Below are positions 1-50,552 of a DNA stretch of 50,552 nucleotides, piece by piece. Each line of letters opens with the position of its first letter. Within the stretch, counting starts at the first letter, position 1. The position numbers and the translations under genes were made by a program. Source of the stretch: Gallionellaceae bacterium (GTDB lineage: Bacteria > Pseudomonadota > Gammaproteobacteria > Burkholderiales > Gallionellaceae). The stretch lies in NCBI GenBank assembly GCA_041490205.1, contig JBGPSQ010000001.1, positions 1 through 50,552 of the forward strand, read 5' to 3'. The notes under the pieces were generated by a model. The model saw nothing but the letters and a program-made list of their open reading frames with translations. It had not been told where the DNA came from and made no database searches.

Positions 1-1
1 C

Positions 2-271
<270 letters not shown>

Positions 272-312
272 TCCTGCTAACCGCAGTCAAGAGCGCTGCC
301 AAATAGCGCGTT

Positions 313-389
313 CCCTCACCCCAACCCCTCTCCCGGAGGGAGAGGGACTTTGCTCCCTTCCCCGCCGGGGGAAGGGCTGGGGATGAGGG
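313..389. repeat. REP-like composite palindromic element (two nested GC hairpins)
   Basis: Two perfect 9-bp hairpins: CCCTCTCCC-gga-GGGAGAGGG (326-346) and CCCTTCCCC-gccg-GGGGAAGGG (355-376). They sit inside an imperfect outer pairing of CCCTCACCCC (313-322) with GGGGATGAGGG (379-389). The element is intergenic. Related hairpins occur at 39857-39892 and 48645-48670. Confidence 0.6.
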
Positions 390-505
390 AACGCCCGCAT
401 CCAGCTTGCCTCGTAGCATCGTTATGGTCTCGCAACCGCGTTTTTTCGGTTGATACAGCCGCGAGTACAAACATTCTGCCGAAGCTGGTAGAATGCGCCC
501 CTTCC

Positions 506-595
<90 letters not shown>

Positions 596-600
596 AATAC

Positions 601-627
601 ATGGGCACGCAATGCGTGCCCATTTTC
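601..627. terminator. Hairpin terminator between convergent tRNA-Ser and dgkA
   Basis: ATGGGCACGC (601-610) pairs perfectly with GCGTGCCCAT (614-623) around a 3-nt loop, followed by TTTT. It lies directly between the tRNA 3' end and the dgkA stop codon. Confidence 0.6.
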
Positions 628-630
628 ATT

Positions 631-1005
631 TCAGGCAGTCAGCACCAGTGCCCACACCGCCAGCACATTGATGAGGCTCGCCAGCACGGCGGCGCTGCCG
701 ATGTCCTTGGCGCGCTTGGCGAGGTCGTGTTTGTCCAGCGAAATGCGGTCCACTGTGGCTTCTATTGCGGAGTTGACCAGTTCGACGATGATCACCAGCA
801 GCACGCTGGTGATCATCAGGGCCTTGCCGATGTGGCTGGCGGGCAGCCAAAGGGCCAGCGGAATGAGGATGGCAGCCAGGATGATTTCCTGGCGGAAGGC
901 GTCCTCATGTTTGTGGGCGGCGCGGAAGCCGTCCAGCGAATAACAAAATGCGTTCCATATCCGCCGCAAACCTTTTTTGCCTTTGTAGGGGCTTTCCATG
1001 TCCAT
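631..1005 (-). CDS. dgkA: Diacylglycerol kinase (prokaryotic DgkA family)
   Basis: 124 aa counted from the internal Met (MDMESPYKGKKGLRRIWNAFCYSLDGFRAA..HEDAFRQE..VELVNSAIEATVDRIS..AKDIGSAAV). This is the DgkA signature with three TM segments. The longer 178-aa ORF start looks spurious. Confidence 0.85.
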   Translation of the reverse strand: MDMESPYKGKKGLRRIWNAFCYSLDGFRAAHKHEDAFRQEIILAAILIPLALWLPASHIGKALMITSVLLVIIVELVNSAIEATVDRISLDKHDLAKRAKDIGSAAVLASLINVLAVWALVLTA

Positions 1006-1189
1006 TTTATCGTTCTTGCCTTGAATTCGAAGCCGCGATTGTGCGGGCAGATTATGACAACGATATTTCAGCCCAGGCGGATGGGGGGTGTGAAAAAATG
1101 TTTTCGGAAAACAGTGTACGGAAGCGCTGCGCAAAAAAATACGCGCATCGGACCGCATGCGCGTCAAGGGGAACAGCAGAAAAATGTTT

Positions 1190-1939
1190 TTAGCCCATGA
1201 AGCGGCGAACGTATTTTGCGTTCATCCTCGACAAGGGCAGGAGGATGAATAGATCGGCAGTGTTGAAATCCCGATCCCAGGCGGGTTCGCCGCAGATATA
1301 GGCGCCCAGGCGCAGGTAGCCCTTGATCAGGGGCGGGATGATCACTTCCAGCGAGCTGTCGAGCGTATCCAGCGGCAACGGGTTGCGCGGGAATACGCGA
1401 TACTCGGCGGGCGCTTCGTGCAGCTTATGGAGTTTCTGGTAAACGCTGGCGGCGTAATGGCCGCCGTCGGTCATGCTGATGCTGGCGCAGCCGATCAGGT
1501 ATTCGTGTTGCTGCGTGGTCATGTAATCCGCCAGGCCGCCCCATAGCTGGGCAATGGTGGCTCCGTCGCGGTAATCGGGATGCACGCAGGAGCGGCCCAC
1601 TTCAACCATGTTGTCGCGCAGATGCAAGAGACGGGTCATGTCGAACTCGGACTCGGAATAATAGCCGCGAATTGCCCTGGCCTGACTGGGCGAGAGTATG
1701 CGGTAAGTGCCAACCACCTTTTCGTTTTGGTTGTCGCGCACCAGCAGATGTTCGCAATAGGCATCGAAAATGTCACGGTCTATTTGTTCGTGGGCGCTGG
1801 GCAGGCGCGCGCCCATTTCCTCGGCGAATACCTTGTAGCGCAGGCGCTGGGCCTCTTCGATTTCGGAATGATTTTTTGCAATCCCCACGGAAAGACGCGA
1901 CTGTGTGGCGGAAGGTTGTTGAATCAGAAGCTGCCTCAT
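1190..1939 (-). CDS. olsB: Ornithine-lipid N-acyltransferase (GNAT-like, OlsB family)
   Basis: 249 aa. Motifs ..AQRLRYKVFAEEMGA..VVGTYRIL..SESEFD..VEVGRSCVHPDYR..YLIGCASI.. match the OlsB / hemolysin-like N-acyltransferase family. It lies immediately downstream of an acyltransferase gene, as in olsBA loci. Confidence 0.8.
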   Translation of the reverse strand: MRQLLIQQPSATQSRLSVGIAKNHSEIEEAQRLRYKVFAEEMGARLPSAHEQIDRDIFDAYCEHLLVRDNQNEKVVGTYRILSPSQARAIRGYYSESEFDMTRLLHLRDNMVEVGRSCVHPDYRDGATIAQLWGGLADYMTTQQHEYLIGCASISMTDGGHYAASVYQKLHKLHEAPAEYRVFPRNPLPLDTLDSSLEVIIPPLIKGYLRLGAYICGEPAWDRDFNTADLFILLPLSRMNAKYVRRFMG

Positions 1940-2017
1940 GAAAATCTCCTGGTTGGTCGATGGCAGAATCCTAGCGGTGAGTTGTTGCAGTCGAATTGCA
2001 GCCAGGTTAAGACTTTG

Positions 2018-2986
2018 TTAAATACGGTGATTGAGCCTGCCGATAAGGGGGTCAAGCAGCAATGAATATGCAGATTGAGTGGCAAAAACGGGACGGACAG
2101 GGACGTAATAGGTCCGGTCGTTCGCGGGAATGGGGGGCTGCGGAGCAATAGTTCCGGCCAGCGCAGTACTGACAACTGCGTGGGCCTCTTCAGCCAGGAT
2201 GCGGCGGCTCTTGCCCAGGCTGCTTATTTCCGGCAGGAAATCCAGCTTGGCGTGCAGTGCACGGCTGCGCATGATGTTGAGCAGGGATTGGACGAGGCTC
2301 ATGTCCCCGATGTAATTTGCATCCTCGCTGCGCAGGCCGGTGCCGTCATGGTAGCGAATGGCGATGGGCTGAACGCAGGTGCCGGTGTCGATGGCGCACT
2401 GCAAGAGGGAAGAGTGGAAATGGCGCACCTGGCTGCCGTCGGTGGAAGTCCCCTCAGGGAACAGCGCGACGCTTTCCCCATTAGCCAGGACGTCGCCGAT
2501 GACCCGGTTGGCGCGCAGGGTGTCGCGCCGGAAGCTGCGTTCGATGAATACCGTTCTCGTGAGCCGGCACAGCAGGCCGATCAATGGCCATGAGCGGACT
2601 TCGGATTTGGCGACGAAGCAGGATGGGTTGGCGGCATTGATGACAAACACATCCAGCCAGGACATATGATTGGCAACCAGCAGAGCGCCCTGTTCGCGCA
2701 CGGATGGCAAATTGCCGCCGATTTCCAGCTTGACGCGCAGGATGTGCAGCAAGGCGCGGGACCAGTAGCGCATGAGGGCGCGGCGCGAGCCTGGGCCGAG
2801 CAAAGGGAATGCGGATGCCAGCAATAGTCCATACAGCAGATGGCCTATCAGCCGCGTACTGCGAAAAGCGATTATCGCCGCATTGCCGCCCGCCGGACGG
2901 GTCAAGGGATTTTGGAGACCTTCTGCCTGGAGGTATTTCATGGCGTTTGCAAAATGAGTTTTCGGCGCCGCATTCCGGCGCTGCAT
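2018..2986 (-). CDS. olsA: Lyso-ornithine lipid O-acyltransferase (PlsC/LPLAT family)
   Basis: Carries the acyltransferase catalytic block LLVANHMSWLDVFV (HX4D) and the FPEGTSTDG block. The N-terminal 170 aa of the 493-aa track ORF overlap the PAP2 gene in another frame and are rejected. The start is taken at ATG 2986, with ATG 2941 as an alternative. Confidence 0.7.
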   Translation of the reverse strand: MQRRNAAPKTHFANAMKYLQAEGLQNPLTRPAGGNAAIIAFRSTRLIGHLLYGLLLASAFPLLGPGSRRALMRYWSRALLHILRVKLEIGGNLPSVREQGALLVANHMSWLDVFVINAANPSCFVAKSEVRSWPLIGLLCRLTRTVFIERSFRRDTLRANRVIGDVLANGESVALFPEGTSTDGSQVRHFHSSLLQCAIDTGTCVQPIAIRYHDGTGLRSEDANYIGDMSLVQSLLNIMRSRALHAKLDFLPEISSLGKSRRILAEEAHAVVSTALAGTIAPQPPIPANDRTYYVPVRPVFATQSAYSLLLDPLIGRLNHRI

Positions 2987-3003
2987 GGATTGGTCACGGA
3001 AAG

Positions 3004-3537
3004 CTACGCCAGGAAGATGGAGGCGGACGCCAATGCAGCGCCGATCACAGCGCCTGCCAGCACATCGCTGGGATAATGCAGGCCGAGGATGGGGCGCGAC
3101 AGGGCGACCAGGAGACTGAACGGCAGCACGAGCCAGATCAGCACGGGAAAATAATATACAGCGACGATGCTGAACACTGTCGCGTGCAGGGTGTGGCCGG
3201 AGGGGAAGCTGAATTGATCCAGCGCCTTGCAGGCGCAGACGATGTCCGGAGAGACATTGAATGGGCGCGGACGCAAAGTTTTTTGCTTGATCAGCTTGTA
3301 AATCAAAGTCCCGGCGCCGCCCGCCAGGATCATGTGAATCACGGCCGTAACCGCATCCGCGCGGTAGTGCAGCAGCAGGGCGCTCATCAGGACGTACCAG
3401 AATATGCCATCCCCCAGGCGGCTGGAGAGGCGAAACAGGCTGCGTATGGAAAGGCGCCGGCTCTGCCGGTTGAAAAACAGGCAGAGGTCCATATCCCAAC
3501 GGCTAATCTGCTGCAGTGTAGAGTTTGCTCTCAACAT
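3004..3537 (-). CDS. PAP2-family lipid phosphatase (membrane)
   Basis: 177 aa, polytopic. PAP2 motifs are present: KxxxxxxRP (KQKTLRPRP), SFPSGH and the HYPSDV-type SRxxxxxHxxxD block. SD GGGAG lies 6 nt upstream of ATG 3537. Confidence 0.8.
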   Translation of the reverse strand: MLRANSTLQQISRWDMDLCLFFNRQSRRLSIRSLFRLSSRLGDGIFWYVLMSALLLHYRADAVTAVIHMILAGGAGTLIYKLIKQKTLRPRPFNVSPDIVCACKALDQFSFPSGHTLHATVFSIVAVYYFPVLIWLVLPFSLLVALSRPILGLHYPSDVLAGAVIGAALASASIFLA

Positions 3538-4741
3538 TTTGCGCTCCCTGTGCCTGTACGAGATTGACCAATACTGCCTCGAGCTGCCCCGCGACGTCTT
3601 CCCAGGTCGGTGACTCCACGGTCAGGCGGGCCTCGGTGCGCAAGCGCCGGATGCGCGCAGCGTCGCTCACCAGCGCCTTGGCCTGTGCAATGAAGGCCGC
3701 CGTGTCGTCGTAGGGAACCAGCAAACCGTTGACGTCATGACGGATGTGCTTGTGTGCTGCGGCGTAGTCGTAGGCGATGGTGGCCAGCCCGCTGGACATG
3801 GCTTCCACCGTGACGTTGCCGTAGGTTTCGGTGATGCTTGGATAGATGAAAATATCGCCCGATGCGTAATGGGCGGCAAGGTCTTCGCCGTTGCGCATGC
3901 CGACGAAGATCACATTGGGATGTTGGTGTTTTTCGAGTTCCGCGCGCGCCGGGCCATCGCCTACTATCACCAGTTTGCACAGCGGCTCGATGGCGCGCAT
4001 TTCTTCAAATGCCTTGATGACCACCGGCAGGTTTTTCTCCGACGCCAGACGGCTGACCAGCATGACCACCGGCGTATCGTCGGCTACGTCCCACGAGCGG
4101 CGCAGCGAAGCGCTGCGTTTTGCGGGATGAAAAAGCCGGGTGTCCACGCCGCGCGGGACCACCAGCACCTTTTTGTAGCGCCTGGCTTCCAGTTCCTGCT
4201 GCAGGGTGCTGGTCGGCACCATCGTGCAATCGGCCTTGTTGTGCAAGTGGCGTAAATAGGCATCCATCGGCTTATGCAGCAGCCCGATGCCGTAGTGTTT
4301 GGTATAGCTGTGGAAGTTGGTGTGGAAATCGGTGCTGACCGGGATGCCTAATTTACGCGCGGCAGCCAATGCGGTCCATCCCAGGGGGCCCTCGGTGGCG
4401 ATATGCACGATGTCCGGGCGCCGCTCACGCCACAGGCGCAATAACGCGCCCTTTGCCGGCAGGCCGACCCTCAGTTCCGGATAGCCGGGAATCGGCATTC
4501 CGGACAGCAGGACTTCTTCATAGTTGTCACCCGGCTCCGGGGCATCAAACTGGTGCTGGCGCGGGCGGATGAGCTGGATATGGTGCTGGCGTTTGCGCAA
4601 CACCCTTACCATGTGCCCGATAGTGATGGCGACGCCATTCACCTCCGGCGGGTAGGTTTCGGTGATGACCGCCACCTTCAAATGCGTGTGGACGGGCAGT
4701 TCAAGCTGATTGTTGTCGGTCAATGTATTCATGTTGCGCAT
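3503..4741 (-). CDS. GT4-family glycosyltransferase (GT-B fold; glycolipid synthase-like)
   Basis: 412 aa. The N-terminus has TETYPPEVNGVA, typical of GT4/SqdX-like enzymes. The C-terminus has the EX7E-type region (YPSITETYGNVTVEAMSSGL). The 3' end overlaps the PAP2 start by 35 nt. Confidence 0.85.
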   Translation of the reverse strand: MRNMNTLTDNNQLELPVHTHLKVAVITETYPPEVNGVAITIGHMVRVLRKRQHHIQLIRPRQHQFDAPEPGDNYEEVLLSGMPIPGYPELRVGLPAKGALLRLWRERRPDIVHIATEGPLGWTALAAARKLGIPVSTDFHTNFHSYTKHYGIGLLHKPMDAYLRHLHNKADCTMVPTSTLQQELEARRYKKVLVVPRGVDTRLFHPAKRSASLRRSWDVADDTPVVMLVSRLASEKNLPVVIKAFEEMRAIEPLCKLVIVGDGPARAELEKHQHPNVIFVGMRNGEDLAAHYASGDIFIYPSITETYGNVTVEAMSSGLATIAYDYAAAHKHIRHDVNGLLVPYDDTAAFIAQAKALVSDAARIRRLRTEARLTVESPTWEDVAGQLEAVLVNLVQAQGAQNVESKLYTAAD

Positions 4742-4750
4742 CTTCGCGCG

Positions 4751-4795
4751 CGAACATGAACATTTGATTAAATATTCGTGAACAATTGATGAACG
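4751..4795 (-). promoter_or_regulatory. Phased direct repeats (C/T)GTTCA(T/C) upstream of the GT4-PAP2-olsAB operon (candidate operator)
   Basis: The minus strand reads CGTTCAT-caat-TGTTCAC-(15 nt)-TGTTCATGTTCG. Repeat starts are 11 and 22 nt apart, that is, in helical phase. The array ends about 10-15 nt before ATG 4741. Confidence 0.3.
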
Positions 4796-4830
4796 GCCGA
4801 GCGTGGACCGCGATGAGGATATTTCAGGCA

Positions 4831-4860
4831 GGCATGCCGGACGTTTTTAGCCGGCATGCC
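4831..4860 (-). terminator. Perfect 10-bp GC hairpin downstream of the lipoprotein operon
   Basis: GGCATGCCGG (4831-4840) pairs with CCGGCATGCC (4851-4860), 19 nt after the stop of the 4879-5886 gene. There is no clear U-tract on the minus strand, so confidence is moderate. Confidence 0.4.
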
Positions 4861-4878
4861 TTTGCTACTGGCGATGAA

Positions 4879-5886
4879 TTATTGTTGCTGAGCGATCGCC
4901 ATGCCGACGATGACCGGCCCCAGTTCCTTTTTCAGGATGGCATCGGCCTGGCTCAAGGCGCGCTTGATTGCGGTTTCCCGGTCGGTGGCGCTGGCCTTGA
5001 TGTCCCAGCGCTTGGTGCCGCGCACGCGGCCATTGGCGGCCTCGGTCAGGGTGATTTCCACGGTTCCGCGCTGCCAGAACCAGCCATCCTTGGCGCTTAG
5101 CTCGCTGAGGTTCATTCGCGACTGCAGGACGAAATCAGGGTTTTGGCCGTTCTCGATCATGAAGCCTGCCTGTGCCAGGGCGCCGGACACGATTTCTGCG
5201 GAGCCGGGCGTGGAATCATCCGTCACGCGCGATGCGATGCGCACGCGCTTGAGCAGGGCGTCCAGGTCGGCCTTGAGTTTCGCGGCATTCCATTGCGCTT
5301 CAACGCCGCGTCCGGTGATGTCCACCACTTGCAGCGATTTTTGCAGCGTATCACGGTCGCGCTGGGTTGCCAGCGCATTGTTGGCGGCGGCTATCTTGAG
5401 GAACAGATCGGTGTTGTTGCGCGATTGGTTGACGTAGTTGCCGGTGGCGTCGTCCAATTGGCCGATTTGCTGACGCAGGCTGGCGGCGGTTTGCAGCCGG
5501 GGCAGCGTCGCAAGTGCGTAATACGTCTTGGTGGTGGGATCCTGCCATAGCTCGGCGATCTGGATGCCGCTGATTATCTGCTCGGTGCGCGTGGAAATGC
5601 TGCGGGAAGATTGGCCTTCATATTGCCCGCCCGTTGCAGTCGTCTGGAATTTTTGCATATCCTCGCTGCTGGACATCACGGCCACCTGGAATATCTTGGC
5701 AAGGTCGGCGCGTGCGCGATCCTTGGCGTCTTCCTGGGTGGAAGCCTGGCCGCGCCCTAACAGGTATTGCGCGCTTTTGTAGGTGGCGCTGTCGCCATTT
5801 ACCCAGTCGGGAGTCTTGGGCTGGCTGGCGCAGCCGGCCAGGGCCAGGATTGCGGCGGCAAACAGGAAACGGATGGTGGTGTTCAT
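4879..5886 (-). CDS. LPP20-family lipoprotein, long form
   Basis: Signal peptide with lipobox MNTTIRFLFAAAILALAG-C. The region after it (YLLGRGQAS..EDAKDRARADLAKIF) is LPP20-like. SD AAGGAG lies 5 nt upstream of the ATG. Confidence 0.7.
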   Translation of the reverse strand: MNTTIRFLFAAAILALAGCASQPKTPDWVNGDSATYKSAQYLLGRGQASTQEDAKDRARADLAKIFQVAVMSSSEDMQKFQTTATGGQYEGQSSRSISTRTEQIISGIQIAELWQDPTTKTYYALATLPRLQTAASLRQQIGQLDDATGNYVNQSRNNTDLFLKIAAANNALATQRDRDTLQKSLQVVDITGRGVEAQWNAAKLKADLDALLKRVRIASRVTDDSTPGSAEIVSGALAQAGFMIENGQNPDFVLQSRMNLSELSAKDGWFWQRGTVEITLTEAANGRVRGTKRWDIKASATDRETAIKRALSQADAILKKELGPVIVGMAIAQQQ

Positions 5887-5888
5887 GG

Positions 5889-7304
5889 TTATCTCCTTGC
5901 GGTGGAAGGCATCGCGGGCGGCGTCCAGTGTTCGGTCAGGTAGCTCATGTGCCCCTCGGCGATGTTGATTCCGGGGTATTCGCGGGTAGCAACGGTTTGT
6001 CCGCCCGCGTCCAGCAGTTCAACTTTAATCGTGTATTTGCCTGGAGGCAAGTGCAGTCGTGCAAGCTGGATTTCGGCGGGCAGGGTCAGCCAGCTGCGCG
6101 TATCGGCCCGTTCGGTGGCCACTGCGGCCACGCGCACAAATATGGAACCCAACAAGGCCGCGCCAGAGTCATTGTTATTCCTGTTTTGACCGGCGCGGTC
6201 CACTGCTTCCTGAACCTTGGCCTTGACCACGGCGCGGGCGATGGAGCGTGCCGTAATCGCGCCCATGTGGGAATCCAGGCTGGCGCGGGCGATGGCATCC
6301 ATGTTTTCCACCCGCTCGGTGGAGGCTTGTTTGTCGATGGCGCTGATGCGAGCGCTTGCCACATTATTCGAGCGCGATTCGTAATAGGGCAGGGCGATGG
6401 TCACATATACGCCCGGGGTGGCGGGGGCGTTTCCGGTGAAAGCCGAAGGCGGCGGCGCCACGATGGAGCTCCTCTTTTCCCGCTTGATGGGCACGAGGCC
6501 GTTGCTGAAAATGAATACCAGTTCACCGTCCTTCGCCTTCGGCGGGTCGGCCGCCAGTGAGGCGAGGGGAATATTGAATTCCTTGCTGTACTGCGCGGCC
6601 TCATCCTTCAACCCCTGCTGCACGGCCATGCGCAGCAGGTCGCGCTTGAGTTCTTCCGGCATGGGCATGCCATAGTTGGCCTGGTATTTTTTGTATGCCG
6701 TGTAGGCATCGCGGTAGGAGATCATGGCGTCGCTGCGCTCACCGAGATCCTCATAGATCATGCCGGTGAGGTAAAGGGTGAAAGCGTCCCTGGTGTAGCG
6801 GTTGCCGGAGACTTTAGCAGCGATCTCGCGCAACTTGATGTCAACCTGCTGTGCCTCCACGCGCGCATCATCCTTCTGGCCCAATTCCAGGTAATTGAGC
6901 GCCATGTAAAGGTGCACCAGCACCTGCTCATAATCTTCGCCGCCGTAGCTGACGGTTGAATCGTTGATGAGGAAGGACATGGCGTTTTGGCTGACGCTGG
7001 CGGCATACAGGCGTTCCATTTCAGTCTTGGCGGCCTCCAGCGCCTGGTTGGAGCCTGCGAAGTCCCGCTTCATGCGCAGCACCATGCCTTTGTTGAGCAG
7101 GTACAGCACGAGGTCGGTTTTGCTTCGGGATTGCTTCTCGATGTCCTTCAGGGCGGCATCGTATTTCTGGGAGGAAAGACTGCCCTGGATGGGGCCGAAA
7201 GAATCGCTATAGGTGGCGCATCCGGAAAGAAATAGCGGCAGGGCCAGGCATGCCAGAAGGGCGGGCAAGGGCATGCCCTTGCGCCTGGATGCTGCACAGC
7301 CCAT
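5889..7304 (-). CDS. Large lipoprotein of unknown function (COG3014-like; TPR-like N-terminal half)
   Basis: Lipobox LPLFLSG-C. The N-terminal half is helical and TPR-like (YDAALKDIEK.., YLELGQKDDARVEAQQV). It lies between an LpoB-like and an LPP20-like gene. The start could be 7325, 7304 or 7274. Confidence 0.65.
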   Translation of the reverse strand: MGCAASRRKGMPLPALLACLALPLFLSGCATYSDSFGPIQGSLSSQKYDAALKDIEKQSRSKTDLVLYLLNKGMVLRMKRDFAGSNQALEAAKTEMERLYAASVSQNAMSFLINDSTVSYGGEDYEQVLVHLYMALNYLELGQKDDARVEAQQVDIKLREIAAKVSGNRYTRDAFTLYLTGMIYEDLGERSDAMISYRDAYTAYKKYQANYGMPMPEELKRDLLRMAVQQGLKDEAAQYSKEFNIPLASLAADPPKAKDGELVFIFSNGLVPIKREKRSSIVAPPPSAFTGNAPATPGVYVTIALPYYESRSNNVASARISAIDKQASTERVENMDAIARASLDSHMGAITARSIARAVVKAKVQEAVDRAGQNRNNNDSGAALLGSIFVRVAAVATERADTRSWLTLPAEIQLARLHLPPGKYTIKVELLDAGGQTVATREYPGINIAEGHMSYLTEHWTPPAMPSTARR

Positions 7305-7344
7305 GGTGCGCCCCCCCGGTCGCATTATTTATTGTGCGGTTAGG

Positions 7345-7956
7345 TCAGAAGGCCAGGTGGCCGCGTTTGACTTCTTTTTTGATCTTTTTCTGTCCAACCC
7401 AGACCTTGCGGTTGTCCACCAGGCTGATCAGGGTCAGATCCACCTGGTAATAACGCACCTGGTCGCTGCCGGAGGTGTCGATGATGGTATTGACGGTGCC
7501 CTTCAGCATGAAGTCGGCACCCTTTTCCCTGCCCATCGCCTTGCGTGTCTCCTCGGCGGCATTGATGTCCTGATCCTTGCGCTCTTCGCGGATTTCCTGG
7601 CGCTCGGTGGATGAAGCAACGAACTCGACACGGTCGGAATTGATCAGTTCACGTTCCATATCTCCGACAAAGGTGTTGAGGTTGATATGCTCTGCGCTCA
7701 GGTTGCGAATTTCCCCCACGATCACTGCCGGACGGCGTTTTTGCGCCTGGGCGAAATCGTTGAGCCATTGGCGGCTCAGCACATCGCGGATCATTTCGGC
7801 CGAGACGAGCTGGGAGTCGGTGTCGTTCCATGCGCCACTGAGGTCTTTCGTTTCATCCACGTTCATGCGGGTGACGGAAGTGCCGCAGGCAGTCAATGCC
7901 GCAGTAAGCAACAGAAACGGGATAAATTTGAAGCTGGTGAACTGCGGGCGCATCAT
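7345..7956 (-). CDS. LpoB-like (COG3417) lipoprotein
   Basis: Lipobox LLLTAALTA-C. The mature part (..DLSGAWNDTDSQLVSAEMIRDVL..PAVIVGEIRNLS..FVGDMERELINSDRVEFVA..FMLKGTV..YYQVDLTLISL) matches the penicillin-binding-protein activator LpoB fold family. An ATGA overlap links it to the upstream gene. Confidence 0.7.
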   Translation of the reverse strand: MMRPQFTSFKFIPFLLLTAALTACGTSVTRMNVDETKDLSGAWNDTDSQLVSAEMIRDVLSRQWLNDFAQAQKRRPAVIVGEIRNLSAEHINLNTFVGDMERELINSDRVEFVASSTERQEIREERKDQDINAAEETRKAMGREKGADFMLKGTVNTIIDTSGSDQVRYYQVDLTLISLVDNRKVWVGQKKIKKEVKRGHLAF

Positions 7957-8522
7957 TTCTTCTCCTTGGATACACGGTCAAATACGTTGTCGCCGTTGGT
8001 CTCGATGTAGCGCTTGAGGTCGGCGTTCATGTCCTGCGCCGCAGACAGTGTGCTTTTCACATGGTTCATGTCCAGTTCGGCGATAGACCAGATGGTGTTC
8101 TTCTTGGGATCGCGCCAGCGGCCGATGATGCGGACCCCGGCCAGGTTGACCTTGGTGAGGCTCTTGATCTGGCGCGACACAGATTCTTCATTGACGGTGT
8201 TATCGCCGGACCTGGAGGCGGCCTGGTAATCGTTGGAAACCGCATCCAGGTAATTTGACAGGATTTTCGCCACTTCAGCGCGGGCGCGGTCGTCTGCGGT
8301 GGATGTTTGCAGCGCCATGTCACCCATCGGTTCGGCGGAACCTACGCCGTGGAACAGGCGGCCGTCCTTGTTGTTGAGGACATTGGTGCCTTCATTGACC
8401 CAATTTGGCGCACCGCTGATGCCGAGGTCGCTCTCCACCTTGGTGGTGCTGGAGCAAGCGGCAATAAAGGATACGAACAACGCGAGGAGCGACAGTTTGG
8501 CGACAGCGGCGAAATTCTTCAT
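7953..8522 (-). CDS. LPP20-family lipoprotein
   Basis: Lipobox LFVSFIAA-C. The LPP20-like core is present (..HGVGSAEPMGDMALQTSTADDRARAEVAKILS..). SD GGGAGA lies 5 nt upstream. Confidence 0.75.
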   Translation of the reverse strand: MKNFAAVAKLSLLALFVSFIAACSSTTKVESDLGISGAPNWVNEGTNVLNNKDGRLFHGVGSAEPMGDMALQTSTADDRARAEVAKILSNYLDAVSNDYQAASRSGDNTVNEESVSRQIKSLTKVNLAGVRIIGRWRDPKKNTIWSIAELDMNHVKSTLSAAQDMNADLKRYIETNGDNVFDRVSKEKK

Positions 8523-8649
8523 GGCTTTCTCCCGGAAACGAAAATAAGGTTCGTGCCGCGCACAGCAGGCCCGGGCCGCGAAAAAACCGCAAGCCCGCCG
8601 CTCTGCAAGACAGCAGACGGGGCTATCTTGCTCAACCCGACGTCAAAAG

Positions 8650-9504
<855 letters not shown>

Positions 9505-9695
9505 GGTGGCTGCCTTCTTCAAAAATGTCCGAGGTAATTTTAGCACTCTGTCGGTTTGAGTGCTAGAACGGGGAAAGGTTGCCTGGGGTAATGCATTGTA
9601 AGTTCGCCCATATTAGCCTGGGTGGATATAAAACCATTTATATACATATGGTTGCTATTTCGTGCTTCCGGCAGGTTCATCTGGCCGGACAGTGG

Positions 9696-10418
9696 TCAGG
9701 CCTGGTCGAGCAGGCGGCGGAACTCATTCCTGACCACTTGATAGCACTCGCAGGCATGCGCTTCCAGCCCGGCACGATCCAGGACGGTGATATGGCCCCG
9801 GTGGTAGGTGATCAGGCCCGCACGCTGCAAGTTTCCGGCCGTTTCCGTGATGCCCTCGCGCCGCACGCCGAGCATGCCGGCAATCGCTTCCTGGGTCATG
9901 ACCAGTTCTTGCGAGGGCAGCCGGTCCAGGGTCAGCAGCAACCAGCGGCACATTTGCTGTTCCATCGAATGGTGCCGGTTGCAAACCGCGGTTTGGGACA
10001 CCTGGGTGAGCAATGCCTGGGCATAGCGCAGCAACAAGCGCATCATCGGCCCCGCCAGGTTGAATTCCTCAACCAGCCACTGCGCTTTCAGCCTGTAGCC
10101 ATGGCCTCCGATGCAAACGATGGCGCGGCTGGGAGAGGTATCGCCACCCAGCACCAACGGAATGCCGATCATGCCTTCATTGCCAACGCCCGCGATTTCA
10201 GCCGACGCGCCATTTTCCAGCAAATAGTGCAGGGATACGATGGCGGTCGCCGGGAACCAGGCATGGCGCAAGCGGCCGCCGGATTCACAAATGACTTCGC
10301 CGAGCGGCATGGAGACAGGTTCCAGGTGAGGCGCGAGACGATCGTATACTTCCGCGGGCAATGCGGACAGCAGGCGATTTTGCCTGGGGCTATGCTGTGC
10401 TGGGATCGTAGCGGCCAT
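9696..10418 (-). CDS. Crp/Fnr-family transcriptional regulator (cNMP-binding domain plus C-terminal HTH)
   Basis: ..NRLLSALPAEVYDRLAPHLEPVSMPLGEVI.. is a beta-barrel effector domain. ..LVMTQEAIAGMLGVRREGITETAGNLQRAGLI.. is the HTH. There is no FNR-type N-terminal Cys cluster. SD GGAGA lies 4 nt upstream of ATG 10418. Confidence 0.85.
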   Translation of the reverse strand: MAATIPAQHSPRQNRLLSALPAEVYDRLAPHLEPVSMPLGEVICESGGRLRHAWFPATAIVSLHYLLENGASAEIAGVGNEGMIGIPLVLGGDTSPSRAIVCIGGHGYRLKAQWLVEEFNLAGPMMRLLLRYAQALLTQVSQTAVCNRHHSMEQQMCRWLLLTLDRLPSQELVMTQEAIAGMLGVRREGITETAGNLQRAGLITYHRGHITVLDRAGLEAHACECYQVVRNEFRRLLDQA

Positions 10419-10573
10419 GTTCTCTCCGAAGATCGCGGCCATTTCACCATTGCAGGACAATTATATGCCCAATAATTATTATGGTTTGTGGCAAATACGA
10501 CTCGTGATAATCTTTGCCCGGTTGCAGGTGCAGTCTGGAATTTTTGTGAACTCAACAAGAAGGGAGATACCCC

Positions 10574-12247
10574 ATGACCGATACGGCCAAACATGTAATG
10601 ACCAAGGAACAGCGGAAAGTCATTTTTGCTTCTTCGCTGGGTACAGTTTTCGAGTGGTACGACTTTTACCTTTACGGTTCGCTTGCAGCCATCATCGGCA
10701 AGCAATTCTTTTCCGGAGTGAATGAAACCACGGCATTCATTTTTGCGCTGATGGCGTTTGCGGCTGGCTTCGCGGTGCGTCCGTTCGGGGCGCTGGTATT
10801 CGGACGTCTCGGCGACCTGGTCGGCCGGAAATATACGTTCCTGATCACCATCACCATCATGGGTCTTTCGACGTTCATTGTCGGGCTGCTGCCCAGCTAT
10901 GCGAGCATCGGCATCGCGGCTCCCATCGTGCTGGTTTGCCTGCGCCTGCTGCAAGGCCTGGCGCTCGGCGGCGAATATGGCGGTGCGGCCACCTATGTGG
11001 CGGAACATGCGCCCCACAACAAACGCGGCGCTTTCACCGCGTGGATACAGACGACCGCGACCCTGGGCTTGTTCCTTTCGCTGATCGTGATCCTGCTTTG
11101 CCGCACTTTTACCGGCGGGGATTTCGATACCTGGGGGTGGCGCATCCCGTTCCTGGTCTCCATCATATTGCTGGGCGTATCGATGTGGATACGGCTGTCG
11201 CTCAATGAATCGCCGGCCTTCGTGAAAATGAAATCGGAAGGCAAGCTTTCCAAGGCGCCGATCACCGAGTCGTTCGGCCAGTGGCGCAACCTGCGTTTCG
11301 TGTTGCTTGCCCTGTTCGGCCTGGTAGTAGGCGAAGCGGTGGTCTGGTACACCGGGCAGTTCTATGCCCTGTTCTTCCTCACCCAGGTAATCAAGGTGGA
11401 TGCGATAAATGCCAACCTGCTGATTGCGGGATCGCTGCTGATTGCGACCCCGTTCTTCGTGATATTCGGCTCGCTGTCGGACAAGATAGGCCGCAAGCCG
11501 GTGATCATGGCCGGATGCCTGCTTGCCGCGTTGACCTATTTCCCGATCTTCAACGGGCTGATGCACTTCGCCAACCCCGCGCTCGAAACGGCACGGGAGA
11601 AATCGCCGGTCACGGTGGTTGCGGATCCCAATACTTGCACCTTTCAGTTTGACCCTGTGGGCAAGGCCAAATTCCTGAGTTCATGCGACATCGCCAAAAG
11701 CGCGCTGGTCAAGTCCAGCGTTTCCTACCAGAATGAAGCTGCACCTGCCGGTACCGTCGCCTTGGTGAAAATCGGCGACAAGACCGTCGCCAGCTTCGAG
11801 GGCAATGGCTTGGCGGCGGATGATTTCAAGGCGAAGAGCAAGGAGTTTTCCGATGGATTGTCGGCAGCCATCAAGGAAGCGGGCTACCCGGCGAAAGCCG
11901 ACCCCAACCAGGTAAATAACCCCATGGTCTTGCTGTTGCTGACCATCCTGGTGATCTACGTGACCATGGTGTACGGCCCCATCGCAGCGGCGCTGGTCGA
12001 GTTTTTCCCCACACGCATACGCTACACCTCCATGTCCCTGCCTTACCACATCGGCAACGGCTGGTTCGGGGGTTTCCTGCCAACGGTTGCATTTGCGCTG
12101 GTGGCGTGGAAGGGCGACATCTTCTATGGCTTGTGGTACCCGGTCATCTTTGCGCTGTTGACTTTCGTGATAGGTGTATTGCTGGTCAAGGAAACCGCGC
12201 ATGTGGACATTCACTCTGAGTCAGTGGGATTCGACGAGGTTCTCTAA
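10574..12247 (+). CDS. MFS transporter, metabolite:H+ symporter (MHS) type, with an inserted soluble domain of about 120 aa
   Basis: MHS signatures are present (FEWYDFYLYG, GRLGDLVGRK, LQGLALGGEYGGA). There are 12 predicted TM segments, with an extra hydrophilic segment (residues about 331-449) between TM9 and TM10. Confidence 0.88.
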   Translation: MTDTAKHVMTKEQRKVIFASSLGTVFEWYDFYLYGSLAAIIGKQFFSGVNETTAFIFALMAFAAGFAVRPFGALVFGRLGDLVGRKYTFLITITIMGLSTFIVGLLPSYASIGIAAPIVLVCLRLLQGLALGGEYGGAATYVAEHAPHNKRGAFTAWIQTTATLGLFLSLIVILLCRTFTGGDFDTWGWRIPFLVSIILLGVSMWIRLSLNESPAFVKMKSEGKLSKAPITESFGQWRNLRFVLLALFGLVVGEAVVWYTGQFYALFFLTQVIKVDAINANLLIAGSLLIATPFFVIFGSLSDKIGRKPVIMAGCLLAALTYFPIFNGLMHFANPALETAREKSPVTVVADPNTCTFQFDPVGKAKFLSSCDIAKSALVKSSVSYQNEAAPAGTVALVKIGDKTVASFEGNGLAADDFKAKSKEFSDGLSAAIKEAGYPAKADPNQVNNPMVLLLLTILVIYVTMVYGPIAAALVEFFPTRIRYTSMSLPYHIGNGWFGGFLPTVAFALVAWKGDIFYGLWYPVIFALLTFVIGVLLVKETAHVDIHSESVGFDEVL

Positions 12248-12312
12248 CTTATTAGCTGTCTTCAGGAGAAATTACCTGCGGGGGCAATTCCATGCAGGCA
12301 AAAACTGAACCC

Positions 12313-12338
12313 AGGCCCGCAAGATGCGGGCCTTTTTT
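12313..12338 (+). terminator. Rho-independent terminator after the MFS gene
   Basis: AGGCCCGC (12313-12320) pairs with GCGGGCCT (12326-12333) around a 5-nt loop, followed by a run of T. Confidence 0.7.
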
Positions 12339-12516
12339 CGCGTGAATGCCATCCCGGTCACAAGCTCACTCAGGTTGCTTGCTGGTCAGGTTTGAGGAAA
12401 AGCCCGGGGTAAGCCGACAAGTCCATGTGTCGTTATTGCCGAACGCCACGTTCGAAAGCGGTAGCTGCAACGATGAAGCAAGCCGCTTTCGCGGCGTGGC
12501 GATTTGTGACAATCTA

Positions 12517-12747
12517 TTACAAGCTTACCCGGCTTGCTTCCGGATCAACTTTGCGCACCATTTCCAGCAACTGCATGCCTCGTATCTTATCCGGATCGTA
12601 TTTCACCAGCAACGCATGGGGATGCGGGCGGCGGGCGAATTCAGCGCAATCCACGCCTATGCGTCCCGAGATGCTGCGTTCCAGGCCGGTTCGTGCATCG
12701 TCATCCAGATCCGGATGCACATGGATCAACATATCTGCTGTGTTCAT
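12517..12747 (-). CDS. Small hypothetical protein (76 aa)
   Basis: ORF from the internal ATG (MNTADMLIHVHPDLDDDARTGLERSISGRIGVDCAEF..HALLVKYDPDKIRGMQLLEMVRKV). The alternating pattern suggests a small alpha/beta (ferredoxin-like) domain. I recognise no motif, so coding status is uncertain. Confidence 0.4.
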   Translation of the reverse strand: MNTADMLIHVHPDLDDDARTGLERSISGRIGVDCAEFARRPHPHALLVKYDPDKIRGMQLLEMVRKVDPEASRVSL

Positions 12748-13086
12748 GATATGCACCTCACTATGAGTAAAAGCCCAATGCCGGGAAAAAGAAACACATG
12801 CCACCCAACATAGACTGCCTTATGGTAATTCTCGGGATTTTCAGAAGTTCTTTCTGTTCGCCAGTGCACGGAATTTCGCGCAGGCAATAAGGCTTGAAAT
12901 TGATCGATGGGGTATGGACTGCTGTAGGGTATGTGAGCCATTGCTTATATTCCAGGCGAATACAATTTATTTAATTCCACGACACCAACAATGCTGTAAA
13001 GGTGCTATTCTGGCAAATGGCATAAAGGGCCAAGGGTGGCGGCTGTCCGGATTGGGCGCCGTCAGCGTGCTCAGGAAGGGGGAGCT

Positions 13087-14058
13087 GTGGAGTTGTTGCG
13101 GCAGAACCTTGTGGTGGAATCGGATTTGCAAGGCTTTTCCGGCTTTGTACTGGAGGCGGTCGCCCGGCTGAAGGGCAGCGCGTTCGCCGCCACTCCTGCA
13201 TTGCTGGAGCTGATGCAAAAACTGCGTTCCGCGGGTGCGGCATCGGGCTTCCCCCTGCCAGTCATTCTGTCGCTCGACAGAAGCCGGCTACTGGTCAGTT
13301 GGAGTAGCCAAACCACGCTGGTGGCGGATGTTGTGCACCAGCCCTCGCCAGACGACACGACAGCCCTGCAGCGCTATTTGCAAGACTCGACCTTGGCGAT
13401 CGATCCCGAAGTACTGTTGCAACGCAATGCCGAAATGATGCGTCACTTCGAGCAGGCGCGCACGCGCAGCGAACACGAACTTGCCGCCTTGCATCAGGCA
13501 TTGGAAAGGGGGCGGGCTGAACTGGAAAAAATGTCGCACCAGGCCGAGACCGACCCGCTGACCGGACTGTACAACCGGCGCGCTTTCGATGTCAGGCTGG
13601 AGCAGATGTTCCGTCATGCCATGCGGCAGAAAAGCGCCCCGCTCTCACTGCTGATGCTGGACCTGGACTACTTCAAACAGGTGAACGACGAATTCGGCCA
13701 CCAGTACGGCGACGCGTACCTCAACAAGATGGCTCAGGTGATGCGCGGCATCATCCGCGAGGACGTGGATTTTGCCTTCCGTTTCGGCGGCGATGAATTC
13801 GCCATGGTTTTGTTTGCCGACCACAAACAGGCGAGCGAAAAAGCCGAACAGATGTTGAAGCTGATGGATCGCAAGGTCAGCATCGGCATTACCACCATCA
13901 ACGCCGACACGCCCGACGGATTTGCGCTGGAAGAGTTTTTCCGCCATGCCGACCATGCCCTGTACGAAGCCAAGCATCGCGGGCGGGGGCGCGTCATTGT
14001 GGAGTTGCATCCCGGGAAAGCCGGCAATGTGAAAAGGAAACAGCCGCTCTTCCTATGA
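13087..14058 (+). CDS. Diguanylate cyclase (GGDEF) with an uncharacterised N-terminal domain of about 150 aa and a coiled-coil linker
   Basis: ..DPLTGLYNRRAF..LLMLDLDYFKQVNDEFGHQYGD..FRFGGDEFAMV..ADHALYEAKHRGRGRV gives an intact GGDEF active site. The start is taken at GTG 13087, preceded by GGAAGGGGGAG. The track ORF begins at 13036. Confidence 0.85.
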   Translation: MELLRQNLVVESDLQGFSGFVLEAVARLKGSAFAATPALLELMQKLRSAGAASGFPLPVILSLDRSRLLVSWSSQTTLVADVVHQPSPDDTTALQRYLQDSTLAIDPEVLLQRNAEMMRHFEQARTRSEHELAALHQALERGRAELEKMSHQAETDPLTGLYNRRAFDVRLEQMFRHAMRQKSAPLSLLMLDLDYFKQVNDEFGHQYGDAYLNKMAQVMRGIIREDVDFAFRFGGDEFAMVLFADHKQASEKAEQMLKLMDRKVSIGITTINADTPDGFALEEFFRHADHALYEAKHRGRGRVIVELHPGKAGNVKRKQPLFL

Positions 14059-15101
14059 TTGCCGCGTTTGATAGTTACAAGGACTGCAGGCTGCTGTTCG
14101 ACAGCGCTGCGCGCAACGAAAGCGCGCTTATCCTGCTGCGCGCGAAACTGTCAGTGATCGCGCAACGCCTGGGCATTTCGGAAATAAAAACCGGGAATAT
14201 GCTGCTGGCCGCCTCCGAACTGGTCAGCAACAACATTAAATACGCCGGGGGGCGCGGCATGATCCAGGTGTGGCAGCAGCCGGGGCCGGTGCTCGATCTG
14301 GTTTCGCTCGATTTCGGGCCGGGCATTCCCGATCTGGGCATGGCCGAGATGGATGGTTACTCCACCGCCAATACGCTGGGCAAGGGCATCGGCAGCGTGC
14401 GCCGCCTGAGCGACGAGCTGCATATTTATACGCAATTGCTCAATCCGGGGCAGCAGAAAAAATGGAGCGGGTCGGTTTTTCTTGCGCGCTTCTTTCCGGA
14501 AGGCGGCAAAAGCAGGGAACAAATGCGCGGGTTCAGGATAGGTCTGTATTCGCGCGCGATGTCCGATTCGCGCTACAACGGCGACCGCATCTATTTGCGC
14601 CAGGATGGCAGGAAACTGCGCTGGCTGCACCTGGATGGCTTGGGGCATGGCGAGCTTGCACAGGAGGCGACAGATAGCCTAGCCACACAATTGGGGCACG
14701 GTAATGATCCTGTTGCGATACTGGAGGCGGTGGATTACCAGCTGCAAGGGTCGCGCGGCGCGGTTGCCGTATCCGGGGAAATAGACCTGGGGCAGCAGGC
14801 CATGCAAATTGCCGGGGTGGGGGACATGCATGCCCATATCTGCGGAAAGAACCAGGTTGAGGGTGTACCCTTCGCGCCCGGCGTACTGGGGCGCGAACAC
14901 CGCACGCTGTCCTTGCTCCAGTCCGGGTTCGGCAAGCACGAGTTGGTCATCACCGCCAGCGACGGCATACGCCGCAACTGGGACAGCAGCACATTCACGG
15001 GGCTTTTCAGCAAGCACCCGCAGTTGATTGCCTACACGATGGGGAATATCATGGGCAGGGTGTCGGACGACCAATCGCTTTGCGCCCTGGCGGCGGCATA
15101 A
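14055..15101 (+). CDS. Fusion protein: RsbT/RsbW-like GHKL serine kinase (N-terminal) plus PP2C/SpoIIE-type phosphatase (C-terminal)
   Basis: The N-terminal half has GHKL boxes ELVSNNIKYA (N box), DFGPGI (G1) and GKGIGSVRRL (G2). The C-terminal half has PP2C-like acidic motifs (NGDRIY, LDGLGHG, ITASDGI). The ATG overlaps the GGDEF stop (ATGA). Confidence 0.8.
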   Translation: MIAAFDSYKDCRLLFDSAARNESALILLRAKLSVIAQRLGISEIKTGNMLLAASELVSNNIKYAGGRGMIQVWQQPGPVLDLVSLDFGPGIPDLGMAEMDGYSTANTLGKGIGSVRRLSDELHIYTQLLNPGQQKKWSGSVFLARFFPEGGKSREQMRGFRIGLYSRAMSDSRYNGDRIYLRQDGRKLRWLHLDGLGHGELAQEATDSLATQLGHGNDPVAILEAVDYQLQGSRGAVAVSGEIDLGQQAMQIAGVGDMHAHICGKNQVEGVPFAPGVLGREHRTLSLLQSGFGKHELVITASDGIRRNWDSSTFTGLFSKHPQLIAYTMGNIMGRVSDDQSLCALAAA

Positions 15102-15143
15102 GCAGCACAAGTTTAATAAACAGGGAAATTTAAAGGGGAAACC

Positions 15144-16013
15144 ATGGTGCAGAAAAAAGCGGGAAGCGAAAAACTGACGGCGCTGTTCAACCTGAAAATC
15201 GGTGACATCATCGATGCGCTGGCGGGGCCAGGCAGGAAATTTTTCGGCGGCGACAACCGCATCATGGACGACGACGAAATCAGCGACGCCAGCGGCGATT
15301 TCAAAAACCTCCTGATGGCGCTGCTGGGCTCCAAGGATCCGGTGGACAAGGGGTCCCCTCAATTCCAGGCACTGGCCATGTTTTTTTCCGGGCTGGCGCA
15401 TCGAGTGCTGGTGCGCGGCGGGCATGTGGAAGACGTGGTGCGCTACGCCCAACAACTGCAACAAACTCTGATCGAGGCGCTGGAGCAAGACAGCGGCATC
15501 GAATTCACACAGTCGCGCAGCACCCTGCTGTATTTCAACGGCGTGTTCAACGAACTGATCATGGCCGCGTTCCGCGTGTATCTCGAAGAAAAGGAAAACG
15601 CATTGTTTGCCCAGGAACAGGCGCTGCGTGAAACCTCCACTCCCATCACCGAAATCTGGGACGGCGTACTCACGCTGCCCATCATAGGCGCGCTCGACTC
15701 CAGCCGCACCATGATGGTGATGGAAGCCCTGCTTGGCCGCATTGCCAAGGATCACGCCCGCGCCGTGGTGATGGACCTCACCGGCGTGAAAAACATAGAC
15801 TCCCAAGTGTCGCACCACCTCATCCAGATGGTGCGCGCCATTCAGTTGATGGGCTCCGAGGCGATCATCACCGGCATCCGCCCCGAAATCGCGCGCGCCC
15901 TGATCAGCCTTAACATCGACATGAGGGATGTCACCACCCGCGCCAGCCTCTCCGACGGCCTGAAGGAAGCCTTCCGCCGCATGGGCATCCAGGTCAGCCA
16001 GAGAAACGAATAG
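15144..16013 (+). CDS. RsbR-like stressosome sensor (N-terminal helical sensor domain plus C-terminal STAS)
   Basis: The C-terminal STAS block is ..ITEIWDGVLTLPIIGALDSSRTMMVMEALLGRIAKDHARAVVMDLTGVKNIDSQV..ITGIRPEIARALISLNID.. The N-terminal helical domain of about 170 aa resembles non-haem globin-type RsbR sensors. Confidence 0.8.
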   Translation: MVQKKAGSEKLTALFNLKIGDIIDALAGPGRKFFGGDNRIMDDDEISDASGDFKNLLMALLGSKDPVDKGSPQFQALAMFFSGLAHRVLVRGGHVEDVVRYAQQLQQTLIEALEQDSGIEFTQSRSTLLYFNGVFNELIMAAFRVYLEEKENALFAQEQALRETSTPITEIWDGVLTLPIIGALDSSRTMMVMEALLGRIAKDHARAVVMDLTGVKNIDSQVSHHLIQMVRAIQLMGSEAIITGIRPEIARALISLNIDMRDVTTRASLSDGLKEAFRRMGIQVSQRNE

Positions 16014-16025
16014 GCGCGGTTCCCA

Positions 16026-16385
16026 GTGTCCCTGCAAGGCATCCACCTCACGCGGATCGGCGAAACCGACTTTCTGCTGGAGCCGTTGCGCAGCCTGAAC
16101 ATCAGCGACAGCGCCAGGCTGGTTGAGGGCATCGTCGAGCGGCTGTTGCAGGCGGGCGCCGCAAGGCTTTATTACGACCTGTCCACCCAGGCCATCATAG
16201 ACCCGGTGTATTACAAATGGCTCAACCAGCTGGCGCGCACAGTGGCGGCGGTCAATGTCAAAATGGTTTGCGTCCACATGCAGCCCACTGCCGCATACTC
16301 GCTGGTGCAATTCGAGCGCGAGGCGCCAGTATTTGAGACAGCTCTCGATATTTCGGTTTGGAAGGATGCGTCGCGAGGCAGGTGA
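16026..16385 (+). CDS. RsbS-like single-domain STAS protein
   Basis: 119 aa with a GTG start. The STAS-like pattern (..ARLYYDLSTQAIIDPVYYKWLNQLARTVAAVNVKMVCVHMQPTAAYSLV..) lies directly after the RsbR-like gene. Confidence 0.7.
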   Translation: MSLQGIHLTRIGETDFLLEPLRSLNISDSARLVEGIVERLLQAGAARLYYDLSTQAIIDPVYYKWLNQLARTVAAVNVKMVCVHMQPTAAYSLVQFEREAPVFETALDISVWKDASRGR

Positions 16386-16406
16386 GGGCAGTCGAAGCGG
16401 GCCTGC

Positions 16407-17057
16407 TTACGCCGCGTACCACAGCACCGCGAAGTAATGGGAAGCGGTCCCCCCCATTACGAACAGGTGCCAGATGAAGTGGCCGTATCTCAGGCGCGAA
16501 TCGGTGGTGAAGAAGATCACGCCTATCGTATAGGAGAGTCCTCCGGCGACCAGCCACATCAGGCCGGACGCCGGTAGCAGGGTATAAAGAGGTTTGGCCG
16601 CGATCACAATGAGCCAGCCCATGAGCAGGTAGAGCAGGGTGAAGGCGATGGGATGGGTTACGCCATCGATTAATTTCAGCAACACTCCTGCCGCGGCCAG
16701 TCCCCAGATCAGACCTAACAGCAACCAGCCCCACCCGCCATGCAATATGCCGAGCGTGAACGGCGTGTAGGTTCCTGCGATCAAGATGAAAATCGCCGAG
16801 TGTTCGATGATGCGGAAAATATGCTTGAGCCTTCCGGGGCGCAGTGCGTGGTACAGCGTCGAGGCCGCATAGAGCAGGATCATCGCGGCGGCGAATACGC
16901 TTGCACCGACGATGAATCCGGCATCTCCAAGCTCCACTGCGCGGACGATGAGAAATGGCGCCCCAACCAGCGCTGCGATCAGGGCTGCACCATGGCTAAG
17001 GCTGTTTGCCAACTCTTCGCCGGAGGACTGTTCGCGTGCGGTCATTGCGGAGGCCAT
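16407..17057 (-). CDS. Hemolysin III / PAQR-family membrane protein
   Basis: Seven-TM protein with PAQR motifs (..NSLSHG.., ..STLYHAL.., ..EHSAIFILIAGTYTPF.., ..HLFVMGGTASHYFAV..). The start is ambiguous: TTG 17078, ATG 17057 or ATG 17045. Confidence 0.8.
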   Translation of the reverse strand: MASAMTAREQSSGEELANSLSHGAALIAALVGAPFLIVRAVELGDAGFIVGASVFAAAMILLYAASTLYHALRPGRLKHIFRIIEHSAIFILIAGTYTPFTLGILHGGWGWLLLGLIWGLAAAGVLLKLIDGVTHPIAFTLLYLLMGWLIVIAAKPLYTLLPASGLMWLVAGGLSYTIGVIFFTTDSRLRYGHFIWHLFVMGGTASHYFAVLWYAA

Positions 17058-17078
17058 TTCAATGATATATCCCGGCAA

Positions 17079-17975
17079 TCAGGCAGGCTCGATCTGCCAG
17101 AGATGCTGCGACACCGAAAGCCACGCGCCCAGCCAGCCCAAGTAAGCGGCGAACAGCAGCAAGGAAAGGCTGTCGCCCGCAGTGAGGTAATGCAAGGCAA
17201 GGCTGCTGCCATACAGTTGGGCCAGTCCGGCAAGCTTGGCGTTGAGCAGCGAGAGGCTTCCGGCGATGATGAGCCATGCGGCCGCTCCTGCCGCCAATCC
17301 TTGCACAAAGCCGAAATACAGGAAGGGCCGGCGGATGAAACCATCCGTGGCGCCGATCAGCTTGGAAATCTCGATTTCTTCGCGCCGAGTGAGGATTTGC
17401 AGGCGTATGGTGTTGAAGGTGATGGCGACCAGTGCGATGCTCAGCAGCCCGGCCAGGATCAGCACGCCCAGGCGCACGAATCCGAGCAGCGCGTCCAGCT
17501 TGCGCGCCCAGGCGGCGTCGAGTTGCGCGTGTTCCACCCTGGGCCATTTCTGCAGTTCGTCGCGCAAAGCTTCCAGCGCCCTGGGGTCGGCGCTTTTCGG
17601 GTAGGTGATGTAGGCATCGGGCAGGGGGTTCTGGTTCAGCCCGCCGATCACATCGGCCAGGCCGCTGTTGCGCTTGAGTTGCTCAAGCGCCTGCTCGCGC
17701 GAAACGAATTCGGCGCGGGTGATGCCTGCGTGCTGCTCAAGGCGCTTGCCGATTTGTGCAACCTCTTCCTTGCTGGCGTTGAGCGCGAGGAACAGGCTGA
17801 TTTGCGGCGTGCTGGAAACGCGCGCCGACAAATCCTGCACGTTCTGCAGCAGCACATAAAGCCCCACCGGCAGGCTGATAGCAATGCCCATGATCAGGAT
17901 GTTGAGCGCGCTGGACACCGGCGCGGCAAACAGATGGCGCAGAGTGAGCAGCAGGGTGCGCAGATGTTGCGTCAT
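17079..17975 (-). CDS. ftsX: Cell-division ABC transporter permease FtsX
   Basis: 298 aa with four TM segments and a periplasmic domain. It follows ftsE with an ATGA overlap, in the classic ftsYEX order. Confidence 0.9.
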   Translation of the reverse strand: MTQHLRTLLLTLRHLFAAPVSSALNILIMGIAISLPVGLYVLLQNVQDLSARVSSTPQISLFLALNASKEEVAQIGKRLEQHAGITRAEFVSREQALEQLKRNSGLADVIGGLNQNPLPDAYITYPKSADPRALEALRDELQKWPRVEHAQLDAAWARKLDALLGFVRLGVLILAGLLSIALVAITFNTIRLQILTRREEIEISKLIGATDGFIRRPFLYFGFVQGLAAGAAAWLIIAGSLSLLNAKLAGLAQLYGSSLALHYLTAGDSLSLLLFAAYLGWLGAWLSVSQHLWQIEPA

Positions 17976-18625
17976 GGTTGCAACTCCCCGTGCTTGAGCG
18001 ACAGGATGCGCCCGCCGTGGCGGTCCAGGATTTTTTCGTCATGGGTGGCGATCACCAGCGTCGCGCCGACCTGGTGGAACGAATTGAATATGTCCAGAAT
18101 GTCCTGGGCGTATTCGGAATCCAGGTTGCCGGTGGGTTCGTCCGCCAGCATGATGGCCGGCCGGTTGACTATCGCACGGGCGATGCACAAGCGCTGCTGC
18201 TCGCCGCCGGAAAGCGCGATGGGGTTGGCTTTTTCACGTTGCAGCAGCCCCACCTTGTCCAGCGCGGCGCGTGTGCGCCTGGCGCCTTCGCGGTGGTCGA
18301 AGCCGCAGATTTGCAGCGGCAGCATCACGTTGTCGAATGCACTGCGGTCGAACAGCAGCTTGTGGTCCTGGAACACCAGGCCGATATTGCGGCGCAAATA
18401 AGGCAGCGCCGCGCCCTTCAGTGAGCCGATATTCTGCCCTTTCACCACCACGCTGCCGCCGTTCGGGCGTTCGATGGCGGCAATCAGCTTGAGCAGGGTG
18501 CTCTTGCCCGCGCCGGAATGGCCGGTGAGGAAAACCAGTTCGCCCTCGGCGATCTCGAACGAGACACGCTTCAGCGCATCGAAGCCGCCGGGATAGCGCT
18601 TGTTGACCTGGCTGAACTTGATCAT
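17972..18625 (-). CDS. ftsE: Cell-division ABC transporter ATPase FtsE
   Basis: Start at MIKFSQVNKRY. Walker A GHSGAGKST, signature LSGGEQQR, Walker B MLADEPT. Confidence 0.93.
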   Translation of the reverse strand: MIKFSQVNKRYPGGFDALKRVSFEIAEGELVFLTGHSGAGKSTLLKLIAAIERPNGGSVVVKGQNIGSLKGAALPYLRRNIGLVFQDHKLLFDRSAFDNVMLPLQICGFDHREGARRTRAALDKVGLLQREKANPIALSGGEQQRLCIARAIVNRPAIMLADEPTGNLDSEYAQDILDIFNSFHQVGATLVIATHDEKILDRHGGRILSLKHGELQP

Positions 18626-18659
18626 GGGTGCTCCCCAAATGGATTCCTGGCAGCGTTCA

Positions 18660-19613
18660 TCATGCTTCCATTCCGAGCAGGGCGGAGACAAAGTCCTCAG
18701 CCACAAACGGGCGCAGGTCGTCCAGTCCCTCGCCCACGCCGATGAAGCGTACCGGGATAGGGTGTGCCTTGGCGATGGCTGCGATCACGCCGCCCTTGGC
18801 GGTGCCGTCGAGCTTGGTCAGCACCAGGCCAGTCACGCCCAGCGCGGAGTCGAATGCCTTCACCTGCGAGAGTGCGTTCTGCCCGGTGTTGGCGTCCAAA
18901 ACCAGCAGCACTTCGTGCGGAGCGCCGGGCAGGGCCTTGTCGATGACGCGCTTCACCTTCTTGATCTCATCCATCAGGTGCGCCTGGGTGGCCAGCCGCC
19001 CGGCGGTGTCCGCCAGCACCACGTCTATCTTGCGTGCCTGTGCCGCATGCACCGCGTCGAAGATCACGGCGGCAGGGTCGCCGCTCTGCTGCGCGATCAC
19101 AGTCACATTATTACGTTCGCCCCAGGTCATCAATTGTTCGCGCGCGGCGGCGCGGAAAGTGTCGCCCGCCGCCAGCAGCACCGACTTACCCTGTGCCTGG
19201 AAGTGTTTGGCCAGCTTGCCGATGGAGGTGGTCTTGCCCGCGCCATTCACTCCGCACAGCAGGATGATGAAAGGGGTATGCGTCCCGGTTTCCAGGGTGT
19301 GCACCAGCGGCTTGAGCAGCTTGAGCAGGCAATGCGCCAGGGCTTCCTTCACCTGGGCAGCATCGGCCAGGTGCTGCTCCTTCACGCGGTGGCGCAATTC
19401 GGCCATCAGGAAGCGCGTGGCATCCATGCCCGCATCGGCGGTGATGAGGATGGTTTCGAGATCTTCATACAGTTCGTCGTCTATCCTGCCGCCGCGGCCG
19501 AACAAATCGGCAAGCTGGCCGCCGGTGCGAGCCAGGCTGCTTTTCAGGCGGCTGGCCCAGCCGCCCTTTTCGGCAACGCTGGCGTCAGGGATATTTTTCG
19601 GCAAATCAGGCAT
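18660..19613 (-). CDS. ftsY: Signal recognition particle receptor FtsY
   Basis: NG domain motifs GVNGAGKTTSIGK, DTAGRL and TKLDGTAKGG. The start is taken at ATG 19613 (MPDLPKN), because the track ORF begins at a TTG. Confidence 0.9.
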   Translation of the reverse strand: MPDLPKNIPDASVAEKGGWASRLKSSLARTGGQLADLFGRGGRIDDELYEDLETILITADAGMDATRFLMAELRHRVKEQHLADAAQVKEALAHCLLKLLKPLVHTLETGTHTPFIILLCGVNGAGKTTSIGKLAKHFQAQGKSVLLAAGDTFRAAAREQLMTWGERNNVTVIAQQSGDPAAVIFDAVHAAQARKIDVVLADTAGRLATQAHLMDEIKKVKRVIDKALPGAPHEVLLVLDANTGQNALSQVKAFDSALGVTGLVLTKLDGTAKGGVIAAIAKAHPIPVRFIGVGEGLDDLRPFVAEDFVSALLGMEA

Positions 19614-19734
19614 AGAAAACCAAGCGTAAACGCGGTGGCCGAACAGCGGCAAAATAGCGCATAATGCGCGCCGGTTGCGGCGGTATTTATTGAAGCCGCC
19701 ATTCTATTCTGAATAACTGACTTGGGCTAGAAAT

Positions 19735-21120
19735 ATGCGCGCAAGATTATGGAAATGGCTGGCCGCGCCAGTCCTGGTTTTTTCTGCTGTTGCACATGCC
19801 GATCCCGCGCCTGCCGATACTTTCGAGCGGGTGCTGGGCAATGGCTTGAAAGTGGTCGTCAAGGAAGACCATCGCGCGCCCGTGGTGGTGCAGCAAATCT
19901 GGTACCGGGTCGGCAGCATGGACGAGTTGACCGGCAAGACCGGGATCGCGCATGCCCTGGAGCACATGATGTTCAAGGGCACCCGGGATGTTCCGCCGGG
20001 GGAATTTTCGTCGCGTATCGCAGCCGCCGGCGGGCGCGAGAATGCCTTCACCAGCTATGACTACACGGCCTATTTCCAGCAATTGCACAAGTCCCGGCTG
20101 CCGCTGGCGATGCAACTCGAATCCGACCGCATGGAAAACCTGCTGGTGTCGGATGAAGAGTTCGGCAAGGAAATCAAGGTGGTGATGGAAGAGCGGCGCT
20201 GGCGCACCGATGACGATCCGCGATCGCTGTTGCAGGAAGAAATGATGGCGGCGGTCTTCCGGGAGCACCCTTACCATAACCCGGTGATAGGCTGGATGGA
20301 TGACTTGCTGACGCTCAAGGCAGAGGATGTCAGGGATTGGTACAAACGCTGGTACGACCCGAGCAACGCAGTGCTGGTGGTGGCGGGGGACGTCGAGGCC
20401 GGCAAGGTGTTCGATCTGGCGCAGCGTTATTACGGCAAGATCCCGGGGCATATTTTGCCGGCGCGCAGGATATATGAAGAGCCGCCGCAGATCGGCATCA
20501 GGCGGATTGTAGTCAAGGCGCCTGCCGAATTGCCCAGGCTGATCATGGCTTACCGTGCGCCGGTCTTGCGCGATCCTGCGAAGGACTGGGAGCCCTATGC
20601 GCTGGAAGTGCTGGCAGGGATACTCAATGGCAGCGGTGCGGCGCGCCTGGATAAAGCGCTGGTGCGCGAGCAGCGGCTGGCAAGCGATGTCGGCGTGGGT
20701 TACGACTCGACCACGCGCGGCCCCGGCTTGTTCATGCTGGAAGGCACGCCCAGCCGGGGCAAGAGCGTAGCTGGCCTAGAAGCCGGGATCAGGGTGCAAC
20801 TCGCTAGGTTGGCAAAGGATGGCGTGAGCGAGGAAGAACTGAAGCGCGTCAAGGCCCAGGTCACCGCCGCCGAGGTTTATAAGCGCGATTCGGTGTTCTA
20901 CCAGGCGATGCAGATCGGGGAAATGGAAAGCATCGGGCTGTCCTACAAGGACATCCCGGTGGTGCTGGAAAAATTGCGTGCCGTGACCGCGCAACAGGTG
21001 CAGGATGCGGCGCGTGACATATTCAAGGACGACAGCCTGACCGTGGCCGTGCTCGATCCGCAGCCGCTGTCAGGCAAGCCGAGGCATATGATGCCCGGAG
21101 GAGGCGCAAATGTACGTTAA
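19735..21120 (+). CDS. M16-family zinc peptidase, catalytic subunit (signal peptide)
   Basis: Inverted zincin motif HALEHMMFKG (HxxEH) near the N-terminus. 461 aa. Confidence 0.88.
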   Translation: MRARLWKWLAAPVLVFSAVAHADPAPADTFERVLGNGLKVVVKEDHRAPVVVQQIWYRVGSMDELTGKTGIAHALEHMMFKGTRDVPPGEFSSRIAAAGGRENAFTSYDYTAYFQQLHKSRLPLAMQLESDRMENLLVSDEEFGKEIKVVMEERRWRTDDDPRSLLQEEMMAAVFREHPYHNPVIGWMDDLLTLKAEDVRDWYKRWYDPSNAVLVVAGDVEAGKVFDLAQRYYGKIPGHILPARRIYEEPPQIGIRRIVVKAPAELPRLIMAYRAPVLRDPAKDWEPYALEVLAGILNGSGAARLDKALVREQRLASDVGVGYDSTTRGPGLFMLEGTPSRGKSVAGLEAGIRVQLARLAKDGVSEEELKRVKAQVTAAEVYKRDSVFYQAMQIGEMESIGLSYKDIPVVLEKLRAVTAQQVQDAARDIFKDDSLTVAVLDPQPLSGKPRHMMPGGGANVR

Positions 21121-22492
21121 TTCCCCCATGAACATGCGGCTCAGTTTTACGGCAGCATCGCGTGCCCGTTCGATCCTCGCCGGTCTGCTGGCTGTTTTCT
21201 CCCTGTACGGCGCGAATGTGTGTGCCTCGCCGCGCATCCAGCATTGGCAGGCGCCCAGCGGCGCGCAGGTTTATTTTGTGGAGGACCACAGCCTGCCGAT
21301 GCTGGACGTGGCGGTCAATTTCCCGGCGGGCAGTGGCTTCGACAGCGCGGACAAATCCGGTTTGGCCGCGCTTACCCAGGGGATGCTGGATAATGGCGCG
21401 GAGGGACTGAGCGAGGACGATATTTCTCGCAAGCTGGCCGATATAGGCGCCGAACTGGGCGGAAATTTCGACCAGGACCGCGCAGGCGTGAGCCTGCGCA
21501 CGCTGAGCAGCGCAGCCGAGCGCGACCAGGCGCTGGACGTGCTGTCGCGCCTGCTGCAGCACCCCACTTTCCCGGAGAAAATCGTGGCGCGCGAAAAAGA
21601 GCGCACGATTGCGGCGCTGAAAGAGGCCGAGACCAAGCCGGAGTCGATCGCCGAAAAAAACTTCGCCAGGGCGGTGTACGGCAGCCATCCATACGGCCTG
21701 CAGCCGAACGGCGAGGTGGGAACGGTAAGTAAAATCAGACGCGCGGACATCCTGGCGTTTTACCGCGCCCATTATTCCGCCAAATCGGCGGTGGTGGCGC
21801 TGATGGGCGATGCGACGCGCGCCCAGGCCGAGGCCATCGCGCAACAACTGACGGCGCAATTGCCTGCGGACGGCGCCTCGGCTGTTATCCCGCCGGTTGC
21901 CATGCAGATCAAGGGGGGCGAGCAGCGCATCCCACATCCAGCGACACAGAGCCACATCCTGATCGGGGCACCGGGCATCTCGCGCACCGACCCGGATTAT
22001 TTCACGCTGTATGTCGGCAACTATGTCCTCGGCGGCGGCGGCTTCGTCTCGCGTCTGATGGAGGAGGTGCGCGAGAAGCGCGGCATGGCATACAGCATCT
22101 ACAGCTACTTCATGCCACTGCAGCAGCCAGGCGCGTTCCAGATCGGGCTGCAAACCAAAAAAGAGCAGGCCGATGAGGCGCTGGGCATGGTACGCGTGAC
22201 CCTGGGCCGGTTCATCCAGGAAGGGCCGAGCGAGAAGGAACTGCAGGCGGCCAAGGACAACATCGTGGGCGGCTTTCCGCTGCGTGTGGACAGCAACCGG
22301 AAAATACTGGAGTATCTTTCCGTGATCGGCTACTACGGATTGCCGCTGACCTACCTGGACGATTTCACCGGCAAGGTGGAAAAAGTAACCGTTGCGCAGA
22401 TACGCGATGCCTTCATGCGGCGGGTAAACCCGGATGCGCTGGCGACGGTGATGGTCGGCGCGCCTGAGGGTAAAACTAAAGAAGCAAAGTAG
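21110..22492 (+). CDS. M16-family peptidase, non-catalytic partner subunit
   Basis: Paralogous M16 fold, but the HxxEH position reads GLAALTQGML, with no metal ligands. SD GGAGGAGG lies 5 nt upstream of ATG 21110. It overlaps the upstream gene by 11 nt. Confidence 0.85.
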   Translation: MYVNSPMNMRLSFTAASRARSILAGLLAVFSLYGANVCASPRIQHWQAPSGAQVYFVEDHSLPMLDVAVNFPAGSGFDSADKSGLAALTQGMLDNGAEGLSEDDISRKLADIGAELGGNFDQDRAGVSLRTLSSAAERDQALDVLSRLLQHPTFPEKIVAREKERTIAALKEAETKPESIAEKNFARAVYGSHPYGLQPNGEVGTVSKIRRADILAFYRAHYSAKSAVVALMGDATRAQAEAIAQQLTAQLPADGASAVIPPVAMQIKGGEQRIPHPATQSHILIGAPGISRTDPDYFTLYVGNYVLGGGGFVSRLMEEVREKRGMAYSIYSYFMPLQQPGAFQIGLQTKKEQADEALGMVRVTLGRFIQEGPSEKELQAAKDNIVGGFPLRVDSNRKILEYLSVIGYYGLPLTYLDDFTGKVEKVTVAQIRDAFMRRVNPDALATVMVGAPEGKTKEAK

Positions 22493-22506
22493 AAGCTAAA
22501 AAACTT

Positions 22507-22638
22507 TAGCCACGGATTAACACGGATAGACACTGATAAAACCGGATTGAAAACGTCAGCAATGCGCCATGGGAAATCGGAAAGAAGGCACGACGCACTT
22601 GTTTATTATCTGTGAACACTGGTGTCAATCCGTGGCTA
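22507..22638. repeat. 132-bp element bounded by 17-nt inverted repeats, with internal 10-bp-phased CACGGAT repeats
   Basis: TAGCCACGGATTAACAC (22507-22523) against GTGTCAATCCGTGGCTA (22622-22638) matches at 16 of 17 positions as an inverted repeat. Four consecutive 10-mers follow: CACGGATTAA, CACGGATAGA, CACTGATAAA, ACCGGATTGA (22511-22550). Confidence 0.6.
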
Positions 22639-22663
22639 GTCAAGGAGTTATGGTATAAACAAG

Positions 22664-23691
<1,028 letters not shown>

Positions 23692-23699
23692 AATTGTAA

Positions 23700-23972
<273 letters not shown>

Positions 23973-24027
23973 CTACGCAGGTTGCCTGCGCCCTGCAATC
24001 TTTCGGGATTTGATCAGGAAGGCGTGT

Positions 24028-24066
24028 AGCCCCCTTGTGACTTTGTCACAAGGGGGCTTGTTTTTG
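24028..24066 (+). terminator. Strong rho-independent terminator after the ferredoxin gene
   Basis: AGCCCCCTTGTGAC (24028-24041) pairs perfectly with GTCACAAGGGGGCT (24045-24058) around a 3-nt loop, followed by TGTTTTT. Confidence 0.8.
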
Positions 24067-24133
24067 GGCGCTCAAGCCAGGATCCGATCGCAAATTTGCG
24101 TATAGCATGAAATGGCGAGCGAATCGCCGCAAA

Positions 24134-24184
24134 ATATCTAGTGCTGCACAGATATTTATCTAGTCAGGCGTACCTCATATCTAG
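24134..24184 (+). promoter_or_regulatory. Three direct repeats (A/T)TATCTAG spaced 21-22 bp apart, upstream of the acyl-carrier cassette
   Basis: ATATCTAG (24134-24141), TTATCTAG (24156-24163) and ATATCTAG (24177-24184), in an AT-rich stretch 140-190 nt upstream of the ACP start. Confidence 0.3.
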
Positions 24185-24320
24185 ACTGATCGGCATATTG
24201 CTATTTTATGAGTAGGGTTTATCCTGCCGCAGCTTAACATTACGTTAAAACGAGCTGACGAAGCCGGGAACGTGGTATTCGGCATGCAGCTATATTTGTC
24301 AAAGACATCAGGGGGAAATC

Positions 24321-24599
24321 TTGGAACACATTGATCAATACATCCGCACAACTTTTGCTTCCAGCGTCGGGATGAAGGAGGAAGAAATTTTCGGCGAGAA
24401 CCTGACGCTGGCGCAGATCATGGCGCGCTCCGGCAAATTGCACAACAGCATCGATCTCATGGAAGCATTTGCGCGTACCGCAAACGGCCTGAAAAAAGAG
24501 CACGGGGTGAAAGTGCGCCTTCCCGCATTTCCCCTGGATACACGCATCTCGGAGGTGCTGGCATCGTTCATGTCCGAGGTGGAAAAGGTCGCCGCTTGA
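24321..24599 (+). CDS. Acyl carrier protein-like (phosphopantetheine attachment site)
   Basis: 92 aa with a TTG start preceded by GGGGGA. ..GKLHNSIDLMEAFART.. resembles the (D/N)S(L/I)D..E Ppant-serine motif at the start of helix 2. It lies in a cassette with a PPTase and an acyl-AMP ligase. Confidence 0.65.
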   Translation: MEHIDQYIRTTFASSVGMKEEEIFGENLTLAQIMARSGKLHNSIDLMEAFARTANGLKKEHGVKVRLPAFPLDTRISEVLASFMSEVEKVAA

Positions 24600-24658
24600 A
24601 CCAACAAGCCAGAGTCGAACGCATTTAATCAACAACAACCAATACTGGGGAGCCAGCC

Positions 24659-25567
24659 ATGGCGCATACCGATAATCTACTTGAAAAAGGGGAAATTATC
24701 CCCGACCTGTACGACGCGTTTTCAAAGAAGAACATATCCTTGATAGACGTAACATGGAAGCAGCACAAATTTCATGAGCAGCGGCGCTGGAGCGCGGTGG
24801 AACTGCTGAGAGGGGTCAATTTCGATAAATTGTCCAAGGTGGACATGGTATGTCTCTGGAACGCAGGCAAGGCCGAGTTGACCACCAAGCCGGGCGCCGA
24901 CAGGCTTGCGCGCGTTGCCGATGCCGAGTGCAGGCGCTGGCTCAAGACCGATCCGAGCCTTGCCGCGTGCATGCAGGCTTGCGGCACCTGGAGCCGCTAC
25001 TGGAACGAGGAAGAAGCCTACCACGAGAATATCTTCAACATGATGGCGGAACGGCTGGGAATGGAACGTATCTCCGACGATACGTTCATTGAATACCGCA
25101 AGGTATTCCCCGGTGACAACGCGCTGCGCACCATGTTCTTGCTGGTGACTTCAGAAATTATCGCGACGGTCAATTATTTGCGCTGTGCGGCAGTCACGGA
25201 AGAACCCGGCATGCAAGCAATCTTCAAACAGGTTGCCGCAGACGAGGCGCAGCATATGCGCTATTTCATCTCGTTCGCCAAGGCGCTGGTGGACAGCGGG
25301 AAATACTCCGCGAAAGATGCCTTTGCGATCGCGCATCTGTTTCTGCGCGATGACGGTGAATTGCAGGGGAGCTTGAGGGAACGCACAGAAACCCGCGAGA
25401 CCCATGTCAATTGGTGGGACCATGTGGAGACAGGCGACATCGTCCGCCCGGATGACGTAGAAGGCAAGCACAAGATGATTTTCAGCGCGCTTGAGAAAGT
25501 CACCGGCATACGCGTAGGCAGTGTCACCGAAGTCGAAGAAACGTGGATGGATTTGGTCGCTGCCTGA
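24659..25567 (+). CDS. Soluble ferritin-like di-iron carboxylate oxidase (acyl-ACP desaturase-like)
   Basis: 302 aa. Two ExxH motifs, WNEEEAYHENIF and AADEAQHMRYF, are each preceded by a helix carrying a Glu (GKAELT, VTSEIIA). This is the four-helix-bundle di-iron ligand pattern E / ExxH / E / ExxH. SD GGGGAG. Confidence 0.7.
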   Translation: MAHTDNLLEKGEIIPDLYDAFSKKNISLIDVTWKQHKFHEQRRWSAVELLRGVNFDKLSKVDMVCLWNAGKAELTTKPGADRLARVADAECRRWLKTDPSLAACMQACGTWSRYWNEEEAYHENIFNMMAERLGMERISDDTFIEYRKVFPGDNALRTMFLLVTSEIIATVNYLRCAAVTEEPGMQAIFKQVAADEAQHMRYFISFAKALVDSGKYSAKDAFAIAHLFLRDDGELQGSLRERTETRETHVNWWDHVETGDIVRPDDVEGKHKMIFSALEKVTGIRVGSVTEVEETWMDLVAA

Positions 25568-25932
25568 TGATTTCCATCGGCATAGACCTCCAGTCCATTG
25601 ACGAGTTTGCCGCGGCAAGCGGCTTGCTTGAATCCGGCCTGTGCTTCACCGAGGGTGAGCGGGCGCACGCAGAGCAAGCGGCTTCCGGGGCCATTTCCTC
25701 CCTGGCGGGAATATTCGCCGCCAAGGAGGCGATGCTGAAGGCGCTGCCCATGAGGCCGCCGTGTTACTGGGACGAAATCGAGGTGGATCACGAAGCGAGC
25801 GGACGCCCCAGGTACCGGTTCCACGGCGCGCTTGCGCAGTGGCTCAAGGGCCAGCAATGGACCGTGACGCCGTCTATTTCGCACAGCGGCGGCTACGCGT
25901 TGGCGGTTGCCGTGGTGGGCCGCGAAAAATGA
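25567..25932 (+). CDS. AcpS-type 4'-phosphopantetheinyl transferase
   Basis: 121 aa. MISIGIDLQSI.. and ..FAAKEAMLKAL..ISHSGGYALAVAV match the holo-ACP synthase pattern. The ATG shares 1 nt with the upstream TGA. Confidence 0.8.
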   Translation: MISIGIDLQSIDEFAAASGLLESGLCFTEGERAHAEQAASGAISSLAGIFAAKEAMLKALPMRPPCYWDEIEVDHEASGRPRYRFHGALAQWLKGQQWTVTPSISHSGGYALAVAVVGREK

Positions 25933-26366
25933 GTGGATTCTGCAAAACCGTGACGCAACTGCCGGTGCGTCCCGGCGATCTCGACAGCGTCGGCCATGTC
26001 AACAATGCACGCGTCCTTGAATTTCTGGAACATGGCCGCTGGGATTGGCTGCGCAAAAACAACCTCGGTCGCGGGACCCGCGTCATTCCCGTAGTCGTGC
26101 GCATAGAGGCCGACTACCGGGCAGAGATTCCATGGGGCGACGTACGTGTTGAATCCGATATGGCGCAGGATGAAGACCTGACCTTTAAGGCAATATTCAA
26201 CCAGTTTATTTACGTGGGTTCGTCGCATGAACCAGCCGTTAAGGCGGTGGTGCATGTTGCCTTTATAGCCGCCAGCGAGCGCAGTGTTTGCACAGTGGCG
26301 GATTTCATCGACGACGCCAGTATCGGTGCTGAACAGCGAAATTTCCGTGCAACGAATGTCAGTTGA
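25929..26366 (+). CDS. Hotdog-fold (4HBT/YbgC-like) thioesterase
   Basis: 145 aa. ..RPGDLDSVGHVNNARVLEFLEHGRWDWL.. is the typical 4HBT N-terminal motif with the catalytic Asp. ATGA overlap with the PPTase gene. Confidence 0.75.
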   Translation: MSGFCKTVTQLPVRPGDLDSVGHVNNARVLEFLEHGRWDWLRKNNLGRGTRVIPVVVRIEADYRAEIPWGDVRVESDMAQDEDLTFKAIFNQFIYVGSSHEPAVKAVVHVAFIAASERSVCTVADFIDDASIGAEQRNFRATNVS

Positions 26367-26373
26367 GGATGCC

Positions 26374-27309
26374 ATGCCAGACGCGACTCCCCTAGAATTT
26401 CCAGACAGCCTTGAATGGGTCTCCACTCCGGATGGGCATCAGTTATCGCTCCGCATCATCGGGCAAGGCGAAGTCGCGCGTACGCGCGCCGCTGTGCTTT
26501 GCTTGCACGGAATCTTCTCGGACGGCCGGTTCTTCCTGAACACCAGGCAACAGGGTCCTGCCAGCGCATTTCTGAAGCGGGGCTGCCAGGTGTACGTTGG
26601 GGAATTGCGCGGCCATGGGCGCAGCAAATGGCCGACGTCGTCCCGCAAATGGAACTGGAGCTTCGACGAATACGTGAGTCAGGATATTCCCGCACTGATA
26701 AATGCGGTGGCCGAACGGCATAAAGGACCTCTGTTTGTGCTGGCGCACAGCATGGGCGGATATGCCTTGCTTGCGTCCCTGGGGCTGGACCCGGAGTTGC
26801 ACGCCAAAGTATCAGGCGTCTGCCTGGCAGCCTCGGCGGTCAATGACTATACGGAGATGGGCCTGCGCAAGCGCTTGCTGTTCCATTTCGCTTCCGGCCT
26901 GGGTGGGGTGCTCGGTTACTTTCCAGCCCGGCGCCTTCGCCTCGGCGTAGCCGATGAACCGGCGGCCCTGATGGCGCAGTTCGCCAAGTGGGCCCCGGAG
27001 CGGAGGTTTTCGAGCATGAATGGCAATGTGGATTACTGGCAATGTCTGCGCCGCGTCACGCTTCCGGTGTGGGCAGGGGTCGGCACGGCGGACAGGTTCC
27101 ATGCATCGGTGAACAGGGGCATGGCGCTTGTTGACAGACTTGGTTCCACGGACAAGCAATTCGTCGAGCTAGGGACAAAATCCGGCTTTTCGCGGGAGTT
27201 CGATCATGCAGGCGTCCTGCGCGGCGCAGCCGCAGAACAAGAGGTCTTACCTCAAATGGCGGCATGGATAGAAGCGAGAGCGGCTGCCCACGAGGGAAAA
27301 CGTGATTGA
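26374..27309 (+). CDS. Alpha/beta-fold hydrolase or acyltransferase
   Basis: Oxyanion HG (CLHGIFSDG), nucleophile elbow AHSMGG, and a C-terminal ..FDHAGVL.. His. SD GAGGA lies 4 nt upstream of ATG 26374. Confidence 0.75.
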   Translation: MPDATPLEFPDSLEWVSTPDGHQLSLRIIGQGEVARTRAAVLCLHGIFSDGRFFLNTRQQGPASAFLKRGCQVYVGELRGHGRSKWPTSSRKWNWSFDEYVSQDIPALINAVAERHKGPLFVLAHSMGGYALLASLGLDPELHAKVSGVCLAASAVNDYTEMGLRKRLLFHFASGLGGVLGYFPARRLRLGVADEPAALMAQFAKWAPERRFSSMNGNVDYWQCLRRVTLPVWAGVGTADRFHASVNRGMALVDRLGSTDKQFVELGTKSGFSREFDHAGVLRGAAAEQEVLPQMAAWIEARAAAHEGKRD

Positions 27310-28906
27310 CACGATTCTTTCCTCCCTCATTCTTCAGCTACGAGACAGACCTTCGCGAACCGGAATTTTTCTGGATGAAGATGACCGCGAACCATCATTC
27401 CTTTCCTATCCGGGTATCTATCAAAGGGTGCAGGCTGCGGCCAGGGCCTTTCGCTGCGCAGGCATAGCAAAAGGCACGCGGGTAATCCTTCCCTTTGCGA
27501 CCACCTTCGACTGCATCGTGGCGTTCCTGGCATTGGCCGGTGTAGGCGCAATCCCCTTGTCGGTAAAGACGCCCGCATCCGGCGGCAACCCGAGGGAATA
27601 CGCGGAATACCTGCGCCTGCTGGTTTCCAGGTTTGGCGCAAGCTTCATCTTGGATGTGCCTGGGCTTGTCCCTGATTTGCTGCCGATACCGCGAATCCAG
27701 GTGCCAGGGGAATCCGGCGGCGACTTTGCCGATTGGGCCGCGTCTGCCGGAGACGACATCGCCTTCATACAGTTCTCGTCCGGCACGACCAGCGAGCCCA
27801 AAGGTGTGGTCATCAGACACCGCCAGTTGATGCGGCAACTGGACATGATAGTTTTCCATGACGGCAGGACGATCAAAGATGTCGGGGCAAGCTGGTTGCC
27901 GCTGTATCACGATATGGGGCTCATAGGCACGCTGCTGACGCCTATTTATGCGGGCCACGATCTGCATTTATGCTCGCCGGCAAGGTTTTTGATGAATCCG
28001 ATGGATTGGCTGCACGCATTGTCGGCGCACGGCGTTTCGCTTACTGCGATTCCCAACTTCGGATTGGCTTACCTGTTGAAGCGGATCAGAGAGGCTTGCG
28101 CCGATGACCTTCAAGGGCTGCGTCTTGACCAACTTCGGCGCATCTACATCGGCAGCGACACCATAGATCCCGCCGTCGTCAATCAACTGGCGGATGAACT
28201 TGCGCCGTATGGGCTGCGCAGGAAAGCATTTTCGCCTTGCTATGGCATGGCCGAGGCGGTGCTGATGGTGTCATGCAAGTCCCAGGATGACGTCATGCGG
28301 GTGACTAACAGAATGGGGGCGGACGTGGTTTCTGTCGGCCCGCTGTTGACAGGGTTCGAACTGAAATTGACGCGGCCCGAAGGCGCTGTTGCCGCTCCCG
28401 GAGAAACCGGCGAAATACTGCTGCGCGGCGGCTCGATTGGGGACGGATATTTCGAGAGCGACCGCCCCATGCTCGATGCTGAAGGTTTTTATCACACCGG
28501 AGACATGGGCTTTGTCGAGGATGGCGAACTCTACATTACGGGAAGAATCGGGGATCGCGTCAAGATCAACGGACAAAACTATTATCTGCCCCATTTTGAA
28601 AATGTGTTGCAGGGCCACCCTGAACTGCGCCCCGGCGGCGTGGCCATCATCCAGGCAGGGGGCGATCTGATCGTGCTGGCCGAGCCCGGCAATTACCGCT
28701 CAAGCGAAAGGCTTGCTGGCTTGCGCGCCGAATTGTCGGATGTACTGCTATTGAATACCGGGGTGAAGGTATCGGCGGAACGGGTCTTCTTCGTGCGCCG
28801 TGGTCAGATCAAGCGCACCAGCAGCGGCAAGCTGCAACGCAACCTGGTCACCAAGGCGTTCATTGACCGGGAATTGAAGATATTCGAACTTACGCAGACC
28901 GCCTGA
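27302..28906 (+). CDS. Fatty acyl-AMP ligase (FAAL-type adenylating enzyme)
   Basis: 534 aa. AMP-binding core FIQFSSGTTSEPKGVVIRH, then YGMAEAVL, YHTGDMGFV..GELYITGRIGDRVKINGQNY, and a final SSGKLQR. Overall it resembles FadD32/FAAL enzymes rather than CoA ligases. The GTG start overlaps the hydrolase gene by 8 nt. Confidence 0.85.
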   Translation: MIDTILSSLILQLRDRPSRTGIFLDEDDREPSFLSYPGIYQRVQAAARAFRCAGIAKGTRVILPFATTFDCIVAFLALAGVGAIPLSVKTPASGGNPREYAEYLRLLVSRFGASFILDVPGLVPDLLPIPRIQVPGESGGDFADWAASAGDDIAFIQFSSGTTSEPKGVVIRHRQLMRQLDMIVFHDGRTIKDVGASWLPLYHDMGLIGTLLTPIYAGHDLHLCSPARFLMNPMDWLHALSAHGVSLTAIPNFGLAYLLKRIREACADDLQGLRLDQLRRIYIGSDTIDPAVVNQLADELAPYGLRRKAFSPCYGMAEAVLMVSCKSQDDVMRVTNRMGADVVSVGPLLTGFELKLTRPEGAVAAPGETGEILLRGGSIGDGYFESDRPMLDAEGFYHTGDMGFVEDGELYITGRIGDRVKINGQNYYLPHFENVLQGHPELRPGGVAIIQAGGDLIVLAEPGNYRSSERLAGLRAELSDVLLLNTGVKVSAERVFFVRRGQIKRTSSGKLQRNLVTKAFIDRELKIFELTQTA

Positions 28907-28931
28907 TCGTTCGCATAATCGGACTGCGAGG

Positions 28932-29687
28932 TCATTGCTTGCGGGTGGCGGAAAAAGCAGCATCCAGCCGCTTCATCAGCGGCTTGTGCAAAGACCGGGT
29001 GTAATTGTTCCAGTGCTTCATGGCCCGTTCGATTTCCCGGTTTTGTTCAACTGCGGCATCCTTGTCGCCTACGCCCAGCGCCCAGATTGCATATTCCACC
29101 CGGCTTTCCACACTGCCAAAGCGGGTGGTGGCGGAAACAAATTCGTTGCGGGCATCCAATTGCCTCCCGGCAAGCGCATACGCCTGCGCGAGCAGCAAAG
29201 TGGTTTGTTCCGGCCGGAAATCCGGGTTTTGCCTGCGGATGGCCTCCAGCAGTCCGGTCGCCGCATCACCCTGCCCATTTTGCAACCGGGCCCTGGCCGC
29301 GCCCAAAAGAATGTTCGGGTCGCTGGCGAAAGGGCCCTTCAGGCATGCCTCGTAATGCTCGGCCGCCTTGGCCGAATCGCCTATCTCGAGCAGTGCGCTA
29401 GCCAGCCGCATCTGGTTTTGTGCGGTCGGGGTCAGGTCGAAAGCGCGCGTCGCCTCGCGCAGCTCCTTCCCGGGATCGAGAGCCTTGGCAGTGGCTGCCG
29501 CCGCCCGGCGCACATCGTGGTGCAGGCGGCTATCGGGGAGATAAACCGTGAAAAAATAGACCGCGCTACCCAACATGGGAAACGAGAACAGGATGAATAA
29601 CCAGTAGGTTTCACGTCCCGTGCGCACGACATGAACGGCGAAAAAGAGCGCAATGAGAACGTGGATACTGCCCAAAAAATACGCCAT
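28932..29687 (-). CDS. Membrane protein with an N-terminal PLDc_N-like two-TM domain and C-terminal TPR-like repeats
   Basis: ..VLIALFFAVHVVRTGRETYWLFILFSFPMLGSAVYFF.. is the PLDc_N pattern. The rest is helical repeats (..KAAEHYEACLK.., ..LLLAQAYALAGR..). Confidence 0.65.
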   Translation of the reverse strand: MAYFLGSIHVLIALFFAVHVVRTGRETYWLFILFSFPMLGSAVYFFTVYLPDSRLHHDVRRAAAATAKALDPGKELREATRAFDLTPTAQNQMRLASALLEIGDSAKAAEHYEACLKGPFASDPNILLGAARARLQNGQGDAATGLLEAIRRQNPDFRPEQTTLLLAQAYALAGRQLDARNEFVSATTRFGSVESRVEYAIWALGVGDKDAAVEQNREIERAMKHWNNYTRSLHKPLMKRLDAAFSATRKQ

Positions 29688-29783
29688 GCAACCCCCTGAA
29701 AGTATGTCAATAGCATTACATTATCATTACACTATATTAACCCAGGTGGTATTGTGGGAACAAACGCGAAATACAACACAGTG

Positions 29784-30599
29784 CTAGTGCTGGCAGCGCG
29801 GGCAATAAAAACTGGAGCGCTGTCCCTGGCGGATTTGGCGGATGAGTGTTCCGCACTTGCGGCAGGGTTCACCGGCGCGTCCGTAGACGAAATAATGCTG
29901 CTGGAAATAACCGGGTTCCCCCGCGCTATTGGTGAAGTCACGCAGCGTGCTGCCTCCCGCCTTGATCGCCGCACGCAAGGTTTCCTTGATCGCCTGCACC
30001 AGCTTCGCACAGCGCGGCAGGCTGAGTTTGGCGGCTGACGATTGCGGGCGTATCCCGGCGCGGAACAGTGCTTCGTTGGCGTAAATATTGCCCACACCCG
30101 CCACCACCCCGCTATCCATGATGACTTGCTTGATAGACGCACTGCGCCTGCGCGTGGCGTGGTGGAGGTAAGGCCCGTCGAAATTCTTGTTCAGCGGCTC
30201 GGGGCCGAGTGCCGCGAGCAGTGGATGCCGCGCGACATCGCCCTCATGCCACAACACCGCGCCGAAACGGCGCGGATCGCGCAGGCGCATCAGATGCCCG
30301 CTATCCAGCACCAGATCAAAGTGGTCATGCTTGTCAGGCGGCGTGCCGGCAGGCAGGATGCGCAGGCTGCCGCTCATGCCCAGGTGCAGGATCAGCGTGC
30401 CATGGGCGAATTCCAGCAACAGGTACTTGGCGCGGCGGCGCAGCGCGAGTATGGTTTGCCCGCGCAGCAGCAGAGGCAAATTTCCTGGCACAGGCCAGCG
30501 CAATTGCGGATTGCGGATCACCACGTCAGCGATGTGCTGCCCAAGCAGATGCGGGGCAAGCCCGCGCAGCGTGGTCTCTACCTCGGGCAGTTCGGGCAT
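29784..30599 (-). CDS. mutM: Formamidopyrimidine-DNA glycosylase
   Basis: [11 protein letters not shown]-terminus, H2TH region, and C-terminal zinc finger [18 protein letters not shown]. Confidence 0.93.
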
Positions 30600-30754
30600 C
30601 GGAATCCTTTGAGGGGTGTTGCCATGTATGTCATTTTGATATTGGGTTTGGTCTGGCGGACGGTAATTTTGGCAACAATCTCACCGCTCGACAAGGCCAA
30701 TAATTGATAGCATACGCAAATCAGATGAAGGACGATACTCGGGAGAGTCCGGAC

Positions 30755-31027
30755 ATGTGTATTGGTATTCCCATGCGGGTTGTTGAACTGGATGGCGCGT
30801 TTGCCTGGTGCGAAGGCCGCCATCGTCGCGAGCGGCTGAATATCCTTTTGCTGGGGGACGTGCTTCCCGGTGATTGGGTGTATGCCGTGCTGGGCCAGGC
30901 CCACGAAAAACTGACGGCGCAGAGAGTGGCTGAAATAAACCTTGCACTGGATGGCCTTGCTGCAGCATTGCAGGGAGAAACCAACCTGGATGCATATTTT
31001 CCCGATCTGATTCCCCCGCGCCGATGA
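30755..31027 (+). CDS. hypC: HypC/HupF-family [NiFe] hydrogenase assembly chaperone
   Basis: Starts MCIGIPMRVV, with the invariant N-terminal Cys2. 90 aa. SD GGGAGAG lies 7 nt upstream. The longer track ORF start is rejected. Confidence 0.85.
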   Translation: MCIGIPMRVVELDGAFAWCEGRHRRERLNILLLGDVLPGDWVYAVLGQAHEKLTAQRVAEINLALDGLAAALQGETNLDAYFPDLIPPRR

Positions 31028-31989
31028 CCAACTTCGATACTGGCCGCGTGCGAGTGAGGCTCACCTGTGAAGGTGGCCGGGTGAGTGCGATTCAGGTCAG
31101 CAGTGAACGCCCCGACGTTGCGATGCTCTTGCGTGACCGCACGGCAGGCCAGGCGGTGCGGCTGGTTCCCTCGCTGTTCGCGCTTTGCGGCCAGGCACAG
31201 GCGCGTGCGGCAGCGCTGGCGCTGGCTGCTGCGCGCGGGAAGGAATGCCCGCAACGGCTCGATGCCGCTGTTCAGCGCGAAGTGCTGCGCGAGCATCTTT
31301 GGCGCTGCTTGCTTGACCTGCCGATTCTGCTGGGTGGAGCCGCATTGCATCAGGAATTTGTCAGCGCTGCTAAATGCGTCACCGATGGAAAGCGTGACGA
31401 ACTGCGCGCGTTGCTGACAAGCCCCAAAATCGCAGCGCTTCGCCTGCGCTTAAAACAGGACAACGAAACGCATTCACATTCCCCTAATTTGCTGCCGCCG
31501 CTCGAAGCGAAAACTTCGCTGATCGAGTGGCCGCGTTTGAGCGCCGAATTCTGCCACCTTCCAAGCTGGCGCGGCAAGGCAGCGGAGACCGGAGCCATCG
31601 CACGGCATACACACGGAAATGAAGTATCGGTATCGCCGATGTCCGCCCGTTGGCTGGCACGTTTTGACGAGTTGCTGGATTGGGCGATGGGAAATATGCA
31701 GGTTCGCGCGGGCGGCGCTGTAAGTGCGGCCTCCGTGGCGCCCGGAATAGGCCGCGCGCTCATAGAGACTGCGCGCGGCCTGTTGATGCACGAGATCGCA
31801 CTCGATGGAGAGCGAGTAGCCGACTACCTGATCGCCGCGCCCACCGAATGGAATTTCCACCCGCAGGGAGCGCTGGCGGATCATCTACTGGAGCGGGAAG
31901 CCGTGGATCGTCATGCACTGCAACAGCGTGTCGCACGCGCCGTCGCCGCACTTGATCCTTGTGTGCCTTTTGAGCTGGAATGGGCATGA
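31024..31989 (+). CDS. hupK: HupK/HoxV-like hydrogenase scaffold (large-subunit-like protein lacking half of the Ni-Fe cysteines)
   Basis: 321 aa. LFALCGQAQ replaces the large-subunit RICGVC, and LDPCVPFELEWA replaces DPCIACAVH. It sits between hypC/hupF and the endopeptidase gene. ATGA overlap upstream. Confidence 0.75.
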   Translation: MTNFDTGRVRVRLTCEGGRVSAIQVSSERPDVAMLLRDRTAGQAVRLVPSLFALCGQAQARAAALALAAARGKECPQRLDAAVQREVLREHLWRCLLDLPILLGGAALHQEFVSAAKCVTDGKRDELRALLTSPKIAALRLRLKQDNETHSHSPNLLPPLEAKTSLIEWPRLSAEFCHLPSWRGKAAETGAIARHTHGNEVSVSPMSARWLARFDELLDWAMGNMQVRAGGAVSAASVAPGIGRALIETARGLLMHEIALDGERVADYLIAAPTEWNFHPQGALADHLLEREAVDRHALQQRVARAVAALDPCVPFELEWA

Positions 31990-32477
31990 AGATACTGGTG
32001 CTGGGCATCGGCAATACGCTGCTGGCCGACGAAGGCGTGGGCATCGTTGCCATGCGCGAATTGGAATCGCAATTCGGCCCCCGCGATGATATGGAATTTC
32101 TGGATGGCGGAACGCTATCTTTTACACTTGCCGTACCTATCGGCGAATGTTCGGCATTGCTGGTGATCGATGCTGCCGAGCTGGGTGCGGTTCCGGGCAC
32201 GGTGCGCAGTTTCGAAGGTGCTGAGATGGACTGCTTCCTGGGCGCGAACCGCAAGAGCAGCGTGCATGAAGTGGGGCTGCTCGACCTGATGTCGATCTCG
32301 CGCCTGACCGGACATTGGCCGGACCGGCGCGCCCTGATCGGCGTACAGCCTGCCGTGGTGGACTGGGGCGAGGCGCTGACGCCGGAAGTTGCCGCCGCTC
32401 TGCCGGAAGTCAAAACCGTTGCCATGGGCATCATCGGACGCTTCGCGAATCACCCGAGTATAACCATGCAGTATTAA
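31986..32477 (+). CDS. hupD: [NiFe] hydrogenase maturation endopeptidase (HyaD/HupD/HoxM family)
   Basis: MKILVLGIGNTLLADEGVGIV..LLVIDAA..SVHEVGLLDL. ATGA overlap with hupK. Confidence 0.88.
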   Translation: MKILVLGIGNTLLADEGVGIVAMRELESQFGPRDDMEFLDGGTLSFTLAVPIGECSALLVIDAAELGAVPGTVRSFEGAEMDCFLGANRKSSVHEVGLLDLMSISRLTGHWPDRRALIGVQPAVVDWGEALTPEVAAALPEVKTVAMGIIGRFANHPSITMQY

Positions 32478-32549
32478 TGTGTTGACCGGGCGGATTCTGT
32501 TGTGCAGAATGCTTTTGCATTCCGTTGTTAACAGCAACAAGGAGGCGAC

Positions 32550-33665
32550 ATGAAGCAGGCAGACCAGCCGGAAACCATACCCGGCACTGTAGGCGAAGGC
32601 TTGGCTCAACACGGCATCAGCCGCCGCGACTTCCTCCAATTCTGCACGTCCCTGGCCGCCATGCTGGCCCTGCCGCCCGCGATGGCAAGCGCAATGGCGG
32701 AGGCGATCTCCAAGGCAAAACGGCAATCGGTCATCTGGCTCTCGTTCCAGGAATGCACCGGCTGCACCGAATCCATCACGCGCTCGCATTCGCCCACGCT
32801 GGAAAGCCTGATCTTCGACATGATCTCGCTCGACTACCACCATACCTTGCAGGCCGCGTCTGGCGAGGCTGCCGAACAGGCCCGCGCACAGGCGATGAAA
32901 GACAACGAGGGCAAGTACCTGCTGATCGTCGACGGCTCGATCCCGATGGGCAATCCAGGCTATTCCGCCATTGCGGGCATCAGCAACCACGACATGCTGG
33001 TGGAGACAGCCCAGGGTGCGGCAGCCATCGTCGCGGTGGGAACCTGTGCAGCACACGGCGGCATCCCCCATGCGAACCCGAACCCCACGGGCGCGGTTCC
33101 GGTGAGCGAAATCGTCAAGGATAAACCCATCATCAACGTGCCCGGCTGCCCGCCGATACCGGTGGTAATGACAGGCGTGCTGGCGCATTTCCTGACTTTC
33201 GGTGGCATCCCTGAACTGGATGCTCTCGGTCGTCCAAAATCATTTTACGGCGAGACCATCCATGATCGCTGCTATCGCCGCCCATTCTACGACCAGGGCA
33301 AATTCGCGGAGACTTTCGATGACGAGGCGGCACGGCAGGGCTGGTGCCTGTTCAAGCTCGGCTGCAAGGGGCCGGTCACCTACAACGCATGCGCCACGGC
33401 CAAGTGGAACGACGGCACCAGTTTCCCCATCCAGTCCGGCCACGGTTGCATCGGCTGTTCCGAGCCGAATTTCTGGGATGCCGGGCCGTTCTACAAAGCG
33501 CTGTCCATGCCGGTGTCGGTGACACCCACCATGCTGGCGGCGGCGGCAGCGGCCGGTGCAGCGGCTGGGGTGGCGATCACCTGGCACAACCGCTCCACCA
33601 AAGCCAAGGCAAAAGCCGCACACGAAACAGTGACCGTGCAGGAACTGAAGCGGGAGGAAAAATGA
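32550..33665 (+). CDS. hynS: [NiFe] hydrogenase small subunit with Tat signal
   Basis: Twin-arginine signal ISRRDFLQFC. Fe-S cluster cysteines: ECTGCTES, GTCA..GG, NVPGCPP, CYRRPFYD, CLFKLGCKGP, CIGCSEPNFWD. Confidence 0.93.
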   Translation: MKQADQPETIPGTVGEGLAQHGISRRDFLQFCTSLAAMLALPPAMASAMAEAISKAKRQSVIWLSFQECTGCTESITRSHSPTLESLIFDMISLDYHHTLQAASGEAAEQARAQAMKDNEGKYLLIVDGSIPMGNPGYSAIAGISNHDMLVETAQGAAAIVAVGTCAAHGGIPHANPNPTGAVPVSEIVKDKPIINVPGCPPIPVVMTGVLAHFLTFGGIPELDALGRPKSFYGETIHDRCYRRPFYDQGKFAETFDDEAARQGWCLFKLGCKGPVTYNACATAKWNDGTSFPIQSGHGCIGCSEPNFWDAGPFYKALSMPVSVTPTMLAAAAAAGAAAGVAITWHNRSTKAKAKAAHETVTVQELKREEK

Positions 33666-34321
33666 ACCATCTCGATCTACTCACTTTCGCGCGCGGCAGT
33701 GCGCTGAACTGGACGCTCGTGCTGTTCGTCGCGGGCGTAGCGCTGCGTCTGTTCGAGATCCTCGGGCTTGGCCGCAAGGCCGACCTGGCAAGGCCCCGTA
33801 TCCACACACCCGGCAGCGGCTGGCGCACCATGTTTACGCGCTCGCTCCCTGCGCAAGGCATGTTGAAACGCGACCCGGTGACTTACATCAGCGGATACGT
33901 GTTCCATCTCGGCCTGCTGTTGGCCATTTTCATGTTTGCGCCGCACATCGCGTTCTTCCGCAGTATCACGGGCTTATCCTGGCCCGGCTTGCCTACGGCA
34001 CTGACCGATGCAGCAGTGGTGGCAGCGATGGTTGCCCTGTGCGTGCTGCTGGCACACAGGCTCAATAACCCGGTGAAACGCATGCTGTCCGGCACCGGCG
34101 ATTACGTCGCCTGGGCGGCGACTCTGCTGCCCCTACTGACTGGTTACCTGGCCTATCATCACCTGCTGCTGGAATACACACTGATGCTGGCGCTGCACCT
34201 GTTCTCCGTCGAATTGCTGCTGGTGCTGCTCCCGTTCACCAAACTGTTCCACACCTTCTCACTGTTCATATCGCGCTGGTACAACGGAGATACTTTTTCT
34301 CGTAAAGGAGTGGCGTCATGA
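33662..34321 (+). CDS. isp1: Isp1: NarI/DsrM-like membrane b-type cytochrome
   Basis: 219 aa with five predicted TM helices and conserved His residues (HLGLLL, HRLNN, YHHLLLE, HLFSVE, LFHTFS). ATGA overlap with hynS. Confidence 0.8.
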   Translation: MNHLDLLTFARGSALNWTLVLFVAGVALRLFEILGLGRKADLARPRIHTPGSGWRTMFTRSLPAQGMLKRDPVTYISGYVFHLGLLLAIFMFAPHIAFFRSITGLSWPGLPTALTDAAVVAAMVALCVLLAHRLNNPVKRMLSGTGDYVAWAATLLPLLTGYLAYHHLLLEYTLMLALHLFSVELLLVLLPFTKLFHTFSLFISRWYNGDTFSRKGVAS

Positions 34322-34337
34322 AAAAGTATACCTCGTC

Positions 34338-35606
34338 ATGAGCGCGACCCTCGCCAAGGGTATCAACGCCTTCAAGGAGGCGATTGATGCGCCCATCGCC
34401 AGCTACTTCTCCAGTTGCGTGCATTGCGGGTTATGCGCCGAAGCGTGCTTGTTTTACACCGAAACCGGCGAGGCCAAGTACACGCCCATCCACAAACTGG
34501 AACCCTTGCGGCGCGTGTGGAAGCAGGAATACACGCTGCTCGGCAAGCTGGGAAAAATGCTCGGCCTGTCCAGGCCGGTGACGGATGCGGAACTGGCCGA
34601 GTGGGAGCCGCTGGTCTATGATAGCTGCACGCTGTGCGGACGCTGTTCCCTGGTCTGCCCGGTGGGCAACGACATCACCTATATGATCCGCAAGATGCGC
34701 GAAGGCATGGCGGCTTCGGGGCATGCGCAGGAAGACTTGATTGCCGCCACGACACGCGCCATCACCATTGGTAGCCCGATGGGCATCAAGTGGCCTGCGG
34801 TGCTGGCGCAGATCAAACATGTGCAGGCCGAAACCGGCATCGAGGTGCCGGTGGAGCGCGCGGGGGCAGATTATCTCGTGCTGATGTCCTCGATGGAGAT
34901 CATCAATTTTCCCGAATACCTGTCCGCGCTCAGCCGCATCTTCAAGCAAGCCGGGGTGAGCTGGACGCTGGCGCAGGATGCGTTCGAAGCGACCAACAGC
35001 GGCATCCAGATTGGCGCTTCAGACTTGGCGTGTGAGATTGTTAATCGCATCGTGGTAGCCGCCGAACGCCTGAAGGTCAAATGCGTCATCAGCCCGGAAT
35101 GCGGCCATGCCTTTACCGCGTTGCGCTGGGAAGGGCCGAACTTGATAGGCAGGCCATACACCTTCGAGGTGAAGCATATACTCGAAGTGCTGGACGAGCT
35201 GCACGCCGCAGGCAAACTCAAGACCCAGGGCAAGGATTCTCGCCCGCTGACTTATCACGACCCCTGCCAGATCGCCAGGCGCGGCGGCGTGGTGGAGCAG
35301 CCGCGCCGCCTGCTGGGAAAGGTCGCCGCCGATTTCCGCGAGATGCCCGATGCGGGCGTGATGAACTGGTGCTGCGGCGGCGGTGGCGGCGTTTCGGCCA
35401 ATACGCGCGCAGAACCGTTGCGCTTGCAGGCTTTCAAGGTCAAGAAGCGGCAAATCGAAGCCACTGGCGTGCGAACGTTGATCACCGCCTGCGCCAATTG
35501 CCGCATCGTGCTGGAAGAAGGTCTTGAACATAACCACATGCAGGTCGAAGTAATCGGCCTGACCGAATTGCTGGCCACCTATCTTGTCGAGGATAAAGCC
35601 CCATGA
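34338..35606 (+). CDS. isp2: Isp2: HdrD/DsrK-like Fe-S protein with CCG domains
   Basis: Two ferredoxin-type motifs CVHCGLCAEAC and CTLCGRCSLVCP. C-terminal Cys-rich CCG-type motifs (..PECGH.., ..HDPCQ.., NWCCGGGGG, TACANC). Confidence 0.85.
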   Translation: MSATLAKGINAFKEAIDAPIASYFSSCVHCGLCAEACLFYTETGEAKYTPIHKLEPLRRVWKQEYTLLGKLGKMLGLSRPVTDAELAEWEPLVYDSCTLCGRCSLVCPVGNDITYMIRKMREGMAASGHAQEDLIAATTRAITIGSPMGIKWPAVLAQIKHVQAETGIEVPVERAGADYLVLMSSMEIINFPEYLSALSRIFKQAGVSWTLAQDAFEATNSGIQIGASDLACEIVNRIVVAAERLKVKCVISPECGHAFTALRWEGPNLIGRPYTFEVKHILEVLDELHAAGKLKTQGKDSRPLTYHDPCQIARRGGVVEQPRRLLGKVAADFREMPDAGVMNWCCGGGGGVSANTRAEPLRLQAFKVKKRQIEATGVRTLITACANCRIVLEEGLEHNHMQVEVIGLTELLATYLVEDKAP

Positions 35607-37384
35607 ACGAACCGACCACCCGCCGCGTCATCATCGATCCGGTCACGCGCATCGAGGGGCACTTGCGCATTGAAGCGGAGACCGATGCAGATGGCCGCAT
35701 CACCCGAGCCTCATCCGCAGGCACCATGGTGCGCGGCATCGAGCTCATCCTGCGCGGGCGCGATCCGCGCGAAGCGTGGGCATTCGCGCAGCGCATCTGC
35801 GGCGTGTGCACCCTGGTGCACGGTATCGCCTCGGTGCGCGCGGTCGAGAGCGCGCTGAGGATCGAAGTGCCGAGCAATGCGCAATTGATCCGCAACCTGA
35901 TGATAGGCGCGCAGTACATCCATGACCACGTGATGCACTTCTACCACCTGCATGCACTGGACTGGGTGGATGTGGTCTCGGCCCTGAAGGCCGACCCCAA
36001 GGCCACTTCCGCGCTGGCGCAGAGCCTTTCCGGCTACGCAAAATCGTCGCCGGGCTATTTCAGCGACGTGCAGAAAAAGCTGAAAGGCTTTGTCGAGGCT
36101 GGACAGTTAGGCATCTTCGCCAATGGCTACTGGGGACACCCGGCCTACAAACTGCCGCCGGAAGCCAACCTCATGGCGGTGGCGCACTACCTGGATGCGC
36201 TGGCCTGGCAGCGCGACGTGGTGAAGCTGCATGCCGTGTTCGGCGGAAAAAATCCGCACCCGATGTTCCTGGTCGGCGGTGTGCCCTGTGCCATCAGCAT
36301 AGACCCCAACCACTCCGGCCAGGGCAACGGGCCGCATTTCCACGGCGGCAATTCCGGCACGGCGCTCAACGAGGTCGGGTTGCAAACCGTGCAGAACGCG
36401 ATCAAGCAGATGCGCGAATTCGTCGATCAGGTCTATGTGCCGGATACGCTGGCCATCGCCGGGTTCTACAAGGACTGGTTCAAGCAGGGCGAGGGCGTCG
36501 GCAACTTCCTCACCTACGGCGACTTCCCGGCCAAGGGCATGTCCGATCCGGCGTCGTTCCTGATTCCCTCCGGCGTGATCCTGGATCGCGACCTGAGCCG
36601 GATACATCCCCTGGACCTGAATGCAGAAGACGAGATTCAGGAATTCGTCAGCCACTCCTGGTACGGCTATTCCGTGGGCAAAGGGGGCGGCCTGCATCCC
36701 TACAAGGGCGAGACCACGCTCGACTACACCGGGCCGAAGCCGCCCTACCAGCAGCTCGATGTGGACAAGGATTATTCCTGGCTGAAATCGCCGCGCTGGA
36801 AGGGCAGGGCGGTCGAGGTGGGGCCGCTGGCGCGCGTGCTGATGCTGTATGCATCCGGGCACGAGCAGACCAAAGAGCTGGTCGGCATGGCGCTGAAAAA
36901 ACTCGATGCCCCGGTGCAGGCGTTGTATTCCACCCTGGGCCGCACCGCCGCGCGCACGCTGGAAACCAAGATCATTGCCGACGCCATGCAGGGCTGGTAC
37001 GACCATTTGGTCGCCAACATCAAGGCAGGCGACGTCAGGACTTTCAACGAAACAAAGTGGGAACCCTCGACCTGGCCCAGCCATGCGCAGGGCGTTGGTG
37101 TCACCGAGGCGCCGCGCGGCGCGCTTGCGCACTGGATCGTCATCGACGACCAGAAAATATCCAACTACCAGGCCGTCGTACCCAGCACCTGGAATGCCGG
37201 CCCGCGCGATGCCCAGGGAAATCAGGGGCCATATGAAGCGGCCCTGAAAGGCCACCAGTTGCACGACGTGAAACAACCCATCGAAGTGCTGCGCACCATC
37301 CACAGCTTCGATCCCTGCATTGCCTGCGCGGTGCACCTCACCGACCCGGAGGGCAAGGAGTTGGTGCAGGTGAAGGTGGTCTGA
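35603..37384 (+). CDS. hynL: [NiFe] hydrogenase large subunit
   Basis: N-terminal RIEGH..RICGVCT and C-terminal DPCIACAVH Ni-Fe ligand motifs. 593 aa. ATGA overlap with isp2. Confidence 0.95.
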   Translation: MNEPTTRRVIIDPVTRIEGHLRIEAETDADGRITRASSAGTMVRGIELILRGRDPREAWAFAQRICGVCTLVHGIASVRAVESALRIEVPSNAQLIRNLMIGAQYIHDHVMHFYHLHALDWVDVVSALKADPKATSALAQSLSGYAKSSPGYFSDVQKKLKGFVEAGQLGIFANGYWGHPAYKLPPEANLMAVAHYLDALAWQRDVVKLHAVFGGKNPHPMFLVGGVPCAISIDPNHSGQGNGPHFHGGNSGTALNEVGLQTVQNAIKQMREFVDQVYVPDTLAIAGFYKDWFKQGEGVGNFLTYGDFPAKGMSDPASFLIPSGVILDRDLSRIHPLDLNAEDEIQEFVSHSWYGYSVGKGGGLHPYKGETTLDYTGPKPPYQQLDVDKDYSWLKSPRWKGRAVEVGPLARVLMLYASGHEQTKELVGMALKKLDAPVQALYSTLGRTAARTLETKIIADAMQGWYDHLVANIKAGDVRTFNETKWEPSTWPSHAQGVGVTEAPRGALAHWIVIDDQKISNYQAVVPSTWNAGPRDAQGNQGPYEAALKGHQLHDVKQPIEVLRTIHSFDPCIACAVHLTDPEGKELVQVKVV

Positions 37385-37702
37385 GTTTAGAGGGCAGGTC
37401 TTGCAGCCCAATATCAATCCAGCTTTGTACTATCATCAGTGAAGGCAAAGCCTGCCCCCGCCTGTGCAGGCACGCGGCAGTATGCCAATTGTATGCAAAA
37501 CAATGTCCGCTATAGTTGTGATGCCGGTTGATGTAAGTTAGATTATGTACTGGCTACGATATCCCAGTTGCCGTCATTCGCGAGCGGCAGCTTTACGTCG
37601 GTGAATAATGAAGAATGGACTTCCGCTTCGCAACCAATAAGAGACACTTGCAAGTGTTTCGCATAACGGTCATTAGCTAATTTGATCGCCAGGGGAGGCT
37701 AG

Positions 37703-39115
37703 GTGTCACTATTTAAGCAAATCGCAATCTTCACCCTATTATTTCTTGAGGGCTGCGTGGGTTTGCCTGAGTCAAACAACAAACCCATAGTAAATGACGT
37801 CACGAAACTCAATCCTATCGCTGTTGACCGCATTGTTGTACCGCATAATGTTTCCGAAATCATCGAGGCGGTCAAGGGAGCAAAGGGGCCGGTATCAATT
37901 GGCGGAGGACGGTTCAGCATGGGCGGTCAAACAGCTACCGAAGGCACTCTGCAGATTGATATGCGAGAATTCAACAAAGTGGTCTCGTTTTCGCCCCAAA
38001 AAAAGGAAGTTACTGTCGAGAGTGGAATAACTTGGCGCCAACTGCAGGAAGTTATCGATCCGTACAATCTGTCTGTGAAAATCATGCAGACTTATTCCGA
38101 CTTTACGGTCGGCGGCTCATTAAGTGTAAATGCTCACGGAAGATATATTGGTTATGGCCCTTTGGTTCTGTCTGCCAAGAGGATTGGCCTCGTGCTGGCC
38201 GACGGATCCTATGTAAATGCTTCACCTGAAAAGAATCCAGAGATCTTTTATGGCGCGATTGGCGGGTATGGCGGCATAGGGGTAATTGCTGATACCACGC
38301 TTGAATTGGTGGACAACGTAAAAGTTCACCGAGTCAGCAAGGTCATGCCCTTTTCTCAATATAAAGATTATTTTGTTAAGGAGGTCAGAGACAACCCCAA
38401 GGCTATTTTTCATAATGCAGACATCTATCCCAATTCATATGACACGGTTCGCGCAACAACCTATGAGGAAACCGGGCTCCCTCTTACACGCGAACAAAGG
38501 TTAATCCCCAAAGAACAGAGCTATTGGCTTGATCGCACCCTTATTGGCATTATTTCAGAAGCACCGGGCGGGAAGGGATTTCGCCAATATGTAGTTGACC
38601 CGATTTTATTTCATGATGACCGCGTAACTTGGAGAAACTACGAAGCGAGCTACACAGCACTTGAACTTGAGCCGTCTTCCAGGCGAGATTCAACGTATAT
38701 ACTTCAAGAGTATTTTGTTCCCGTTGAGCAACTCAACGAATTCGTACCCCAAATGGCAAAAGTATTAAATGATAATCATGTAAATGTTATCAATATTTCG
38801 ATTCGGCATTCCAAGCAGGATCCGGGAACCCTCTTGGCTTGGGCTAAGCAAGAAGTATTTGCATTTGTTATTTACTACAAACAAGGAACGGGCATTGCTG
38901 ATAGAGAGCATGTTGGCATTTGGACTAGGCAGTTGATTGATGTGGCTGTAGCCAATGGTGGCAGGTATTATCTACCCTACCAGATTCATGCGACAGAACA
39001 ACAATTCAAAGCTGCATATCCTGGTTTTGATAAATTCTTTGATCTTAAAAAGAGAGTTGACCCAACCAATAAATTCAGAAATAAACTCTGGGATGCTTAC
39101 TATCCGCCACAATGA
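37703..39115 (+). CDS. Secreted or membrane-anchored FAD-linked oxidase (FAD_binding_4 / vanillyl-alcohol-oxidase superfamily)
   Basis: The N-terminal hydrophobic signal ends LFLEG-C, a possible lipobox. The FAD-binding region reads ..PHNVSEIIEAVKGAKGPVSIGGGRFSMGGQ.. The C-terminus ends ..KKRVDPTNKFRNKLW, as in ALO/oxidase C-termini. GTG start with SD GGGGAGG. AT-richer than its flanks. Confidence 0.8.
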   Translation: MSLFKQIAIFTLLFLEGCVGLPESNNKPIVNDVTKLNPIAVDRIVVPHNVSEIIEAVKGAKGPVSIGGGRFSMGGQTATEGTLQIDMREFNKVVSFSPQKKEVTVESGITWRQLQEVIDPYNLSVKIMQTYSDFTVGGSLSVNAHGRYIGYGPLVLSAKRIGLVLADGSYVNASPEKNPEIFYGAIGGYGGIGVIADTTLELVDNVKVHRVSKVMPFSQYKDYFVKEVRDNPKAIFHNADIYPNSYDTVRATTYEETGLPLTREQRLIPKEQSYWLDRTLIGIISEAPGGKGFRQYVVDPILFHDDRVTWRNYEASYTALELEPSSRRDSTYILQEYFVPVEQLNEFVPQMAKVLNDNHVNVINISIRHSKQDPGTLLAWAKQEVFAFVIYYKQGTGIADREHVGIWTRQLIDVAVANGGRYYLPYQIHATEQQFKAAYPGFDKFFDLKKRVDPTNKFRNKLWDAYYPPQ

Positions 39116-39444
39116 CCTTCCCTCCAAGCCGATTGAGGTGGTAGTTGAGCAAACATTCCCACTCACCGGCCGGGGCACCACCGCTTTGAATGTCCGTTTT
39201 GCTGAATGCTGAATGACCGTTTTGGGTCGGCTGCTGCACTCCAATAGTGTCCGGTTTCAGGCAACGTACTAATGAGGCGTAATGTCGCAAATGGGCACGA
39301 AGCGGTAATGATAAAGGTGATTCTTTAAGTCCGCTTGGGTCTGAAGTGCTGACGTTCGAGGGAAATTTATTTCGATAGTTTTGCGCGGTCAACGGACGCC
39401 AGAAAATCCCCAGCGTCCGCCAAAGTCTTGCTGTAGCGCGCCCG

Positions 39445-39780
39445 TCACTTCACCTTCGTAATCAAATAGTCGCCGTGTTTCTCGATGAAGGAGAAGGTGA
39501 TTTTCTTGCCCTTGCTCAGCTTGGCGAGGGTTTTCTTGTCCTTGACGATGAAGTCCATGGTCATGGCAGGCCAGCCCAGGCTTTTGATCGGCTGGTGCGA
39601 GATGGTGACGATGCCCTTGGCGGCATTGATTTCATCCACAACGCCGACGGCTTCGGTTTCTGCACCTTTGGCAGGCGCGCCCATGTTCATGCCGTCCATG
39701 TTCATGTCTGCGGCCTGGGCGGGCAGGTGGGCCGAGGCGAACAGGGCGAGGATGAACGACAGGGTGGCGGTGGTTTTCAT
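39445..39780 (-). CDS. cusF: Periplasmic Cu(I)/Ag(I) chaperone CusF
   Basis: 111 aa with a signal peptide and a Met/His-rich N-terminus (DMNMDGMNMG). The CusF OB-fold core is GVVDEINAAKGIVTISHQPIKSLGWPAMTMDF. Confidence 0.85.
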   Translation of the reverse strand: MKTTATLSFILALFASAHLPAQAADMNMDGMNMGAPAKGAETEAVGVVDEINAAKGIVTISHQPIKSLGWPAMTMDFIVKDKKTLAKLSKGKKITFSFIEKHGDYLITKVK

Positions 39781-39856
39781 GCTTCTCTCCTTGGGTTAAT
39801 TTGATAAGTGTTGACTGTTGAGCTTTTTAAATAAGGTGCTGTGTTGACGCGAACCT

Positions 39857-39892
39857 CCTCCCTCATTCCCTCCCCCGGGGGGAGAGGGAAGA
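39857..39892. repeat. REP-like GC palindrome overlapping the cusA stop
   Basis: TCCTCCCTCATTCCCTCCCCC/GGGGGGAGAGGGAA is an imperfect palindrome sharing the CCCTCA(Y)YCC..GGAGAGGG theme of the element at 313-389. The last residues of the cusA ORF (..SLSPRGRE) are encoded by it. Confidence 0.4.
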
Positions 39893-42800
39893 GACGTTCA
39901 AATATTTTTCATGCCACCACAAATACAGGGTGGGAATCACGATCAACGATAGCAGCGGCGCGGTCACCATGCCGCCGATGAGCGGGGCGGCGATGCGCTT
40001 CATCACGTCGGCGCCGATGGCGCTGCTGAACATGACCGGGAGCAGGCCCGCCACGATCACTGAGACGGTCATCATCTTGGGGCGCAGGCGCATGGCGGCG
40101 CCCTGGATGATGGCCTCGGTCAGGGCCGTTGGGCTGATCTCCCGCCCGGAATCGCGCAGGGATTGCATGGCGTTGTCGAGATAGATCAGCATGACCACGC
40201 CGAATTCGGCGGCCACCCCGGCCAGCGCGATGAAGCCTATCGCCACCGCCACCGAGAGGTTGTAGCCCAGCAAGTAAACCAGCCAGAAGCCGCCGATGAG
40301 CGAGAACGGCACGCACAGCATGACGAGCAGCACCCGGCCCCAGTTGCGGAACAGCAGGTAGAGCAGCAGCAGGATGAGGGCGAGGGTAGCGGGGATGGCG
40401 ACAGTCAGCCGCTGCTTGGCATGCTCCATGTTTTCATATTGCCCGGCCCACTTGATGGTGTAGCCCGGCATGGGCTTGACGGTTTTATCCAGCGCGGCCT
40501 TCGCATCCTGAATGTAGCCGCCCAGGTCGCGTCCGGCGATGTTGATATAGACATAACCGGACAGCCGCGCGTTTTCGCTCTTGATTTCCAGGGGGCCGTC
40601 GCTGAGGCTCAATTTTGCGATTGCTCCCAGGGGAACTTGCTCGCCGCCGGGCAGGGTCACCAGGGTTGCAGAAAGCCGGCTGATGGAATCGCGGATGCCG
40701 CGCGGGTAGCGGAGGTTGATGGGGAAGCGTTCGCGCCCAAGCACCATGGTGCTGATGTTTTCGCCGCCGATGGCGGTTTGCACCAGGCCGGTCACGTCGG
40801 CCACGGAAACTCCATAGCGTGCGGCCTGATGCCGGTTGACGGTGATGTCGAGATAATGCCCGCCGGATGTCCTTTCGGCAAATACGGCGCGCGTGCCTTC
40901 CACTTTTTTCAGGGCGGCCTCGATCTGTTCGGAAAGTTGCGAGATTCCCTCCAAATCCGGCCCGGTGATCTTGATGCCGAGCGGGGTGCGGATGCCGGTT
41001 GCCAGCATGTCGATGCGCGTGCGTATCGGGTAGGCCCATGAATTGGTCAACCCCGGGAGCTGCACTTCATGGTCGAGCTTGTCCATCAACTCCTCGGGCG
41101 TCTCGCCGTTTGGCCACTCGCTTTGCGGCTTGAGCAGGATGGTGGTCTCGAACATGGAAACTGGCGCGGGGTCGGTGGCGGTGTCGGCGCGCCCCGCCTT
41201 GCCGAATACGCGCTCGACTTCCGGCATCTGGGCGATGATGCGGTCGGTGACTTGCAGCAGGTTGGCGGCTTCGTCTATGGTGATGCCCTGCAGGGTGGCG
41301 GGCATGTAGAGGAAGTCGCCTTCATACAGCGGCGGCATGAATTCGCTGCCCAGCCGGGCTACCGGGACGATGGCCGAAGCCAGTAGCCCCAGCGCCAGCC
41401 AGGCCACCAGCTTTCTTTTGGTCAACGCGCGCGTGAGCAGGGGCCGGTATATCCCGTGCAGCCAGCGGTTGAGCGGATTGTCGTTTTCTGCAGAAATTTT
41501 TCCGCGAATGAAATATCCCATCAGGATGGGCAGCAAGGTGATGGCCAGCAGCGCGGAGGCGGCCATGGCATAAGTCTTGGTATAGGCCAGCGGGGCGAAC
41601 AGTTTTCCTTCCTGGCCGGTCAGCATGAATACCGGGATGAAAGAGACGGTGATCACCAGCAGGGAGAAGAACAGGGCGGGGCCGGTTTCCAGCGCGCTTT
41701 GCCGCGCGGCCTGCCAATAGTCGCCGCCGAAGCCCGGCTTTTCGAGCTGCTTGTGCATGTTCTCTATCATCACGATGGCGGCGTCTATCATGGTGCCGAT
41801 GGCGATGGCGATGCCGCCCAGCGACATGATGTTCGCCGCCACGCCTTGCGATTTCATCAGGATGAAGGCAGCCAGTATGCCCAAGGGCAGGGTGACCACC
41901 GCCACCAGCGAGGAACGCAGATGGGCGAGGAACAGCAGGCAGACCAGCGCCACGGCCAGAGATTCCTCGAGCAATTTCTCGCGCAGGGTGCTGACCGCTG
42001 CATTGATCAGGTGGGAGCGGTCATAGGTCACGACGAGCTCGACGCCCTCAGGCAGGCCGGATTTGAGTTCCGCGAGGCGTTCCCGCACGCCCTGTATCGT
42101 ATCGAGCGCATTGTGCCCGTAGCGCATTACCACGATCCCGCCGGGCGCTTCGCCTTGTCCGTCCAGGTCGGTCACGCCGCGCCTGGGCTCGGGCCCGGTA
42201 CCGATGTGCGCCACATCCTGCAGGCGCACGGGTACGCCTTGCGGGCCGGTTGCGATGGGTATGTCGCGGATGTCTTCCAGGGAGGAGAGGTAGCCCTTGC
42301 TGCGCACCATGAATTCGGTGCGGCCCAGTTCCACCACCGAGCCGCCGCCGGATTGGTTGTTGTTGCGCACTGCGGCGGCGACCTGCTCCAGCGGAATTTT
42401 ATAGGCCGCCAGCCGGTTCGGGTCCACTTCTATCTGGAACTGGCGCACCATGCCGCCCACGCTGGCCACCTCTGCCACGCCGGGCAGGCTCTGCAATTCA
42501 TATTTCAGGTAGAAATCCTGGATCGCGCGCAACTGGTCCGGGTCGTAGCGATGGTTGCGGTCGACCAGCGCGTATTCGAACACCCAGCCCACGCCGGAGG
42601 CATCCGGCCCCAGCGCGGGCGCGACACCCGGCGGCAGGCGCGGCGCGGCCTGGCTCAGGTATTCGAGCACGCGCGAGCGCGCCCAGTAGGGGTCTGTGCC
42701 ATCCTTGAACAGCACGTACAAATACGATTCGCCATACATCGAGACACCGCGCACGGCAGTGGAACCAGGCACGGAAAGCAGCGCCGTGGTGAGCGGGTAG

Positions 42801-42997
42801 GTGACCTGGTTTTCCACTATGTCCGGGGCCTGGCCGGGATAGGGCGTCTTGACGATGACTTGCAGGTCGGAAAGATCGGGGATGGCATCCAACTGAATGT
42901 TGGCGGAGGAATATATTCCCAGCGCCGCCAGCAGCAGGGAGGCGGCGATGACCGCCAGCCGGTTGCCGAACGACCATTCGATGATGCGGCGGATCAT
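39863..42997 (-). CDS. cusA: RND heavy-metal efflux pump, CusA family
   Basis: 1044 aa, HME-RND architecture with 12 TM segments and two large periplasmic loops. Typical N-terminus MIRRIIEWS..NRL. Confidence 0.95.
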   Translation of the reverse strand: MIRRIIEWSFGNRLAVIAASLLLAALGIYSSANIQLDAIPDLSDLQVIVKTPYPGQAPDIVENQVTYPLTTALLSVPGSTAVRGVSMYGESYLYVLFKDGTDPYWARSRVLEYLSQAAPRLPPGVAPALGPDASGVGWVFEYALVDRNHRYDPDQLRAIQDFYLKYELQSLPGVAEVASVGGMVRQFQIEVDPNRLAAYKIPLEQVAAAVRNNNQSGGGSVVELGRTEFMVRSKGYLSSLEDIRDIPIATGPQGVPVRLQDVAHIGTGPEPRRGVTDLDGQGEAPGGIVVMRYGHNALDTIQGVRERLAELKSGLPEGVELVVTYDRSHLINAAVSTLREKLLEESLAVALVCLLFLAHLRSSLVAVVTLPLGILAAFILMKSQGVAANIMSLGGIAIAIGTMIDAAIVMIENMHKQLEKPGFGGDYWQAARQSALETGPALFFSLLVITVSFIPVFMLTGQEGKLFAPLAYTKTYAMAASALLAITLLPILMGYFIRGKISAENDNPLNRWLHGIYRPLLTRALTKRKLVAWLALGLLASAIVPVARLGSEFMPPLYEGDFLYMPATLQGITIDEAANLLQVTDRIIAQMPEVERVFGKAGRADTATDPAPVSMFETTILLKPQSEWPNGETPEELMDKLDHEVQLPGLTNSWAYPIRTRIDMLATGIRTPLGIKITGPDLEGISQLSEQIEAALKKVEGTRAVFAERTSGGHYLDITVNRHQAARYGVSVADVTGLVQTAIGGENISTMVLGRERFPINLRYPRGIRDSISRLSATLVTLPGGEQVPLGAIAKLSLSDGPLEIKSENARLSGYVYINIAGRDLGGYIQDAKAALDKTVKPMPGYTIKWAGQYENMEHAKQRLTVAIPATLALILLLLYLLFRNWGRVLLVMLCVPFSLIGGFWLVYLLGYNLSVAVAIGFIALAGVAAEFGVVMLIYLDNAMQSLRDSGREISPTALTEAIIQGAAMRLRPKMMTVSVIVAGLLPVMFSSAIGADVMKRIAAPLIGGMVTAPLLSLIVIPTLYLWWHEKYLNVSSLSPRGRE

Positions 42998-44280
42998 GGC
43001 TGGTGCATGTGCATCCGTTCGGCGGCGGCATTCATCGAGGAGGCGGCATCCAGAAGGAACTGGCCGTTGACCGCGACCTCGGCGCCTTCTTTCAGCCCGG
43101 AAACGATCTCGACGCTGTCGCCGCTTTCGCTGCCGGTCTCAACCGGAACGGGGATAAAATGTCCGTTGCCGCGCGACAGCATGACCATGTTGCCATGCGC
43201 GGTGTAAAGGATGGCGGACCGCGGCAAGATCATCGCCTGGTGGGGGTGTGCGCCTATGGACACATCGGCATAGGTTCCCGGCCTTAAACCGGATTTTGCA
43301 TTGTCGAGGTAAACGCGCGCGCGCACCTTGTTGTTCTCGGCCACCGGGGAGATGAAATCCAGCCTGGCCTTGATGGACTCCCCGTTTTGCGTCTGCACGG
43401 TGACGGGATCGCCGAGTTTGACCATGCCAGCCTGCTCCGGGTACAGGGTAATCTCCACCCATACCCTGGAAACATCGGCGAGGGTGAGCAGCGGCATCGA
43501 GGCCGAGACATAAGCGCCTTCTCGCACGTTGATCTGGGTGATCACGCCGGAGCCTGCGGATGAGATCTTGACTACATCCACAACCTGTTTGTTTTCCTCA
43601 ATGAGCTGAATGGTCTCGATGCTGACACCCTCCTCCTGATGAAGCCTCGCCTTGTCCCTGGCTGCATCCTCCAAAAGATCCATTACATATTCGTTCTCGG
43701 TGCCCGGAGGGGCGTTGATGGTTTGCAGTACCTGCTTTCTGCTGTCCTTGGAGCTGAGATAAGAGCGTTCGCGCGCAATCAGTTCGGGGGAATATATTTC
43801 GTAAAGCACTTGGTCGGCCTTGACCTTTTCGCCCACCGCATGGACATGCAGCTTTTTTATCCAACCGTCATAGCGGGTATGCACGGTGTAAAGCGAATTT
43901 TCGCTGGCGACGATGTTGCCATATGCCTGGATGTCGTGACCAATCATGCCCTGTTTGACGCTGGCGAGCCGGATGCCCAGCCGCTGGACGGTAGCATTGT
44001 CAACCTGTACGCCATGTTCGTGCGGCGCTGAATTGGTCTCCACCAGCTTCATGCCGCAAATCGGGCAGGTTCCCGGGTGATCTTGCGAAATTTCCGGGTG
44101 CATGGGGCATACCCAGTTACGGTGGATTGCCGGGGTGGAATCGGCCGGGCTGTTGTCAGCAGTCTTGCCGTCAGCCGTTTGCGCGGGCAGGGGAGGCCGT
44201 GCCGGATGGCTGGTATAAAAATACAGTGCTGCGGCGGCAGCGGCAGCCAGCGCAACGATGGCCACTTTGTGCTTAGTCAT
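42994..44280 (-). CDS. cusB: Membrane fusion protein CusB, with an N-terminal Cys-rich metal-binding motif
   Basis: The start is taken at MTKHKVAIVALAAAA (ATG 44280), downstream of the nirK terminator. WVCPMHPEISQDHPGTCPICGMKL is a heavy-metal-binding domain. The rest is an HlyD-like barrel-sandwich. ATGA-type overlap with cusA. Confidence 0.88.
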   Translation of the reverse strand: MTKHKVAIVALAAAAAAALYFYTSHPARPPLPAQTADGKTADNSPADSTPAIHRNWVCPMHPEISQDHPGTCPICGMKLVETNSAPHEHGVQVDNATVQRLGIRLASVKQGMIGHDIQAYGNIVASENSLYTVHTRYDGWIKKLHVHAVGEKVKADQVLYEIYSPELIARERSYLSSKDSRKQVLQTINAPPGTENEYVMDLLEDAARDKARLHQEEGVSIETIQLIEENKQVVDVVKISSAGSGVITQINVREGAYVSASMPLLTLADVSRVWVEITLYPEQAGMVKLGDPVTVQTQNGESIKARLDFISPVAENNKVRARVYLDNAKSGLRPGTYADVSIGAHPHQAMILPRSAILYTAHGNMVMLSRGNGHFIPVPVETGSESGDSVEIVSGLKEGAEVAVNGQFLLDAASSMNAAAERMHMHQP

Positions 44281-44360
44281 GCTTGGTGCCTGTAAGTAGT
44301 CTTTGGTTAAGTCCTGTTTTCTGCGCAAGACATATCCGGAGGCTACCTGTTTTTCGGCGA

Positions 44361-44388
44361 TAAAAAAAGGGGAGGTCAAGCCTCCCCT
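44361..44388 (-). terminator. Rho-independent terminator after nirK
   Basis: The minus strand reads AGGGGAGG-cttga-CCTCCCCT followed by TTTTTTT (plus-strand A-run at 44362-44368). It lies 16 nt after the nirK stop. Confidence 0.75.
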
Positions 44389-44403
44389 AATTATGCAATA
44401 TCC

Positions 44404-45366
44404 TTAAGGAACGATGATCTGATCGCTGTGACCTGCTTTCGGATCGGCTTCATCGGTGGCTGCCAGAACCGTGATGGCGCCGCGCATTGCAGCACCCATG
44501 CGGTGGTCAACGATTGCAACACCTGCTACGCCGTGGGTCTTCTTGGGCGTGGGGGCGATGATGTCGAATGTATCACCCTCGGCCACGGCGACGTTGTAGG
44601 TCTGGATACCATACAGCGTGTTCTTCGGGTTGCCGTTGATGTATACGCGGTCCCAGATGCCGGCGATAGGATGCAGCGCAACCGGGGAGTTGATGTTGGC
44701 GTTCACGAAATAGATACGCACGCGCTCGCCCGGCTTGGCCATCAACATGTTATGAGCGGGCTTTGCTTCCGGATCATGCACGGGGTCATAGTGGAACAGC
44801 TTGCCGTTGATCAGGGTGCCCTTCTCGCCGACGTTATCCAGCATGGCGTTGTAGTTCTCGACATCCGGGAAGTACTGTTGTTGCACCAGGACATACTCGC
44901 GGTCGGCCTTCGGATAGTTCTTCTTGTCCTTGGGTTCGACCAGGATCACGCCATACATGCCACGCGCGATGTGCTGCTGCATTGGCATTGCACCGCAGTG
45001 GTACATGAATACGCCGGGAACTTTGGCTTGGAACTTGAAATGCTTGGTTTCGCCCGGCTTGACCGGTGCGAACTCGTCCAGCACGTTCACCTGGGCGGCA
45101 TGGAAGTCCATGGCGTGGGAGTTCTTGTTCTCTGCCGGATTGGTCAGGGTAAAGTCAACGGTATCGCCCTCATCCACGCGCACTACCTTGCCGGGAATGG
45201 TGCCGTCAAACGTCCAGGCTGCCATTGTCGTTCCCTTGCCGTCAACGACAACGTCAACTTCCTTGGCGGTCATGTTGACGACCACTTCTTTAGCAAACAC
45301 TTGCTGGGCCGAAACGAGCCCGGCAGCTGCCATAAAGGCAAATGTCAATTTCTTGAATTCACGCAT
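44404..45366 (-). CDS. nirK: Copper-containing nitrite reductase-like two-domain cupredoxin (NirK)
   Basis: 320 aa with a signal peptide. T1/T2 copper ligand pattern: NSHAMDFHAA (His-T1, Asp, His-T2), YHCG (His-T2, Cys-T1), QQHIARGM (His, Met), LHPIAG (catalytic His) and IVDHRMG (third T2 His). SD AGGAGAGG. Confidence 0.8.
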   Translation of the reverse strand: MREFKKLTFAFMAAAGLVSAQQVFAKEVVVNMTAKEVDVVVDGKGTTMAAWTFDGTIPGKVVRVDEGDTVDFTLTNPAENKNSHAMDFHAAQVNVLDEFAPVKPGETKHFKFQAKVPGVFMYHCGAMPMQQHIARGMYGVILVEPKDKKNYPKADREYVLVQQQYFPDVENYNAMLDNVGEKGTLINGKLFHYDPVHDPEAKPAHNMLMAKPGERVRIYFVNANINSPVALHPIAGIWDRVYINGNPKNTLYGIQTYNVAVAEGDTFDIIAPTPKKTHGVAGVAIVDHRMGAAMRGAITVLAATDEADPKAGHSDQIIVP

Positions 45367-45452
45367 TTCACACCTCTCCTGGTTGATTAAAACAATACAA
45401 CTTCTTCCTACTCGCTTTTGTTACTAGCTGCTTTCTACAAACTTCCTTTGCT

Positions 45453-45824
45453 TCAGGAACCGAATTTGCATTTGCACAACTTGCGCAAATGCTGGACCAT
45501 GTCCTTAATCTCATCGTCGCTCAGGGTGTCTCCCCACGGCGGCATCAGGACGGATTTTTCTATCGAAGGGCCGCCTTCCTTGATGACCTTGAACAGCGTG
45601 TCGTCGGAACGCGCGGACATGGACTTGGCGTCGGTGTGGTCGCGCGGCTGCACCGACATGTCGCGGATGTTGACGCCCTTGCCGTTGCCGTCCATGCCGT
45701 GGCACTGGACGCAATAAGTCTTGTAATTGTCGGCGGCGGTTTCCTTGCCCAGGGCGGGCAGGCTTGCCAATGCCAGCGGCACCAGCGCCAGCAGGAGCTT
45801 GGCCGGGAATTTATTTGGCGTCAT
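45453..45824 (-). CDS. ncgC: Monohaem cytochrome c (NcgC-like)
   Basis: 123 aa with a signal peptide, a single CVQCH haem motif, and the distal Met region ..VLMPPWG.. Confidence 0.8.
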   Translation of the reverse strand: MTPNKFPAKLLLALVPLALASLPALGKETAADNYKTYCVQCHGMDGNGKGVNIRDMSVQPRDHTDAKSMSARSDDTLFKVIKEGGPSIEKSVLMPPWGDTLSDDEIKDMVQHLRKLCKCKFGS

Positions 45825-46518
45825 TTTGTTTTTCTCCTAGTACATTGAAGAAATACACCAGCTTTATGATGTTCTGGTCCGAGACATGCTTGTTGGGCAT
45901 CCAGGTCTTTGGATCCCATGCCTGCGGGTTGCGGATGAAGCTGGCGATATATTCCGGCTGCAAGCGTTTCGACACCGTGTAGAGTTCCGGGCCGGAGAGC
46001 CCTCCCTCATCCGGCTCGTAACGGTGGCAGGCCATGCAGCCCAAGGCTTTGTCGAATACCAACTCGCCCATGAATTCGGAAACCGTTCCCGGCTCGATTT
46101 TTTCCATGGCGATCAGGTCGCTTTTCGGCTTGAACTGCATCAGCGCCTTGGCAACGGATGCGGCATCGTCCTTTGACAGTGATACATGATCCTTGAGCGT
46201 GGACGCATCCACTTCATCGCGCTTGTCGCCGCGCTTGATGTGATCGCCGTAAAATTGCCCGGCTGGCCGAATGCGCTGCGGCTTTTGCAGCCAGGATACG
46301 ATCCAGTCCTCGCGATACTTGTTGCCCGCATAGAAAAGATCCGGCCCTTTTCTCGCCCACAGATCCTTCAGGGTTTGCGGCGACGGCCCCTTCAGGTTGT
46401 GGCAGGAGGCGCAGTCTTTTTCCAGCATGGCATTGCCGTCCGAGGCCAGCGCCGCCGATGGGAGTGCTGCCACGGACGAGAGAATAACGGCGGGGAGGAT
46501 GAAGGCATTCCAGCGCAT
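45811..46518 (-). CDS. ncgB: Dihaem cytochrome c (NcgB-like)
   Basis: 235 aa with a signal peptide and two CxxCH motifs (CASCH, CMACH). Confidence 0.8.
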   Translation of the reverse strand: MRWNAFILPAVILSSVAALPSAALASDGNAMLEKDCASCHNLKGPSPQTLKDLWARKGPDLFYAGNKYREDWIVSWLQKPQRIRPAGQFYGDHIKRGDKRDEVDASTLKDHVSLSKDDAASVAKALMQFKPKSDLIAMEKIEPGTVSEFMGELVFDKALGCMACHRYEPDEGGLSGPELYTVSKRLQPEYIASFIRNPQAWDPKTWMPNKHVSDQNIIKLVYFFNVLGEKQNDAK

Positions 46519-46520
46519 GG

Positions 46521-47564
46521 TTATTGCCCTTTATGCGAACGCGTTACCGGCGTGCCTGCGAAATTGGGGTTGCCGAACATTCCGTAGCCTTTTTTCATTG
46601 ATTCGCTGTAGAAGAAGTCCGGGTCGTATTTCTTGTCCTTGTATGCATACCAGGAATCCTGGGGAACGCCGTCGTATTCGATGACCGTGATCGGACCGCC
46701 CAGCATGCCGCCCATGTACAGGTGGCGGTCTACGTGGTCGTGGAAGATGAAGAGGCCGGGATTGTTCATCTGCACGATGGTGTCGTAACGCTCGCCGGGC
46801 CCGACCGGAACGGTGTCAACGAAATAAGGGTTGGGAAGCGCATAACCATCCTTGAAGCTGAGCAACTGGTCATGGCCGTGCAGGTGCAGTTCATGCAACT
46901 CGTCGCCCGCGCCATACATGCGGAATCTCAGCACGTCGCCTTTCTTGACGCGGATCGGCTGGGACAGCGGGAAGGATTTTGCGTTTACGGAGAAATAATC
47001 CGATACGTCGGAGGGCGCTCCGCCCTTGCCGTAAACCGAGGAATAGGCCGATTCCCAGGTGCTCATCATCATGATGACATCCTTGGTGATTTTCTTTTCA
47101 TTTGCAGTCGGTTTCTTGGGATCGATGATGAGCGGACCCCACATGCCTCGCGTAGCCACATGCTCCCAGACGTTGACGTGGCAGTGATACCACAGGCTGC
47201 CCGGGCGGTCGGCTACCCAATGGTAGGTGTAGGTGTCACCGGGTTCGATCGCCTTCTGGGTGACGCCGGGCACGCCATCGCTCTGCCAGGTTCCGGTCTG
47301 GTTGACCCCGTGCCAGTGGATGGTGTGGGAGAGCGAAGTGTTGTTCGTCACATGCACAGTGACGTCGTCCCCTTCCTTGATGTGGATCAGCGGACCGGGC
47401 ACCTGCCCGTTGAACGCAAACACATTGGTGGTGAAACCGGGGGCGACTGTGATGGTCACCTCGTCTATGGTCATGTTGAATTCGCGATGATCCGCCCAAC
47501 TGACGGCAGGCATTAACGCGAATAAGAAAACTGCCGCTTTTAACAATCCTTTGGTCAATCCCAT
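46521..47564 (-). CDS. ncgA: Two-domain multicopper oxidase (NcgA-like)
   Basis: The start is at MGLTKGLLKAAVFLF (ATG 47564), with SD AGGAGGAG 3-5 nt upstream. Copper motifs in order: HTIHWHG, WYHCHVNVWEH..GM, HELHLHGH, FHDHVDRH. Confidence 0.85.
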   Translation of the reverse strand: MGLTKGLLKAAVFLFALMPAVSWADHREFNMTIDEVTITVAPGFTTNVFAFNGQVPGPLIHIKEGDDVTVHVTNNTSLSHTIHWHGVNQTGTWQSDGVPGVTQKAIEPGDTYTYHWVADRPGSLWYHCHVNVWEHVATRGMWGPLIIDPKKPTANEKKITKDVIMMMSTWESAYSSVYGKGGAPSDVSDYFSVNAKSFPLSQPIRVKKGDVLRFRMYGAGDELHELHLHGHDQLLSFKDGYALPNPYFVDTVPVGPGERYDTIVQMNNPGLFIFHDHVDRHLYMGGMLGGPITVIEYDGVPQDSWYAYKDKKYDPDFFYSESMKKGYGMFGNPNFAGTPVTRSHKGQ

Positions 47565-47593
47565 GCTCTCCTCCTGTTGTTCGCCCATATATG

Positions 47594-47616
47594 TAGATGC
47601 ATTATAAATACATCTT
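47594..47616 (-). promoter_or_regulatory. NsrR-type operator (11-1-11 inverted repeat) overlapping a TATAAT -10 box of the ncgABC-nirK promoter
   Basis: TAGATGCATTA-T-AAATACATCTT compared with the NsrR consensus as I recall it, AAnATGCATTT-n-AAATGCATnTT: 19 of 22 half-site positions match (two of these are consensus n, so 17 of 20 specified positions). On the minus strand the element contains TATAAT (plus 47601-47606). It lies 30-52 nt upstream of ATG 47564. Confidence 0.6.
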
Positions 47617-47885
47617 TTAACTGGAAATTTCCCGCCCATTTTCTTACCGCCCGCCCATTTTTTATGGCGGGCCGTTCCCGTGCCAGTATTTCAGTCTGTT
47701 AACACCGGTGCGACAAATTGCCGCACACTATTCCACTATCAGAAACGGTTGTCAATGATTTAATGCATTCAAAGTACATAAAATGCACCACAAGGAGGCG
47801 CTTGATTATATATCGTTATATATCAATACAATGTGAGCGATTTCCCGTATGGGGGGTGGGGCTTTTTGAGGTTTGAACCGGACGT

Positions 47886-48629
47886 TTAGCCCGGTAAGAT
47901 TTCCCATTTAACGGTACCGGCGGCATCGCAATACAGCGCGTTTGCCCGGGTATCCCAATCCCCCAGCACCCAGCGTTCGCAGGTGTATCCGTCCAAGTGC
48001 AAAACATGGTGCCCGGGGCGGTGGGTATGGCCGTGGATGAGGTTGGGATAGTGGTGCTCGCGCAGCAAACCCAGGACGGCCTCGTTATTTACGTCCATGA
48101 TTTCATAGCTTTTTACTTGCTTTTCATCACGGCTGCGAGCGCGAAGCTGGGTGATGAAAGCCTTGCGTGCCGCCAGCGGCTGGGCGAGAAATTGCCGTTG
48201 CCAGACAGGATCATGCACTTGCTTGCGGTAGGTCTGATAGGCGTGATCGTCGGTGCACAACTGGTCGCCATGCGAAAGCAGGGTCGGCTCGCCATACAGG
48301 TCTATCAGGGTGGGGTCAGGCAATAGCGTGGCGCCGCAAGCGCGCTCCAGTTCCTGGCCCATCAGCAGGTCGCGGTTGCCGTGCATCAGGCAGATGCGCG
48401 TGCCGCCGGAGGAAAGTGTTTGCAGCGCCTTGATGATGCGCCTGTGGAATGGGTCGTCGCGGTCATCGTCGCCCGCCCAAGCCTCGAACAGGTCGCCAAG
48501 GATATAAAGGGCTTCCGCCTGCGGGGCGGTGTGCTGCGCGAAGCGCAGGAACAATTGGGCGCTTTTGGGTTGTTCGGCGCTAAGATGCAGGTCGGAGATA
48601 AAAAGGGTGTGTCGCATTGTTGTGGGCAT
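47886..48629 (-). CDS. lpxH: UDP-2,3-diacylglucosamine pyrophosphatase
   Basis: ..TLFISDLHL..LYILGDLFEAWAGDDD..MHGNRDLL..GHTHRP are calcineurin-like metallophosphoesterase motifs in the LpxH arrangement. Alternative start ATG 48617. Confidence 0.9.
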   Translation of the reverse strand: MPTTMRHTLFISDLHLSAEQPKSAQLFLRFAQHTAPQAEALYILGDLFEAWAGDDDRDDPFHRRIIKALQTLSSGGTRICLMHGNRDLLMGQELERACGATLLPDPTLIDLYGEPTLLSHGDQLCTDDHAYQTYRKQVHDPVWQRQFLAQPLAARKAFITQLRARSRDEKQVKSYEIMDVNNEAVLGLLREHHYPNLIHGHTHRPGHHVLHLDGYTCERWVLGDWDTRANALYCDAAGTVKWEILPG

Positions 48630-48644
48630 TCAGCACCTGTTTTA

Positions 48645-48670
48645 CCCCTCTCGCGCAAGCCGGAGAGGGG
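48645..48670. repeat. REP-like GC hairpin between lpxH and ppiA
   Basis: CCCCTCTC (48645-48652) pairs with GAGAGGGG (48663-48670) around a 10-nt loop. It shares the CCCTCTC/GAGAGGG core with the element at 313-389. Confidence 0.4.
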
Positions 48671-48692
48671 GAACGCGAAGTGATGGAGGGAG

Positions 48693-49307
48693 TTATTTCA
48701 CAACTTCTGCCTTGGTGATGACGACATCTTCCACCGGCACATCCTGGAACGAGCCGCGGAAGCCGGTCTCAACCTTGCGGATTGCATCCACGACCTCAGT
48801 GCCTTTCACCACTTTGCCGAACACGCAATAGCCATAGCCTTGAGAGGTGGGAGCGGTGTAATTGAGGAAACCGTTGTCCTTCACGTTGATGAAGAATTGC
48901 GCGGTGGCCGATTGGGGGTCGCTGGTGCGCGCCATGGCAATGGTGTAGTTGTCATTGGAGAGACCATTCGCCGCTTCGTTCTTGACCGGAGCGCGGGTGG
49001 GCTTTTGTTTCATGCTGGGCTCGAAGCCGCCGCCCTGGATCATGAAGTTGCTGATCACACGGTGGAATATGGTGCCGTTATAAAAGCCGCTGTTCACGTA
49101 TTCAAGAAAGTTCTTGACGGTTTCCGGGGCTTTTTCGGCGTCCAGTTCGATTGTAATGTCACCTTTATTGGTGTGCAGTATGACCATGTTCGGTTTTCCT
49201 TTGTTTGCGGGATGAGGGGAATCTGCCTGCGCCTGAGCGATGGGCAGTGCAGCAATACATAAAGCGGTTAGCAGCAGGGCAAATAATTTTGCGGATAGCG
49301 ATTTCAT
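48693..49307 (-). CDS. ppiA: Periplasmic cyclophilin-type peptidyl-prolyl isomerase
   Basis: Start at [13 protein letters not shown] (signal peptide) with SD GAGGA. Cyclophilin core: ..[15 protein letters not shown].., ..[22 protein letters not shown].., ..[15 protein letters not shown]. Confidence 0.9.
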
Positions 49308-49354
49308 GTACGGTGTCCTCAAGTTAGGTAAAGTCTTGATGTCGGCTGCCTGGC

Positions 49355-49951
49355 TCATGGCTTGGCCGGAGTCGCGCCTGCTGGCGCGGAGGCGGCAGCA
49401 GGTATCGTCACAGTCTGCGCGCGCGCAGTGCTTTTCGGAAACAGTTGCCGTACGGTTGCCAGCTTGGACTGAAGGCTGGAATTGTTGGGATCCAGTTGCA
49501 ACGCCCGTTCATATTCCTTGCTCGCCATCTTGGCATAGATCTCGCCGAGATTTTCATGCGCCAGGGCATAGGTGGGCTGGATGTGGATGGCCATTTCCAC
49601 CGAGGTCTTCGCCTTTTCGTATTGTCCCTGCAGGGCATACAGCAGGCCCAGGTTGTTATAGGGTTCTGGCCGGTCGGGCGCGTCCTCGGTAAGCGCCTGG
49701 TAAACCGCGATGGCGTCATCAGTTTTGCCTTTTTCGATCAGGATGACCCCTTTGAGGAAGCGCGCCTGTATATCCTTGGGCTTGCTGGCAAGGATGCTCT
49801 CCACCTTTTCCAACGCCTGATCGTATTGCTTTTGTTTGTAAAGTTTTTGGGCGTCCTGCACCTCGTCGGCATGGGCGGCAAGGCCGAAGCACAGCAACAG
49901 AGCGCCTGTGCAAAGCAGGGCGAGCGGGCGAAAGCGATAAAACGGATTCAT
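49355..49951 (-). CDS. TPR-repeat periplasmic protein
   Basis: Signal peptide [28 protein letters not shown] followed by three to four TPR units (..[12 protein letters not shown].., ..[12 protein letters not shown].., ..[17 protein letters not shown].., ..[15 protein letters not shown]..). Confidence 0.7.
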
Positions 49952-50143
49952 AATGGTTTTCCCAAAGCGGCAGAACAAGGCAGCAGAACCGGCATCAAGC
50001 CGTCAAAACGCTCGGGATTCTATCAAATAAGCCTCCCGGTTTCACGCGTTATCACGCATGAAATATGCCGCGCCCGCATAAGCTCGCGTGATTTCGGGTA
50101 AAATCAGCGTCATTTCACTCGCCAGAGCCCAACATTTCAGATT

Positions 50144-50552
50144 ATGAGCCGTGATGCATCAGAGCCGGTATCCCGGCCGCCCGTTTCCAATTTCATACGC
50201 ACCATCATCGATGCCGACCTTGCCAGCGGCAAGCATGGCAGCATCGTCACGCGCTTTCCGCCGGAGCCCAACGGCTACCTGCATGTCGGCCATGCCAAGT
50301 CCATCTGCCTCAATTTCGGGTTGGCGCAGGACTATCGGGGCAAGTGCAACCTGCGGTTCGACGACACCAATCCGGAAAAGGAAAATGCGGAATATGCCCA
50401 GTCCATCCAGGACGACGTGCGCTGGCTTGGCTTCGAGTGGAACGGGCAGGTGCGCTGGGCGTCGGACTATTTCGACGCGCTCTACGATTTCGCGGTGGAG
50501 CTCATCAACAAGGGGCTGGCCTATGTGGATGACCTTACGCCGGAGCAGATGC
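50144..50552 (+). CDS. glnS: Glutaminyl-tRNA synthetase, N-terminal fragment (continues past the window)
   Basis: My own translation from ATG 50144 gives [71 protein letters not shown].., containing the class I HIGH motif (HVGH) in GlnRS context. The ORF is absent from the track because it has no stop inside the window. Confidence 0.93.

Follow-up and report, generated by a model that had tools for sequence, protein, structure and literature searches.

The window analysed here, a stretch of 50,552 nucleotides from a Gallionellaceae genome, raises the question of whether a row of stressosome-like genes and the diguanylate cyclase gene at its head form one signalling unit and, if so, how a signal would reach the cyclase. 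The original prediction had read the four genes as a proteobacterial, stressosome-derived module with its output gene first and a second messenger, c-di-GMP, as output. Domain assignment with HMMs and profiles upheld all four component assignments: A GGDEF cyclase is followed by a fusion of a GHKL kinase with an RsbX-type PP2C phosphatase, an RsbR-type sensor-STAS protein, and a divergent RsbS-type STAS protein. The presence of an RsbR-type STAS, an RsbS-type STAS, and a PP2C of the RsbX/MtX type points to descent from the stressosome lineage, as predicted, and the module is indeed proteobacterial. That the four genes form a self-contained signalling cassette of this (RsbR/RsbS/RsbT/RsbX) lineage, controlling its own dedicated diguanylate cyclase by the mechanism proposed below, is a reading in which we place about even confidence.

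Reading the gene junctions directly, we found the predicted same-strand arrangement, with an ATGA overlap of genes 1 and 2 at 14055-14058, a gap of 42 nt between genes 2 and 3, and a gap of 12 nt between genes 3 and 4 (Table 1). Gene 1 starts with GTG at 13087, which is preceded by the Shine-Dalgarno-like GGAAGGGGGAG and agrees with the N-termini of homologues, while a GTG further upstream, at 13036, could be an alternative start and would give a longer protein. The Shine-Dalgarno sequence of gene 3 is AAGGGGA.

Table 1. Genes and domains of the four-gene cassette, in window coordinates.
Feature	Coordinates	Strand	Basis
Gene 1: diguanylate cyclase, 323 aa	13087..14058	+	ORF; GGDEF Pfam E 9e-38
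Cyclase N-terminal private alpha/beta domain, residues 1-105, b1-a1-a2-b2-b3-b4-a3	13087..13401	+	AlphaFold2
Cyclase signalling helix/stalk, residues 107-154, into D-x-L-T motif before GGDEF	13405..13548	+	Model
GGDEF catalytic domain, residues 153-301	13543..13989	+	Pfam PF00990, TIGR00254
Gene 2: kinase-phosphatase fusion, 348 aa	14055..15101	+	ORF; ATGA overlap with gene 1
GHKL (HATPase_c_2) serine-kinase-type domain, RsbT-like, residues ~1-135	14055..14459	+	Pfam PF13581 E 4e-6
RsbX/MtX-type PP2C phosphatase domain, residues 159-348	14529..15098	+	Matches to Moorella MtX 3ZT9 and RsbX 3W40
Gene 3: RsbR-like sensor + STAS, 289 aa	15144..16013	+	ORF; STAS Pfam E 4e-13
RsbR-like N-terminal sensor region, residues 1-150	15144..15593	+	No Pfam match
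Gene 4: divergent RsbS-like single STAS, 119 aa, without phospho-serine (Pro60)	16026..16385	+	RsbS 6JHK match, hhalign

The same row of genes recurs elsewhere. As far as the contigs allow, the order cyclase-fusion-RsbR-RsbS was kept in all 23 of the other genomes of the order that carry a close relative of the fusion (a word-indexed search returned 542 relatives of gene 2), and three much more divergent metagenome loci displayed the same four genes in the same order. The flanking genes, by contrast, differed at each of these loci and were unrelated. Within the loci examined, the cyclase gene adjoined the fusion gene and never the STAS genes. Because the order was kept in every related locus examined, the association of the four genes goes far beyond chance, and the synteny on which the original prediction had made itself depend is found throughout.

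Gene 1 is predicted to encode a catalytically intact cyclase. The active site of its GGDEF domain (G234-G235-D236-E237-F238, D192/D194, K197, N200, and D209) was invariant in 27 sequences, at least 90% of which also share K296 and R300, in line with the intact domain that had been predicted. The canonical RxxD inhibitory site lies five residues upstream of GGDEF; here, the alignment displayed I-R-E-D-V-D-FAFRF-GGDEF familywide, with the Asp correctly placed but the Arg one residue too far away (RxxxD, at -10 instead of -9 from GGDEF), and the cyclase may lack product inhibition or show an altered form of it. The region in front of the GGDEF domain, first described as some 150 unassigned residues and a coiled coil, resolved in an AlphaFold2 model (pLDDT 90) into an alpha/beta domain of ~105 residues and one single helix of 48 residues, which forms the stalk. 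In a structural comparison of the model, this stalk aligned with that of SiaD and with the coiled coils of DgcB, WspR-GCN4, and PadC, and the best whole-model match from Foldseek was SiaD in complex with SiaC (7E6G chain A, E 1e-14, 253 columns). The NCBIfam SiaD model, however, matched only the stalk end and the GGDEF domain, at 110 bits versus a cut-off of 290 bits, and the resemblance is hence one of architecture, not of orthology.

The N-domain by itself (pLDDT 88, pTM 0.81 when modelled alone) returned no Foldseek match in the PDB at E ≤ 0.001, no Pfam match, and no PDB sequence match. RsbU-N, the docking site of RsbT on its output protein, is a four-helix bundle; the N-domain is alpha/beta, and an RsbU-N-like identity was rejected, which leaves the predicted docking of the kinase to this domain a guess that homology does not back. 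Among 1.84 billion protein clusters, the domain turned up in just 49. Its carriers were exclusively ~300- to 340-aa proteins of the cyclase type seen here, and wherever the gene neighbourhood of a carrier was inspected, it proved to be a cassette of this kind. Across the whole family, E11 and D13 are invariant and R47 nearly so. Since the N-domain is limited to such cassettes and the four genes travel together between unrelated flanks, the predicted c-di-GMP output is very likely, and control of c-di-GMP production is most likely what the cassette does.

In the kinase half of gene 2, HATPase_c_2 (residues 24-124) scored only at the Pfam cut-off (27.3 versus 27.4 bits), while the N box (E55/N59/K62), the G1 box (D86-x-G88-x-G90), and the G2 box (G109-x-G111-x-G113) were invariant in 26 sequences. 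This half is 34-40% identical to the stand-alone RsbT of RsbR-RsbS-RsbT loci; no close solved relative of it was found. The phosphatase half is invisible to Pfam but matched Moorella MtX, its closest solved relative (E 7e-11 with the single sequence, 2.5e-23 with a profile), B. subtilis RsbX (E 1e-3 and 1.3e-15, respectively), and, weakly, the PP2C of Rv1364c (3KE6). Its metal-binding motifs GD176-177, DGLGHG194-199, SDG302-304, and DD338-339 were again invariant in 26 sequences, which bears out the GHKL boxes and acidic PP2C motifs originally read from this gene.

RsbT is a switch kinase of ~130-140 aa that is able to leave the stressosome complex. In the window's genome, which is 92% complete, the N-terminal half of the fusion was the only RsbT-like sequence, and a stand-alone RsbT was not found. 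The same held for all 10 further cassette genomes searched, including one complete genome; the RsbX-type PP2C was present only as a fused domain. The original prediction of a fusion of the T and X activities was right in placing kinase and PP2C in one polypeptide but too simple, as a colinear fusion coexists with a separate RsbT elsewhere. In a group of loci that we call tier 2 (L039-L044), RsbR-RsbS-RsbT is followed by a fourth gene encoding a HATPase_c_2 + SpoIIE/PP2C fusion, and then by a histidine kinase. The tier 2 fusion has intact N/G1/G2 boxes and PP2C motifs and is 28-30% identical to that of the cassette over ~320 residues, and the RsbR and RsbS families are the same. Unlike the cassette, these loci have retained a 134-aa RsbT of their own and an RsbS that bears the VDSF serine, run in the order R-S-T-fusion with a histidine kinase as output, and carry in their PP2C an RsbX-type “GN” motif in place of the “GVGD” of the cassette. 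We found no paper describing such loci, and in the modules of PMC9237108, RsbX is called single-domain. Because a related kinase-PP2C fusion adjoins a separate RsbT in these other stressosome loci, the cassette looks more like a case of RsbT loss than of a fresh T+X fusion; the architecture of the fusion thus does not set the cassette apart, whereas the absence of a stand-alone RsbT apparently does.

Genes 3 and 4 are predicted to encode a STAS scaffold pair. The STAS domain of gene 3 (residues 168-258) had as its best solved relatives the RsbR proteins of V. vulnificus (7O0I, E 2e-30) and Listeria (E 2e-26), consistent with the predicted RsbR-like identity, and contains long invariant runs that reach the C-terminal helix. 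Two threonines, T213 (DLTGV) and T243 (ITGIRPEIA), were invariant in 23 sequences and also kept in divergent members; the two phosphorylatable threonines of B. subtilis RsbRA are T171 and T205. In the sensor region, R91-G92-G93 is invariant, a profile search of the PDB gave only weak, probably spurious annexin matches, and no invariant His was found and hence no sign of a haem-globin sensor. Gene 4 matched nothing in Pfam, STAS included, or in NCBIfam, but was related to RsbS 6JHK (phmmer E 0.0025; profile E 6e-4) and, in an hhalign profile-profile comparison, to the bona fide RsbS encoded in R-S-T loci (E 6e-7 at 92% probability), so that the lone RsbS-like STAS of the original prediction stands, though as a divergent one. 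Its invariant positions are YYDL, ID, W65-L66, and MQPTAA. In Bacillus, phosphorylation of RsbS Ser59 accompanies the release of RsbT and is the release trigger. The equivalent residue of gene 4 is Pro60, and P, H, S, T, G, Q, D, L, R, or E occurs there across the cassette family, with Ser in only 1 of 25 aligned cassette sequences (L054), while four canonical RsbS proteins keep VDSF; this position thus appears unconstrained in the cassette. Phosphorylatable residues had been expected in both STAS proteins, which holds for the two invariant threonines of gene 3 and fails for the serine of gene 4.

In the canonical stressosome (Bacillus subtilis, Listeria monocytogenes, and Vibrio vulnificus), RsbR and RsbS assemble into a pseudo-icosahedral particle of ~1.5-1.8 MDa that sequesters the kinase. 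At the level of sequence, the cassette shares with it an RsbR STAS that retains both phospho-threonines as well as the conserved linker TPITEIWDGVLTLPIIG, the RsbS-type single STAS, the RsbT-like GHKL domain, and the RsbX-type PP2C. It differs in having no stand-alone RsbT, a replaced and unconstrained Ser59, no RsbU-N on any neighbour, and neither a sigma-factor nor a two-component output. The predicted absence of an adjacent sigma factor effectively holds: rpoH is located 3.5 kb upstream, with two genes as well as a strong terminator in between, and is not syntenic with the cassette elsewhere. A closer parallel is MtR-MtS-MtT-MtX with the cyclase MtG of Moorella thermoacetica (Quin et al. 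2012, as summarized in PMC12143880 and PMC4976288), where a module of the same lineage likewise has a GGDEF cyclase as output in the same gene row and which also supplies the closest solved phosphatase relative. According to these summaries, however, MtT is a separate protein whereas the cassette has its kinase solely as part of the fusion with the phosphatase, MtG carries RsbU-N and GAF domains in place of the private alpha/beta domain, and the gene order is reversed, the cassette placing its output first, as predicted; the missing phospho-serine of the RsbS-like protein is a further difference. The cassette would represent a stripped-down relative of the stressosome, in which a single protein combines the kinase with the reset phosphatase, the RsbS-type scaffold protein has no phospho-site, and the cyclase bears an N-domain found only in cassettes, putatively a sensor.

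In the mechanism that we propose, the kinase half of the fusion would phosphorylate the two invariant RsbR threonines and the tethered phosphatase half would remove the phosphate, so that RsbR phosphorylation would be constantly reset and would report the signal sensed by the RsbR sensor domain; the tethered phosphatase could also render net RsbR phosphorylation negligible. Phosphorylation of RsbS would lie outside the conserved mechanism. The resulting state would reach the cyclase via protein-protein binding to its N-domain and stalk, and such binding would shift the register of the dimeric stalk and thereby change GGDEF activity, with phosphorylation of the cyclase not being a conserved step. 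Both the wiring of a stressosome to a GGDEF protein and the action of RsbT by binding have precedent (PMC12143880, PMC9237108, and PMC4976288). By analogy with RsbT-RsbU and MtT-MtG, the kinase half may partition between STAS scaffold and cyclase, a step to which we give somewhat less than an even chance, and docking of a STAS protein on the cyclase in the style of SiaC-SiaD seems nearly as likely. In either case, the hand-over is proposed by analogy, as the N-domain resembles neither RsbU-N nor known docking domains.

The latter route can be taken further, into a reading that we regard as possible but distinctly less probable than the cassette mechanism as a whole: A STAS protein, not the kinase, would activate the cyclase, with the unphosphorylated RsbR-like STAS or the RsbS-like adaptor binding the stalk or N-domain and stabilizing the active dimer, while the fusion would only set the phosphorylation state of RsbR and never touch the cyclase. 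This is the logic of Pseudomonas aeruginosa SiaABCD, where all components lie in one operon and a long-stalked cyclase is switched on by the binding of a partner, whose phosphorylation state is under the control of a Ser/Thr kinase and a PP2C (PMC8457831 and PMC7647112). The cassette has the same four activities (cyclase, kinase, PP2C, and phosphorylatable partner), and its cyclase best resembles SiaD with SiaC, the small partner-switch protein, on its stalk (PMC8457831). The RsbR STAS is conserved far beyond the needs of a scaffold, the loss of the RsbS phospho-site takes away the canonical trigger of kinase release, and the N-domain and the divergent RsbS-like protein, both family-less and private to the cassette, could be co-evolved partners. 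Yet SiaC is a DUF1987 protein, and comparisons with Pfam, NCBIfam, and PDB sequences revealed no DUF1987 match in the cassette, whose candidate partners are STAS proteins of the RsbR and RsbS types that match neither SiaC nor its family by sequence. SiaA (PP2C) and SiaB (kinase) are moreover separate proteins, SiaD lacks the alpha/beta domain, the cyclase gene always adjoins the fusion gene and not the STAS genes, and in all members of the stressosome lineage that have been studied, it is the kinase that serves as messenger (PMC12143880 and PMC9237108).

Direct phosphorylation of the cyclase by the kinase half, reversed by the PP2C half and with RsbR and RsbS tuning the balance, appears improbable. 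A writer-eraser fusion encoded beside its substrate would be economical, PMC4976288 sums up the Moorella pair MtT-MtG as an RsbT homologue phosphorylating a downstream cyclase, and Ser101-Thr102, at the lower-confidence hinge between N-domain and stalk, is invariant among close relatives. Once divergent members were included in the family alignment, however, neither these two nor any other Ser/Thr of the N-domain or stalk was conserved, whereas both RsbR threonines were invariant throughout, which argues for RsbR as the conserved substrate. We consider it less probable still that the cyclase is a mere conserved neighbour and that genes 2 to 4 act on another c-di-GMP enzyme, a two-component system, or a second STAS/kinase-phosphatase set that the same genome carries on contig C53, even though the outputs of many stressosome-type loci are not obvious (PMC9237108). 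The confinement of the N-domain to cyclases of this cassette, the joint movement of the four genes between unrelated flanks, and the ATGA coupling of genes 1 and 2 all speak against such a coincidence, and no other candidate output was conserved nearby.

Kinase and PP2C are also combined in multidomain proteins of partner switching, among them Rv1364c of M. tuberculosis and OsaC of Streptomyces (the latter cited in PMC12143880). Like the fusion, these join an RsbW/RsbT-type kinase and a PP2C in one polypeptide that acts (in the fusion, putatively) on STAS partners, but they have another domain order with extra PAS/GAF/STAS or cNMP domains, and they control sigma factors, with no known link to a cyclase or to RsbR/RsbS. 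Another example of a kinase and PP2C together is found in the window's own genome, in the STAS-STAS-kinase/cNMP/PP2C set on contig C53.

The junctions of the cassette were read directly, and every observed detail of the original prediction held: four genes on one strand, an ATGA overlap between the first two, and gaps of 42 and 12 nt after the second and third. A scan for promoters and terminators gave no more sites than shuffled sequences did, with the terminator at 12313-12333 as the sole convincing element.

Features of the four-gene cassette and its borders (window positions)
Feature	Position	Strand	Remarks
Terminator	12313-12333		Strong; ends the upstream MFS transporter gene
Gene 1, cyclase	13087-14058	+	ORF; GTG start after a good ribosome-binding site, in agreement with homologue N-termini
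Gene 2, kinase-phosphatase fusion	14055-15101	+	ORF; ATGA overlap with gene 1
Gene 3, RsbR-like	15144-16013	+	ORF; 42-nt gap after gene 2
Gene 4, RsbS-like	16026-16385	+	ORF; 12-nt gap after gene 3
HlyIII-family gene	16407-17078	-	Convergent; bounds the unit on the downstream side

The N-terminal half of the gene 2 product matched HATPase_c_2 right at the Pfam cut-off, while its C-terminal half went unseen by Pfam and has Moorella MtX and Bacillus subtilis RsbX as its closest solved relatives. An alignment of 26 sequences shows no variation in the N, G1, and G2 boxes or in the PP2C metal-binding motifs, and both the kinase and the phosphatase activities are probably real. The catalytic motifs are intact in the cyclase as well as in both halves of the fusion.

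The two STAS proteins differ in their phosphorylation sites. In the RsbR-like protein, whose STAS domain is 40-45% identical to those of the Vibrio vulnificus and Listeria stressosome RsbR proteins, T213 and T243 (the equivalents of RsbRA T171 and T205) are invariant. Its N-terminal 150 residues had no Pfam match, and a profile search of this sensor domain against the PDB returned weak annexin matches alone, which we take to be chance; the domain has no invariant histidine and therefore shows no sign of a haem globin. The gene 4 product likewise had no Pfam match, yet it belongs with RsbS as a divergent relative. Where RsbS has its phospho-serine, this protein has a proline and the family as a whole has P, H, S, T, G, Q, D, L, R, or E, whereas RsbS proteins of canonical loci retain VDSF. 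Judged from this spread of residues, the phospho-site position is unconstrained in the cassette family.

The cassette is set apart by its lack of RsbT. In the window's own genome, a 92%-complete draft in 306 contigs, and in 10 of 10 other cassette genomes (one of them complete), the best RsbT-like match was the fusion itself. Six weaker matches to gene 2 within the order (28-30% identity) belong to another type of locus, found in six genomes (L039-L044), which is not described in the literature searched. Here, RsbR is followed by an RsbS that retains its serine, a stand-alone RsbT of 134 aa, a HATPase_c_2 plus SpoIIE/PP2C fusion, and a histidine kinase. This last protein has a coiled coil with E(L/T)NRGVLALYAELD at its very start in L039 and L043; in L041, its N-terminus is extended by a domain of ~190 aa resembling a degenerate GHKL domain. 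The joint presence of fusion and RsbT in these loci argues that the kinase-phosphatase architecture is older than or independent of the cassette and co-occurs with RsbT elsewhere. An unrooted tree of kinase domains separated cassette fusions, fusions of the L039-L044 type, and RsbT into three clean clades. All cassette fusions share a G-V-G-D form of one PP2C motif (gene 2 residues 254-258, window 14814-14828), which reads G-x-G-N in RsbX, in MtX, and in the fusions of the other locus type (L039 and L041 compared). Such an Asn-to-Asp change has been discussed as the step by which PP2Cs acquired a third metal site (PMC4524716).

The cyclase has a GGDEF domain (Pfam, E 9e-38) with the GGDEF motif and the substrate-binding residues invariant among 27 aligned family members, and the alignment places its canonical RxxD inhibitory site one residue off. 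AlphaFold2 produced a confident model (pLDDT 90) that consists, in order, of an alpha/beta N-domain (residues 1-105, b-a-a-b-b-b-a), one 48-residue helix (107-154) forming a stalk, and the GGDEF domain; when modeled alone, the N-domain was still confident (pLDDT 88, pTM 0.81). One identity considered for this N-domain was RsbU-N, a four-helix bundle through which RsbT is coupled to RsbU and also to Moorella MtG (PMC12143880). That identity is rejected on account of the alpha/beta topology of the model and by the searches: the best Foldseek hits among PDB structures had a TM of about 0.2-0.3 with none at E<=0.001, and there was neither a PDB-sequence nor a Pfam match. The N-domain is therefore not an RsbU-N four-helix bundle. 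For the whole cyclase model, the best structural match was SiaD with its activator SiaC (7E6G, E 1e-14), on account of the stalk and the GGDEF domain. Within the N-domain, E11-x-D13 is invariant and R47 near-invariant. The hinge residues Ser101/Thr102 were discarded as a conserved phospho-acceptor, being invariant in close relatives and lost in divergent members. One cyclase homologue (L019:2555-3643) has an insertion of ~30 residues between b3 and b4, and this N-domain loop therefore tolerates large insertions.

From these features we infer that the fusion would both add phosphate to RsbR and remove it, that phosphorylation of RsbS would go unused, and that the cyclase would be controlled through binding at its N-domain or stalk, akin to the stalk-regulated SiaD, DgcB, and PadC (PMC8457831; PMC12143880). 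As to what docks on the cyclase, we lean slightly toward the kinase half of the fusion, because of the analogy with the RsbT-RsbU and MtT-MtG pairs and because the cyclase gene always lies next to that of the fusion. Almost as likely is a SiaC-like role, in which one of the STAS proteins would dock on the cyclase. Phosphorylation of the cyclase itself as the conserved step is unlikely, since a family alignment that includes divergent members has no conserved Ser/Thr in the N-domain or the stalk. A more far-reaching scheme, which we consider possible though rather doubtful, is that the cassette acts as a closed-loop mini-stressosome without kinase-release signaling. With the kinase tethered to its reset phosphatase and RsbS not phosphorylatable, the fusion would in that case remain bound to the STAS scaffold, where it would act as a rheostat for the steady-state phosphorylation of RsbR, and the scaffold, perhaps by means of the RsbS-like subunit that is peculiar to the cassette, would act as a clamp on the cyclase via its alpha/beta N-domain, a regulatory domain not described before.

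When the whole genomes of 300 other species of the order were searched, 29 had a relative of gene 2, and in 23 of these it was close (48-64% identity). In all 23 genomes with a close relative, the cyclase, fusion, RsbR-like, and RsbS-like genes occurred in the same order wherever the contig was long enough, and at two cassette loci of reference MAGs the flanks were wholly different. These 23 genomes are spread over ten families besides the window's own, and the cassette was absent from all seven other genomes searched of that family; carriers include relatives labelled Gallionellaceae and Sulfuricella in the source records. In a phylum-wide sample of 400 genomes, the N-domain occurred in one other genome alone, also of this order. 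An exhaustive profile search among 1.84 billion representative proteins recovered only 49 N-domain clusters, which are fragments or proteins of ~300-380 aa, apart from three long multi-stretch matches (792-2238 aa). Nine of nine full-length proteins of ~300-380 aa scanned with Pfam had a C-terminal GGDEF domain, and the most divergent matches (E 1e-5 to 6e-4) again lay in the same four-gene cassette amid unrelated neighbors. By gene content and order, the four genes are strictly co-inherited. The conserved order, unrelated flanks, and scattered carriers thus define the cassette as a tight evolutionary unit of patchy distribution, which has probably spread horizontally. In one related MAG, a 370-aa ORF lies directly upstream of the cassette (L001:2649-3761) and presumably encodes an ISAs1-family transposase, which fits the patchy distribution. 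A cassette fragment comprising the cyclase and the fusion, at 55-59% identity, occupies a very short contig of 2188 bp (L004, JAUXSE010000019.1) labelled as a Geothrix sp. MAG. Its presence in an Acidobacteriota MAG is explained either by horizontal transfer from Proteobacteria or by faulty binning.

Published examples of stressosome modules coupled to c-di-GMP enzymes come from Moorella and from Vibrio/Chromobacterium-type loci (PMC4976288, PMC9237108, PMC12143880), and control of a stalked cyclase by a kinase, a PP2C, and their partner is on record for SiaABCD; the kind of system is therefore known. In the literature searched, we found no description of an RsbT-less layout, of a kinase-RsbX fusion as the only kinase, of a serine-less RsbS, or of this private N-domain, though earlier reviews may mention them. 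Stressosomes are widespread, and the sensed signal and the relay outside Bacillus and Listeria are largely open (PMC9237108, PMC11821858). The cassette is a minimal version provided by nature: its four proteins are small and soluble, and its enzymatic output, c-di-GMP, is easily measured. Whereas free RsbT and RsbS phosphorylation are supposedly central to the canonical stressosome, the cassette does without both and nevertheless keeps the RsbR phospho-threonines invariant; it therefore lends itself to a clean test of which stressosome steps are necessary, and also of the behavior of a writer and an eraser tethered together. With the N-domain, a rare regulatory domain joins the input domains of GGDEF proteins. 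Should the closed-loop scheme be true, stressosome-type complexes would gain an output logic of a new type, and GGDEF enzymes, with the N-domain, a new family of regulatory domains.

The genome holds a second partner-switching set on another contig (C53, ~6880-9440; L005:667-3201). In it, two small genes encode STAS proteins of 117 and 114 aa, and the 585-aa protein that follows combines HATPase_c_2 with a cyclic-nucleotide-binding domain and a strongly matched SpoIIE/PP2C domain, by its domains another kinase-phosphatase fusion with putative cNMP input. Using its kinase domain as outgroup left the base of the kinase tree unresolved, with a very long outgroup branch. Upstream of the cassette lies an unusually long non-coding-looking gap of ~750 bp (window 12340-13086), which contains a 95-aa minus-strand ORF (12517-12804) without a Pfam match. 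A search of this gap against Rfam detected no known regulatory RNA, its single sub-threshold hit being a Trp-leader that overlaps the upstream terminator. Farther out, 3.5 kb upstream of the cassette, a minus-strand sigma factor gene (window 8650-9546) encodes what we take to be an RpoH-type factor by its QRKLFFNLR "RpoH box," separated from the cassette by a Crp/Fnr-family regulator, the MFS transporter, and the terminator. It shows no synteny with the cassette in other genomes, and its proximity therefore looks incidental.

Follow-up and report, generated by a model that had tools for sequence, protein, structure and literature searches.

A self-contained bacterial operon proposed to load, oxidise and release a fatty acid on its own carrier protein

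What might a carrier protein, an oxidase, a phosphopantetheinyl transferase (PPTase), a thioesterase, a hydrolase and an acyl ligase make together when no ketosynthase (KS) or NRPS stands beside them? The question is raised by six plus-strand open reading frames spanning positions 24321-28906, as found in the ORF list and by direct reading of the sequence, in a window of 50,552 nucleotides from a Gallionellaceae bacterium (contig JBGPSQ010000001.1). We favour, with a probability of roughly 0.6, a self-contained operon that loads a fatty acid on its own carrier, oxidises it there and releases it as a free acid.

Layout of the cassette

The six genes form one operon (Table 1), as an earlier note on this DNA had suggested from their tight same-strand packing, a strong upstream terminator and a convergent downstream gene. 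Reading the junctions confirmed the packing, and the terminator is real and separates the cassette from rsmD-coaD-fdx. The convergent gene is a TPR gene on the minus strand (28932-29687), whose stop lies 25 nt from the ligase stop at 28906. The carrier gene starts at TTG 24321, preceded by a GGGGGA ribosome-binding site, and the cassette promoter is presumably located in the AT-rich intergenic region, in which a promoter scan found no sigma-70 consensus match. Compared with the related contig L085, DNA homology within 22655-29666 is missing only over 23974-24311; in L085, a gene for an AI-2E-family permease sits between fdx and the carrier gene. The mechanical ORF of the hydrolase begins at 26284; ATG 26374 is the likely start, as GAGG stands 5 nt before it and close relatives are annotated with the same start, and ATG 26356 is a possible alternative. 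Neither flank (rsmD, coaD and ferredoxin on one side; the TPR gene, mutM and hypC on the other) contains a ketosynthase or NRPS, in agreement with the note, and no reductase or ferredoxin gene is encoded inside the cassette.

Table 1. Features of the cassette and of its upstream border (positions in the window).
Feature	Position	Strand	Basis or detail
Intrinsic terminator, upstream ferredoxin gene	24028..24066	+	14-bp stem, 9 G-C pairs, 3-nt loop, T-run
Intergenic region, AT-rich	24067..24320	+	GC 0.46-0.51 vs about 0.58 around
Dedicated carrier protein, 92 aa, non-canonical ACP family	24321..24599	+	Predicted fold, invariant Ser
Junction carrier/di-iron gene	ends 24599, ATG 24659	+	59-nt gap
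Soluble ferritin-like di-metal carboxylate oxidase, 302 aa	24659..25567	+	Ligand set, predicted fold
Junction di-iron/PPTase gene	TGATG 25565-25569	+	Stop/start overlap of 1 nt
AcpS-type 4'-phosphopantetheinyl transferase, 121 aa	25567..25932	+	Pfam ACPS, NCBIfam pantethn_trn
Junction PPTase/thioesterase gene	ATGA 25929-25932	+	4-nt overlap
Hotdog-fold thioesterase, YbgC/FadM class, 145 aa	25929..26366	+	Pfam 4HBT_2, 4HBT
Junction thioesterase/hydrolase gene	26366 / 26374	+	7-nt gap
Alpha/beta hydrolase, lipase-like, 311 aa	26374..27309	+	Pfam Hydrolase_4; AHSMGG nucleophile elbow
Junction hydrolase/ligase gene	GTG 27302, hydrolase end 27309	+	8-nt overlap
FAAL-like acyl-adenylate ligase, 534 aa, without FAAL-specific insertion	27302..28906	+	Pfam, NCBIfam, PDB matches

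Protein families and catalytic residues

The PP-binding Pfam match expected for the carrier was not found: the protein gives no Pfam match at E <= 0.1 and no NCBIfam match, and PP-binding is present in the precomputed annotation of none of 40 homologues, none of which carries a name. The carrier call stands instead on the predicted fold and an invariant serine. The phosphopantetheine-Ser-like NSIDLME noticed earlier is part of NS(I/V)DLMEaFA, which is invariant across 28 homologues (N42, S43, D45, L46, M47, E48, A49 and F50). In the AlphaFold model, a carrier-protein fold with pLDDT 90.7, the putative phosphopantetheine serine Ser43 lies at the N-terminus of helix 43-61 (helix II), and the top Foldseek matches are nearly all ACP, AcpM or DltC (TM 0.5-0.6). 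The calls made from motifs for the PPTase (FAAKEA..ISHSGG), the thioesterase (DSVGHVNN) and the hydrolase (AHSMGG) were all borne out by Pfam. The PPTase, which also contains GIDL, reaches 43.3 bits for Pfam ACPS (cut-off 25) and 59.2 bits for NCBIfam pantethn_trn (cut-off 45.35). The thioesterase passes the cut-off of 4HBT_2 (53.4 bits; 4HBT, 30.9 bits) and contains DLDSVGHVNN and retains the YbgC/FadM catalytic Asp region, its DxD..GHVNN region aligning with the nearest solved structures, 2fuj and E. coli YbaW/FadM 1njk. The hydrolase passes that of Hydrolase_4 (65.3 bits; Abhydrolase_6, 51.5 bits), and its sole sequence relatives in the PDB are gastric and lysosomal acid lipases.

In the di-iron protein, the E/ExxH/E/ExxH ligand set (E90, E119xxH122, E166, E196xxH199) is conserved in 28 homologues and, like the carrier Ser, does not vary between phyla; the 286 homologues retrieved share about 60% identity across phyla. 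The di-iron class is supported by this set and by the PDB folds nearest to the structure model (pLDDT 86, pTM 0.88), namely plant acyl-ACP desaturases, R2lox and RNR-R2, although the similarity is low (TM 0.45-0.5, best E 6e-3). The anticipated FA_desaturase_2 match fell short, at 17.1 bits against a cut-off of 22.7, as did Rubrerythrin (20 against 22.8). With no Pfam score reaching its cut-off and only weak structural matches, "desaturase" denotes the nearest neighbour of the protein, not membership. Searching 1.84 billion representatives with a profile returned just 54 matches; all ten distant relatives scanned matched FA_desaturase_2, nine of them above the cut-off. The protein belongs to a tight, previously undescribed clade related to soluble acyl-ACP desaturases. 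It has the ligand set and, as proposed, the acyl-carrier substrate of the plant and mycobacterial enzymes, but shows only 10-14% identity to them in structural alignments, is shorter (302 aa versus about 330-360) and would use a private, non-canonical, ligase-loaded carrier rather than FAS-derived acyl-ACP.

The ligase passes the cut-off of Pfam AMP-binding (159.6 bits) and has an AMP-dom_DIP2-like C-terminal domain. Its classification as a FAAL holds in that its best NCBIfam model is a fatty acyl-AMP ligase (252 bits; cut-off 600) and its best PDB matches are the FAALs 7r7e, 3kxw and 3pbk, but the insertion expected of a FAAL is missing. The A5-to-A6 spacing is 48-49 residues in the family versus 67 in 7r7e, i.e. 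about 18 residues of the FAAL-specific insertion are lacking here and across the family, so that CoA, not the carrier, could be the acceptor. The ligase might then be an ordinary acyl-CoA synthetase in a catabolic or detoxifying fatty-acid module, for which the lipase-like hydrolase and the likeness of the thioesterase to FadM, a beta-oxidation helper, could also be invoked. We consider this extremely improbable: CoA-based catabolism has no use for a carrier and PPTase of its own, no beta-oxidation genes recur near the cassette, and the ligase, closest to FAALs, aligns without gaps to 7r7e over the region of the CoA-excluding helix and bulky residues (SWLPLYHDMGL, FLMNPMDWL, PNF). FadD10/Rv0099 is likewise a FAAL-type ligase without the insertion; it is absent from the PDB matches of the ligase at E <= 1e-20. 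We presume that the ligase loads an acyl chain on the carrier.

Recurrence across phyla

All six genes occur in identical order in 35 of 80 independent genome loci, and the order ACP-DiFe-(PPT)-TE-(ABH)-ligase is kept in 70, a conservation of arrangement far beyond chance. The loci belong to at least six phyla (Actinomycetota, Myxococcota, Cyanobacteria, Pseudomonadota, Acidobacteriota and Eremiobacterota). The genes thus co-occur well outside this genome, but the six-gene set is one variant rather than a fixed unit: the conserved core comprises the carrier, di-iron, thioesterase and ligase genes. The thioesterase is found in 77 loci, the PPTase in 61 and the alpha/beta hydrolase in 39, none of them cyanobacterial, and the hydrolase is an accessory gene. 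Carrier and di-iron genes stand side by side in every case, show the highest conservation of all (median identity 55% and 60%, respectively) and have been duplicated together in Hyalangium, which argues that the di-iron enzyme acts on the carrier of its own cassette.

The flanking genes are unrelated and wholly different between phyla, with no recurrent KS or C domain and no non-cassette family common to more than about 25 of the 80 loci. Since gene order persists amid such flanks, the unit evidently needs no KS, C domain or other partner beside it. Plasmids of Nostoc and Xenorhabdus carry it as a bare unit of 4-5 genes, and we regard the operon as self-contained and horizontally mobile. One Streptomyces locus adjoins other acyl-activating genes.

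The cassette could conceivably be a front end that passes its oxidised acyl-carrier in trans to a PKS, NRPS or lipid/glycolipid acyltransferase encoded elsewhere, with the hotdog protein as an editing enzyme. The usual task of stand-alone FAAL/ACP pairs is to prime assembly lines (reviews PMC11837247, PMC12820801), an RhlA-like acyltransferase role is conceivable for the hydrolase, and the Streptomyces locus would fit. The changing flanks, the bare plasmid-borne units and the near-constant thioesterase beside a hydrolase present in only half of the loci make such a relay improbable.

Proposed pathway and related systems

In the load-oxidise-release route that we favour, the PPTase would make the holo-carrier at Ser43, and the ligase would adenylate a free fatty acid and transfer it to the carrier thiol. 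The lipase-like hydrolase, presumably translationally coupled to the ligase, may free this acid from an ester lipid, a supply role that would be dispensable, since half of the loci lack the hydrolase. The di-iron enzyme would bind the acyl-carrier and oxidise the chain with O2 and electrons from host ferredoxin. Desaturation is the most likely outcome, because of the nearest relatives of the enzyme, with hydroxylation or epoxidation as the next options. The thioesterase would then hydrolyse the thioester, and flux would run towards the modified free acid. About 20 actinobacterial loci have an MFS gene immediately upstream, whose product probably exports this acid.

The earlier note recognised no characterised pathway here, nor did we: NCBIfam has no cassette-specific model, RefSeq and UniRef names are generic only, and a full-text literature search found no description of the cassette or its product. 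The cyanobacterial CylA/CylB/CylC and NocL/NocM/NocO systems also pair a stand-alone fatty-acid ligase and carrier with a soluble ferritin-like di-iron enzyme that functionalises the tethered chain using ferredoxin-derived electrons. Ferritin-like di-iron enzymes with acyl-thioester substrates can also chlorinate, as CylC/NocO do, or cleave C-C bonds, as BioE does, so that the reaction type is not readable from the fold. The same trio of FAAL, ACP and di-iron enzyme (PMC12101540, PMC8406957), and the extreme conservation of the di-iron family, which fits a specialised reaction, would suit an enzyme that hydroxylates, epoxidises or halogenates an unactivated carbon of the carrier-bound chain before release, an alternative we regard as unlikely. 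The published halogenase signature of CylC/NocO, QExxH and HxxDExxH (3 His/3 Glu), is absent from the family, which has E118-E119-x-x-H122 and V192 at the extra-His position, i.e. the classical 4-carboxylate/2-His set. CylC homologues are reportedly rare outside cyanobacteria (PMC8406957), whereas the di-iron family is mostly non-cyanobacterial. Both points speak against halogenation, not against hydroxylation or epoxidation. Cyl and Noc products are handed on to a PKS or to other enzymes; in the cassette, a hotdog thioesterase comes next instead, and the cassette carrier falls outside Pfam PP-binding.

Cleavage of the chain is suggested by BioE, a ferritin-like di-iron oxygenase that cuts C14-C18 acyl-ACP/CoA to a pimeloyl thioester (PMC12704756); a carrier and thioesterase would suit release of the carrier-bound half as a short dicarboxylic or oxo acid. 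However, BioE is a small protein that resembles cADO, the cyanobacterial aldehyde-deformylating oxygenase, and its ligands are E26, E53, H56, E125, E155 and H158, whereas the 302-aa cassette protein, with ligands near 90/119/122/166/196/199, resembles acyl-ACP desaturases. BioE is encoded in biotin operons without a private carrier, ligase or thioesterase, all of which the cassette has, and no biotin genes adjoin it in any locus inspected. We therefore hold cleavage to be very improbable.

The load-oxidise-release route has parallels in the alkyne/polyyne cassettes JamABC, TtuABC and Cay/Pgn (FAAL, ACP, desaturases and thioesterase), which are likewise thiotemplated and lack KS and NRPS; the thioesterase sets the modified fatty acid free (PMC9828172, PMC8406139). 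Their desaturases, in contrast, are membrane-bound histidine-box proteins, their thioesterase is an alpha/beta hydrolase, and they lack a dedicated AcpS-type PPTase. In favour of desaturation, a single variant locus (L048) combines ACP-DiFe with an MFS transporter and with CMAS, a methyltransferase of the cyclopropane/mycolic-acid type; enzymes of this class act on cis double bonds. A comparable set of ACP, hotdog-fold protein, acyl-ACP ligase and non-haem iron oxidase occurs in the isonitrile lipopeptide core (ScoB-E; M. tuberculosis Rv0097-Rv0100), but there the oxidase is of the mononuclear Fe/2-oxoglutarate kind and an NRPS is needed as well. The hotdog protein of the cassette matches hydrolases of the FadM/YbgC type, and its PDB sequence matches do not include Rv0098.

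Layout and distribution of the cassette

The earlier note had described six closely packed same-strand genes between 24321 and 28906, and this arrangement was confirmed when all junctions were re-read from the sequence (see table). The mechanical ORF of the hydrolase gene opens at 26284; its start is most likely ATG 26374 instead, which has GAGG 5 nt ahead of it and agrees with the start assigned to the gene in relatives. A convergent TPR gene stops 25 nt past the last cassette gene.

Features of the window with their coordinates (cassette genes on the forward strand; starts and junctions as read from the sequence)
Feature	Position	Remarks
coaD (phosphopantetheine adenylyltransferase)	23203-23691	two genes upstream of the cassette, which needs 4'-phosphopantetheine
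AT-rich spacer	23974-24311	348 nt, without homology to two close relatives, which have a permease gene here
Hairpin with T-run	24028-24066	14-bp, G+C-rich; terminates the upstream ferredoxin gene
Carrier gene	24321-24599	TTG start, preceded by a GGGGGA ribosome-binding site
Di-iron gene	24659-25567	ATG start, 59 nt after the carrier gene
PPTase gene	25567-25932	1-nt stop/start overlap with the di-iron gene (TGATG, 25565-25569)
Thioesterase gene	25929-26366	4-nt overlap with the PPTase gene (ATGA, 25929-25932)
Hydrolase gene	26374-27309	
Ligase gene	27302-28906	GTG start, 8 nt inside the hydrolase gene
Hydrogenase region	30704-37384	hypC at its start
Gene with NiFeSe_Hases match	31024-31989	weak C-terminal match
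[NiFe] small subunit	32550-33665	
ORF in hydrogenase region	33344-34321	no family call
CCG/4Fe-4S protein	34338-35606	Isp2-like
Hydrogenase large subunit	35603-37384	
FAD_binding_4 / ALO-type oxidase gene	37703-39115	

The grouping is not peculiar to this genome. A set of 80 loci, one genome per species, was gathered with the di-iron protein as query and searched by tblastn with the six window proteins. Co-occurrence was strong: all six genes were found in the same order in 35 of the 80 loci, 20 lacked the hydrolase gene alone, 11 both the hydrolase and the PPTase gene, and 4 the PPTase gene alone. Counted by gene, the di-iron query was present in 80/80 loci, the carrier in 78, the thioesterase and the ligase in 77 each, the PPTase in 61 and the hydrolase in 39, and the few losses lie mostly at contig ends. 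The carrier gene is invariably next to the di-iron gene, and the two form the most conserved pair; a second, tandem copy of this pair lies directly upstream of the full cassette in Hyalangium versicolor (L083 8177-9459) and in two further loci (L042 and L047).

Hosts include Actinomycetota (Streptomyces, Kitasatospora, Frankia, Catellatospora), Myxococcota (Corallococcus, Hyalangium, Nannocystaceae), Cyanobacteria (Nostoc, Oscillatoria, Symploca) and Pseudomonadota (Thiohalocapsa and the Oxalobacteraceae, which hold the closest relatives at 76%), together with one Pyrinomonadaceae genome of the Acidobacteriota and one Eremiobacterota genome. The flanks of the cassette are unrelated between lineages, and copies also reside on plasmids: on the conjugative plasmid pNsp_b of Nostoc sp. 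ATCC 53789 (L088 1-11622) the cassette stands beside a DDE integrase, XisH/XisI and a site-specific integrase, and on a plasmid of Xenorhabdus sp. TH1 (L087 3846-13629) beside IS110 and Tn3 transposases. The cassette is thus both self-contained and mobile. In the lineage to which the window belongs, its position is stable: the cassette occupies the same rsmD-coaD-fdx / TPR-mutM locus on two metagenome contigs whose carriers are 90% identical, DNA homology with the window being broken only within the fdx-carrier intergenic region. A recent insertion in this genome was rejected because the two related contigs share this site.

Further conserved partners were sought by all-against-all clustering of ORFs across the 80 loci, a procedure that is noisy in high-GC genomes, and only lineage-restricted neighbours were obtained, namely an MFS gene, a P450 gene and genus-level synteny. 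An MFS transporter is encoded directly upstream of the carrier in about 20 actinobacterial loci (Streptomyces, Kitasatospora, Saccharothrix; for example L081 6687-9586), and these proteins are ~80-94% identical among the 15 closest loci. Since transporters adjoin the cassette, its product may be exported, as these arrangements suggest. Five Streptomyces loci possess a P450 gene in addition to the MFS gene, which suggests extra oxidation in such lineages. In two close relatives of the window (L085 8418-9488 and L086 2801-3871), a 356-aa AI-2E_transport (PerM/TqsA-family) permease is encoded between the ferredoxin gene and the cassette, at the site where the window has only the AT-rich spacer; this permease may be a lineage-specific exporter for what the cassette makes, or may have no connection with it.

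The encoded proteins

Of the Pfam assignments expected in the earlier note, those for the PPTase, the thioesterase, the hydrolase and the ligase held (by matches to ACPS, 4HBT_2, Hydrolase_4 and AMP-binding, in that order), and those for the carrier and the di-iron protein did not, neither passing a cut-off. For the 92-aa carrier, the predicted PP-binding match failed to appear: no Pfam or NCBIfam model, PF00550 included, matched at E <= 0.1, and a precomputed Pfam domain is absent from all 40 carrier homologues in the databases. The carrier alignment contains an invariant N-S-x-D-L-M-E-A-F-A block that includes Ser43, which is preceded by Asn in place of the usual Asp. In the AlphaFold model (pLDDT 90.7), Ser43 opens the long second helix (43-61), and nearly all of the top 50 Foldseek matches in the PDB are ACP, AcpM, DltC or PCP structures, with TM scores of 0.5-0.67 and weak E-values (>= 0.1). 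On the basis of this predicted fold and the invariant serine, we accept the protein as a putative carrier of a family missed by the PP-binding profile. The family is less acidic (median computed pI ~5.1; window carrier 5.9) than E. coli AcpP (pI 4.05).

The PPTase, of ~120 aa and with the catalytic motifs, matches ACPS at 43.3 bits (cut-off 25) and TIGR00556 at 59.2 (cut-off 45.35). It falls below the equivalog models of housekeeping AcpS (65.8 vs 124), which points to a divergent, dedicated AcpS-type enzyme. The hotdog protein (4HBT_2, 53.4 bits vs 25.5) has a conserved D-x-D-x-x-G-H-V-N-N stretch, the region of the N-terminal catalytic Asp, that aligns with the structures 2fuj and FadM/YbaW (1njk), and its nearest counterparts are E. 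coli FadM/YbaW and thioesterases like it. A role as a ScoD/FcoT-like Michael-addition enzyme was rejected, the matches being FadM/YbgC hydrolases. The alpha/beta hydrolase exceeds the Pfam cut-off for Hydrolase_4 (65 bits), and gastric and lysosomal acid lipases are the only solved structures related to it by sequence.

The ligase carries an AMP-binding domain (160 bits) and a DIP2-like C-terminal domain, both above Pfam cut-offs. Its top NCBIfam models are FAAL subfamilies, and it remains below the cut-off of every NCBIfam FAAL model (NF006624, 252 bits vs 600). The best PDB matches are likewise FAALs: that of an olefin synthase (7r7e, 8e-60), the Legionella enzyme 3kxw and EcFAAL 3pbk. The earlier note had foreseen an AMP-binding domain with the FAAL insertion, of which the first part stands and the second does not: in alignments with 7r7e and 3pbk, ~18 residues are missing exactly at the FAAL-specific insertion, leaving 48-49 aa between motifs A5 (GMAE) and A6 (GExGE) as against 67 in 7r7e. 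The same spacing occurs in 38 cassette ligases, those with a clean pattern match among 71 scanned. In EcFAAL, CoA is excluded by a helix (FSH), and the pocket is lined by the bulky residues W, M and F (PMC8460268). The window ligase segments SWLPLYHDMGL, FLMNPMDWL and PNF align with 7r7e without gaps over the CoA-excluding and pocket region, a comparison made by sequence alignment. The ligase thus looks FAAL-like but atypical, and loading of the private carrier is the most sensible role to predict for it despite the missing insertion.

The 302-aa di-iron protein approaches FA_desaturase_2 (PF03405; 17.1 bits vs 22.7) and Rubrerythrin (20 vs 22.8) and reaches no Pfam cut-off; it shows no match to FA_desaturase (PF00487), and a sequence search of the PDB gave chance-level matches only. 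PF03405 is precomputed on some of its homologues. Among 28 homologues from 4 phyla, E119-x-x-H122, E166 and E196-x-x-H199 never vary and E90 is kept by at least 90%, a predicted ligand set of the classical four-carboxylate, two-histidine type. The structural model (pLDDT 86, pTM 0.88) places these ligands on confidently modelled helices of a predicted four-helix core. Its best PDB matches are plant soluble acyl-ACP desaturases (7t63, 2uw1, 1oq9), at weak scores (TM 0.42-0.52, E >= 6e-3), with R2lox and RNR-R2 scoring about equally and coming next in the list. The databases hold 286 relatives, most of them ~60% identical even across phyla, and a profile search of 1.84 billion representatives at 50% identity gave only 54 matches (~4 full-length representatives), so that the family is unusually tight and isolated. 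Ten more distant relatives were scanned: all matched FA_desaturase_2, nine above the cut-off, and three bear an N-terminal ferredoxin domain. Residues C108, W111, Y114, W115, the E117-E118-E119 triplet, C176 and an H-V-N-W-W-D motif near the C-terminus (residues 249-254) are also invariant, and no counterpart in known desaturases was assigned to them.

Predicted pathway and comparison with known systems

We favour a scheme in which a fatty acid is loaded, oxidised and released, and give it a probability of about 0.6 overall. In the chemical steps that we infer, the PPTase would generate the holo-carrier, the ligase would adenylate a fatty acid and load it onto the carrier, and the lipase-like hydrolase, where present, may supply that fatty acid; the di-iron enzyme would then oxidise the tethered chain with O2 and electrons from a host ferredoxin, and the FadM-like thioesterase would release the free acid.

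Desaturation would be the likeliest chemistry within the scheme, with a probability of roughly a third overall, followed by hydroxylation or epoxidation. One locus bears on this point. In a Myxococcaceae metagenome-assembled genome (L048 3362-10225), the genes are arranged as Hydrolase_4, CMAS, Hydrolase_4, carrier, di-iron and MFS, the ligase, PPTase and hotdog thioesterase genes all being absent. No other locus has a member of the CMAS (cyclopropane/mycolic-acid synthase) family, whose enzymes use the cis double bonds of acyl chains as substrates. This neighbour gives one isolated hint that an olefin may be made or handled by the di-iron enzyme.

The logic of the cassette is closest to that of the CylA/B/C-type trios of FAAL, ACP and di-iron protein and of thiotemplated alkyne/polyyne cassettes; it is assigned neither to these nor to the isonitrile family. 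Likeness to the trios would make halogenation of the carrier-bound chain a rival reading. CylC-type halogenases carry a QExxH plus HxxDExxH signature with 3 His / 3 Glu (PMC12101540). The present family instead has E118-E119-A-x-H122 and V192-A-A-D195-E196-x-x-H199, lacking the Gln and the extra His; halogenation is therefore unlikely, and assignment to the CylC-type halogenases was rejected on the published motifs that set CylC/NocO apart. The trios differ further in taxonomic range, and a release thioesterase is present in the cassette. BioE is also a ferritin-like di-iron enzyme, catalysing C-C cleavage, and is a small cADO-like protein of the biotin operon bioF/D/B/A (PMC12704756). Cleavage of this kind by the cassette enzyme is possible in principle, with a low probability given the small size, ADO-like nature, other ligand spacing and biotin-operon context of BioE. 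The top structural matches of the di-iron model do not include ADO, no bio genes lie near the cassette in the window flanks or related contigs, and placement in the BioE family was rejected on size and on ligand spacing, the latter from the published ligand positions of BioE.

The statement in the earlier note that the cassette differs from characterised load-tailor-release sets was borne out for the Jam/Ttu/polyyne and isonitrile systems by both oxidase class and gene set. The former share the thiotemplated logic (FAAL, ACP, desaturases, thioesterase) but employ a membrane histidine-box desaturase, whereas the cassette encodes a soluble ferritin-like helical bundle. The isonitrile core (Sco/Rv0097-0101) relies on an Fe/2-oxoglutarate oxidase (ScoE) and an NRPS, and neither domain was found in the cassette or its flanks. 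The lipothrenin cluster, which has a FAAL (litD), an R2-like protein (litE) and an ACP (litF), was rejected as a match on gene content, with no PPTase or hotdog thioesterase and many extra genes.

No characterised pathway had been recognised from the sequence, and the searches agree: no description of the cassette was found in the open-access literature, which excludes most subscription journals, so that prior characterisation is possible; NCBIfam holds no cassette-specific model, and NCBI, UniRef and JGI record names offer nothing beyond "hypothetical", "ferritin-like domain-containing protein" and "acyl-ACP desaturase". That this is a conserved, portable and uncharacterised system is well supported, and we rate it as a probable thiotemplated fatty-acid tailoring cassette, whose di-iron clade and carrier family are new and whose FAAL-like ligase lacks the insertion. 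If the load-oxidise-release reading is right, a portable unit of 4-6 genes, kept at ~60% protein identity from cyanobacteria to actinomycetes, would yield a single, specific oxidised fatty acid with no synthase involved; such strong conservation in a mobile accessory operon suggests a general ecological role for the product. It would also add a clade, and possibly a reaction, to the ferritin-like di-iron oxidases acting on carrier-bound substrates, which are sought for selective C-H functionalisation. A bolder proposal, which we regard as doubtful, is that the di-iron protein founds a new ferritin-like oxidase class, whose reaction on a fatty acid tethered to the carrier differs from both classical desaturation and CylC-type halogenation, and that the product is a conserved diffusible lipid (signal or allelochemical) shared through horizontal transfer among members of at least six phyla, prominent among them the developmentally complex Streptomyces, Frankia, myxobacteria and filamentous cyanobacteria. 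Two annotation gaps are apparent, a carrier-protein family undetected by the Pfam PP-binding model and a clade of FAAL-like ligases that lack the insertion by which FAALs are commonly recognised. The question lends itself to direct testing, as this small, self-contained cassette occurs in strains that can be cultured (Streptomyces sparsogenes ATCC 25498, Corallococcus coralloides, Nostoc sp. ATCC 53789).

Genomic setting in the window

The genes flanking the cassette are housekeeping genes, with M16 peptidases, rsmD, coaD and a 2[4Fe-4S] ferredoxin on one side and the TPR protein, mutM/fpg, hypC and a [NiFe] hydrogenase cluster on the other. Judging by synteny in relatives and by the terminator in between, coaD lies near the cassette by coincidence, as part of the housekeeping context. 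The hydrogenase genes follow the split hynS-isp1-isp2-hynL arrangement that is typical for sulfur-oxidising proteobacteria, and the region hints at the lifestyle of the host. Beyond it, the FAD_binding_4 / ALO-type oxidase gene lies in a low-GC patch (0.45 vs ~0.59) and may be a separate horizontal acquisition.
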